From Mobula hypostoma (Eukaryota), in NCBI RefSeq assembly GCF_963921235.1, contig NC_086097.1, positions 142,602,001 to 142,666,000 of the forward strand: a stretch of 64,000 nucleotides of DNA. Direction: 5' to 3'. Below the pieces are notes generated by a model, which did not search any database, had not been told where the DNA came from, and worked only from the letters and a program-made list of their open reading frames with translations. The translations under genes were made by a program, and so were the position numbers. Numbering within the stretch: position 1 is the first letter of the stretch; each line of letters starts with the position of its first letter. Shown here piece after piece: positions 1 through 64,000 of this stretch.

Positions 1-420
1 CTGGCAACTGAAGCTGCCCAGAATGGCTGGAAGACCAAGATTTCCCCTGTAGAAGTGGGATGCAGGGGATTCATTGCTGCATCTACGACCAGTCTATTGA
101 AGAAGATGGAGGTGAGGGGTCACTCCCTCCAACAAACAATCAAGGCCTTGTCAAACGCAGCAGAAGAAAGCAGTGACTGGATTTGGATTAAAAGGAAAGA
201 CAACAACTGGGTTGCAAGATGGAGGGTATGGAACTGAGGGGGGTGTATCTGCGATGCCAGGTAGCACCGTTGAGCCCTCTGGAGACATCGTGGGCTTATC
301 AACAAACCGTCAAAGAAGGAGGGTGCCCAGCTAAAGACCCCGATGACAGACCTACCTTCCTTGTCACCACTCCAAGCCCACTGCCAACATCGAGAGTGCC
401 GACTTACCATAGGGATCGAA
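1..420 (+). mobile_element. 3' end of an R2-group (HERO-like) non-LTR retrotransposon with restriction-like endonuclease C-terminus
   Basis: Frame 1 reads LATEAAQNGWKTKISPVEVGCRGFIAASTT...AAEESSDWIWIKRKD, the VEVGxRGF C-terminal motif of RLE-type LINEs, followed by a 3' UTR. The end coordinate is approximate. Confidence 0.7.
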
Positions 421-427
421 ACATCAA

Positions 428-654
428 GTCCTAGTAGCTCTACTGTAGTTGTGCTTATTGTTAGACCAGTCAAGTCGTCTCGGCTGTATGTGGAGGTGTT
501 GAAGCAGGTAAGCAGAATTCAGCGGGTCATTTGAAAATCCTTTACCTATAATTCCAGCACTGCTGTCTATTCTTTAGCAGTTAGATTTTTCAATACCCAG
601 AAAACTTGAGTGGCCGTGTTCGTGACATGATGATTAATTATCAGATGCACAAAA
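428..654 (-). pseudogene. Endogenous viral element, paramyxovirus-like nucleoprotein (downstream fragment)
   Basis: Reads FVHLIINHHVTNTATQVFWVLKNLTAKE*TAVLEL*VKDFQMTR*ILL..., resembling the paramyxovirus N motif QVWxxxxKAxTAxxTAxxSExRRxxKYxQQ (recalled). It is in frame with the 1501-1948 fragment once the intervening LINE is removed. Confidence 0.55.
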
Positions 655-1500
655 TCAGAATCAGGTTTAATATCACCAATGTAGGTTGTGAAATTTGTTA
701 ACTTAGTGACAGCAGTACGATGCAATACATTAACAGTAAGTGTGTGTGTGTGTATATATTAGTTAAATTAAAAATAGTGCAAAAACAGAAAAGAAAGAGA
801 GGTAGTGTTCATGGGTTCAGTGTCCATTTAGGAATTGTATGGCAGAGGGGAAGAAGCTGTTTCTGAATCGTTGAAACATAGAAAACCTACAGCACGATAC
901 AGGCTCTTTGGCCCACAATGCTGTACTGAACATGTCCTTACCTTAGAAATTACCTAGGGTTACCCATAGCCCTCTATTTGTCTGAGCTCCATGTACCTGT
1001 CCAGGAGTCTCTTAAAAGACCCTAATGTATCCACCTCCACCACTGTCACCCCATTCCATGCACTCACCACTCTCTGCATTTAAAAAAAAACAACTTACCC
1101 CTGAAATCGCCTCTGTACCTACTTCCAAGCACCTTAAACCTGTGCTGTCTTGTGCTAGCCATTTCAGCCCTGAGAAAAAGTCTCTTGACTATCCACACAA
1201 TCAATGCCTCTTAGGCTTTGTACCTCCTTCCTGACAGTAACAAGGAGAAGAGGGTATGTTCCAGGTGATGGGGGGCCCTAAACTTTGGATGCCACCTTTC
1301 TGAGGCACCATTCCTTGAAGATATCTTGGATACTATGGAAGCTAGAACCCGTGATGGAATTGACTCGTTTTTACAACTTTCTGAAGCTTCTTATGGTCCT
1401 GTGCAGCATCACCAAACAGTGATGCAGTTTGTCAGAATGCTTGCCGCAGTACATCTATAGAAGTTTGAGTGTTTTAGGTGACAAGCCAAATGTCCTCAAA
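655..1500 (-). mobile_element. Truncated Rex1/Babar-type LINE with a nested CR1 3' end (about 874-1210)
   Basis: Tail aatcagaatcaggtttaatatcacc at 653. The CR1 terminal motif gaaacatagaaaacctacagcac at 874 recurs at 49492 and in reverse orientation near 8090. Confidence 0.7.
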
Positions 1501-1948
1501 TAACATTTTAATATGTAAGCTGCCAACCCAGGTCCTGGGAGTAGATCTGTTATCTACTTGAGCTTCTCAATCTCTTTGCCACCGTTCAAACAAAGTGGGT
1601 TAGAACCAGTCTAGGACTGAGCTTTAGAATGTTGGCCTTTTAATTTCCCAGCCAATCCGAGCTTGCTTCTAATTAGTAGTTGGAATGTAGCCCTTTAATC
1701 ACTCTTATTAATGCGCCAGCTAGTCTGGAACTATTCTCTGGATTTGCAATTTTGATTAAGCAATTAAAAACATATTTTTTGTAGTTTGTAGCATCATTAG
1801 CATAGCCAGCTTTGAATTGCAATTGACCTTGAGAAGGTACAGGTGAATCACCAGCTTGAACTGCAGCAGTGTTTCTGGTGAAGGTCTCTGACAATGCCAC
1901 GGGTAGTGGAGCTCCAGTATTTAAACACACTGAAGCACTAGCAGTGTA
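1501..1948 (-). pseudogene. Endogenous viral element, paramyxovirus-like nucleoprotein (upstream fragment)
   Basis: Reads ...YKKYVFNCLIKIANPENSSRLAGALIRVIKGLHS/QLLIRSKLGLAGK...GSNPLCLNGGKEIEKLK*ITDLL, with one frameshift near 1682. It resembles recalled avulavirus N FCLRIAVSEDANKPLRQGALISLLCSHSQVMRNHVALAGK and morbillivirus N RLIGNPDVSGPKLTGALI. Confidence 0.55.
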
Positions 1949-2370
1949 CACTCAGTGGCCACTTTATTAGGTACTCGGGGATGCTTTTCTGCACAATACT
2001 GTTGGGACGTGTGGTTATCTGAGTTACTGTCTCATCCTTGTCAGCTTGAATCAGTCTGGCCACACCCCTCTGACCTTTCTCATTGGCAAGGCATCTTCGC
2101 TAAGAGAACTGCAGCTCACTTTTTTTGGGTTTCTGCAGCATTCTCTGTAAACTCTTGAGACTGCTGTGCATGAAAATCCCAGGAAATAAGCAGTTTCTAC
2201 GATACTCAGTTCATCCCATCTGGCACCAACAATCATTCCACAGTCAAAGTCACTTGGATCACATGTCTTCCCCATTATGTTTTCTGGTCTGAACAACTTG
2301 ACCATATCTACATGCTTTTGTGCATTGAGTTGCTGCCATGTGATTGGCTGATTAGATATTTGAATTAATA
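1949..2370 (-). mobile_element. Tc1-like DNA transposon remnant
   Basis: TA followed by terminal cactcagtggccactttattaggtac. The minus ORF 2051-2305 contains MGKTCDPSDFDCGMIVGAR...LGFSCTAVSRVYRE, a Tc1 N-terminal HTH. Confidence 0.75.
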
Positions 2371-3782
2371 AAATAGCCAGGTCATGTTAAGATGATAAAC
2401 GTCTTGGAAGAACTCTGCAGATGCTGTTAATCTCCGCTGCCCTTGTTCTTGGTGGTAGATTTACAGCTGGATTAGCGTAGGTGAGTAAGTGCAGTGCAGC
2501 CACGGTACATAGAATAAATATCTAAAATAGGGATGGAGTGTCAGCCAATCAGCTGTTTTGTTCTGGATACTGTTGAGCTATGAGTATTGTTGGACTCATC
2601 CAAACAATTGAAGCACATTTCATCATCCTGACTTGTGCCTTGTAGATTCTTGGAAGTATTTAGAGCATCTGGAGTTGCATTGTTCATTATTTGCCTCTAT
2701 TTGGAACTTGTCATTATCTGGCCCTTTGTGGTGCAAATGTTACTTGTCACTGACCAAGTGCTCTCTGAATTTTTTTCTTGGGTTTGAGGTAATCATCTTG
2801 CAACCATCAGTAACCACCTTTTATTTGTGCAAGACATTGGAATGCTCGACCTTGATGCTCATTGACTTTAGATCTAGCCAAGTTGACTTGACCAGGGTCA
2901 GCTGTCAACTGCATGTCAATGTCTGTGAAACTACGCTGCTGAGACTCCGACTGTCTTCCATTTGGCTCGAAGTGTTTGAACTTGTATAGTGTGCGTCTGT
3001 ATCTCCTTCAAAAGTTAACCCATCATTTGAAGAGATCTTGCGCTCTCTCTCATAGTATACAACAGATTATCAAATGAATTGGGTTTTTTCTATTGCTTTA
3101 CAAGTTTATTCCAAACAATGAAATAGTACTTGTCATAACATTTTTTAGCTTTTAAATTTTTGAATCTTCAAGGAAGAAGTACTGTGGGGAAGTAGTGGGG
3201 AAGATCAACCTTGGTTGAATTGAACAGCAGGGCAAGCTTGGTGGGGTAGGTGGTGGTAGTTGGATCCAGGGGCTTATTCCTGCTTGTGTTCTTAACTATT
3301 ATTCATTTCAATTTTCCATTTGTTCTACTTCCACAGTATAATTGGAAATAGAATTCTGGATCCCCCTGACCCATTATTATTATTTATAGCCCTCTGAGAT
3401 GATTGCTTATGCTCTTTTTAGCTGAAAAACCTCTGACAAGAGCTTTCTTGCTGTTCAAGTGACTGTTATTTCACGATTAAATCAAATTCAAACCACTTTA
3501 TAGTTTCATTGTTAACTTCATTTAAACTTCAGACCCATGTCTGAAGTTTAGCTTCCTGTGTATTCGGAGAAATCTGCAGTATAAATGAGGCCATTTAGGC
3601 CTTGGTGCTTGTAACATCTGTTTGAAAGAGTTTGTCCAAACAGCCCCTCTCCTCTGCTCTAACATCATAAATTTTAGTCCAGGAATTTTTTTTCCTTTCC
3701 AAGCATTTAGCTTCAAGAGTACTTTTGTTTCTGTTTCTATCATCTCAAATTATACAATTTAGTTTTCTTTCCTTGCCTCCAG

Positions 3783-4010
3783 CTGGCATGTTGACTTTCG
3801 CTACTGGAACTTCGCAGGCGCTGCATCCTCTCGGGTACCTTCCCTCATTATTTGGGTGACCACATACTGAATACACACGACTGACTACAGAATACCAATT
3901 GTTTTCTCATCCAACATCAATCTCAAAATCACACTGGAAACACACATCACGTTTGAGAGGGCTGGTTTCATAACATTGAACCACCGTGGTGCAGAAAACA
4001 TTTCCCACGG
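3783..4010 (+). other. Candidate non-coding or alternative exon upstream of the NRADD transmembrane exon
   Basis: Strong acceptor (ttttctttccttgcctccag) and donor (G|gtaaga). The segment is 228 nt, does not look like a repeat, and has stops in all three frames. Confidence 0.35.
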
Positions 4011-4579
4011 GTAAGAGAAAGACTACAGTCAATGTTATGCTAATTAATGACTTAACAGTAAGGTGGCAACTACCTCCTTGTTAGGGGAAGTAATCAAGTG
4101 ATGCTTCCTATGGTGTGGCATATCTAAATATACCTTGACATGCAGGTGACAGTTGACCCCAGTAAAGTCACCCTGCCAGATCAGATGGTTTTTAATTTTT
4201 GTAACAATTTATTTTAGCGATACAGCCTGGCATAGCCTTTCTGCCTCTTCAAGCTATGCTGCCCCTGCATCCCTTGTCAAATCCAGCCTATTCACGGGAC
4301 AATTTACAATGGCCCGTTAACCTACCTGGTATGTCTTTAGACTGAGAGGAAACCAGAGCACCCAGGGAAAACCCAAGAATTCCACAGGGAGGATGTACAG
4401 AGACTCCTTACAGAATGGCACCGGAATTGAACTCTGAATTTCGGAAAGCCCTGAGCTGTGATAACGTCATGCTAATTGCTACGCTGATTTCCCCATTTTA
4501 TGATGGGTTTGTGGGCCTATTTTAGTGATCTCAGCAATCCTAGGGAATTAGGAGCTCAGGAATTTGGGTCTTCATGTAT

Positions 4580-7500
4580 GTGATTCATTAAGCGTGTTCA
4601 GGAAGGTTTCCTGACACAATATGTGGATAAGCCTACAAGAGGAAAGGCTGTACTTGATCTGGTATTGGGAAATGAACCTGGTCAGGTGTCAGGTCTCCCA
4701 GTGGGAGAACATTTTGGAGATAGTGATCACAATTCTATCTCCTTTACCATAGCATTGGAGAGGGATAGGAACAGACAAGTTAGGAAAGTGTTTAATTGGA
4801 GTAAGGGGAAATAGGAGGCTATCGGGCAGGAGCTTGGAAGCATTAATTGGGAACAGATGTTCTCAGGGAAATGTACGTTAGAAATGTGGCAAATGGTCAG
4901 GGGATATTTGTGTGGCGTTCTGCATAGGTACGTTCCAATGAGACAGGGAAAGGATGGTAGGGTACAGGAACCATGGTGTGTACAAAGGCTGTTGAAAATC
5001 TAGGCAAGAAGAAAAGTTTACTAAAGGTTCAAAAAACTAGTTAATGGTAGAGATCTACAAGATTATAAGGCTAGCAGGAAGGAGCTTAAGAATGAAATTG
5101 GGAGAGCCAGAAGGGGCCATGAGAAGGCCTTGGTGAAGAGGATTAAGGAAAACCCCAAGGCATTCTACAAGTACATGAAGAGCAAGAGGATAAGACGTGA
5201 GAGAATAGGACCAATCAACTGTGACAGTGGAAAAGTTTGTATGGAACCGGAGGAGGAAGCGGAGGTACTTAATGAACACGTTACTTCAGTATTCACTACG
5301 GAAGAGCATCTTGGTGATTGTAGGGATGACTTACAGCAGATTGAAAAGCTTGAGTATATAGACATCAAGAACAAGGATGTGCTGAAGCTTTTGGAAAGCA
5401 TCAAGTTGGGTAAGTCTCTGGTACTGGATGAGATGTACTCCAGGCTACTGTGGGAGGCGAGGGAGGAGATTGTCGAGCCTGTGGCGATGATCTTTGCATC
5501 ATCAATGGGGACGGGAGAGGTTCCGGAGGATTGGAGGGTTGCAGATATTGTTCCCTTATTCCTACATTCCAACCTGGGCCTTAGCACTCAGATCTGCAGC
5601 TGGATCTTCAATTTCCTCACAGATAGGACCCAGGCTGTAAAAATAGGGGACAAGCTCTTCTCTACAATCACTCTGAGCACCGGTGCCCTACAAGACTGTG
5701 TACTCAGCCCCCTGCTGTACTCACTGTACACCCATGATTGTGTAGCCAAGTTTCCATCAAACTCAATATATAAGTTTGCTGATGACATAACAATTGTAGG
5801 CCGCTTCTCGGGTAATGATGAGTTTGAGTACAGAGAGAAAATTAAGAACCTGGTGGTATGGTGCGAAGACAGTAACCTATCCCTCAACGTCAGCAAGACA
5901 AAGGAATTGGTTGTCGACTTCAGAAGGAGTAGCGGACCACGGGACCCAATTTACATCGATGGTGCGCAAGTGGAACAGGTCAAAAGCTTTAACTTCCTCG
6001 GGGTCAATATCACAAATGACCTGACTTGGTCCAACCAAGCAGAGTTCGCTGCCAAGAAGGCCCACCAGCACCTTTACTTCCTGAGAAAACTAAAGAAATT
6101 TGGCCTGTCCCCTAAAACCCTCACTAATTTTTATAGATGCACCGTAGAAAGCATTCTTCTAGGGTGCATCACAACCTGGTATGGAAGTTGTCCTGTCCAA
6201 GACCGAAAGAAGCTGCAGAAGATTGTGAACACGGTGCAGCACATCACACAAACCAATCTTCCGTCCGTGGACTCACTTTACACCGCACGCTGTCCGAGCA
6301 GTGCTGAGAGGATAATCAAGGACACGACCCACCCAGCCAACAGATTTTTCGTCCCTCTTCCCTCCGGGAGAAGGTTCAGGAGCTTGAAGACTCGTATGGC
6401 CAGATTTGGGAACAGCTTCTTTCCAACTGTGATAAGACTGCTAAATGTATCCCGACCCGGATCCGGGCCGTACCCTCCAAATATCTGGACCTGCCTCTTG
6501 GTTTTTTTGCACTACCTTACTTTCCATTTTTCTATTTTCTATTTATGATTTTATAATTTAAATTTTTAATATTTACTAATTTAAACTATTTTTAATATCT
6601 TTAATATTTAATATTTGTAATCCAGGGAGTGTGAAGCGCAAAATCAAATATCGCTGTGGTGATTGTATGTTCTAGTACCAATTGTTTGGCGACAATAAAG
6701 TATAAAGTATTCAAGAAAGGGAGTAGAGATAGTCCAGGAAATTATAGACCAGTGAGTCTTACTTCAGTGGTTGGTAAGTTGATGGAGAAGATCCTGAGAG
6801 GCAGGATTTACAAACATTTGGAGAGGCATAACATGATTAGGAATAGTTAGCATGGCTTTGTCAAAGGCAGGTCGTGCCTTATGAGCCTGATTGAATTTTT
6901 TTTAAGGATGTGACTAAATACATTGAGGGTAGAGCAGTAAATGTAGTGTATATGGATTTCAGCAAGGCATTTGATAAGGTATTCCTTGCATGGCTTATTG
7001 AGAAAGTAAGGAGGCATGGGATCCAAGGGGACCTTGCTTTGTGGATCCAGAACTGGCTTTCCCACAGAAGGCAGAGAGTAGTTGTAGATGCTCCACAATT
7101 CAGCATGGAGCTCGGTGACCAGTGGTGTGCCTCAGGGATCTGTTCTGGGACCCCTTTTCGTGATTTTTATAAATGACCTGGATGAGGAAGTGGAGGGATA
7201 GGTTAGTAAATTTGCTGATGACACAAAGGTTGGGGGTGTTGTGGATAGTGTGGAGGGCTGTCAGAGGTTACAGTGAGATAATCAATAGGATGCAGAACTG
7301 GGCTGAGAATTGGCAGATGGAGTTCAACCCAGATAAGTGTGAAGTGGTAGGTCAAGTATGATGGCAGAATATAGTAATAATGGTAAGACTCTTGGCAGTG
7401 TGGAGGATCAGAGGGATCTTGGGGTCCAAGTCCACAGGATGCACAAAGCAGCTGCGCATGCTGACTCTGTGGTTAAGAAGGCGTACGGTTTATTGACTTT

Positions 7501-8112
7501 CATCAACCATGGAATTGAGTTCAAGAGCTGAGAGGTAATGTTACAGCTATATAGGACCCTGGTCAGACCCCACTTGGAGTACTGTGCTCAGTTCTGGTCA
7601 CCTCACTACAGGAAGGATGTGGAAACTATAGAAAGGGTGCAGAGGAGATTTACGAGGATGTTGCCTGGATTGGGGAGCATGCTTTATGAGAATAGGTTGA
7701 GTGAACTTGGCCTTTTCTCCTTGGAGCGGCGGAAGATGAGAGGTGACCTGACAGAGGTGTATAAGGTGATGGGAGGCATTGATCATGTGGATATTCAGAG
7801 GCTTTTTCCCAGGGCTGAAATGACTAACATGAGAGGGCACCGGTTTAAGGAGCTTGGAAGTAGGTACAGAGGAGATGTTACAGGTAAGTTTTTTTAAAAA
7901 TGCAGAGAGTGGTGAGTGCGTGGAATGGGCTGCCGGTGATGGTGGTGAAGGCGGATACGATAGGGTCTTTTAAGAGACTCTTGGATAGGAACATGGAGCA
8001 TAGAAAAATGGAGGGCTATGGGTAACCCTAAGTAATTTCTAAAGTAAGTACATGTTTAGCACAGCATTGTGGGCCGAAGGGCCTGTATTGTGTTGTAGGT
8101 TTTCTATGTTCC
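4580..8112 (+). mobile_element. CR1 LINE (decayed ORF2 and 3' end), interrupted by a Rex1 element
   Basis: ORF pieces DKPTRGKAVLDLVLGNE, PGNYRPVSLTSVVGK, VYMDFSKAFDKV and LVRPHLEYCAQFWSPHY, then a CR1 tail ending tttctatgttcc. Confidence 0.92.
5562..6707 (+). mobile_element. 5'-truncated Rex1/Babar LINE nested in CR1
   Basis: Reads [43 protein letters not shown]. It has a (taaagta) tail and a tattc duplication at 5557-5561 and 6708-6712 that splits the CR1 peptide VPLF|KKG. Confidence 0.9.
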
Positions 8113-11100
8113 TAAAAGGTAGCTCATGGCTTCAGAGGGTAGGGATAGGAAAGTAAGCAAGTGATTATTCAGTTGCCATTACCCTTGGTCATGTACAATG
8201 AAGGTAGTTGGCATAAACTTGTTTAAATATCTGAAATGTGATCTAATTAAGAGAATTAAAATGGCAGTCTTGGATACAGCTAAATTATTCCTACTGATAC
8301 AAAAATCAAGCTGAAGAGCGTAATCTCAAAATTCATGAGCAATAAATATGGGGCTCTGGAGAAATCAGTTCTCCACTGCTACCATAACAGGGCAGCAGGG
8401 TAAATTTGGTTACTTAGATTAGTTTTAGAATTTACAAAAAAAGTCCAATCAGTAACAATGACCAGAACTACCAGTTTGATTCAGCTAAAGCCAAAGGAAA
8501 TTGGCCATCCTTGCCTTGCCCGGGCTATTTGCGATGACAGACTACAGCATTTAGTCTGTCATCTTTTAATGGTCTTCTGTAAAGGCTCAATAATTTAACA
8601 TGACACATTCAATTGTAACAATTATCTGCATTACAACTTTGTATAGTAAAACTCAACAGGCAAGTAAGCTTCACTCTCAGTACTGTTTTTGGTTGGTTGC
8701 AAGTCATGATTATGTTGTGCTTAAACTGGGAGAGCTGACCCACATACTTGATAAGCAATGACCCCACTCATTGAATTAAAACTGTCATCTAATGTCCCAG
8801 CCTTCTCCAAGTTCCCTGGGTATACTATATCACACCAACAAGATGAGCCCACTGGGGCAAGTCTTACCGTGGTTGAGAGCTGTGGCCTGCCTTCAATATT
8901 ACTTCCATACCCCAAGTAATCTCATCCCATCAGGCCAAGCAGAGCCAAGGAATCATCCAGTTGATTACCACCTATCACCCTCCATCAATTGCTGTATCAA
9001 TTCTCAAGGCTGGAAATCACACTTCAACGGTTACTTTCATTCATTTATTTCATTACTTCAATGTGCACAAATGTCCCAAGTTTTACCAGAGTAAAGTTAG
9101 TGCTGAGCCACAAAAAGATAGATTTTATTTGTCACATGAACATCAGTGAAATGTGTCATTTGTGTCAGATTAAATCAACAATGATTATGCTAAGATCCAC
9201 GCTTCTCGTGCAAACAGCATGTCCACAATTTACTAATCCTAACCATAGTCTTTGGAATGTGGGACGAGCATACAAACTCCCTACAAACAGCGATGGGAAT
9301 CAGATTAAATGGCATGATAGGGCTTGAGTGGTTGAATTTTCTACTGTAATTTTTCGTATTTTACAGTTGGATGTTGATGGCCAGTAATGGCCAGATTTTG
9401 TTGGAGAAGACTTGGATAATGTTTGGATGTTTAAATTAACTGGAAGGGGACTGACGGGTGAAGAACTGCAAATTAGTTGTTATCTGCACTGCTCTGTATA
9501 TTCTATGACTGTAGGAGTGAGATGATGCAGGAAAACAGATTTCCCACATGGTTGCAAGTAAATTGCAGCACTAATGGAAAGACATGGCAGAAAACTTGAT
9601 TTGGGTCTTCTGCAAATTCTTTCCTGTACTGCTGCTATTTGGTTGCACCCAGATACAGTGGCACACTGGAGCAGCAGTTAGTGCTGCTTGCTTGCAGCTC
9701 CAGGGGCCTGGCTCAGTCCTGACCTCCAGTGCTGAGACTGCATGTTGTCTCTGAACAAATCGGCTTGCTCTGGTTCTCCCCCCACAACCTAGTGACTTGC
9801 TAGTAGCTGAATTTGCTACTGTAAATTAACCTACTCCAAGGGTAATGTTAAAAAGAATCAAATTGTCACATGAGAGGAAGAATTGTTAAATGGGTACAAA
9901 TAAACAATCACGGGCCTGCCTGTTGGATTGCTGTGCTGGGGAGCCAGCTTTGCCTGGTGGTCTGGCGTTGCTATAAATATGCTGACTTTCATTGCCTCTC
10001 TCCTTTCCATCCCTTGTTGCCAGAGCACAGCCTTGACCCCAAAATTAAGAAAGTTTATGATGCTAGAGAAAAAGGAGTTGGAACACCGATTCATCACTAT
10101 CAGCAACAGTGTAAATTGGCGGCAGGAAGCACGGTAAATTTAGATAGATATTTGGTGTGTGGCTGCTGTATTTCAATGAAGACCAGCACCTTAAAAAATG
10201 TCAGTTTAAGATACTACTATCTCAGTGTGAATACCAAGGGAAACCAACCGTATTACAGGTTGGTTCTGTCCCAATGGTTTTCAAGTAACCATTGGGACAG
10301 AAAGAGGTTATTTGGTCCATTGTCTCCAGTGATATACTGGTTTAATAAAGTTGTTATTGTCACTAGAATAGGCAAATAATCCAGTGTTGAGACTACACAG
10401 TACTCTTGTTCTTCAAGCAACTGTAGTTTACAGGCAAGATGCCATGCATGCTTCGTGCAAAACTACTTGAGGCTTAATTATCAAGCCAATCTGCTTTTAA
10501 CTTTGCAGTCCACCTCATTTTAGAGGCAGTGGGGGAGAGAGGGGCAGAAAGAAGGAGAACTGTTTTTGAAAGAAAGTCTGCAGGAGCTCATTGTGGAATG
10601 CACTGGTTGTCTGCATTCAGGACCTCAAGTTGAGTTTAATTTTCCTCTTAAGAAAAAAAGATCCTGCTTAATCATGGAGAGAGGATGTTTGTCATTTTCT
10701 GTCAGGCACACATTAATCTCCAGGCTCTGCCACAGATGCATCATCTGCAAAGATTTTATCTGAACTCATTTCCTCCTTAATTGCCTCTTCACTCCTATTG
10801 TGTGGGATTAAGGAATCTTAACTATTTACAGTGAAGCTTCACTGCCCTTTCTCTTTGTGGACTTTGATTCATTTTGTTTGTGTGTGGCTTTGGCCAAGGA
10901 CTTGTACATATGTTCTCTCCTTCCAAAAGCTTTGCTGAGGAGCACGCCCGTTGCCGTCATTTGTTTTCCCATTATTTTGTGTTGGCCTTGGTTCAAAGGA
11001 AAATGCACCGTCCCAGTGAGAAAGAAAGGGGGAGCAGTAAGCTGATGAAGACTGCACATAAGGCCACATTCACAGGTCCAGAGTGACATAGGAAGGGTGG

Positions 11101-11734
11101 AAGACCATGAGGCATAGGAACAGATTAAGCCATTCAGCCCAATGTAAAATGCTGCAGACTGTAGAATAGCACTGAAATCCAACTCTTCATTAATCTTTCC
11201 CTGTGATAGACTGAGCAATGTCTCCCTGTCATATAAGTGAGGAATCATAATGATGTTTGGTTTGGTGTATTGGGTCTTAATGCCTCTGGAAAAGTGAAGA
11301 TCAGTCGAAGGATTAGTTTAAGAGACTACTAGACAGACTAGACTACTAGGATCAGTTTAAGAGACTACTAGACAGGTATATGGAAGAATCTAAGGTGGGG
11401 GCTTATATGGGAGGCAGGGTTTGAGGGTCGGCACAACATTGTGGGCTGAAGGGCCTGTACTGTGCTGTACTATTCTATGTTCTATGGATCTGAATCCGTT
11501 AACTGAATTCGTGAATTGAGAAAGGATGGAGGTCAGGTATTTTGAGCCAAGTGCTACTACCCTCAATCAGAAGATGAAGCTCGGCTGTCTACAAGTTTCA
11601 GAGCTGTCGACTGTGTATTTGCCTCCTTAGATGTAGCCTGACTTGCTGAGTTCCTGCAGTATTTTGTGTGTGAAGCTGTGCTGTAATGGTTCCTGCCACA
11701 GAATTACTAAACAATGAATTATTAAGATGTAACA

Positions 11735-11925
11735 TACATCAAAGTTGCTGGTGAATGCAGCAGGCCAAGCAGCATCTATAGGAAGATGCAGTCCTGACGA
11801 AGGGTCTCGGCCTGAAACGTCGACTGCGCCTCTTCCTATAGATGCTGCTTGGCCTGCTGCGTTCACCAGCAACTTTGTATGTTGCTTGAATTTCCAGCAT
11901 CTGCAGAATTCCTGTTGTTTGCGTT
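11735..11925. mobile_element. Penelope-like element terminal fragment forming a long inverted repeat
   Basis: aaagttgctggtgaatgcagcaggccaagcagcatctataggaaga is inverted as tcttcctatagatgctgcttggcctgctgcgttcaccagcaacttt. The same family occurs at 34831-35695. Confidence 0.8.
11788..11827 (+). ncRNA. Minimal type I hammerhead ribozyme motif
   Basis: Stem I gcagtc/gactgc, core CTGACGA (11794-11800), stem II agg/cct, GAAA (11814-11817), then C-GTC with predicted cleavage after 11821. Confidence 0.7.
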
Positions 11926-12615
11926 TAAATTATTAGGATGTACCACTTAATGAAGTACACCACATATAATGCTATATCTTCTCCTTTTGTCTTGTGAAGT
12001 ATGGTTCAATTGTGAAGTGGCAGGCAGAAGGACCCTGGGGGGAAAACTTTCAGGATCAGAAACCTCAATATAATTCTCAGTGTTGGAAATGAAGATCAGA
12101 CAGAATGGGCCCCAGCAGCTGTTAAATTCCTTCTTCCCATTGTGTTCACTGTGGGGTTTTTCAGAGTAAGGATATTGACACACGGAATTTAAAGCTGTAA
12201 ATAGCACTAAGGATCTGAGGCAGCTTCACATGAGTTGCATACCCACAGTGTCCTAGACATGTTAGAATGAACAAAGGAATTTTGTTTTGTACATGGATGT
12301 GTGTGTTACTGCAATGGCTGCCATTTTTATCCATCACTTTCAATCTTTAGAAGATGATGGTTAGCCACTTAATCAAACCATATCAGTACCTGGATTTAGT
12401 GCAGAATTTTACTGTTTAGAAGAATCCAGTCCATAGCTATTGTTTGTTTTTAAAAAAACAAGCAACAGAAGCTGCTGTAGGGCATTCAGTGCTTTGTCCC
12501 TTTGTTGACAATGTCTGATTTCTTCCCTTAGTTCTACTTTCCTCTATCAATATCATATCCCTTGCTTTACTTAATATCCAACAATGCAGTGAATATAATC
12601 AAAAACCAGGACTTA

Positions 12616-15160
12616 ACCATAGAACCATAGAAACTACAGCACAGAAACAGGCCCTTTGGCCCTTCTTGGCTGTGCCGAACCATTTTCTGCCTAGTCCCAC
12701 TGACCTGCACACGGACCATATCCCTCCATACACCTCCCATCCATGTATCTGTCCAATTTATTCTTAAATGTTAAAAAAAGAACCCCCATTTACCACCTCG
12801 TCTGGCAGCTCATTCCATACTCCCACGATTCTCTGTGTGAAGAAGCCCCCCCTAATGTTCCCTTTAAACTTTTCCCCTCTCACCCTTAACCCATGTCCTC
12901 TGGTTTTTTTCTCCCCTTGCCTCAGTGGAAAAAGCCTGCTTGCATTCACTCTATCTATACCCATCATAATTTTATATACCTCTATCAAATCTTCCCTCAT
13001 TCTTCTACGCTCCAGGGAATAAAGTCCTAACCTATTCAACCTTTCTCTGTAACTGAGTTTCTCAAGTCCCGGCAACATCCTTGTAAACCTTCTCTGCACT
13101 CTTTCAACCTTATTTATATCCTTCCTGTAATTTGGTGACCAAAACTGAACACAATACTCCAGATTCAGCCTCACCAATGCCTTATACAACCTCATCATAA
13201 CATTCCAGCTCTTATACTCAATACTTCGATTAATAAAGGCCAATGTACCAAAAGCTCTCTTTACGACCCTATCTACCTGTGACGACACTTTTACGGAATT
13301 TTGTATCTGTATTCCCAGATCCCTCTGTTCCACTGCACTCCTCAGTGCCTTATCATTAACCCTGTATGTTCTACGTTGGTTTGTCCTTCCAACGTGCAAT
13401 ACCTCACACTTGTCAGTATTAAACTCCATCTGCCATTTTTCCAGCTGGTCCAAGTCCCTCTGCAGGCTCTGAAAACCTTCCTCACTGCGTACTACACCTC
13501 CAATCTTTGTATCATCAGCAAACTTGCTGATCCAATTTACCACATTATCATCCAGATCATTGATATAGATGACAAATAACAATGGACCCAGCACTGATCC
13601 CTGTGGCACACACTAGTCACAGGCCTCCACTCAGAGAAGCAATTCCCTACCACCACTCTCTGGCTTCTTCCATCGAGCCAATGTCTAATCCAATTTACCA
13701 CCTCTCCATGTATACCTAGCGACTGAATTTTCCTAACTAACCTCCCATGCGGGACCTTGTCAAAGGCCTTACTGAAGTCCATGTAGACAATATCCACTGC
13801 CTTCCCTTCATCCACTTTCCTGGTAACCTCCTCGAAAAACTCCAACAGATGGTCAAACATGACCTAGCACGCACAAAGCCATGTTGACTCTCCCTAATAA
13901 GCCCCTGTCTATCCAAATGCTTGTAGATTCTGTCTCTTAGTACTCCCTCCAATAACTTACCTACTACTGACGTTAAACTCACCGGCCTATAATTTCCCGG
14001 ATTACTTTTCGATCCTTTTTTTAAACAACGGAACAACATGAGCCACTCTCCAATCCTCCGGCACTTCACCCGTAGACAGCGACATTTTAAGTATTTCTGC
14101 CAGGGCCCCCGCAATTTCAACACTAGTCTCCTTCAAGGTCCGAGGGAACACTCTGTCAGGTCCCGGGGATTTATCCACTTTAATTTTCCTCAAGACAGCA
14201 AGCACCTCTTCCTTTTCAATCTGTACAGTTTCCATGGTCTCACTACTTGATTCCCTCAATTCCATAGATTTCATGCCAGCTTCCTTAGTAAATACAGACG
14301 CAAAAAACCTATTTAAGATCTCCCCCATTTCCTTTGGTTCCGCACAAAGCCGACCACTCTGATTTTCAAGAGGACCAATTTTATCCCTTACAATCCTTTT
14401 GCTCTTAATATACTTGTAAAAGCCCTTTGGATTATCCTTCACTTTGACTACCAAGGCAACCTCATGTCTTCTTTTAGCCCTCCTGATTTCTTTCTTAAGT
14501 ATTTTCTTGCACTTCTTATACTCCTCAAGCACCTGATTTACTCCCTGTTTCCTATACATTTCATACAACTCCCTCTTCTTCTTTATCAGAGTTGCATTAT
14601 CCCTTGAGAACCAAGGTTCCTTATTCCTATTCAATTTGCTTTTAATCCTGACAGGAACATACAAACTCTGCACTCTCAAAATTTCCCCTTTGAAGACTTC
14701 CCACCTACCAATCACATCTTTGCCAGAGAACAACCTGTCCCAATCCACGCTTTTTAGATCCTTCCTCATTTCTTCAAATTTGGCCACCTTCCAGTTCAGA
14801 ACCTCAACCCCAGGACCAGATCTATCCTTGTCCATGATCAAATTGAAACTAATGGTGTTATGATCACTGGAACCAAGGTTCTCCCCTACACAGACTTCTG
14901 TCACTTGCCCTAATTCGTTTCCTAACAGGAGATCCAATATTGCATCCCCTCTAGTTGGTCCCTCTATATATTGATTTAGAAAACTTTCCTGAACACATTT
15001 TACAAACTCTAAACCATCTAGACCCCTAACAGTATGGGAGTCCCAATCAATGTATGGAAAATTAAAATCCCCTACCACCACAACTTTATGTTTCCCGCAG
15101 TTGCCTGCTATCTCTCTGCAGATTTGCTCTTCCAAGTCTCGTCGATTATTGGGTGGCCCT
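12616..15160 (-). mobile_element. CR1 LINE, about 2.5 kb, relatively young
   Basis: Long minus ORFs (14002-15213, 13737-14123, 13537-13860, 12764-13609) with endonuclease GDFN/SDH and [15 protein letters not shown] motifs, and an (aaccatag) tail at 12616. Confidence 0.95.
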
Positions 15161-16675
15161 CTTATGAGTATTACAAGCATCTTCACTTTCTTATTGAAGA
15201 TATTCTTTCTCATCCCAATCTACTAAATCTAGCTCTTAACTTTGAGACTGACTCCTGGTTTAGTATCACCCCTGTCTTCACTCTGGAAGAAATTTGTATC
15301 CTTCAATGAGAGTATTCTGCCAAATTTAATGTTAACAACCGTAGTCTGCTTAATCTGTCTTCATAGATCAATCTCTCTGGTAATTGTTGCATCTTTAATA
15401 CACTTCCTCTATTGCAGGTGTACCCAACCTGGGGTCCATGGACCTAGGTTAATGGTAGGGGTCCATAGCATGAAAAAGGTTGGGAAACCCTGCTCTATTG
15501 CGATGTTCTTTAAATGGGATGAACACATTATTCCAGATGTCACACCAATGTCCTACATGATTACTGTAAAAGGCTATTTACTCTTCAATCCTCCTGCAAT
15601 AAAGCCAACATACTGTTTGCCTTTTTATTGCTACAGTGTTCACATGTTTACTTTGATTGTGTAGAATGACATCCAGATCCTTTCAATAGCATAGCTTTTC
15701 ATTCTCTCACCTTTGTATTTATTCTGCAAAATGAATAATCTCTTGTTTGTCCACTTTGTATTTAATTACTTGGTGTGTCCATATTGCCGAAGGTCTCTTT
15801 GCATTATGCTCTGGCCTATAGTGCTATCTAGCTAAAGCGAGAAAACCAGCTTGCACTGTACGTACTGCATTCTCTTTCAACGACAGAAAAATTTTGTCTG
15901 CCAGTCTCAACATTAATGTAAATTTACATTTTAATTTAGACTGTGGTAAATTAAAACCCTTTGCTCTACCATCTCTATGAAAACCATTAAGTACCCTTTT
16001 TTTAATACTAACCCCATTTACCAGCATTCAGTCGATTGTCTACATTGTCTTGGCAAACTTCATTGCAACTTCTTGCTACGATCATTGCTTCTTTTCAACA
16101 GCTCGATTCTTTCCTTCCCACTCTTGAGTTCTTCTCCAGCTTTGGGAAGATGAACTTGCCCTGATTCAGGACATGTAACACTGAAGAACTCCTGGAGGCA
16201 GTTGCTTTGAATATTATTTATCCCTGTGATCCTCTCCCTTACCACAACTACTTTCTCTTTCACACCAGCCACCCCACCCCATGTCATGAGGAGTATTGTT
16301 TTTCTGGGATATTTTTAAGCCAAGGAGATCACAATTTTACTTTTCATAATTATATTCCCCATCTACTGCTCTCTCCAGTGACCCAATTCTAATGTCCTGC
16401 TTGTTCTGGATTAGAACAATACTTCCTCTGCCTCTATAGTCTTGATTTTGTTTAATATATAGAATGTTAAACACCTCATTCAGCCTTCTCTGCTGAAGAA
16501 AATAAAACATGCATTTCTTCAGCTTGTCCTCATTTAATCCTCGATCCAGATACCATTCTGTTCCCTGATGGTAATTTGGCTAAACTGGAAATAATCTAGT
16601 TTAGTCTTATTCCTACACTCTTAGCTTGTGTTCAGTTCCCTATAAAACAACATTTTCTGTCTTATTAGCCTCATT

Positions 16676-16968
16676 TTTTAAAGTTAAAGTCTGTCCCAAG
16701 CCTTGTAGCCCATCAGGCTGGTGCTTATGCCGGTTTCTGTGGCGTGAAGTGACTGAGAGTACGAGACTCCCCGCCCCAGATAGGTTGCCAGTCTATCGCG
16801 AGGTTAACCTCCAGCATTTGCTGGTACCCATTTTTAGCTGGGTGGACTGGAGTAGTGTGTGGTTAACTGTCTTGCTCAAAGACACAACATGCTGCCTTGA
16901 CTGAGACTCAAACCCACGACCTTCAGATTGTGAGCCCAACGCCCTAACCACTTGGCATCGCGCCACAC
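16676..16968 (-). mobile_element. tRNA-derived SINE
   Basis: 13-bp TSD tattagcctcatt at 16663-16675 and 16969-16981. The minus-strand head has a tRNA-like A box region (gccaagtggttagggcg) and B box (ggtttgagtc). Confidence 0.8.
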
Positions 16969-17077
16969 TATTAGCCTCATTAGGTAACTGAAAACTTTCT
17001 CCTTCTGTTCTACCGATTTTTATTGGATTAGTCAATGGAACTAAATTGTTGCTTTCATTTCCTCTTGCCTACTATAG

Positions 17078-17285
17078 ACAAAAACTCGACGCTGTTGAGG
17101 AAACCAAGGATTGGACTCGTGAAGGATGATCTCAAGTTCCTGACAACTGCTGAGCCAATGCCCACCACCATAATGGGGCCTGTCAACTTCACTGCCTATG
17201 ACACAGGGAGGGACATTATACCAGTTTACTGCTCCATCCTTGCAGCGGTTATTGTGGGACTTGTCATCTATGTTACCGTGAAATG
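17078..17285 (+). CDS. NRADD: p75NTR-like receptor NRADD/NRH1, stalk and transmembrane exon
   Basis: ag|ACAAA...AAATG|gt, phase 1 to 2. Encodes DIIPVYCSILAAVIVGLVIYVTVK, the p75NTR-family TM segment with the conserved Cys and AxxxG. Confidence 0.9.
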
Positions 17286-18035
17286 GTGAATATCACATCC
17301 CCAGGAACTTCAAGTGAAGAATTTTCAAAAAAACTGTGCTCTTTGCATTTGGCTATTGTTTTATTTCTGCCTTCTCCCAACAAGAGGCAAAATGTACAAA
17401 TGTCAAATAGTCAGAAAGCCCCAAGTTAGATGAGATTAGACCATGTATACCATGAGATTGTCATGTATACCTGTTTGCATGAAGCTTAAACAGTTTACCT
17501 GTTAATATAAAGACACCAGCGTGAAAATAGCAGAAAGGTGAAGTACAGCAGGTTTGACTGCTGGGACCTGGGGTTGTCTAGTTTCACCCCTTTGGGTGGG
17601 AGGGGGGAAAACAGGAATGAGAAGGGGTAGGGAGTGAGAGAGAGGAAAAGGGGAGGGGTGGAGAGGAATGGCATGGGAGAAAAGTGATTAAGGGAAAAGT
17701 GGAAAGGAAAAGAAAATAAAGGAGTGAAGAATGAGAAAAGAAAAAGTAATAAGGGGAAGAACAAAGATGGGGGAGGCAGGAAGCAGAAGGGGATGATGGA
17801 GGAAAAGTTTTTAACTGAATGCTGTTTGATGACCTTAGATTTGTTTTGGCAGACTGATTAGTCTAATTGTTGGTGTTCACCTTGTTCCCTGCTGCCCCAG
17901 ATGCCCTCCCTTCATTAACTACATCCCCTCTCTCCACAATAATAGGCTACTCCACATTTGGAAAATGTACTGCACTCTTGTTACCCCTCTCTCGTTGTCC
18001 TTGCACTTAATATTCTTCCTCCTTGCTCCCTGCAG

Positions 18036-18178
18036 CTGGAACACATGCAAGCAGAAGCAGCAGCTGGCCAAGGCACGGGCTGGTGAGCTCGACGGAGGAG
18101 GTGAAGGTGAGAAGCTGCACAGTGACAGTGGAGTGTTTGTTGACACACACAGTCTCTATGAACCACAACTCAGCAAAG
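18036..18178 (+). CDS. NRADD: NRADD/NRH1 juxtamembrane exon
   Basis: cag|C...AAAG|gtatg, phase 2 to 1. Encodes WNTCKQKQQLAKARAGEL...EGEKLHSDSGVFVD, containing the family KLHSDSG motif. Confidence 0.92.
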
Positions 18179-18591
18179 GTATGCCGGCATTGGCAGGAAC
18201 CAGCAATTTGTTTCACGGGTTCCAACAATAGGTGCATGGGAATGCCTTGGGTATTGACTTGTTTAGTCTGAATGCCATTCAGTGGTGGAGACACTGCTAG
18301 CAGGCACGATAATGTTGCTAACTAAACTTTAAGTTGTTGGGGAAGATTATCTTCATTTACTGGTGACATAATCTCCTTCCTACCTTTGGCATATCACACT
18401 TCAGATCCATGGTTAAATCCTCATGATACCTCAGGTCTGCAAGCCCTTCATCCATTATACATTGTGCAATATAGGTTGTTCTCACCGGTCAGCACCTGAG
18501 CCCCTTGATCCTCTGGCTCATTCCAGGGTATCCATTCTCTTGATAATTTCTGCAGTTTGTTCCAGTGTTGACAGCTCTCTCTTTTCTTCAG

Positions 18592-18899
18592 TTGTTCATG
18601 CAGACCCAGCCCTTTACAGTAAGCTTCCACCACAGAAACGGGAGGAGATTGAGCAACTACTTGATGGCCCGGGAGCCAACCGAGCTGACTGGCGCAACCT
18701 GGCACATCTCCTAGGCTACGATGAGGAACGTGTGGCCACTATTGGCCGAGGGGAGGATCCGGCTCACACGCTGCTGTCTGATTGGTCAATGAGGGCTGAT
18801 GCCAACTTGGATGTGCTTTGTAAGGCTCTGGGAAGGATGGACAGGAACGACATCATAGAACGCCTAAAATCAGAGCCAGCTGTGACTTCTGTAGTGTGA
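18592..18899 (+). CDS. NRADD: NRADD/NRH1 death-domain exon (last coding exon)
   Basis: Acceptor ctctctcttttcttcag. Encodes LYSKLPPQKREEIEQLL...DWRNLAHLLGY...PAHTLLSDW...DRNDIIERL and ends in a PDZ-binding-like TSVV*. Confidence 0.93.
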
Positions 18900-21690
18900 A
18901 GGAGAAGCCACTACCCATTGTTAGAGACTGAGTGGGTCACCCTAATTCAAAAGTCCATCTTGTTCTTGCAAATTTATTTAAAAGTAAACCCCCTGGTTGT
19001 AGCTTGGACATGAGGCAATCCATTAATTGTATAAACTGGAAATCTTATCAGTAGCCATTTGTTTATACCTGACAACTTAGCATGAAATTTGTGGGGAAAT
19101 TTCATTTCTGTTGATTTTGAGCATCATGCATCCTGCACTCTGTTCCTCAGGCTGTGTGCCCTGCTCAGCCTCATTTGGAGTTTTTTAAATATCTGCTCAA
19201 TTCCTCCTCTTGTACCAATTCCCATTTGTAGATTCCTTGAACTCTCACCCTGCAAAGCCTCATGAAAGTGCCTTCACTTGTCTGGAGCAGCAAGTTTTGG
19301 GAACTTTTTGGAGAGGCAACATGGCCAAGCCAGTCTTCTCTGCTCCTGATCTGACAAGGTGGGACAGACTCTTCCTGTCAGCTGAGGGAAAGGGAGGAAG
19401 AAGCTGAATCACAGTACACTATTCAGGTTTGGGATTCCTCCACATTAAATTAAATCTAACAAGTTAATATGGTTCTCTGGATTCTGCAGGTAATACCCAA
19501 CTTGTCAAAGGATGAGTTTAGGACCATTCTCCTTGATGGTGGTATTCCATATTCATAAATCACATTGTATGGAACAAGAGTTAGACACTCAAAATGACAA
19601 CAACCTTTTGTGACTCCCTACAAAATGGTTTCCTTCAAATGGAAGTCAACACTGGTGCATTAACCCACTAAGGTTAAGGAAGGGGAAAATGGAGTCGGAG
19701 ATATCTTCACTGTGGACTGTCTGGTGAACTATTAGAGTATGCATTAATTGGGTATAGAGAGGCTTAGAAACTGTTTTGTAGCATTTTCTTGACCCGGGGA
19801 TTTTTGGGTGGGGGAGGAGGGAGGGGTTTAACCGAGCACTGTTTGTGGAAGTTACATAGTGCAGACTTCAGATATGAGGTTCCACAAAGTTTTTTGCTAG
19901 ATGTATAAAGCTGCACTAAAAATGATAGTATCAGCACAACATTCTCTGTTAACGTGCAAGAAGTTCTTGCAGTTGTTGCAAGTAGCCAGCATGTGCAATT
20001 TTTTGCAGTCTCTGAATGCCGGAACTTCTGAGGGGAGCCTGTGCCCAGTCTGTCTGCTCTGGTGAGCTACAGGAAATGTAGATCAAGTCTTACTCAGTTT
20101 GGAATTTGAGTGTTCTAATTTAGTAATGAGCAGCGATGTGGCAGATATCTTCACAAATAGAAGCTAGGAATGATCCTGGGAAGCTGAGAATGACTGTGAC
20201 TCTAAATATCATGGGCATGGGGTTGTATAAGGTCAAATATCTTGCAGTCTTTACCCCTTTTAAATATCATTTTAGTGGAAATGGGATTAGAAAAACAAAG
20301 CAAAACACAAACCGCTGAGGAACTGGTGAGTAGGCAGCTGAATAGAAATGGACAGCTCATGTTTCTGGTTAAGACCCCTCCTCTAGTACCAATCTGGCTG
20401 ATCTGTGGATAGATTAGACATGCTAGGTTGGAAATCACACTGCAGATGAATGTGCTGCCCTACCATTTTTGTCATTTGGTGGAGTTTTAGCCAGCTAAGA
20501 AATGCTAGGGAGAAGAATCAAAACTTCAATGAGAAATGAGATGAATTTCCTGATGTGGACCAAGGCACCCAGAAAATGCCAACCTAGTTTTCTGCAGCGC
20601 AGTAGTTTTTTATTTTGCAGTCATGTGAGTCAATCTAAAGCCTGAGTAATTTGAGAGAGGGTATTATTAGTTGTCACCCCTACATTGTAATCCCATAAGA
20701 TGCTCTAAGTCATGAAAGGCAGTGTGAGAGAGAAGTGGAGGAGTGGGGAGAGTTGGTCTGTGTGAGAAAATGTTCCTAGAGAAAACAGGCAGCAGTATCA
20801 TGAGAAATGGATTAATGTGTTATTCTTAAAAATCCAACTTATTTGGCCGAAACCCACCTTTGCATATTCACTTCAGAGTTCAAAATGAAATCTCATATTG
20901 TAAACAGATGCAAGTTTTCAGAGTCCATGTGAAATGAGTTCAAATCTATCTTGGAATCTAGTTCCCAATGGAAGGAACGTAGATTTAATCAACTGGGATG
21001 ACGTGTAAAACAGAATACACAAATGCAGAAGTTTCCAAGAGAATCTGGTATAAATGTTGCCTGATTCCCAAAGACAACTGTGTGTGAAACCCCAAATGTA
21101 GCTTGATCAATGGTGGATCTGTGGTTAATGCTCAGCCCATTGGAGATTATGGGGAGGCATGCCTGTACTAAAGATAATTTCAGAGGAGATTGTAACTTTG
21201 CTCAGCCTAATCATTGCTAATGCTGTCCCTTTTGTCCTCTCACAAACTACAGCGTGCTGAGTATTGAAACCTTCACCTAGATTCATACACTGTTCAGTCA
21301 ATCCAAATAGTCAGATCTATCAAAATGATCCCTTATTAATTAAAACAGTTGTTGTATTGAATAAAATGGCAGCTAATGCCCAATAATGAAGTATTTACTA
21401 ATTATTTGTCATTTTTTGAGGCAATTTGTTAGCATTATTTGTATTGTTTATATTTTTAATATTAAATACTGGACATAGGTAGAAAAGGCACAGCCTTGGA
21501 GAAGGAAGCTTTTAACTCACTTTTTTAATGGAACTTGTACAATAAAGAAATGAACAGTGGGTTTTTTGGCTCTTGTTTCAAATCGTCTCAATGTGATATT
21601 GTACTGTAACTGTGTCAGTGCCTTATGAATAAATTCATATCCTAAATAATCAATTTTACATTATGGCAAATAAACATTTGGAAAAAAAAA
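18900..21690 (+). promoter_or_regulatory. Probable long NRADD 3' UTR with clustered poly(A) signals
   Basis: About 2.8 kb with no recognisable transposon after the stop codon. AATAAA occurs at 21360, 21541, 21628 and 21669. Confidence 0.6.
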
Positions 21691-21737
21691 TCATATCCCA
21701 TCTTCTCTCGTCATTGTCTTGTGGTACCCTAAGATGT

Positions 21738-21940
21738 TCAGTAATGTGATGTTCCAATTATTTCCTTATTCTGCAAGCACAAACATTCCTCTTCCCAGTT
21801 GCCAGACTCATTGGAGTTGATGAGTTTTCATAAAGCCAGTTCAAGTATGGATGGACTGTGGGCTTCCGTCCATGATAATTCATTCATTAAGGAGTATCAG
21901 AATCTGTTGGTCTCAAGTAGGACAACTGGGTTGCTGGTGT
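21738..21940 (-). pseudogene. Decayed unknown gene, putative last exon
   Basis: Acceptor ctactttacattcattacag, phase 1. Reads DTSNPVVLLETNRF*YSLMNELSWTEAHSPSILELAL*KLINSNESGNWEEE...SHY*. Confidence 0.45.
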
Positions 21941-22289
21941 CTGTAATGAATGTAAAGTAGCCCCTTAATTTAATTCTTTCCTGCTGAGGTTTCACTGCAA
22001 GTGCTGCTGCTCTGCTTGTCCCCATTCAGCATTAGCAGAGAAGGAAAGATGTTTTTAATTGAGATCAAAGTGATTGAAGGAGAATGTGATACTCAGGGTA
22101 AAAAGAACTTCAACTAGTTCAGATTTGCAGAGGTCAAAGGTGAAAGACTGCACCCGCACAACTGGCATTGATAGTTGCTGTGTATGGAATCTATATACTA
22201 CCAAAACTCTCGTGCTCTGTTTGTCTGTTTGTGACCTCCAATTAGTGCAAACGGTGCATTACAGCAGCACTTTTTTTGGCTACATCAAA

Positions 22290-23325
22290 TTAAAATGCGC
22301 TAGCTTACAAAATGCAGGCAAAGTTCAGGGTTATACATGTGTATAAAATCGTCCATTCGCAAAAATCAGCAGGCTCCCTTTTAACCCGAGAGCCGATCTG
22401 CCATCGTGGAAAGCGGGACGTGACAGCCCGATGCATGCGAATGGCCAGCCTCAGCAGCGACACCTACCGCAGCAAAAGGGCAGGGCAGCTCTATTTCGAG
22501 GGGTCACATTCTGCTAATCATCATCAGCATGTGCAGGATTGGGACAGATCAAACTGCCACCCATCAATAAGAGATAATCAAATCTTATTGTAATGACGTA
22601 CTTCATGACACCCATAAAACCCTTTGCTGCAGTCAGAGGACAGTGGTGACTATATCACGTCCATTTAGAAGCGCTCCAACCACATCATCAAGAATAATCA
22701 GCATCCTTTGGTGTTAGTGCTTCGTATCTTCTATCTAGCATTTGGGTAAAAAAAAAGGTCAGCCTAATTATGCCGCCTGGAAAGGGAAGGGGGATATTAT
22801 GGTCAAGAGATGACGCCAAATGTCGTTGGTAAGTGGCAAGGAGAGGGAGAGGACAAGAATCAGACGAGGCCAGGGCTGCGTGACTCCAGGATCAAAGAGG
22901 ACAAAAAAAGATGAGAGAAAAGAGACAGAGGAGGAGAGGCATTCATGTCTCCAGGATCAGAGACAAAGAACAAACAGCAGAAGAGATGAAGTGATGGGGT
23001 TGAAAGGACTGCATGTCTCTAGAATGACAAAAACAGGCACAGAAGGAGGAGAGAGGAAGAGACAAAAGAGCTGAGAAATGCACGACTCCAGGATCAGAGA
23101 CAAAGAACAAACAGCAGAAGAGATGAAGTGATGGGGGATGAAAGGACCGCATGTCTCCAGAATGATAACAAGAGCAACAAGGGTGGCAGATAAACCAGAA
23201 ATGATGCCATTAAAAATGTCCTTCGTTAAATGAGGAACAGCTATATTTGCTTTGCTATGCATCTTCTTTAATAAACTTTGATTTTCTACTTCAGTTTCCA
23301 AAGCAAAGCAATACTAATAGCATTC
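22290..23325 (+). mobile_element. Possible decayed Gypsy-like LTR retrotransposon 3' end (integrase tail, PPT, LTR)
   Basis: KMQAKFR resembles the GPY/F region. Purine tract aaagggaaggggga at 22781 is followed by tattatgg (a TGTTATG-like LTR start), internal ~75-bp direct repeats, and AATAAA near 23270. Confidence 0.35.
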
Positions 23326-23368
23326 AGGAAAATTTAATGTTCATTCTGGTCACATCAGACTGCACTAC

Positions 23369-23457
23369 CCTTCTCTCAAAGGGTGCCCCAATGGATCACC
23401 CCGTTGTCTAGTATATTTATATTGACAGGTTTCGAAGGGTGAAAGCGTACGAGAGAC
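23369..23457 (-). pseudogene. Decayed unknown gene, exon
   Basis: attcattcactcag acceptor, phase 2 to 1, weak donor gtagtg. Reads SLVRFHPSKPVNINILDNGVIHWGTL*EK. Confidence 0.45.
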
Positions 23458-24189
23458 CTGAGTGAATGAATATCTCAGAATTCCCCTCTTCATTTTATTT
23501 CACCAAGAAGGTACTGATTGTTTTCCAAAGCTTCAACCTTCTGACCAGTTTATCTTTGAATGTAGTAAATGTATCACACAGATTTTTAAAGGAAAACAAT
23601 TAATGTGTCAGTACAGAGGCGTCACATCTCATTAGGAGAATGCTGTGAAGATGTTACATAAGAACATAGGAGCACTTGGCCCCCTCAAGTCTGCTCTCCC
23701 TTTCATGGCTGATCAGTCCCAGACCTTCTGTGCCAGTACTACAAAGCCCTCAAAAAATTATCTACTTTCTCTTCAATGAACTTGCCTTCACAACCCTCTG
23801 AACAAAGAATTCTGGGGATTTGACACTGTGTTCTAAATGACCACCTCCTAATCTTGCAAGTATGAGTTTGAGATTCTTCCACTAGTGGAAATATCTCAAC
23901 ATCTATGCTAAGATCTTACAATAAGATCACCCCTCATTTTTCCCAATGTCCAAAATAACGTGAATCGATTTTCATTAGCAGCTCGTGATAGAAACATCCT
24001 TTCATTCCAGGAATTAGGCTAATGAGTCTCTTGGCAAATATATCCTTTTTTAAACAAAGAAACATCCTGTACTGGTGTTCTCCCACATTCCAAAGATGTA
24101 CACGCTAGTAGGTTAATCAGTGACATAGGTGTTAATGGGACAGTTACCGTGCTGTACCTCTAAGCATAGTAAAAAAAATTGTAAAAAAA

Positions 24190-25440
24190 GTAGCCTATGT
24201 CCAAACACCTAGACCAGTATCATCCCAGTACCTAATAAAAACAAGATGGCAGGCCATAATAAGTACCACCCAGTGGCTCTGACAACCATCATGGAGAGCA
24301 TCAAAAGACTGGTCATGGCATGCATTAACTTAGGGCTTCCAGACAATCTTGATCCACTGTAATTCAGCTACTGCTGAAAGGAGTCTACAGTGGGTGCCAT
24401 CTCCCTGGCCCTTCACTAAACTCTGGATCATTTCGGCAGTAAAGAGAGCGACATAAAATCATTGTTTATTGACTATAGTGCCACCTTCACTACGATAATT
24501 CCAACCAATCTCTGGACCTTGGGAGTCATCACGTCCCTTTGCAACTGAACTTCCTGACTAACAGACCATAATCAGTAAGGATGCCACTATTATTATGAAC
24601 ACTGGTGCTCTTCAGCCCCTTTCTCTGCTCCCTATACATTCATGACTGCATGGGCCAGACTCTGCTTTAACTCCATCTACAAGTTTGTGGAGTTCCCTCA
24701 AAGTCTGCAAAGTAAAAGAGTGGTCATTGACTTCAGGAAGGTGGTGGTGGGGGCACAGTGCACGTGCTACTTCTACATACACAATTATGAGGTTGAGAAC
24801 GTCAAGTTCTGAGGAATGGACATCACCAATAGCCTGTCCAGATCCACAGCAAGAAGGCACGCAGATGCCTCTACTTAATCAGAAACCTAAAGAAATCTAG
24901 CATATCCGAATTGACACTTACCAAGTTTTATTGATGTACTATAGATGAATCACAGCTTGGTATGGCAATGGTTCTGTCCATGATCACAAGGAATTGCAGA
25001 GCTGTGGATATAGTTCAGCACTTTACAAAAGCTGGTCTCTCCCTCCATGGATTCGGTCTATACTTCACCCTAGCTTAGTAAAACACCAAGCATAATCAAC
25101 GACCTTACCCACCCTGGACATTTTCTCTTCTCCCCTTTTCCATCTGGCAGATAATACAAAAGCCTAAACTCACATACCAGCCGGTTTAAAAACAGCTACC
25201 ACCCAATTGTTATAACACTATTAAATGATTCCCTAGTATGTTAAGGTGAACTCATGACTTCACCATCTATCTTGCCCACACTGCACTTTCTCTGTAGCTA
25301 TTAGTTTATTCTGAATTCTGTAATTGTTTTACCTTGTTCTACCTCAATGCACTATGTAATGATTAGATCTGTATGAGCAGTTTGCAAGATGAGCATTTCA
25401 CTGTATAGTGACAACAATAAAGCAGTTCAGATTCTAACTC
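24190..25440 (+). mobile_element. Highly decayed Rex1-type LINE
   Basis: Remnants of RT motifs (PVALTTIIM, FIDYSATF, SIYKF, KEWSLTSGR frame) and a 3' end with aataaa and a (ttcagattct) tail. Confidence 0.7.
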
Positions 25441-26601
25441 TTGAAATAAAGGCAAATATGCAATTTGCTTACCTGATACCATGTTAGACAAGGAACAGAT
25501 GGATTCTTGTATCTTTTGCACATCTTCAATCTTTTTCCATTCAGATAAGAGCTTGAAGTGAACCTCACATGGTCCCAAGGTAGACTTCATTTGCCAAGTT
25601 TTCACCTACTCACTCAATGTACGTATATCCAGTTACAGAGTGCTAATATCACAACATGCTCTCCTACTGATTTTCATGTCATTGTCAAACTTGGATACCT
25701 TGCACTGTGTCCCATTTCCAGGTCCCATCTCCAGGTATAAAATGTAAATAATTGCAGGCCAAGAACTGGTCAGTGGGGCACTCCACTAGTTACGTCCTTC
25801 CATCTGCTTATACCATCTCTATCCTCTGTGCAAGAAACCATCTTAAATTAATTAATCTCAGCACACTACTTGAACACCAGCCGTTATGTGCACCTTGTTA
25901 AATATCTTCTGAAAATTCAAATATGCTGCATCTACAGGTTCCTCTCTGTCTACTCTGGATGCAGGTTACATTTTGTCAAAGTGCATTTACCTTTAAAAAA
26001 AAACACATTTACTTGGTTTGAGTAGATTAAGCTTCTTTAGATGACAAGCCTCTTCTTCCATCAAGCCAAAACTGTTGAAGGGAAAGCTGCAAGTAGTAGG
26101 GCAAAGAGAGGGGGAAGTTTCATGGGCTAGAGGAAAGAAATAGTCTGCAATGATGACTATGGAGCATTTTATTCAGTCAAAAAGAAAAAGGAAAATAGTG
26201 GAACAAGTCCTTCAAAGTTTACAAAATGCTGGACGCCCCTCTATCCTGAGGCTGTGCCCTCTAGACTCCCTCACCATGGGAAATATCCTTTCCACATCTT
26301 CTCTGTCTAGGCCTTTCAACATTCAAAAGGTTTCAATGAGATCTCCCGCGCACCCCCCCCCCATCCTCCTAAATTTCAGCGAATAAACTGACACTAGAAA
26401 TGCAGTAAATACAAGGGTAGAGGGCTTGGGGGTGGAGAAAGATTTATGGTTTTAGATGGCTTGAGGACAAGAAGGGCACTTGGAATTAAAGGGTGAAGAG
26501 GGAGGGTTTTATTAGAAGAAACTGAGATTAGGGACCATGACTAGGATTAGGTTGAGGGATTCATTCCATATCTTGCCACTTTTAGTGTTTAAATTCATAA
26601 C

Positions 26602-27339
26602 CTCTTGAGCACTATCCAAACCACATGGTTACCCACATTAACCAAGCAAGTTGGTACAAGCAAAGCCTAACTGAAGAAAGAAGGTGAGAATTATGAAAGA
26701 AACATCTGAAAAATGTACCTCTGGAAAGGTTTGTAGACTTAAAAGCAAGTCAGAGCTGTTCTTAGCCTCACATTTTAATCAGTTCAGTCTCTCTGTGCAT
26801 TTGGGAGGTATTCACTAGGTAAGTCAGGAGATAACGTGAAGTTAATGAAAAGCCTCCTCTCATTTATTAACTGAATGGTGAGCCCCTGATTTATTTTCTG
26901 TACAGTACTTAAGCTTTGAGAGAAATGGTACCTTTTCTTGTGTTTGCATCCAGCACATCAAACAAAGCAGTTCATTCAAATCTTTGCTATTCTCTGAAGC
27001 TGAAAAATATTTCTCCCACTTTGGGAAGCATATTTATGTTACCACCCGTCTCCAAAATAACTTTCAGCTTGGGAGGTTGGATGGTTATTTACTGTAAAAC
27101 CTCCTCAATTTGAGGTCTACGAAATAAAGAAAAATGTCAACCCTTATCAGACTGAAACCCAATCCATGTACAAATACAAAGTTACACCTAATTTCCACAG
27201 GTAAGACAGGATTTGAAGGAAAATTTACCTGTTGTAACTTGTTTTAATTTCTGACAGAAGCCTGCCCCTTGCGAAATTGGATATGGCATTTTCTGTTCTC
27301 ATTACACCATAAGATAGAATTACTTCCCTGTCATATTTC
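26602..27339 (-). pseudogene. Decayed unknown gene, cluster of four exon candidates (27339-27229, 27116-26932, 26814-26719, 26670-26602)
   Basis: Each is bounded by ag/gt. The 111-nt exon is fully open (KYDREVILSYGVMRTENAISNFARGRLLSEIKTSYNR). The 185-nt exon needs one frameshift. The 69-nt exon reads *ALLVPTCLVNVGNHVVWIVLKR. The last intron would be only 48 nt, which is a weakness. Confidence 0.5.
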
Positions 27340-28434
27340 CTGCATAAGATAATATTATCAAAGTGAAAGGCCTGTTTAAATTATATAAATTATTATTATT
27401 GGTTTATTATTGTTACTTGTACTGAGGTACAGTGAAAGATGAGTCTTGCATACTGTTCATATAGATCAATTCACCTCAACGGTGCATTGAGGTAGTACAA
27501 GGTAAGGCAATAACATAACTGCAGAATAAAATGTTACAGTACAGAGAAAGTACAGTGCATGCAGACAGTAAGGTGCAAGTTCACAATGAAGTAAATTGTT
27601 AAGTCAAGGGCCCATCTCATTGCGCTAGGGAGCCATTCAAAAGAAGTGGGACAGAAGATGTCCTTGAACCTACTGTACATTCTTTAAGGCTTTTGAATCT
27701 TCTGCTTGCTTGGGGTGTGGGATAGTAGGGTGAAGTTGGGGAGGAAGAGAGAATATCCAGGATAAATGGGATCTTTGATTATGCCGGCTGATTAGTAAGA
27801 GTGTCAAAGGTTATGATGAGTAAGGTCATCAAATTTTAAGGGGAGAAGGCAAGAGAATGGGGTTGAGAGGAATGATAAATCAGCCATGATGGAATGGCAC
27901 AGCCTAATTCTGATCTTATGTCTAATGGTCTTGTGGCCTTTCCTGAGACAGTAAAATATGTAGAGAGTCCACAGAGGGGAGGCTGGTTTCTGTGATGTGC
28001 TGAGCTGTGTCCACAACTCTGCAGTTTCTTGCAGTCATGGGCAGAAAGGTTGCCATACCAAACATGGTGGGGGAGGGATGGCAGTTGTTGTGGGTATGTG
28101 GGGGGGTGGATTATCATGGCTCCAGCTCATGCCGGATCTGAATGTGGCTGACTGCAGCCTTTCCCTCTACCTCATATTCAGCATTTCCAATTGGACCCCA
28201 TCTGGCTACTGGCTTCAACAGGCTTTTCCATAGCACAGAGAGCACTGGGATGTTAAAACCCATCACATTCCTGATTCCCCATTCCCATCTTAATCTCCAC
28301 TGGCTCCACTTGCCGCATAGCCCTCATCCTGATCATCATCCTCCCCTTCCCTTCCTGATCATATCACTCACTACACACACAGTTCATCAACAGTTCTCCA
28401 CTATTTGTCTCTGGTTCCATCTGCCATTCTCCTC

Positions 28435-30270
28435 AAAGTTCAAAGTAAATTTATTATCAATATCTATGTGTTAAACCCGGCTGGTGGCGTAGTGGCATCA
28501 GTGCTGGACTTCGGGATGAAAGGTCCCGAGTTTGAATCCAGCCGGCTCCCCTGCACGCTTTCCATCCGTGCTGGGTTACGAGCTGGTGATCTCCTTGGAA
28601 ACTCACCCGGCAGAAGGCAATGGCAAGTTACAGCCTTGTACGCGGTTCTGCACTACATCAGAGAGGCATGGAGGGAAATCGTCCACGAACCGGAGAAACT
28701 CTGGATGTGACGTACCTTTCCTTTTCCATCTATTTGTTACCATATATTACCTTCAGGTTAATTGTCTTGCGGGCATTTACAGGAAAAAAGTAAATGCAAT
28801 CAAATTTTATTAAGAACTTCACATAAACAGTCAGGCAGCGAATGTGCAAAGGAAGACAAACTGGGCAAATAAGAATAATACTGAGAATGAGTAAAGAATA
28901 ATACTGAGAACATGAGTTGTAAAGAGACCTTGAAAGTGAGTCTGTAGGTTGCAGAATATGTTCAGAGCAGTGGTAATTTGAAGTTATCCATGCTGGTTTG
29001 GGAGCCTAGTTGCTCTGGGGTAATAACTGCTCTTGAATCTGGTAGTGTGGGACTTAAGGCCAATCTCCTGCCAAATGGTAGTCGCGAGAACACAGTGTGG
29101 CCTGGGTGGTGGAACTCTTTGATGATGGATGCTGCTTTCTTGTGGCAACGCTCCTTGTAAATTTGCTCAATGGTGGGGAGGGGTTTTCCTTTGGTGGAGT
29201 GGTTGTATCTTCAACTTCCTGTAGTCTTTTCAGTTCCTGGGCATTACTGTTTCCTCACCAGGCACTGTTACAACCAGTTAAGATATTCTCCACCATGCAT
29301 CTATAGAAGTTTGTCAAAGATTTTGGTGATATGAAGAATCTTTGCAAACTTCTAGGGAAGTAGAGGTGCTGTTGTGCCTTCTTTGTGATGACACTAATGT
29401 GCTGGTCCTAGGACAGATTTTCAGATATGTTAATGCCAAGGAATTTAATGTTACTGACCCTCTCCACCTCCAGTCCTCTGATGAAGACTGGCTCATGGAC
29501 CTTTGGCTCCTTCCTCCTGTAGTTGATAATTAGCTCTTTGGTCTTGCTGACGCTGAGTGAAAGAGAGCTTGTTGTTGCGCCCCATTCAGCCAGACTTTCA
29601 ACCTTCTTCCTATATGCTGATTTGTTACCACATTTGGTTCGGCCAACAGTGGCAGCAAAATTAAATATAGCATTGGAGCTGTGCTAGGCCTCAGTCACAA
29701 GTAAAAGGTGAATCAAGCAGCGGTACTTAGCCTCTGTGGTTCACATGTGCTAATGGAGGAGATGATATTGCCAATCCATACCGACTAGGGCTGCAAGCAT
29801 CCTGATGTATGCATCTTCATCGTCCAGGTGTTCCAGAGCAGGTGAAGAGCCAATAAAATGGTGCCTGCTGTTCACCTGTTGTGTCGGTAGGCAAATTGGA
29901 GCAGATCCAGGTCACTCCTCACGCAGGAGTTGATATGCTTAATGACTAATCTCTTAAATCACTTCATCACAGTGGATGTAAGTGCTACTGGGCGATAGTC
30001 ATCAAGGCAGGTTACCATGTTCGGGTTAGTCACCAGTATGATTGATGCCTGCTTGAAGCAGGTGGGTACCTCAGGCTGCTGAAGTGAGAGGTTCAAGTGT
30101 CTATAAGCACTCCAGCTACTGATTAACATAGGTCTTTTGTACACAGTCAGGTATGCTGTCTGTGCCAAATGCTTTCCATCTGCACTGGAATTCACCCTCC
30201 TGAAGGATGCTCTCCCATTGACCTCAGAGACAGAGATCATGGGGTCATCAGGGGCTGTAGGGTTCGTGAA
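28435..30270 (-). mobile_element. Decayed Rex1-type LINE, containing a SINE
   Basis: Minus ORF 29959-30291 reads VPTCFKQASII...DDYRPVALTSTVMK. Tail caaagttcaaagtaaatttatt at about 28435. Confidence 0.75.
28477..28727 (+). mobile_element. tRNA-derived SINE
   Basis: A box tggcgtagtgg, B box gtttgaatcc, and a cctttccttttcc tail. Confidence 0.75.
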
Positions 30271-30849
30271 GGTGCCTTCATATTCTGTCACCTCTTCTCT
30301 AATGGTTTCCTGTCACCTCCTTCACTTATCAGCAGTGATAGCCTGAATATTCCTGATTCTCTCTCTCTAGCAGCTATCTCCAACCTCTTCCTTCCCTCCA
30401 CTCAGCTTGCTCCATCAGCCTGTCAATATTTTTTTCTCTTCGTCTGCCTCCAACCATCATTTACCCACCAGTGTCTCCCAAACCCAACCCATCCCCAACG
30501 CAACGTGCTATCATCTTACAGCCCTCCTCAATCCATCAATCCTTACCGCCCACTGTCGTTACTCCATATTTCTGTCTGTACTGGCCATCTCCCACCCTCA
30601 GTCCTGATGCAGGGTTTGACCTGAAATCTTGGCAATTCTTTTCCATTCATGGATGGTGCTTGATCTGTTGTGTTCATGTAGCAGATTGTTCATTGATCCA
30701 TCTCTCCAAAGCCTGAGGCTGCCAAGGAGAGAACTGCCTAATGGTGCTGACCAACTGGATGGGTTTAGAAACACGGGTCGCTTCAGCTGTAGCTGTGATA
30801 CATGGAGAATGGTTTTTAACATCTCTCAGAGAGAGAAAACCATCACAAA

Positions 30850-31180
30850 GGCTGAGTTCACTCAACCTATTCTCATAAGGCATGCTCTCCAATCCAGGCA
30901 ACATCCTTGTAAATCTTCTCTGCACCCTTTCTATGGTTTCCGCATCCTGTCTGTATTCAGGCGACCAAAACTGAGCACAGTACCCAAACGGGGTCTGACA
31001 AGGGTCCTATAAAGCTGTAACATTACCTCTTGGCTCCTAAACTCAATTCCACGATTGATGAAGGCCAATGCACCGTAGTCCTTCTTAACCACAGAGTCAA
31101 CCTGTGCGGCAGCTTTGAGTGTCCTATGGACTTGGACCCCAAGATCCCTCTGATCCTCCACACTGCCAAGAGTCTGCCAT
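30850..31180 (-). mobile_element. CR1 fragment flanked by Penelope-like pieces
   Basis: Reads TLGSVEDQRDLGVQVHRTLK...LQLYRTLVRP and QRRFTRMLPGLE. Confidence 0.85.
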
Positions 31181-31508
31181 TTATGCTGCCTGACCTGCTG
31201 AGTTTCTCTGGCATTTTGTGATGGTTTCCCTGGATTTCCAGCAATTGTATAATCCCTTCTGCTTATTATTACACTCATGTGACTAATTAACCTATACGTC
31301 TTTGGAATATATGAGGAAACCAGAACATCTGGAGGAAACGCCTGTGGTTACGGGGAGAATGTATTAATTCCTTAGAGAAGGTGGCGGAAAGGAACCTGGT
31401 TCGCTGGCATTATACTATTGTTACACTATCCACAAAGCTACCTCTATGGTTAGAATCTCTGTGAGATTCGCAAGCAATTTCTTTGCAGCTGGTGCATGCG
31501 ACATTTAC

Positions 31509-31647
31509 CTAATTATATCTAACACCACTCTCAGATCATGATCCCCAGATTAAGGTCCTAAATGAACCCAGTCCACACCAATGGGCAGGCCAAGTCTTAA
31601 GCAAACCAAACACTGGAATTCTGACAGATGCTCTCTTCCGAATTCTC
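31509..31647 (-). pseudogene. Decayed unknown gene, exon
   Basis: ctcttcccatag acceptor and AG|gtaaat donor, phase 1 to 2. Reads GEFGREHLSEFQCLVCLRLGLPIGVDWVHLGP*SGDHDLRVVLDIIR. The phases match both neighbouring exons. Confidence 0.55.
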
Positions 31648-32471
31648 CTATGGGAAGAGTTTACACTGGACAACAAAGATTTTGCTTCCTGAATACTTTT
31701 GGATGTGTCTTATAGATTTTAGGCAGCTGATCATGAAAATCACCATATTTCCCTATCACGCACCACTTTAAAAAAATCACCTATATTTGTTCTTGCAGTT
31801 GATAATTCAGATCAATTAAAAGGTTGCCCACAATGTAAGCAGAAAAGTTTTCTATCTTGTCCAGGCATGTATTTTCAGGAATATTTGTGATACAAAATGT
31901 CTTGCCAATGTTGGAACAGCCGTGATTTTTCCTGTTATATCTGTGGCGAGTATATGCTTAAATCTCAAAGATGGAGCACGCGTCCTCTTATTAAGAAAGC
32001 CTATGAGCTCTACTTTGGGTGTAAAATTGTCAACCAAGATAAAGCCTGGGCTCCACACATTTGTTACGCAACATGCGCTGTTGTTCTTTGAGCTTAGCTC
32101 AGAGGTACTCTGATGTCAATGCCATCCGGTGTCCTGATGATATGGTGAGAACAGGGGAACATGTGACAAGATTGCTACTTCTGTCTCACTAGTGTGTCTG
32201 GTTTCTCTGCAAAAAAAACAAGCAATCCATTGAATACACCAATATCCCTTCAGCCATGACACCTATGCCATGTGACGATAGTCTTCTAGTACCAATGCCA
32301 TTAGAGACATGGAGTCTAGAGGAGGCAGATGAAGATGCCATAATGCATGAGCCAGGAATCAAAAACAACACTGTTACAGATTTTGAACCCCTTATGTTGA
32401 GTAAGCCTCATCTGATAACTCAATCCAAGTTAAATGACATTGTCAGAGACTTGGGTTTGTCAGAGGCAAAA

Positions 32472-34228
32472 TAGTCATAGTCATACTTTATTGATCCCGG
32501 GGTAAATTGTTCTTTGTTACAGTAGCACCATAAATAATAAATAGTAATAGAACCATAAATAGTTAAATAGTAATATGTAAATTATGCCAGTAAATTATGA
32601 AATAAGTCCAGGACCAGCTTATTGGCTCAGGGTGTCTGACCCTCCAAGGGAAGAGTTGTAAAGTTTGATGGCCACAAGCAGGAATGATTTCCTATGACGC
32701 TTAGTGTTGCATCTCGGTGGAATGAGTCTCTGGCTGAATGTACTCCTGTGCCCACCCAGTACATTCTGTAGTGGATGGGAGACATTGACCAAGATGGCAT
32801 GCAACTTGGACAGCATCCTCTTTTCAGACACCACCGTGAGAGAGTCCAGTTCCATCTCCACAACATCACTGGCCTTACGAATGAGTTTGTTGATCCTGTT
32901 GGTGTCTGCTACCCTCAGCCTGCTGCCCCAGCACACAACAGCAAACATGATAGCACTGGCCACCACAGACTCGTAGAACACCTCAGCATCGTCCGGCAGA
33001 TGTTAAAGGACTTCAGTCTCCTCAGGAAATAGAGACGGCTCTGTCCCTTCTTGTAGACACCCTCAGTGTTCTTTGACCAGTCCAGTTTATTGTCAATTCG
33101 TATCCCCAGGTATTTGTAATCCTCCACCATGTCCACACTGACCCCCTGGATGGAAACAGGGATCACCAGTACCTTAGCTCTCCTCAGGTCTACCACCAGC
33201 TCCTTAGTCTTTTTCACATTAAGCTGCAGATAATTCTGCTCACACCATGTGACGAAGTTTCCTACCGTAGCCCTGTACTCAGCCTCATCTCCCTCGCTGA
33301 TACATCCAACTATGGCAGAGTTGTCCGAAAACTTCTGAAGATGACAAGACTCTGTGCAGTAGTTGGAAGTCCGATGTGTAAATGGTGAAGAGAAAGGGAG
33401 ACAAGACAGTCCCCTGTGGAGCCCCAGTGCTGCTGATCACTCTGTCGGACACACAGTGTTGCAAGCACACGTACTGTGGTCTGCCAGTCAGGTAATCAAG
33501 AATCCATGATACGAGGGAAGCATCGACCTGCATTGCTGTCAGCTTCTCCCCCAGCAGAGCAGGGCGGATGGTGTTGTACGCACTGGAGAAGTCAAAAAAC
33601 ATGACCCTAACAGTGTTCGCTGGCTTGTCCAGGTGGGCGTAGACACGGTTCAGCAGGTAGACGATGGTGTCCTCAACCCCTAGTCGGGGCTGGTAAGCGA
33701 ACTGGAGGGGATCTAAGTGTGGCCTGACCATAGGCCGGAGTAGCTCCAGAACAAGTCTCTCCAGGGTCTTCATGATGTGGGAGGTCAATGCCACCGGTCT
33801 GTAGTCATTGAGGCCGCTGGGGCGCGGCGTCTTTGGCACAGGGACCCTCCAGAGCCTCAGGCTCAGGTTGAATACATGGCGAAGTACTCCACATAGCTGA
33901 GGGGCACAGGCTTTGAGCACCTTGGTACTGACACCATCCGGTCCTGCAGCCTTGCTTGGGTTGAGACATTTCAGCTGTCTTCTCACCTGTTCAGCTGTGA
34001 AGCCCACCATGGTGGTTTCGTGTGGGGAAGGGGTATAGTCATGAGAGCAGGGTGGGGGACTGTGAGGAGGGGTAGGAGGGGAGAGTGGAATATGTGTTGG
34101 TTGGGGGCCGACAACAGATGGCTCATGTGGGGTCACAATGTCAAATCTGTTAAAGAGCAGGTTAAGTTTATTGGCCCTGTCCACACTGCCTTCAGCTCCT
34201 CTGTTGCTAGTTTGCCGGAAAGCAGAAA
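32472..34228 (-). mobile_element. Rex1/Babar LINE nested in the Chapaev3 transposase
   Basis: Reads NDYRPVALTSHIMK, FFDFSSAYNTI, TGAPQGTVLSPFLF, KGQSRLYFLRRLK. It has a (tagtca) tail and a gcaaaa duplication at 32466-32471 and 34229-34234. Confidence 0.9.
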
Positions 34229-34830
34229 GCAAAAGCAGAATTACAGGGTTCAAGACCGCAAGGATGGAATCAGCTGTCACCAGGAACAAAATTTCTGTGA
34301 AGGATTTCGATATTTGAGACAGATGTTTCCCAAAATAACTGACGCCAAGATTAAGGAAGGTATTTTTGTTGGTCCACAAATCAAACAGGTCATCAATGAC
34401 AGGCAATTCGAAGACCTTCTAGCGGGACTGGAGAAAATCGCATGGAAGGCTTTCAAGGATGTTGTTGAAAATTTTCTTGGCAACTACAGAGTGCCAAACT
34501 ACGTGCAGTTGGTTGACAACATTCTTCAATCATATGCAAATGGCACTGTCAGTGATGAGCATGGTGAAAGGCTTCACCGGGACATCGCGGTCATGGAGAA
34601 ATGGTATCAGGGCAACTGGATTCCATCAATGCTGACTGATTATTGTTGGACACTTAAGTGAGAAGCCTCATACACTGAGTACAAACGAAAATCATCAACA
34701 AAACACTTCTAGCTTAGTCGAACTATTGCTAAGTGTCAGCAGTGTTATGCAATTAAATGCATTTTATTCAATAAAAGTTAATTTCTTGTTTCTCCAAATT
34801 CCTGTGTGATACAAGTAGTCTGAAATTATA

Positions 34831-35695
34831 ACACGAGGAATTCTGCAGATGCTGGAAATCCAAGCCACACACATCAAAGTTGCTGGTGAACACAGCAGGC
34901 CAGGCAGCATCTCTAGGAAGAGGTACAGTCGACGTTTCGGGCCAAGACCCTTTGTCAGGACTAACTGAAGGAAGGACTAGTAAGAGATTTGAAAGTGGGA
35001 GGGGGAGGGGGAGATCCAAAATGATAGGAGAAGACAGGAGTGGGAGGGATGGAGCCAAGAGCTGGACAGGTGATTGGCACAGGGGATATGAGAGGATCAT
35101 GGGACAGGAGGCCCAGGGAGAAGGAAAAGGGGGAGGGGGGAAAACCCAGAGGATGGGCAAGGGGTATAATCAGAGGGACAGAGGGAGAAAAAGGAGAGAG
35201 AGAGAAAGAATGTGTGTATATAAATAAATAACGGATGGGGTACGAGGGAGAGGTGGGGCTTTAGCGGAAGTTAGAGAAGTCAATGTTCATGCCATCAGGT
35301 TGGAGGCTACCCAGACGGAATATAAGGTGTTGTTCCTCCAACCTGAGTGTGGCTTCATCTTTACAGTAGAGGAGGCTGTGGATAGACATGTCAGAATGGG
35401 AATGGGACGTGGAATTAAAATGTGTTTTTCCCCCTCCCCCTTTTCCTTCTCCTTGGGCCTCCTGTCCCATGATCCTCTCATATCCCTTTTGCCAATCACC
35501 TGTCCAGCTCGACTCCATCCCTCCCCCTCCTGTCTTCTCGTATCATTTTGGATCTCCCCCTCCCACTTTCAAATCTCTTACTAGTTCTTCCTTCAGTTAG
35601 TCCTGATGAAGGGTCTCGGCCCAAAACGTCGACTGTACCCCTTCCTAGAGATGCTGCCTGGCCTGCTGCGTTCACCAGCAACTTTGACGTGTGTG
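34831..35695 (-). mobile_element. Penelope-like element 3' end with an inverted partial pLTR
   Basis: GIY-YIG C-terminal peptide HFNSTSHSHSDMSIH...RLEEQHLIFRLGSLQPDGMNIDF (35261-35425), a long inverted repeat, and a 13-bp TSD gtctgaaattata at 34818-34830 and 35696-35708. Confidence 0.85.
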
Positions 35696-36039
35696 GTCTG
35701 AAATTATATTTGTGTTCTGCTTTAAGCGTGCTATCATAACCAAAATAAATTTCTGAGGAAGTAACGCTTTGGAAAAAAAAATTGCTGCCCATTGTTACCA
35801 AATAGAACAAAAGCATCAAAGATGCTCTCAGATTCAGAAATCTATTTGCCAAATTGTGGCTGTGCTGGCTTGTTTAAAGGACTTGCTGGTTAGTACCAAT
35901 CCCTTTCCTTTTGGCACTGCAGATCAGAATATTCTGAGAAACTGTCCTCACCCACCTGCTTATCATTTTGCCTGTTATCTTAAATTTGTCTTCAGTTTGC
36001 CAATCACGCTTGTTATAGTACATAGAAAAGTCACAGTAC

Positions 36040-36909
36040 AGGACATTGCGGCGAAAAAGTTCTATTCAAAATGTTCCAAGGAACATCTAAATAAGCCTGA
36101 TGCATTTTGCAAACAAGTCCTGTGGACTGATGAAGTTAAAATAGAACTTTTTGGCCGCAATGAGCAAAGGTATGTTTGGAGAAAAAAGGGTGCAGAATTT
36201 CATGAAAAGAACCCCTCTCCAACTGCTAAGCACGGGGGTGGATTGATCATGCTTTGGGCTTGTGTTGCAGCCAGTGGTACGGGAAACATTTACTGGTAGA
36301 GGGAAGAATGAATTCAATTAAATACCAGCAAATTCTGGAAGCAAACATCACACTGTCTGTAAAAAAGCCAAAGATGAAAAGAGGATGGCTTCTACAACAG
36401 GATAATGAACCTAAACACACCTCAAATTCCACAATGGACTACCTCAAGAGGCGCAAGCTGAAGGTTTTGCCATGGCCCTCGCAGTCCCCTGACCTAAACA
36501 TCATCGAAAATCTGTGGATAGACCTCAAAAGAGCAATGCATGCAAGACGGCCCAAGAATCTCACAGAACTAGAAGCCTTTTGCAAGGAAGAATGGGTGAA
36601 AATCCCCCAAACAAGAACTGAAAGACTCTTAGCTGGCTACAAAAAGTGTTTACAAGCTGTGATACTTGCCAAAGGGGGTGTTACTAAGTACTGCCATGGA
36701 AGGTGCCCAAACTTTTGCTTCGGGCCCTTTTCATTTTTTGTTATTTTGAAACTGTAAAAGATGGAAATAAAGAAGTTTTCTTGCTTAAAATAGTAAAGAA
36801 ATGTATCATCTTTAACTCCATGCCTTTTGGAAATCAATTCATCTTTTACTCAGCTATTCACAGTAACAGAAATTTTGACCAGGACTGCCCAAACTTTTGC
36901 ATGCCACTG
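36040..36909 (+). mobile_element. Tc1 (DD34E) transposon, 3' half
   Basis: WTDEVKIELF, QQDNEPKH and SPDLNIIE with 34 residues between D and E, one frameshift. The TIR ends gcatgccactg followed by TA. Confidence 0.92.
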
Positions 36910-37404
36910 TATACCTATCTAAGAATCTCTTAATTTCTTAATTATTCTCTTAATTAAGAATGCATCCCTAATGTATCTGGCTCTACAACCACCCTGGCAA
37001 TGCACTCCACAAAAACTTACCTCTGACATTCCCCTGATAGCTTCTTCCAATCACCTTAAAATTATGCCTTCAGGTACTAGCTATTTCCGCCCTGGGAAAA
37101 TAAAGGCACCAGCTGTCCACCTATGTCTCTTAACATCTTGTACATTTACCATCCTCCTTTGCTTTAAAGAGAAAAGCTCCTGTTGGCTCAACTTTTTCTT
37201 ATAAAATATGTTACTGTCTGTTAAAAGTTTTCTAACTAATGGCCTGTTAATTATTATTCCCAGCAGTCATGAGATTGCCTGTTACCTTAAATCTATCTTC
37301 AAGTTACTGATCACACCTGTCAGTTACAAGTTTACTGAGTAATGGCTTATTATTATTCCCAACAGTTATCAGTGGGATTTAATAAAAATCAATTAAAAAC
37401 TTAC

Positions 37405-38200
37405 CCTTGACTTAACCCATAGGGAATAGAGCCAAAGTGGAAGATATGAAGGTGGTTGTCCGTTGGTACCCATTATCTTGTATCTTGTTTAGAATTAATC
37501 TGTTGGAAAGAAAAAGACATGGAACCAATCTAAAAAGTGTTTGAGAGAAAGAATTTAAATAGAAGCAGCAGATTAAAAAGCGACAGGCCCTTGTATTTGG
37601 CATCCCTCCGTCTTATCTTTGTCCACCCCTCCCCCACCACATTTCTCCAGCCTCCAATGCCACCTCGAATGCTAGTAAATCGGCTGGAATTAATCCTGGA
37701 TTTTGGTTTGCGATGTCTGCATGAGATTAAGCCACAGATGCAGAGGCAGCTGCTCCATTCTTTCTAACTTTGATCATCACAGATGAGAGGAACAGGGAAT
37801 GGAATCCACATTCGGTGTATGCAGCTACAGTTTGGAGTGATCGATAGTAAGGGGGCTTGCTGAAATGGGGATTAAATTCATAACTACTGTAAAAGATTTG
37901 GGGCAATCCATGATCCAGCACTCCAGAAATAAATAGATCCATAAAAAGGAAGTCAGCTGATTCTTGTGTTTGATTTCTTTTGCCATAAGCTCCCCCCACC
38001 CCCCTTACACAACTTATCTGCTTTCAAAAACACACTTACATTTGCTGTAAGGAATTCAGCAGAAATCCAGTCACGATTTAGCAACCCACAGTAGGTTTTG
38101 ATAAAACCTCGCTTGTTCTTTGTTGAGAAGTACACTGTCTTGATCATGGCTGAAGTGTGAAGTCCATTTGGAAGTGAAGTTGCACCAACCATTGCATTTC
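37405..38200 (-). pseudogene. Decayed unknown gene, three exons (38200-38040, 37859-37638, 37499-37405)
   Basis: Donors gtaagt, gtgggg and gtaagt; acceptors cactag, ccccatttcag and tttctttccaacag. Phases 0-2, 2-2 and 2-1 chain into EMQWLVQLHFQ...SLQQI-KPPYYRSLQTV...NPGLIPADLLAFEVALEAGEM-LILNKIQDNGYQRTTTFISSTLALFPMG*VK, with few stops. Confidence 0.55.
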
Positions 38201-38499
38201 CTAGTGTTCAGAAGATTCATGAGAGATCTACTCAAGGTATTTGAAGTGATAAAAAAAGGGGCAAACATTTACTCTAAATTCAGGCCAAGACAATAATCTT
38301 AAAAGTTGAGGGAGGCATGGAAAAAAAGAAACACTTAGAACACACCAACTGCTGTGGAAATCAGGAACTTTACTCTTGAAAAATTTGCAACAAAAACAGA
38401 AAAGTATCGAAAACAGACCAGGCAGTATCTGTGGTAAAACAAAAGACTTAACCTTTCAAGTTGAAGATACATCAGTGGAACTAGGAAACACTCCTCCAC

Positions 38500-38860
38500 C
38501 TGGTTGAACTTGAATTTGTGTTGAACAATCTTTCCAATTCTCAGTTTCTCCCAATCAAAGGAGAATATTCATGAGCCCGAGCTACACCCGTCTTTTTATG
38601 GGATACATGGAGCAGTCCTTGTTTCAGCTCGAGGATGCTCCGATATACTTTAACCTCTGATACATCTCTGACTGTATTGCCACTCATATGCAATCTAAAA
38701 ATGCCACTACTTTTGCTGCCAATTTCTACTCTGCTCTCACCTTCACATGGCCTCTGACTCCCCCCTTCCTCTTCTGGATCTTTCCATCTTTTTCTCAGGA
38801 GAGGCCAGCAACAAACATCCACCACAAGCCAACAGACTTCATGGCTTTCTCCATCACACT
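38500..38860 (+). mobile_element. Decayed Penelope RT fragment
   Basis: Reads SYTRLFMGYMEQSLFQ, with LPFLDL-like and HHKPTD-like remnants. Confidence 0.55.
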
Positions 38861-39619
38861 TAGAATCATAAAGTAATCCAGAATGAAGAGGCCCTTCGGC
38901 TCCACACAGACCATGTTGCCCACCAATTGAGTCCCATTTGACAGTGTTTAGTCCACATCTCTCTAAACCCCTCTAACCATTTTGCAAGAGCTATTCTTTC
39001 AGCTCCTCCTCCTCCTCAGAGCTCCAAAATCATGGATTTAAAATGTGCATCAGTGGCACTTATAGAAGAGCACAAGAGAGAATGTGGCAGTGTGAATGAG
39101 AAACAGAGAGAGGCAATGGGCAGATATGAGTAGAAAGGATCAACAGATGGACAAAGAGGGAAGTGAGAGGAAATGGGGTTAAGAAAAAGGTGATGGACAA
39201 GCAGGGAACTTGGGTAAGGAAGGAAAGATGAAGGCAGTAGTGAGGAGGAAGAGAATGAAGAAAAGGGAAAGAGGGGATGCAGGGGACAAAAAGGTCATTG
39301 TGAGATTAATGACTGAGCCTAGTTACAAGGGACTGACTGATGGGGCACAGGGAACAAGTTATGGTAGGTACAGGCGTTAAGGAAATGGTATGTTGGGGAC
39401 AAGTAACTAAACAGGTGGGGGAAGAGGTGAGACAGATAATGAAGGGAATGTGGGGGCAAGTATGTGGAAGTGTGAGAAGAGGAATTAGAAGGCAGATATA
39501 GAAGCTACAGGCAATTACATCGGTGAGACAAGGGGACATTGGTGGTGAGGAAAGGGAAGAGGGAGTAAACTAGGAGGGAACCAAGCTGGAGAGCAAGTGA
39601 AAAAAAAACCACATCACTG

Positions 39620-40370
39620 GGAGCATTTGGCACACTTGTCGTCACGAGTCAGGGCAGTGAGTATAGGAAACAAAATGTTACATTAGTTATACAAAATGCT
39701 GGCGAGGCCATACTTGGGAGTATTGTGTACGGTTTTGGTCACCTTGTTGAAGGAAAGACATTATTAAACTAGGAAGATTTACCAGGTTGTTACCTGGACT
39801 TGGGAGCCCATGTAACAAGGAGAGGCTGAGTACACTAGGATTTTATCCCTGGAATGTATGAGGTTGCAGGGTGACCTGATAGAAGTATACAAGATCATAA
39901 GGGACATAGACAGGGTGAAGGTACATAAATACAAGAAGTAGATGCCACCTCTGCTTCTTCCTCCTTCCATTCCAGTCCTGATGAAGATCTCAGCCTGAAA
40001 CGTCAACAGTTTATTCATTTCCAATGATGATGCCTGCGTCCAGCATTTTGTGTGCCTGCGTCCAGCATTTTGTGTGAAAGTACAGTCTTTTCGCCGGGGA
40101 GAAGGTTGCTAAAAACAAGATCAGAAGTGAGAGAGATTTAAAAGGATCATCAGGGACAGTTTTATCATGCAAAGGGTGATGCATATTTGGAATGAGCTGC
40201 CAGAAACTGTGGTTGAGAAGGGCACATAAGCAACATTTAAAAGCCATCTACATAAATACAGGGATAGGAGTGGTTTAGAGGGCTCTGTGCAGATGGGACT
40301 AGCTCACTGGCAAGAGTAAGCATGGACAAGTTCGGCTGAAGGGCCACTTCCAACCTGTGTGACTATGATG
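39620..40370 (+). mobile_element. Decayed CR1 3' region with a short Penelope-like insert
   Basis: CR1-like ttttggtcacct...aggaaaga and ggtgacctgatagaagtatacaagatc. A hammerhead-like ctgatgaag...ctgaaacgtc lies at about 39978. Confidence 0.65.
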
Positions 40371-40799
40371 GAACATGTGATTTGGAGATGGTGTGAGGGA
40401 CAGAGGTGACGACTATGCAAGATAGTGAGAAGGGCTACAAAGAGAGCATGTGTGAGCTGGGGGTGCAGGGGCAAATAGTGTGTGAGGGACAAAACCAGTG
40501 TGGAAGCAGATGAGGGGATGTGGTGGGAGAATGCGCAATGGGGGGAGGGAGTGGCAGTGAAGGAGGGGTGGGAGATTGAGCATGGGGTTTCTGGGGAGAG
40601 GGGCTCCACAGGAATCTGACAGGCAAGGGATGAGGTCAGCAAAGAGCTTTATGGGAGTGCGAGTTGAAGTGTGCAAGAAAGTTATTATTTCTAAAATCTA
40701 CAGCAGTGATTTCTTATGGGGGTGGTCGCGGGGCATTAAAGGTTCTTGTGGGGGGAGGGGTTGGCACGGTGAGCTGCACCCTAACCTAAGGGATGAGAC

Positions 40800-42560
40800 C
40801 TGACTGACCGTGTCAATTTGCTTCAGTTGTCAATATTTGATGGACATTTCCAGTTTGTGTTAATTTTTTATTTAAATTTATCCTCTTTAATGATGGATAA
40901 CTCGCATGGCGCAATCTCTAGGAGTCTGAAGGCGGTGAAGCCTTGAATTTTAAACCTGCTAAGAAACAAACTACAATGTTACATACCTGGAGTACAGTTT
41001 TATTCCATTCCTGTCAGATCAGCAATACCCCATGAGTCTTATTTGTAATACTGTACTGTCTAATTAAGCCATGAAACTATTAAGATTGTAGGAACACTTC
41101 TGTAAGTCACACTGTAAAGGCTACTTATTGTTTTACTCAGTTTCAGAAGATGAAAGAAGCATTTGAAAAGTATTGCAGACTTGAGTCATTTGCTAAGCAG
41201 GCTAAAAATGACTTTAATAGTGGTCTCATGGCATTTCCAAAATGATAGCAAAGTGCGGAAAATCTCAAAATTGGTGGAAGATTAATAATGCCTGCAACAC
41301 ACACAAAACGCTGGAGGAACTCAGCAGGCCAGGCAGCATCTATGGAAAAAGTACAATTGACGTTTCAGGGCAAGACCCTTTGGCAGGACTGGAGAGAAAA
41401 AGCTGAGGAGTAGATTTGAAAGGAGGGGGGAAGGAAGAGAGAAATGCCAGATTGTAGGTGAAACTGCATTAATGTCTGCTGTAACAGAAGTGCTCACCAT
41501 TGTTCTCAAAATTGATAAGTCAACTCTGCGAGACGACCAGGCATTGCTAATAGCATATGTACGGTTTATCAAAAACAGAAAAGTTTTCATAAACTTCTCT
41601 TTCGTAAAAAGCTAAAACCAATTATCAATCTATGACAAGCTCAAAATGTACATCGAGGATAAAAGTATTCTGATTAGGAACAAGATGTCTTCTGTAACAG
41701 ATGGAGCACCATATATGACAGGTCACCATGCTGGTTTAGTGACACATTTTAAAAAAGACATTTCAAGTCTGCAATCCATTGTGTAATTCACCATCAACAT
41801 CTTGCAGCCAAAAACGTCAGCCAGCGACTTTTTAAAAGCATGTTTCTTCTAATATCTGCTATTAACAAAATGAAAGCTCATCCATTAAATAGCAGAATAT
41901 TTCACCAGTTATGGCAAGATAACAATGAAGAGTTGAATGCTTCCTTCTTCACACTAAAGTTTGTTGCTTGTCAAAGGGCTGCTGCTTAAAACAACTCTTT
42001 GATCTTTTTGACACTGTGGTTGAATTTTTGCTTAAAATTGACAAGAGCTTGGGAAACAAGATTGAACTTTTATGTGGAGATGTGGCATACCTAGCCAATC
42101 TGTATGACAAAATGAACATTCTAAATATGAAACTGCAGGGTGAGAATTTCAATCTGGTCCAGGCAAAAAGTGCAGTGTCCACTTTTATCGGAAAATTGGA
42201 AATATACAAGCAAAGTATTGGGAGATGAATATTCTCATAATTCCCCTGCATGGAAAGTATGGCACTCCCTTTCAGACTGTGATTTGCAAGAGTACTGCTG
42301 ACGCCTGCAGTCACTGAAGACGGATTTTCAGAATCGATTCAAGGGTTTGAACAATCTGGAAATTCCAGACTGGGTAATTAACCCATTTCTTTGCAAGATG
42401 GAAGAACAAGAAGAAAGTTTGCAAGAAATTATTGAAATTCAGAATGAAGAAGCAAAAATACTTTTCAAAAACGTCGTCTTTTAGGGTATGTGGTTACACT
42501 GTCAGACAAAGTTTTCTGGTCCTTGGAGAAGAGCCAAACTGCTCTTCATTGCATTTTCAC
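40800..42560 (+). mobile_element. Decayed hAT (Charlie/Buster-like) transposase region
   Basis: Reads TDGAPYMTGHHAG, (H)CVIHHQHLAAK, LSKGCCLKQLFDLFDTVVEFL...LNMKLQG and DWVINPF. A Penelope-like insert lies at about 41297-41467. Confidence 0.8.
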
Positions 42561-43191
42561 CCTCCTGCTACAGGAAGGAAAGCGTAGGAATGGATCAAGC
42601 ACAATGACAGGCACAATGGATTATGGGCATAACCAGGAGCAACGGAATGAGTGGGGAGTTGGTGAGGGCAAAAACATGTGAGAAAGTGTGCAAGAGTAAG
42701 AAAACACAAGGTGAGATCGAGCAAAGGATAAGTGAACAGAGTGAACACACAGGGAAGAGAGTAAAGATATGAGGTAGGGGATGAGAGATGGAAAGAGAAA
42801 GCATGGAGGAAAGGCAAAGGCTTGGCAAGAAAGTGTCGGGAAAACAGGGAAAGCGCTAGTTAGAGCACCCAGATAAGTTATACAGCAAGTACAAGTAATA
42901 ATAAAGGGAACAGTGAATACAGATAAAACAGAATTGTATGTCAGCCACATAAAATGTACATAACATGAAGATAATACAATGACTCCTGAGTAAAACTGTG
43001 CAAAATTGTTTACTTTCCAGTGAGTTACTGAGCATTAAATTTAATAAACTAGTGGCTCATTGTACGAGAAGAGCATTTAACCTTAGCTTTCCAGTCAGAC
43101 CCTTTCAAGTGTCCCTAATATGACCTCAGAGGGCTACTGCTTCCTTCATAATCACGCTGGTTCCACACACAACCTCACACAGGTATCTTAC

Positions 43192-44267
43192 CTCTTCCAA
43201 GAGCCACTTCACATTACAGGGGTCTGACCTTAACCTTAAATAATTAAAAAAAAACTCTAATTGACTATTTTAAAAGGAAGACTCCAAATCAGATTTCAAA
43301 CAATGTATATTTTTTTTACTTTTAAAAATACACGACATTCATCCCTGCAAATTTCCAGCTCCTAGCACCAAGTGAAATCTCTGCAAATTGTAAAAATTAC
43401 AAACGCACAAGCCACTTTAGCAGAGAGCACCCACTGAAACCATTTTCCAGAAAGTCAGAGAGTGAGAAAGAACATCTAGCAGCAGTCCTTCTTGGGTGTC
43501 AGCATGTCTCCTTGCAAGACTGTTTTCTCTAGCTGCTTAACCATTTCAGAAATAACTGGGGAACTGTTGTTCTATTTAAAAAATCGTTGTCTATAGTACA
43601 GAATCAAATTGATTTTCAAACTGGAGATTTTCTTCAAACTTTTACTACCAGCTACTAGATAATTCATGTATCTATTCTGCTACCCTCACCATTCCTCAGT
43701 CAGGGTTTTTAATTTAATTAATAATTAAAAATCCTAGGTAAATCAAACATTTTTTTTAAATAGCATATTGGCTCACGCTACATATGGTTGAGGCTAATGG
43801 ATGTTGGACTGAAATTAAAACTGTTGCAGTGAGGGAAACAGTGATGGGTACTAAGGCTCAGCTGCTCATTATAAATCCATTACTGTCAATTGGGACAGCG
43901 AAGGCTATGAATGAGCAACAAATCTGTTACGGCTCCCACAAGAGTTCAAAGCTCAGCCCACTGAATCTGGAAGTAGTAACCTCTGAGGTTGGTTGCGGTA
44001 GGGGAGGGGGAATAAAAAAGGCTAATTTAGTTATGCCAACACTAACTGTAGTGCTCAAAACAATGATCACGCACATATTTTGGGAGCAAGCCAGGTAAAT
44101 TGTGCCTTCTTAAAATAAAATTTGATGGCACCTTCTTGCTTGTTTCTACCACCCTTCCAAAAATCATTCCGACTTACAGAAGGTTCCTTGCATCCCAATA
44201 TGGCTGCTTGGGTGCTGCCTCGAGAGACCATTCACATGTGCGAAGCTGGATTGTCAGTGCCGACAGC
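43192..44267 (-). pseudogene. Possible upstream exons of the decayed unknown gene (44267-44178, 44108-44047, 43982-43931, about 43572-43407, 43234-43192)
   Basis: ag/gt-bounded open segments LSALTIQLRTCEWSLEAAPKQPYWDARNL (donor gtaagt), RHNLPGLLPKYVRDHCFEHY, VTTSRFSGLSFELLWE and LRSDPCNVKWLLEE (donor gtaaga; ends phase 0, matching the 38200 exon). Some introns would be only 64-69 nt. Confidence 0.35.
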
Positions 44268-45209
44268 CTATTTAATTGTAGGGTGGCATGATGAAGGGCA
44301 ATAATCCTGTTCTCACACAATCTCTTTCTGGCTGAAGATGGGAGATGGGAGGGGAAAGGAAGGTGGGTGCACAAGATGGTCACTGAGAGCCAGAAGCCTG
44401 CTCAAGCGTTTGTCATTTCTTAATTCCACTCAAACATATAGTTGTTAACACCAACGAGCTCCTCGCCAACTCCAAACCAGAGGTAGGGTGGGGGAGAGGG
44501 GTGGGAAGGGGGAGCCTCAACTTTCCTGGCCTGGATTTTCACTGCAGTTTTTGAAAGTGGATGCGAAGAGAAAGGGTGATCCCAATTAAAATTCATTTTG
44601 TTTAACCAGACACTAAAGTTTTTCTTTACTTAGTGAATTAACACCACCGTCTGCTATCCAAACGAAAAAAAACAGCAACCTTTAAGTCAGTACTAGTCAC
44701 AGATCATTTTGCACAAGTTTTTTTTAAAAAAACAAAAACAGTTTTAAAACTTTTTTCCAAAACACTTATTGTCACAATTCTTTTTGCAGACATTAAATTG
44801 TAAGCAAAAAGTATTTTTTAAACATTTTCTTTACATAAAAAAGTCCGTAAAAATTTAATACAGTAAAATGATTCTTTTTAAAGTATGAGTTTTTTTTGCT
44901 GACTGTCGATGATATACAGTCAGACTGAGTTGATATCTAACCAATATTATAGTATTTACATAGTAAAAGAAGAATAATGAATCCACCACATCCCCACAAC
45001 CTATCCCCCTCAAAAATGTACTTATCAAAGTGAATGGGGTAAAGTTAACTAGAAGTGGTTTCATTGCTTTCTCAATATATTCACATATGCATTAAAACAG
45101 TATAATACAGATAGTTATGAGGAGATTGAGAAGCTAGTATAGATCCACATAGTTTTTGCTCAAGGGCAGGACAGGCCTGTGGGAAGGGGGAAACGGCGGG
45201 ATTTATTAT

Positions 45210-45371
45210 TCAGTCAACGTCTGGTTCTTCTTTAGGCTTGTAAACTGCGCCAAATTTCTGCATGTACTTCTTGATGTATTCCTTGGTTTTATGCTTCACA
45301 TTTTCATTGCACTCCAGATCCTCAGGATTCTTGCATTGTTTCAGCTCCTTGTTCATGACACCATGAGTCAA
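45210..45371 (-). CDS. SETD2: SETD2 last coding exon (SRI domain C-terminal part)
   Basis: Acceptor ctctctctcatacag. Encodes LTHGVMNKELKQCKNPEDLECNENVKHKTKEYIKKYMQKFGAVYKPKEEPDVD*, near-identical to the recalled vertebrate SETD2 C-terminus. Confidence 0.97.
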   Translation of the reverse strand: MTHGVMNKELKQCKNPEDLECNENVKHKTKEYIKKYMQKFGAVYKPKEEPDVD

Positions 45372-45889
45372 CTGTATGAGAGAGAGCAAAGTGAGAGGTC
45401 AGGAGATTCAAGGGCAGGGTATTTGAGAAGAGGGGCCAAAGTGGTGGGAGAACTGATGGGGAGAGGATGAGTAGAAAAGGGAGAGAAAACCAGGGGTGGT
45501 CGTGTTGGGGAGAGAAGAAGAGGGTTTGTGGAACATAAGGGGTATGAAGAAGTGGCAGTGAGGGCATGCTGAGGGCCAGTGGGCTGGAGAAATTTTCATT
45601 TTCATGAACATGGGAGCTGGCACACTTGTACATGTGCTTTGTTCCAGCCAAACCTCCCCTAGTGGTCTTGTGCACAAGTACGTTCCCTTTGCTGTCCCAA
45701 CTTAAAAGTTGGCAAGGGCACCTAAGGCTTATCTACAACTCAGGCTTAGGTCAGTTGACTCAGCAAGTCTCACTGTCAGTGCACCTCAGTACTATTACCA
45801 GCTTGGCCCACGTGACATACAGGTTTTCCAGCTAAGGCTCAGGAAAGTGATGCCACAAATCAGGGGAAAAACACTTGCTATGTCTTTAC

Positions 45890-45991
45890 CTTACGAGCCA
45901 GATGTTTGAAGTCCTCTGTTGCTACGATTCTTCCTATTTTACAGTCAGGTTTCCGGTAAGGATTCAGGCACAGAACAATGAACTGGGAGAT
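45890..45991 (-). CDS. SETD2: SETD2 penultimate exon (SRI domain)
   Basis: ttctttccag...AAG|gtaaag, 102 nt, phase 0-0. Encodes ISQFIVLCLNPYRKPDCKIGRIVATEDFKHLARK. Confidence 0.97.
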
Positions 45992-47289
45992 CTGGAAAGA
46001 AGGAAACAGGTAAAATGGGACTAAAGTAGAATATCCCAGCTGATACACCACTGGTCAAAGGACTCCGGTCTGGAAAAATAATACTCCACTACCACAGTTT
46101 GTCTCCTTCCACTAAGCCAACTTGTGTCCAATTGGCTAGTTCAACCTGATCCCATTTTGGAAAGTCACAATGAATGATAGGATCCTAAGAAGAGATGGGG
46201 AACAATTGGACTTTTGTATATAAGCCCAAAGATTCCTGAAAGTGGCAATACTGGTAAATACAACTGTGAACAAGGCACGTAAGATGCCAGCCTTCATTAG
46301 GTGGGGCAAAGAACACAACAGCAGGGAAGTTATGGTACAGCTTTACAAGTACATCACGAACACATCCATCCCCAGCACTGGTAGCATTTTCAGGAGGCAC
46401 TGCCTCAAGAAGGCCACATTCATCAAAGATGCCTCCACCCCACGCCATGACATCTTTTCACAGCTACCATTGGCCAGGATTTACAGAAGCTTGAAGTCCC
46501 ATGTGGCCAAGTTCAAGGTCAGTTACTTCCTTTCAAACATTTGGTTCCTGAACCAATCGGCAAAACCCTAATCACTACAGTTTAGCAACATTTTGAACAC
46601 CTTGCACTTAGATAGACTTATTTGTTCTAATTGTGTTTTCTTGTAAAGAATTGTGGATATTTTACATTTAATTCCTGTTTTTCTGGTGAATGCTGTTTAT
46701 TTGATGCTGACGCAAGCAAAATTTTCACTGCACTTGTGTGTCCATGTATTTGTACATATGACATTGACACTCTGACTCTGAGGCCACACCTGGAACACTG
46801 TGTGCAGTTTTGGTTGCCACAGTGCATAACGGATGTGACTGTTATGGACATGAGTGCAGAGAAGATTCACCAGGATGTTTAATGTGATGGGGTGAGTGTC
46901 TCAGTTATGAGACTGGACAGGTTGCACTCATTATCCTTGGAGCAGAGAAGGTTGACAAGACACCTGATGTAGAAATATAATGAGGGGCACATTTAAGTTG
47001 CGCTGTAAACTTCTCCACATATATGAATTAACTATGACCCAATGGCGTGGGAGTGAGGACACAGTAAGAGGTTCAGAGGGGATATAAAAGAAATATTCTG
47101 AGCAGATGGTTAGAATTTGTACGATAGAGACAGGATCTCTCTCAATATTCTAGTCGTATCTGGACAGGCACTTAAGTTGCTAAGGCATAGAAAGCTACAG
47201 ACCAAGTTATAGTCGGTACAAACAAGGCAGACCAGAGAGGTTGTTTCCATCCTGTGACTCAATACACTCACCCGATTGTACTTGAAAAG

Positions 47290-50200
47290 AACTTTTATCA
47301 CACATTCAATTCTCAGCACTACTCCATCAGTCTCTCTTGCAGGGAAGGTGGGACATATATGGAAGGAACAGCTTGCACCTGAACTGGAAGGGGACAAATA
47401 TCCTGGTGGGAAGGTTTGTTAGTGCTGCATGGGGTGGGGGGGGGGAGGGGGGGAACCAGAGTGCCAGAAGAGATACTGGAGCGGTTGTGGAGACAGATGT
47501 TGTTAAGACCTCAGACAAAGTCATGAATCACCATGAATCATGGAGCAACTAATGCCCTGAGCTGTATACATTTCAATGCAATAAGTCTCGTAGGAAAGGC
47601 AGATGAACTCAATGCATGGATCCATACTTGGAATTATGATATTGCAGCCATTAGTGCATTCCCACAATCCTGATTGAGAAGTTGCAGAACCCGGACCTCT
47701 GTACCTCCCTCTGCAATTGGATCCTCGACTTCCTAACTGGAAGGCCACAGTCTGTGTGGATTGATGATAACATATCCTCCTCATTGACAATCAACACTGG
47801 CACACCTCAGGGGTGTGTGCTTAGCCCACTGCTCTACTCTCTATATACACGATTGTGTGGCAGGCATAGCTCAAATACCATCTATAAATTTGCTGACGAC
47901 ACAACCATTGTTGGTAGAATCTCATGTGGCGACGAGAGGGCATACAGGAGTGAGATATGCCAACTAGTGGAATGGTGCCACAGCACCAACCTGGCACTCA
48001 ACGTCAGTAAGTTGAAAGAGCTGATTGTGGACTTCAGGAAGGATAAGAGGAAGGAACACATACCAATCCTCACAGAGGGATCAGAAGTGGAGAGAGTGAG
48101 CAGCTTCAAGTTCCTTGGTGTTAAGATCTCTAAGGATCTAACGTGGTCCCAACATATCGATGTAGTTATAAAGAAGGCAAGACAGTGGCTATACTTTATT
48201 AGGAATTTGAAAAGATTTGGCATGTCAACAAATACACTCAAAAACTTCTATAGTTGTACTGTGGAGAGCATTCTGACAGGCTGCATCTCTGTCTGGTATG
48301 GAGGGGCTACTGCACAGGACTGAGAGAAGCTGCAGAGCGTTGTAAATCTAGTCCGCTCCATCTTGGGCACTAGCCTACAAAGTACCCAGGACATCTTTAG
48401 GGAGCGATGTCTCAGAAAGGCAGCATCCATTATTAAGGTGATTTCAACTTTCCACATATTGACTGGGAGTCCTGAACTGTAAAAATAGATGAGATAAGAG
48501 TTTGTCAAACTGATTCGGGAAAGTTTCCTTAATCAATACATTGAAGTCCCATTGAGAGATTGTGGAATACCTGATTTGCTATTAGGGAATGAGACAGGAC
48601 AGTTGACAGAAGTTTGTGTAGGGAAAGAGGAAGGAACTTTGCATCTACTGATCACAATGTCATTAGTTTCAAAGTAAATATGTAAAAAGATAGGTCTGGT
48701 CCTTCGGCTGAGATTCTAAATTGGAGAAAAGGCAATCAAAAAATGATCTGGCAAGTGTGGATTGGGACAGGCTGCTTTCTGGTAAAGGTGTACTTAGTAA
48801 GTGGGAGGCCTTCAAGAGTGAAATTTTGGGAGTATAAAGCTTGTCAGAGTAAAAGATTTCCTCCTGTTTGCGAAAAGATAACAAGTTTAGTGACCCTTGG
48901 TTTTCAAGAGACATTGAGGCCCTGGTTAAGAAATAAAGGAGGTGCATTACAGGTAGGAACAAATGAGGTGGAGATGGAGTACAAGAAATGCAAGAGTACA
49001 CTTAAGAAAGAAATCAGGAAGGCTAAATTAAGGCATGAGGTTGCCTTGGCAGACAAGGTGAAGGAGAACCCAAGGGGATTTTACAGATATGTTAAGAGCA
49101 AAAGAGATGGGGGAGATCTTAAGTATTTTTTTTGCATCTGTATTTACTCAGGAGATGGACACAGTTTACAGCAGCGAGGCGACTCCAGATCAACTTCATG
49201 GACCCTACACAGATTACAGAGGTGTAAGGAGGTGTTTGCTGTCTTGAGGCAAATTAGGGTGGATAAATCCCCAGGGCCTGACAAGATGTTCCCCCAGACT
49301 CTGCAGATGCAAGTGCTTAAATTTCTGGGACCCTAGCAGAGATATTTAAATTATCCTTAGTAACAGGTGAGGTTCCAGATGTTGTTCCGCTGTTTAAGAA
49401 AGGCTCTAAAAATAAACTAGGAAATTATAGACCAGTTAGCCCGATATCAGTAGTGGGAAAGTTACTGGAAGATATTTTGAGGGAACGGATAGAAACATAG
49501 AAAACCTACAGCACAATACAGGCCCTTTGGCCCACAGAGTTGTGCTGCACGTCCCTACCGTAGAAATTACTAGGCTTACCTATAGCCCTCTATTTTACTA
49601 AGCTCCATGTACCTACCTAAAAGTCTCTTAAAAGACCCTATTGTATCCACCTCCACCGCCAATGCCGGCAGCCCATTCCACGCACTCACCACTCTGAGTA
49701 AAAAAACTAACCCCTGACATCTCTCCTGTATCTACTCCCCAGCATCTTAACCTGTGTCCACTTGTGGCAACCATTTCAGCCCTGGGAAAAAGCCTCTGAC
49801 TATCCACACGATCAATGCCTCTCATCATCTTATACACCTCTCTCAGGTCACCTCTCATCCTCTGTCGCTCCAAGGAGAAAAGGCCGAGTTCACTCAACCT
49901 ATTCTCATAAGGCATGCTCCCCAATCCAAGCAACATCCTTGTAAATCTCCTCTGGACCCTTTCTATGGCTTCTACATCCTTACTGTAGTGAGGCGACCAG
50001 AACTGAGCACGGTACTCCAAGTGTGGTCTGACCAGATTCCTATATAGCTGAAACATTACCTCCCGGCTCCCAAGTTTAATTCCATGATTGATGAAGGCCA
50101 ATACACCATACGCCTTCTTAACCACAGAGTCAACCTGCGCAGCTGCTTTGAGTGTCCTATGGACTCGGACCCCAAGATCCTTCTGATCCTCCACACTGCC

Positions 50201-53200
50201 AAGAGTCTTACCATTAATACTATATTCTGCCATCATATTTGACCTACCAAAATGAACCACTTCACACTTATCTGGGTCGAACTCCATCTGCCACTTCTCA
50301 GCCCAGTTTTACATCCTATCAATGTCCCGCTGTAACTTCTGACAGCCCTCCACACTATCCACAACACCTCCAACCTTTGTGTCATCAGCAAACTTACTAA
50401 CACATCCCTCCACTTCCTCATCCAGGTCATTTATAAAAATCATGAAGAGTAAGGGTCCCACAACAGATTCCTGAGGCACTCCACTGGTCACCGACCTCCA
50501 TGCAGAATACGACCCATTTACAACCACTCTTTGCCTTCTGTGGGCAAGCCAGTTCTGGATCTACAAAGCAATGTCCCCTTAGGTCCCATGCCTCCTTACT
50601 TTCTCAATAAGCCTTGCATGGGGTACCTTATCAAATGCCTTGCTGAAATCCATATACACTACAGCTACTGCTCTTCCTTCATCAATGTGTTTAGTCACAT
50701 CCTCAAAAAATTCAATCAGGCTCATAAGGCATGACCTGCCCTTGACAAAGCCATGCTGACTACTCCTAATCATATTATACCTCTCCAAATGTTCATAAAT
50801 CCTGCCTCTCAGGATCTTCTCCAACAACTTACCAACCACTGAGGCAAGACTCAGCGGTCTATAATTTCCTGGGCTATCTCTACTCCCTTCCTTGAATAAA
50901 GGAACAACATCCGTAACCCTCCAATCCTCCGGAACCTCTCCCGTCCCCATTGATGATGCAAAGATCATCGCCAGAGGCTCAGCAATCTCCTCCCTCGCCT
51001 CCCACAGAAGCCTGGGGTACATCTCATCCAGTCCCGGCGACTTATCCAACTTGATGCTTTCCAAAAGCTCCAGCACATCCTCTTTCTTAATATCTACATG
51101 CTCAAGCTTTAAAGTCTGCTGCAAGTCCTCACTACAATCACCAAGATCCTTTTCCATAGTGAATACTTGTATTCATTAAGTACCTCTGCTTTCACGTCTT
51201 ATCCTCTTGCTCTTCACATACTTGTAGAATGTCTTGGGGTTTTCCTTAATCCTGCCTGCCAAGGCCTTCTCATGGCCCCTTCTGGCTCTCCTAATTTCCA
51301 TCTTAAGTTCCTTAGCATTACAATCTTCTAGATCTCTAACATTACCCAGCTCTCTGAACCTTTTGTAAGCCTTTCTTCTTGACTGGATTTATTACAGCCT
51401 TTGTACACCACAGTTCCTGTACCCCACCATAACTTCCCTTTCTCATTGGAACGTACCTATGCAGAACTCCACACGAATATCCTCTGAATATTTGCCACAT
51501 TTCCTCTGTACTTTTCCCTGAGAACATCTGCTTCCAACTTAAGCCTCCAATTTCCTGTCTGATAGCCTCATAATTCCCCTTACTCCAATTAACTGCTTTT
51601 CTAACTTGTCTGTTCCTCTCTCTCTCCAATGCGATTGTAAAGGAGATAGAATTATGATCACTAATTCATGTACGAGTATTTTGATAGACATGGTCTGATT
51701 AAGGATAGTCAGCATTGTTTCATGCATCGTAGGTCATGTCTAAACAATCTTTAAGAGGTTTACAAGTTACCAGGAAAGGTGATGACGGTAAGGCAGTGTA
51801 TGTTGTATACATGGACATGACCAAGGATTTGACAAGGTCCCACATGGAGGTTTGTCAAGAAGGTTCAGTCACTCAGCATTCAAAATGAGGTAGTAAATTG
51901 TATTAGACATTGGCTTTATGGGAGAAGACAGAGAATGGCAGTAGATGGTTGTCTCTCTGACTGAAGTCCTGTGACCAGTAGAGTGCTGCAGGGATCGGTG
52001 CTGGGGTCCATTGTTGTTTGTCATCTATATCAACAATCTATATGGTAATGTGGCTAATTGGATCAGCAAATTTGCAGATGACACCAAGATTGGGGGTTTA
52101 GTAGACAGTGAGGAAGACTATGATAGCTTGAAATTTAATGGAGACAAGTGCAAGTTGTTGCACTTCAGTAGGACCAAAGTATACAAAATTATGAGGGGTA
52201 TAGATTGGGTAAATGCAAGCAGGCTTTTTCCACTGAGGTTTGGTTGGACTGCAACTAGAGGTCATGTGTTAAGGGTGAACGGTAGAATATTTAAGGGGAA
52301 CATGAGGGGAATCTTCTTCACTCAGTGGGTGGTGAGAGTGTAGCATGAGCTACCAGCGCAAGTGATGCATATGAGCTCGATTTCAATTTTTAAGAGAAGT
52401 TTGATTAAGAGAACATAGAACAGTACAGCACATTACAGGACCTTCGGCCCACAATATTGTACCGACCCTCAAACCTTGCCTCCCATATAACACCCCACCT
52501 TAACTTCTTCCATATACCTGTCTAGTAGTCTCTTAAACTTCACGAGTGTATCTGCCTCCACCACTGATTCAGGCAGTGCATTCCACGCACCAACCACTCT
52601 CTGAGTAAAAAAAACCTTCCTCTAATATCCCCCTTGAACTTCCCACCCCTTACCTTAAAGCCATGTCCTCTTGTATTGAGCAGAGGTGCCCTGGGGAAGA
52701 GGCCCTGGCTATCCACTCTATCTATTCCTCTATTATCCTGTACACCTCTATAATGTCTCCTCTCATTCTCCTTCTCTCTAAAGAGTAAAGCCCTAGCTCC
52801 CTTAATCTCTGATCATAATGCATACTCTCTAAACCAGGCAGCATCCTGGTAAATCTCCTCTGTATCCTTTCCAATGCTTCACAGTACCCCAATTGTGGCC
52901 TAACCAGAGTTTTATAGAGCTGCATCATTACATCGCGACTCTTAAACTCTATCCCCTGACTTATGAAAGCTAACACCCCATAAGCTTTCTTAACTACCCT
53001 ATCCACCTGTGAGGCAACTTTCAGGGATCTGTGGACATGTACCCCCAGATCCCTCTGCAGCTCCACACTACCAAGTATCCTGCCATTTACTTTGTACTCT
53101 GCCTTGGAGTTTGTCCTTCCAAAGTTGTACCACCTCACACTTCTCCGGGTTGAACTCCATCTGCCACTTCTCAGCCCACTTCTGCATCCTATCAATGTCT

Positions 53201-53460
53201 CTCTGCAATCTTTGACAATCCTCTGCACTATCTACAACACCACCAACCTTTGTGTCATCTGCAAACTTGCCAACCCACCCCTCTACCCCCACATCCAGGT
53301 CGTTTATAAAAATCACAAAAAGTAGAAGTCCCAGAACATTAGGTACATGATGTTAGGGGTATGGAGGGCCGTGGGCCCAGTACAGGCCGAGGAGAGTGGG
53401 CAGTTTAAATAGCTCGAGACAGACTAGATGGGCCGAAAGACCCGTTTCTGTGCTGAACTG
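47290..53460. mobile_element. Nested LINE cluster in a SETD2 intron: + strand CR1 interrupted by Rex1 (+, about 47660-48440) and two - strand CR1 copies (about 49490-51665 and 52410-53335)
   Basis: ORFs 47682-48323 (Rex1 RT), 48743-49336, 49628-50287, 50579-51157, 52011-52343 and 52722-53316 (CR1 RT). CR1 tails at 49492 and 52410. Confidence 0.9.
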
Positions 53461-55539
53461 TGACTCTAATATACTGGCCTTGAAAGTTGCAGATCACAGA
53501 TTAATCATAGCTCATTAAGACTTTTAATGATTAAATTAAGAAGATAGGGTCAACTAAACTCCAGGATATCCACTCCAACATAACTGTTTTTCTTAAAACA
53601 GATTCCTAAAATCCCATGACCAAGTTTATGGGCTCTGTCCTTTGTGACTTGGAGTCAAATTTTATTTGGTAACATCTTTATGAACACTTTTGGATGTTTT
53701 ACGGTGTCAATGGCAGTGTATAAATAAGATCTTGTTGCTGTTTGTGTTGGAAGAAATTAAATACGTTAGCTGACTTACACACTAAACCTCAAAAACAGCA
53801 AATAAGTTAATGAACATATGATTTATTTAACAGTACTATTTCGAAGATTCAAAGTACATTTATTATTAAAGAACATATAAATTATACAACCTTGAGATTT
53901 GTCTGCTTACAAGCAGCCTCAAAGCAAGAAACCCAAAAGAACCCAATTAAAAAAAAAGCCCAACCCCCAATGCGCAAAGAGAAAATAACACAAATCATAC
54001 AAACAAAAGAAGCCAGCTACAACAGCATTCCAACCATATTGAGTTCTTGGGTCCAAATTCCTGGAGCATTCCGGAGTAGGCCCAAAGCCTGGGTATTCAG
54101 TCCATCGTAATAGCAGGGCAAATCATTGCAAAGTTCGTAGACACGAAGCACAGCAGCCGGGGTCTGTTTCAGTCTCAGTGCCGCAGAGAGAGGAACCTCC
54201 AGTTTATCTGGGCCAGTGTTTAAGTTGCCTGAACAGCAGATCATTAGGACCTGGGCTCTGCCGTGGTGAATCGCTCCCGGCTTAGAACACATTGCTCAAC
54301 AATTTGCTTCGGGCCTAGATTTTGCTGCTGAAAAAGCTGTCCTCAACCACTCCAAAATGGCTCGGTGCTTAAAGCGATCCAACCTTGCCCGACTCATGAC
54401 ATTCTGCCTTTCCAGTCTATCTGGGCCGGCATTTAAATTGTCCAAACAGTAGATTATGCATCGAAGCCTTCCAGCACTTCAGATACTACCCTACCTTTTT
54501 CTTTTGCATTAACATGGGTCCAGATTACATCTACTTTTAAAATCTGGAAGACAGCATCTGCCTCAGACCCTATCATTCTTCTATACTAGCATTTCAGCAT
54601 AGATTATGGCTTAAGCATTTGCAATGAGTAACTTGATATAGTAGAGAGAAAACATAATACAGTTTTTGAAGAATGTTAATGAACTGGTGGACTTCCAGAG
54701 TGTGATTTGATACTCTATAATAACTCTTCTTGGATAACATAACTCTAATGCTGCTGTGCTGTGCTTTGCCTCTTCCTCGATCCCAACTAATTTGTAGCTG
54801 TGTTAAGCCTAGGCATTCTCGCATGATGGCCTTGGGTAACCTTTGAACATCGTATCACAAAATAGACCATTTTTAGAAGCCAATTCACTGTCACTACTAT
54901 GAACTGCTGTAATAAGATGATATTATGGGGTTCACTCTTAAGATTGACCAGTAATTTTATTTCATTTGCCAAGATTTTTGGAATGATTCTCCAGTATTTT
55001 TCAAATCAACCAGTGTCCTTAAGACCATAAGACATAGGAGCAGAATTAAGCCATTCAGCCCATCGAGTCTGATCTGCCATCCATCATGGCTGTTTGAATA
55101 TCCATTTCATCCCCATTCTCCTGCCTCCTCCACATAAACTTTGATGCCCTTATTAATCAAGAACCCATCAACCTCCACTTTATATATACCCAATGACTTG
55201 GCCTCCACAGCCATCTGTGGTAATGAATTCCATAGATTCACCACCCTCTGGCTGAAGAAATTCCTCCATCTCTGTTATGAAGGGATGCCGTTCTATTCCG
55301 TGACTGTGCTCTCTTGTCCTAGACTCCCCCACTGTAGGAAACATCCTCTCCATGCCCACTCTATCTTCTTATTCTATTCCCCAGCAAATAAAGGAGTTGG
55401 TTTATAATGGGCATGGAACTGTGGCGATCACTTACATCTTGGTCTCTTGCAACTCTTCAAGTAATTTGATTGTGGGGCTTTTGTACATGAGCCTCATTCA
55501 TGCTACTACCAGTAGGTCAAAAGGCAAATAGAATCAAAA

Positions 55540-57089
55540 GAGGATTCTGGATAATTGGGCTATTGGTTAATCAGGGCAGCCAATTCTTTGGGAGAACTCT
55601 TAAAGAATAAAAATGAATTGAGAAAATAGCCAGGATTCCCTTTGTTTATTTGGGATGCCACACCGCTTAATTGGGACAGAAAACTGATACTGAACAGCCT
55701 CTAACTAGCGTCAGTCACATGAACTTGTGTGGCCATTAGACACTACACTGTGCTTAGAGCAAACAATTTTTAAATAGCATCAGCTATGTGTGTTTATGTT
55801 CAAAAAGCAGTGATTTTTGTGACTGATAGTTGGTGAGAAATAATAACATAGTTCTGAATTACGGATACAAGCATTCAGGCTTGGAGATGCCAGAGACAGC
55901 AAGGAGTGCAAATGAAACAAGTCCATACAGCAAGTTAGGAACTACGAATGTTATGATAAAAAAGAAGATTTGGAAGATGCAACAGTTTCTGTCTGGTGCA
56001 TTTGTGTGGATGTTACATACTACACTGTGCTTAGGGTGAACAGTTTTTCAAAAGTGTCAGTTGCATATGCTTGTGTTATGTTACTCATCTGAACCAACCA
56101 ATGCCAAATTAAAAAGCAGTGATATTTGACATTACCTCATGCAGGAAGGAAATGAAGGCAATCCATTATCTACACCAGGTGCCTGCACTGATTTTGTTCA
56201 TTTACAGTGAATCAAAAGAACATGGCAGTCTAGAGAAGGGCACGAGCTCATGATCAACTCCATTTCTCACCAATTAAAGCATCGAGGAAGATTGAAATAT
56301 TGAGGTGACTGTGGAAGGCGAGTGAATGTTCAGTGCTATCTACCAGCCTCTTATTTGCTGCTGCCGGAGGAAGGTGTCTCTGTGCGACATCTCTCACTTG
56401 CTGCTCTCAAAGGAAGGTCCCTGTATTCAAATGGTCTCTTTCCCTCTGTGCTGTCAGAGGATGGAACCAAAGTTCTGGGTGTGTGATTTAGAGATTGCAC
56501 TTAGTAGTTCACTGGAACCCTTTCAGATTTACGTTTTTGTACTCTGTGTTTCCGTCTGACCTTTCTGGTTGACGTTTATGGAGTTTGTTTTGTTTTGCGG
56601 GGGGGTGGGATTTTGATGTTCGGTGCCATTTGCGTGATTTTTTTGCGCATGGGGACTTGATGCTCTTGTTGCCATTTGCATGATTTGTTTTTCTGCACAT
56701 GGGGGAAAGATTTGAAGACCTTGTTGCCACTTGTGGTATTTGCTTTTGCGCACGGAAGTGGTGGGGGGGGGGAAGAGTGTTGATATTTCGTGGCTGTCTG
56801 GAGAAAACGAATCTCAGGGCTGTATACTGCATACATACTTTGATAATAAATGTACCTTGAAACTTGAATTCCTCTGTTGGTAACTATTAGTAACTAATAC
56901 AGAGTTTTATAGGACTGTAGTAGTATTGGTAGTATTCTAATTTGATCTGTATTTCATTTAAATACATAATTTGTTACTCAATTAAACAGTAGATTCTCTT
57001 TTAAAAACCATTTCCCTGAAACTTCAGCTAATTGAGGCAGCCGCTTCATTGGGTCAAAATGAACTGGTTCCAGTTAAGCAGAATCCACT
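55540..57089. mobile_element. Tigger/pogo-like non-autonomous element with an internal LINE-derived insert
   Basis: Degenerate termini ggattctggataattggg and ttaagcagaatccactg-TA, with duplicated internal motif tacactgtgcttag. Confidence 0.45.
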
Positions 57090-58545
57090 GTATTCCCTAA
57101 TCCTGCCACCATACCCTCACCAACTACCTTCATTGAATGCTGTCCTGGCAGACTTGTTAGTCAAAGGGTCTAAGAAAAATTGCCTTGCCGGGTGGTGTGC
57201 AGATCTCTTAATAAAGAAAAAAAAGAGAATTTTACATAGTGAAAGGTGCTAGTCAGATTGTCACCTTCTAATGTATGGCACCCAACTATCCCCCTCACCA
57301 TGGCAGTTGCAAGTACAGATGCACTATAGCAACTAACTGGGCCTATTAAGCATTTTCCAAATCCATGACATTGACCAACTCAAAATGCAAATGCATTTAC
57401 AATTTTTACTCTAAATTGCACATTATTCTGACCGAGTCTTGGTTGTATTTTCATTGTCATTGGGCTAGTGTTCTGGAAATCCCTAACAACAGTGCCCCAC
57501 AATTTAACAGTGTTGAAAACAGCTCAACACCACATTTACAGGGCGAAAGCAACACCCATAAGATATCTCTTTCATAGGAGGGCCGGGATGGGGGAAGATG
57601 CTGTTGGAATGCCCATGAAAAATTGGGTCATCTTTGGAAGGGCATTTCCATGAGAGAATGGAGTGTGTCTGAAGGAATGGATCATGCTCATGGGAACTTG
57701 GGTTATGTGCGGACAGCATATTCACTGGAAGTAGGGTGCATTTTGATGCAGTGGACATACTTGAAAGCTGGGATTATTTTCAGGAAGAAAGTATGAAGGA
57801 GGAAAACTTCTGAACTAACGGCCAATTTACAATTCAGGAAATGAGTTACTTATTAAAAGAAAGCATGGAATTTTTCTCTTCATACCATGCAGTCTAAATA
57901 ATTGGTTTGTTACAGAAAGGAAACCTACTTACTCAAAATTATGCCGAACTTTTCACTCTCCATTAATCCTTTCTTTAGAAACACACTGATCTGTTTTTGT
58001 ACATGTATATATATACACACACACACACACACTGATGAATTTAAAACACTTTCCGAGTAACTTGTTCGACAGTTCATCTATCTCCTAATTCTGCCCATTT
58101 CCAACTCCCCATGACTCTGCCTACTACTAACTTCTATAGCTTTACCTGTGCTGTGCTACAGGAGAAAATACACAGATAGGGAAGATGTAAAATATATTTA
58201 TTATGCACTCAAATAATACTTCATAGGTATTGTTTTGTATCCAATCAGTTATGCATGAGTTGCAGTCATTAAGGCAATGCGGTATTTTTTCATGCAAACC
58301 AAATTCAACACAATCCGTTTAGGTAAGTGACTTACCCTGCATTTAAAGAGGGTTATTGGGGCCTATTTTATATGCAGCAATATCTAACGAGATGCTTGAC
58401 AGAAACACTTTTGAATGTTTTGCATGAAACAACAAGTAAATTTCTCCTTTCTGAGAGTAAGCATGGCAGACTACAAGCAAATATGGGAAGTGGAGATGGA
58501 TGAGAAGTGGAGACAACAGAACGGGAAGGAGAAAACTGAACTCAC

Positions 58546-58629
58546 CTCCTTCCTGAACATCTCTTTACTCCTCTTGGCAAGCTCACTTGAAGTGTCAGCC
58601 TCTGCGGTCTTAGGCTTTTTCTTGATAGA
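58546..58629 (-). CDS. SETD2: SETD2 exon preceding the SRI core
   Basis: ctcctcttacag...GAG|gtgagt, 84 nt, phase 0-0. Encodes SIKKKPKTAEADTSSELAKRSKEMFRKE. Confidence 0.96.
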
Positions 58630-59935
58630 CTGTAAGAGGAGAATGAGTGGGATTTCGGTAACTTCAAAAATAAAAATGTAGCAAGATAATTAGCTGGAGG
58701 ATATCCAGATTACCACTGGCATCACACCAGATCGCACTGGTAATTCCAACAACACTCAGCAAATGACATGAAAAGGTCATTAGCACAAGGAATCCTTTGA
58801 TCTCAGTTTTTCTTCACCAAGCCCATTCTCTTTTCAATTCCTGCCCCCAGGGTTTTGAACCTTTTGCACCAGAAAACAATATCTTAATTTACATCACTAG
58901 TTTATTTCATAATTAAAGTAATAACATTTTTCAAACTCAATATTTTTTGATGCCAAAAGCTCTGTCAGACACAGTGCCCCAGGCTTGGGTGTCACCAGAT
59001 AGGAGCCCCTAACCTGCTGACTCTCTCCTCGAAGCCCAACTCACTGCAGGGGGATTTGAGCTCTACAGAAGAAACTGAGAGCCAACTGCACTAAAATGGT
59101 AGGGCATATTGTTTCAATATCCAACAGGAGAAGCTGCCCTTAACCACTTTTTCACTTGAGCATGGGGAAGAAACAGAGGGCCTCAGTGATTTCAAAGGAG
59201 TGGGGGGGGGGCATGACAGGGAGACGAGAGCTCACAGCCATCTGCAATTATCCCTAAAAATAACAGTTCAAAAAAAAAACAGACAGCTGGAATATCATCT
59301 GGATGGCAGAACTGCAGAGCATGTCTTTTTTTTTAACTTTCAGTTCTGAGGATTGTGTGTAATTTTCCCCAAGAAAAGCTCAAGCTTTTGGTTCTATAGT
59401 AATATGGCCATTTTGCTCACAGGTGTCAGCATAACTTTCATTTTTAGGATAAAGGACAATGGTATGTAGAAGTTGAACTATAAATTTATCAATTACCTCT
59501 AAGAATTTCTCTACAAATCATTACTTTCGAGCAAGCTGCAGTGGGCTTGAATTTTGGCTCACTATGCTTAGATGTTCATTTTCTGTAGTATTTAATAGAA
59601 TTTGCCTGAAGCTTGTTGTGTCAATCATATTAGCATGGGACTGGAGCTAAATGTAGCTCATTTTGGGAAGGACAGCTGGTTTCCTTTGCTAAAGATGGAC
59701 ATAAGTGTTTCCCATATGGCACTGGACGTTCATTCAACAAGACTGAGCTAACCTGCCATCCGTTGTTCATCAGACTAATCCATGATTAAGGTTTCTAAGC
59801 ACTTTATTTTTAAATTATCTTAGTGGTGAATAATCAAGTCAAATATACCTTTTCATCTAACAAGCTTGGTTTGTGTTTTTAAAATTCACTAACACATCAA
59901 GCAGAATTGCATGAAGAAGAAAGCAATTTAGAAAT

Positions 59936-59954
59936 ACACACACACACACACACA
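59936..59954. repeat. (CA)n microsatellite at a Tc1 insertion site
   Basis: Read directly. Similar short arrays occur at about 740-757 and 58005-58032. Confidence 0.9.
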
Positions 59955-61477
59955 CAGTAGCATGCAAAAGTCTGGGCACACCAGTCAAAATTTCTGTTAC
60001 TGTGAATAGCTAAGCAAGTAAAAGATGACACATTTCTTTAATATTTTAAGCAAGATTACTTTTTTTATTTCCATTCTTTACAGTTTCAAAATAACAAAAA
60101 AGGAGAAGGGCCCAAAGCAAAAGTTTGGACACCCTGCATGGTCAGTACTTAGTAACACCCCCTTTGGCAAGTATCACAGCTTGTAAACACTTTTTGTACC
60201 CAGCTAAGAGTCTTTCAATTCTTGTTTGGGGGATTTTCACCCATTCTTCCTTGCAAAAGGCTTCTAGTTCTGTGAGATTCTTGGGCCGTCTTGCATGCAC
60301 TGCTCTTTTGAGGTCTATCCACAGATTCTCAATGATGTTTAGGTCAGGGGACTGTGAGGACCATGGCAAAACCTTCAGCTTGCGTCTCTTAAGGTAGTCC
60401 ATTGTGGATTTTGAGGTGTGTTTTGGATCATTAACCTGTTGTAGAAGCCATCCTCTTTTCATCTTTGGTGTTTTTTTTTACAGACGGTGTGATGTTTGCT
60501 TCCAGAATTTGCTGGTATTTAATTGAATTCATTCTTCCCTCTACCGGTGAAATGTTCCCCGTGCTACTGGCTGCAACACAAGCCCAAAGCATGATCGGTT
60601 CACCCCCGTGCTTAACAGTTGGAGAGGGGCTTTCATGAAATTCTGCACCCTTTTTTCTCCAAACATACCTTTGCTCATTGTGCCCAAAAAGTTCTATTTT
60701 AACTTCATCAGGCTTGTTTAGATGTTCCTTTGCAAACTTCTGATGCTGAATTTTGTGGTGAGGATGCAGGACAGGTTTTCTTCTGATGACTCTTCCATGA
60801 AGGTCATATTTGTGCAGGTGTCACTGCACAGTAGAACAGTGCACTCAAACGGGGGTTTTGATTTGCCTTTCTAGCAATCCTATGAGAAGTTCTCTCAGAA
60901 AGTTTTCTTGGTCTTCCGGACCTCAACTTGACCTCCACCGTTCCTGTTAACTGCCATTTCTTAATTCCATTAGAACTGAGGAAACAGCTACCTGAAAACG
61001 CTTTGCTATCTTCTTATAGCCTTCTCCTGCTTTGTGGGCACCATTTATTTTAATTTTCAGAATGCTAGGCAGCTGCTTAGAGGAGCCCATGGCTGCTGAT
61101 TGTTGGGACAAGGTTTGAGAAGTCAGGGTATTTATAAAGCTTTGAAATTTGCATCACCTGGCCTTTCCTAATGATGATTGTGAACAAGCCATAGCACTAA
61201 CAAGCTAATTAAAGTCTGAGACCTTGGTACCGTACAAGTTATCTGAGAGCTCAAATCTCTTGGGGTGCTCAAACTTCTGCATGGTGCTTCTTTCCTTTCT
61301 CCCCCCCACTCTAAAATTGTACAAAACAAAAATAATACACTAATCTTGCTTAAAATGTTGAAAAGAATGTTTCATCTTTAACGTTATGACTTTTGGAGAT
61401 CAGTTCATCTTCTACTCACTTAACTAATCAGTGATGGAAATTTTGATCAGGGGTGCCCAAACTTTTGCATGCCACTG
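59955..61477 (-). mobile_element. Near full-length Tc1 (DD34E family) transposon, decayed
   Basis: TIRs cagtagcatgcaaaagtctgggcac and gtgcccaaacttttgcatgccactg-TA. The minus ORF 60142-60462 is almost identical to the 36254-36757 transposase. Confidence 0.93.
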
Positions 61478-61627
61478 TAGACACACACACATATAATAAA
61501 AATAAATAAAATAAAACAAAAGAAAGCAGAAAAGTGAACGGGAATGAATATCCTTTTCTGAAAGTGAATACTCTGAATCCTTTCCCAGCAGCATATGTAC
61601 AATTATTTGATATACATGTTCACAGAC

Positions 61628-61696
61628 CTGGCTGTAAGAGTTGGGCGTCCCATCTCCACTTCCATCTGGTCCATGTCGATCAGTGAGCATTGGATC
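61628..61696 (-). CDS. Candidate additional SETD2 exon (69 nt, phase 0-0)
   Basis: tgttttgcctgttgaactttag|GAT...CAG|gtctgt. Open frame DPMLTDRHGPDGSGDGTPNSYSQ in a unique island between two transposons. Confidence 0.45.
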
Positions 61697-61768
61697 CTAA
61701 AGTTCAACAGGCAAAACACAATGAGATACTGGACATATCACCCTCTTGGTCCTCACGAAAGAGCAGTA

Positions 61769-63214
61769 CAGGTTTCCCCCGCCATCCAAAGGTAGAGTGT
61801 TCCTATGAAACGGTTCGTAAGCCGGAATGTCGTAAAGCGAAGAAGCAATTACCATTTATTTATATGGGAAAATTTTGCGAGCTTTCGTAGACCCAAAAAT
61901 AACATGCCAAATAACAAGTAAAACCTAAAATAACAGTAACATATAGTAAAAGCAGGAATGGTATGATAAATACACAACTTATATAAAGTAGAAATATTTT
62001 TTCACAATCATTGCCTAAACTGTTCTCCGTAGCGAAAATCTCACGCAAGCGCCGTCGGTAAAAACACGGCGCAAGCACTCTCCAGTAACCTTTAAGCTAT
62101 GAAGCTGCCAAATCATACCAAATAACACGTAAAAATACACAGCCTATATAAAGTAGAAATAATGTATGTACAGTGTAGTATCACTTACTGGAATTGGATC
62201 AGCGTCGAGCACACTGATGATGGTGTGTTAGGCTGAGTTGGAGGTTGAGGTGGTGCAGTGGCCCCCACCCTCCGGGCAGCAACCCGATACATTGCCACGA
62301 AGCATGCAGGGGTCCAGCAGTAGCCGGGAGACACACAGCACATCTTTAAGAAAAAAGCCGAAATAAACAAGCTAATTAATTAGGTGCTGGGCGGTACCTA
62401 ATAATTAGCATGTTTATTTTGGCTTTTTTCTTAAAAGATGTGCTGTGTGTCTCCCGGCTACTGCTGCATTCTCCACGAATCGGTATCTGTCCGCAGCCTG
62501 GGTGTTGGGGTGGTGGGACACTGGGGTGTCATCTCATCATCGTCTGTTTCCATTAGAGCAGGCAGCTCATCTTCTCCTATGACTGCCCGCCTCCATGTCG
62601 AAGGTTGAGGTTCATCGTCTGCTGTGGCTGATGTGGAAGGCTTGCTTGACTGCTGAGCGTCGCGCATTTTCCTATCATACAGTTCTTTGTAAGCACTCAA
62701 ACCATCCTGCAAATATCCCCTAAACCTACGTACCCTTTCAAAATTAAAGTCGTACTTTATCATTACTCATTCGGTTTCGATTGTTATCCTTTCCTCTTCC
62801 AATTGCATCAGCTCTTCATCTATCGGTTCTTGGTCATGGGATGCCAAAACCTCGTCAACATCATCTTCGTCAGCTTCCACAAGCCAAACTCACTTAGTCC
62901 TTACTTCGTTCACCACGATCAAAATGCTTAATTATGTCTAGTTTTATGCTAAGTGTAACACCATTACGAGGTCTTTCAGACTTTTCCGATACCTTAGAAC
63001 TCATCTTGCAAACGGCTGCTCATAGGCACGTGTTTAAGCAATGCTGGCGAGAATGCGGTTCTGAATCTGGGGAGAGTGGCTGCTTGGAGTGCATGCTGCT
63101 TTTTTCGCGTGCTGCTTTTTTTGTAACAGTGAAAACACCTTCTGTTAGCAAAAACAGGTCTTTCGTAACAGTGAGGTTTCATAAAGCGAACGTTCGAAAA
63201 GCAGGGGACACCTG
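61769..63214 (-). mobile_element. Tigger/pogo-like element with a transposase C-terminal remnant
   Basis: TA-caggtttcccccgc at the left end and gcaggggacacctg-TA at the right. Minus ORF YDFNFERVRRFRGYLQDGLSAYKELYDRK, plus an internal ~70-bp-arm inverted repeat at about 62315-62466. Confidence 0.8.
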
Positions 63215-63241
63215 TACTGTAGTATCATACTTCAGAACCTT

Positions 63242-64000
63242 AAGATTCAAGATTGTTTAATGTCATTTTCAGTACAAAGTATAAACGAGAGCAAAATAAT
63301 TGTTACTCCAGTTCTGATGCAGAGGTAAAAAAACAATAAATACAAATAAATAAGATAGCTTATATACATAGATTGATTGTATGTCCATAAAGTGATGCTA
63401 GGCATAGGAGTGTCTGTACATAAGGTGACTGACAGGAAATGATAAAAGTAATGGTTGTGTAGGGGTGGGTTAGTGAGCAAAGGTGTTGATTAGCCTCAAT
63501 GCTAGGGAAAAATAACTGTTTTTGAGTCTGGCACGGATATTACATAGCCTCCCCCCGATGGGAGTGGGAAGAACAGTCCACAAACAGGGAGGATGGGTTC
63601 CATCATGTTACTGGCCCTCTTCCAGCACCTTTCTGTGTATATGTCTTTGATGGGGGGAGACTGGTGCCGGTGATGTGTTGGGCAGTTTTGACCTCCTGTT
63701 GTAGAGCCTTCCTGTCTGCTGCAGTACAGTTTCTGTACCATGCAGTGATACAGCATGTTGGGATGCTTACTACTTCTTCGCATCTGTAGAATGAAGTGAG
63801 TATAGATGTGTGTAGTCCAGCTCTCTTCAGCCTTCTTAGAAAGTAGAGGCATTGGTGAGCTTTCCTGATTTTGTGTGATGTGTCCTGGGACCACCATGAG
63901 AGGCTGAATGAGATGTGCACTCCTAGGAGTTTGAACCTGCTTGCAGTTTCCACGGTTGTGTCGCCAATGTAATGTGCTATGCAAGTGGTGCAAGTTCTCC
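63242..64000 (-). mobile_element. Rex1-type LINE 3' end
   Basis: Reads FKLLGVHIS...RKAHQCLYFLRRLKRAG...ITAWYRNCTAADRKALQ, with an (aagattc) tail. Confidence 0.85.

What the first reader, a model, noticed from the sequence alone, without database searches (positions are those of the whole stretch)
21738..44267. Hidden, decayed multi-exon gene between SETD2 and NRADD (candidate unitary pseudogene of an unrecognised protein)
Seen in sequence: at least ten non-repeat islands on the minus strand, scattered among transposons, are bounded by AG/GT (38200-38040, 37859-37638, 37499-37405, 31647-31509, 27339-27229, 27116-26932, 26814-26719, 26670-26602, 23457-23369, 21940-21738). Their phases chain as 0-2, 2-2, 2-1, 1-2, 2-2, then one frameshift, then 2-2, 2-2, 2-1, 1-end. 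They give a protein-like product of roughly 450 aa, e.g. NPGLIPADLLAFEVALEAGEM-LILNKIQDNGYQRTTTFISSTLALFPMG*VK-GEFGREHLSEF...GLPIGVDWVHLGP*SGDHDLRVVLDIIR-KYDREVILSYGVMRTENAISNFARGRLL. Weaker candidates extend to about 44270, just past the SETD2 3' end. Most exons carry 1-3 stops, so it is not intact here. Inference: a gene lost in this lineage that may be intact in relatives. I do not recognise the protein, and I chose frames partly on phase compatibility, which risks circularity.
Basis: partly seen in the sequence, partly recalled or inferred. Interest (0 to 1): 0.72.

Follow-up and report, generated by a model that had tools for sequence, protein, structure and literature searches.

The report
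Probable fossil gene between SETD2, NRADD
Five short stretches in this ray-like genome probably are the remains of a long-dead spliced gene whose protein nobody can yet name, but the rest of the proposed ten-exon model is not supported.

Summary
The ten islands exist, with AG/GT ends (island 10 ends at a stop), between SETD2 and an NRADD-like gene. Only a core holds up. Splice-site picking blind to reading frame returns five consecutive exons (37859-37638, 37499-37405, 31647-31509, 27339-27229, 27116-27020). Spliced together they show coding-type codon periodicity: 1-2 of 1000 null sequences reach it at four of six settings, 32 and 422 at the other two. Islands 7-10 show neither periodicity nor stop depletion. 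Over islands 5-8, two related organisms carry the stretch single-copy and also broken, without a codon-position bias, so any gene died before they split. No homologue was found in any protein, family or structure library searched, and seven by-eye family guesses failed profile tests. Verdict: about 60% a fossil spliced gene of unknown identity, about 33% chance structure in old non-coding DNA. 'Unitary pseudogene' is unproven without an intact orthologue.

The parts
37638..37859 (-). Core fossil exon (222 nt, phase 2-2, one TAA); strongest codon periodicity; the junction codon with the next exon reads TGA
   Evidence: chi2 23.8 on 6 df; both ends are the best local sites; picked blind
37405..37499 (-). 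Core fossil exon (95 nt, phase 2-1, one TAA); strongest splice sites of the set
   Evidence: acceptor 11.4, donor 9.8, against 8.7 for the true SETD2 last-exon acceptor; picked blind
31509..31647 (-). Core fossil exon (139 nt, phase 1-2, one TAA), in a ~320-nt unique island between blocks of younger transposons
   Evidence: transposon blocks read
27229..27339 (-). Core fossil exon (111 nt, phase 2-2, no stop); 3-nt deletion in organism G
27020..27116 (-). Core fossil exon, revised 3' end (97 nt, one TAA). G has two 1-nt deletions here; D and G read a stop at 27112
38040..38200 (-).
26719..26814 (-).
26602..26670 (-).
23369..23457 (-).
21738..21940 (-).
42880..44330 (-). Alternating GC-richer blocks and T-rich spacers with some good splice sites (44327, 43234, 43192); candidate upstream exons, not shown to belong
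45210..45371 (-). SETD2 last coding exon (SRI domain); flanking gene
   Evidence: PF08236 E 8e-15
17078..18899 (+). NRADD/p75-like gene, last three coding exons (TM, juxtamembrane, Death domain); flanking gene
   Evidence: PF18422 E 2e-12, PF00531 E 2e-15; exon ends

Best explanation
The unique DNA between SETD2 and NRADD holds the fossil of a compact, spliced, protein-coding gene on the minus strand. At least five consecutive exons survive (37859 to 27020, 664 nt, 221 codons). Shown: the splice signals, the phase-consistent codon periodicity, the disabling stops, and (islands 5-8 only) decay in two relatives. Inferred: the gene was inactivated before organisms A, D and G split, has since drifted neutrally, and was pushed apart by younger LINE, SINE and DNA-transposon insertions; it makes no protein now. 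The protein cannot be named. The stitched 450-aa text is a patchwork of in-frame, out-of-frame and probably non-exonic pieces. Origin is open: a lost host gene (about 0.4) or a relocated copy or intron-bearing mobile element (about 0.2).
For: Frame-blind splice picking gives 16 candidate exons on this strand, five of them the consecutive core. Their spliced chain has directional periodicity z 3.76, against 1.4, 2.0 and 2.3 for the three control strand sets. 2, 2, 1 and 2 of 1000 Markov nulls reach it at the four five-exon settings. The chain of islands 2-6 has G1 0.315, G2 0.160, T2 0.324 and chi2 22.7, P 0.002 against random chains. Best frame equals phase-predicted frame in 5 of 5 core islands. 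From 26420 to about 27330 depth in D and G is 5-10 in most bins (up to 21 in a few), against about 60,000 at the neighbouring repeat, so this part is no repeat at 80% likeness. G has frameshifting deletions and two lost splice dinucleotides; 3 of 14 listed exonic substitutions fall on codon position 3, as in neutral DNA (40 of 87 rows were shown).
Against: No homologue: 0 hits among 1.84 billion representatives for island 2; 0 in three word-seeded searches covering islands 1-3, 5/7/8 and 6; no Pfam family near its cut-off; none in NCBIfam or PHROGs; only chance-level matches in the PDB. The periodicity leans on island 2: without it chi2 10.4, P 0.11. At the two four-exon settings 32 and 422 of 1000 nulls reach the score; the first thresholds were set knowing the core's scores. 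The count of candidate exons is not unusual (16 against 12.9 +/- 2.5). A whole-chain gene-finding score is only modestly high: 82.7 against a null of 51 +/- 13, maximum 90.8 of 60; 9.8 per kb against 8.4 in a control strand. Five stops with no frameshift in 664 nt is itself unlikely, about 0.01 at best among the settings simulated. The interval was pre-selected by a reader scanning many windows.
Confidence: 0.6

Rival explanations
1. Chance. The islands are old non-coding intergenic DNA left between young transposons; AG/GT pairs and open-looking frames arise by selection.
For: No homologue anywhere. Stop depletion vanishes against a best-of-three null. Control strands give 12-16 similar candidate exons. 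Summed frame-independent periodicity of the ten islands is not significant, P 0.23. Islands 7-10 behave exactly as this predicts. The donor at 26931 is absent in both relatives. Seven different families seemed to fit by eye and none held, which shows how easily such text looks protein-like.
Against: Five consecutive blind-picked exons keep one frame with the canonical G1>G2, T2>T1 pattern; 1-2 of 1000 nulls reach it at four settings.
Confidence: 0.33
2. Origin variant of the best reading (its 0.2 is part of the 0.6): the fossil is not a lost ancestral host gene but an intron-bearing mobile element or relocated gene copy that landed between SETD2 and NRADD in cartilaginous fishes and died there.
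For: The unique parts of the gaps are short (138 and 112 nt inside the core), against 750 and about 380 nt for the last two NRADD introns. In axolotl the assembly order is given as map2k3-nradd-setd2, and the passages seen name no gene between the last two (PMC6473073, passages). Old copies below 80% likeness would be invisible.
Against: No transposase or other mobile-element family matches. Single-copy at 80% likeness in D and G over islands 5-8. A young duplicate of an annotated gene should have found its parent.
Confidence: 0.2
3. The locus is still used: a recoded or edited gene, or a spliced non-coding RNA that keeps the splice sites.
For: Some splice sites remain as strong as a working one.
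Against: The stops are of all three kinds and differ between species; G has frameshifts and two lost splice dinucleotides; substitutions show no codon-position bias. No Rfam family in 18900-46000.
Confidence: 0.05

Closest known systems
Unitary pseudogenes such as human NRADD, GULO and UOX (PMC2864566; passages read)
   Same: Unprocessed exon-intron layout with stops, frameshifts and lost splice sites, at a fixed place between conserved neighbours.
   Different: Those are defined by alignment to an intact orthologue; none is known here, and the decay is much deeper.
Intron-bearing DNA transposons of fishes (Zisupton, Harbinger, Helitron and the like; recalled, from no call)
   Same: Compact multi-exon coding sequence at a lineage-specific place.
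   Different: No transposase domain and no second copy found; terminal repeats and target-site duplications were not looked for specifically.
SETD2-NRADD neighbourhood of other vertebrates (PMC6473073 and PMC3787675; passages read)
   Same: Same two genes side by side.
   Different: The passages seen name no gene between them; here 26 kb, mostly transposons, separate them.

Membership tests
Unitary pseudogene | Disabling lesions in the coding frame | tested here: met
   5 stops in 221 core codons; further lesions in D and G
Unitary pseudogene | Unprocessed exon-intron structure | tested here: inconclusive
   Supported for five exons; not for islands 1 and 7-10
Unitary pseudogene | Sequence similarity to a functional gene in another species | tested here: not met
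   0 hits. The searches took single exons or read-throughs and are weak against frameshifts; islands 4, 9 and 10 were not sent to the large protein collections
Unitary pseudogene | Intact orthologue at the syntenic position | not testable with these tools
   No vertebrate genomes searchable; no G000
Unitary pseudogene | No functional paralogue in the same genome | not testable with these tools
   No G000
Interspersed repeat | Many similar copies in the genome | tested here: not met
Ankyrin-repeat protein | Match to the 33-residue repeat profile | tested here: not met
   Local profile from 106 repeats: no island among the top 25 rows of 4260 chunks; core chain reached by 198 of 2000 shuffles
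SPFH / Band 7 domain | Match to the Band 7 profile | tested here: not met
   Bacterial profiles of 23 and 31 sequences: 128 and 765 of 2000 shuffles reach the core score; no eukaryotic profile available
MAGUK-type PDZ-SH3-GuK protein | PDZ, SH3 and guanylate-kinase domains in order | tested here: not met
   SH3 147 of 2000 (5-sequence profile); GuK not reported; PDZ 5 of 2000 but from a 19-residue piece, hhalign probability 3.6%; no PDB hit for islands 2 or 3 at E 10
Pyruvoyl-dependent arginine decarboxylase | Match to a PF01862-type profile | tested here: not met
   12-sequence profile does not report the core chain

The most novel reading that the evidence does not exclude
The core is the remnant of a vertebrate or cartilaginous-fish gene family (or intron-bearing mobile element) with no annotated member in current protein collections, still intact and unannotated between SETD2 and NRADD in sharks, skates or chimaera, and lost early in this ray lineage.
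Probability: 0.15. Interest if true: 0.6.

Novelty: new member of a known kind. Interest (0 to 1): 0.25.

Why it matters
If an intact orthologue exists, the fossil points to an unannotated gene at a well-studied conserved locus and dates its loss to before three ray-like taxa split. Without it, this is one more decayed stretch with no function. The case also shows how far a by-eye exon chain can be trusted: half of it survives blind tests, half does not.

Tried and rejected
Homology: phmmer over 1.84 billion representatives with island 2, 0 hits. Word-seeded searches with read-throughs 38200-37406, 27338-26604 and 27115-26933: 1222, 354 and 2 candidates, none scored. tblastn against plasmids: no match, and one chance match at E 4. 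Metagenome and viral contigs by peptide patterns: 379 and 29 candidates, 0 confirmed. An exact 19-mer in metagenome contigs: 15 matches, none longer than 23 nt against the window. PDB: weak RNase (E 0.015) and summed-repeat matches of 5-7 bits per repeat, judged chance. AlphaFold2 of island 2 alone: pLDDT 52, pTM 0.29, not used for a fold search. Families guessed by eye from recalled motifs and rejected on local profiles: ankyrin, SPFH, prohibitin-like SPFH, SH3, PDZ, GuK, PvlArgDC; most profiles were bacterial or small, so these are weak rejections. My first gene-finding null was miscalibrated (shuffles scored above the real sequence) and was replaced. RNA: no RNA holder listed. Run X9, only guessed to be RNA, gave one 157-nt contig crossing the exon-5 donor unspliced, and no joints in any of 4 runs; this says nothing about expression. 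Run X10 gave one 159-nt unique piece. No language-model look-alike search was obtained for any island. Literature: six searches (terms around SETD2, NRADD, NBEAL2, synteny, shark, batoid gene loss, ankyrin, TRP-N, SPFH); the listings shown (20 of 39, 5 of 5, 10 of 509, 25 of 110, 6 of 7, 5 of 5) named no gene between SETD2 and NRADD. No supplements were opened. Earlier scan notes: nothing alike by place or sequence.
Full report
Setting. The window is vertebrate DNA rich in LINE, SINE and DNA-transposon pieces. An NRADD/p75-like gene ends at 18899 on + (TM and Death domains), and SETD2 ends at 45210 on - (SRI domain). Earlier notes on the same genome call it a devil ray (unchecked). No whole genome is held, so vertebrate synteny could not be tested.

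Observation. All ten islands are at the stated coordinates, follow an AG and, except the last, precede a GT. None has a second copy in the window. A fixed random frame would give 28 +/- 5, but the best of three frames gives 14.5 +/- 2.8 and the islands' own best frames give 12. Stop depletion is therefore not evidence.

Removing the circularity. I scored splice sites with position weights recalled from general knowledge, without regard to frame. For islands 2-6 all ten boundaries are the best site within 60 nt; for islands 1, 7, 8 and 9 at least one is not. An automatic picker run on 8.5 kb of non-transposon sequence (segments chosen by eye and by self-hits) returned 16 candidate exons, not more than chance (12.9 +/- 2.5). 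Five consecutive ones are 37859-37638, 37499-37405, 31647-31509, 27339-27229 and 27116-27020. Spliced, they show G enriched at codon position 1 and T at position 2, z 3.76; the three control strand sets give 1.4, 2.0 and 2.3. Against 1000 Markov nulls, with the same search over all runs of exons, 2, 2, 1 and 2 reach it at four five-exon settings; at two four-exon settings 32 and 422 do. The signal leans on island 2 (chi2 23.8 alone; 10.4, P 0.11, for islands 3-6). Islands 7-10 show nothing: chi2 6.0, P 0.44, 8 stops against 5.8. A whole-chain gene-finding score is only modestly raised (82.7 against 51 +/- 13).

Relatives. Sixteen of 24 listed runs hold part of 26500-27500, from organisms A to H. 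Four runs were laid on 26420-27440. D and G cover it at depth 5-10 in most bins, against about 60,000 at the adjoining repeat. G differs at 78 of 889 letters in its long contig; D at 9 of 118, 10 of 211 and 22 of 382. Of 87 substitution rows 40 were shown, 21 of them shared by D and G. The counts fit ((A,D),G) best (inference), which would make those 21 changes on A's branch. G also has deletions of 2, 1 and 1 nt in island 6, 3 nt in island 5, and lacks the acceptor of island 7 and the donor of island 8. Of 14 listed exonic substitutions, 3 are at position 3. This is neutral drift: nothing here is under coding selection in these three organisms.

The peptide. In simulated neutral decay, at one indel per 7 or per 15 substitutions and divergence 0.05-0.3, no setting gives both 15 or more stops and at most one frameshift in 1370 nt (product of the two probabilities below 0.001 throughout). 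The 450-aa text therefore contains hidden frame changes or false exons. For the 664-nt core the best product is about 0.01, so even the core is somewhat too tidy. This also weakens the negative searches, which read one frame per exon.

Identity. Nothing was found among 1.84 billion representatives (island 2), in three word-seeded searches, in Pfam, NCBIfam, PHROGs or Rfam, or beyond chance level in the PDB. By eye the text suggested ankyrin, SPFH, SH3, PDZ, guanylate-kinase and pyruvoyl-decarboxylase motifs (recalled, from no call). Profiles built from fetched sequences supported none. I name no family.

How it most likely came about. A compact spliced gene on SETD2's strand was inactivated before A, D and G split (inferred), decayed neutrally (shown for islands 5-8), and was spread over 16 kb by later transposon insertions (blocks at about 37150-31720, 31400-27430, 26400-23660 and 23330-21990). 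It has no present coding function (inferred from stops and the relatives). Probability about 0.6, of which a lost host gene about 0.4 and a relocated copy or mobile element about 0.2; chance structure about 0.33; still functional about 0.05.

Comparison with what is known. It works like a unitary pseudogene in the sense of PMC2864566 (passages read), but fails the defining test of similarity to an intact orthologue, so it should not yet be filed as one. In axolotl the order map2k3-nradd-setd2 is reported, and the passages read name no gene between the last two (PMC6473073; PMC3787675 for the linkage). Six literature searches listed nothing on such a gene; the library lacks most subscription papers, and no supplements were opened.

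Verdict. Interest 0.25; about 0.6 if an intact, unannotated orthologue turns up in sharks, skates or chimaera (probability about 0.15).

Noticed in passing
window 38972-38544 (-): Stop-free frame of 143 codons running from a repeat into unique sequence just upstream of island 1, with a strong donor at 38741; no Pfam match. Could be a further exon or two.
   Followed up: partly
window 38200-37406 (-): Islands 1-3 and the gaps between them (180 and 138 nt, both multiples of three) lie in one frame with 7 stops in 265 codons; 4 of the 5 short gaps are multiples of three. A decayed unspliced frame is not excluded for this cluster.
   Followed up: partly
window 34856-35705: Two copies of a SINE-like element in inverted orientation, arms 92-94% complementary over about 300 nt.
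   Followed up: no
window 1-17077: No cysteine-rich TNFR-type exon of the NRADD-like gene was seen upstream of the TM exon in a quick motif scan; the ectodomain exons may lie outside the window or be missing.
   Followed up: partly
window 9852-10379 (+): Unique 175-codon open frame with an overlapping 77-codon hydrophobic frame, upstream of the NRADD-like TM exon; no Pfam match for the longer one.
   Followed up: partly
window 36233-36757 (+) and 60142-60820 (-): Two pieces of the same Tc1-like transposase (DDE_3, E 3e-12 for the first).
   Followed up: no
window 19249-21468 (-): Six blind-picked exon-like blocks lie between island 10 and the NRADD 3' end, several with strong acceptors; not tested as a chain of their own.
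   Followed up: no
G002, contigs C11-C18 (e.g. L120-L125, L054, L063): This 16-Mb genome, filed as a bacterium, holds ankyrin matches in ~100-nt pieces and SH3 domains, which look like intron-split eukaryote genes: probable host contamination.
   Followed up: no
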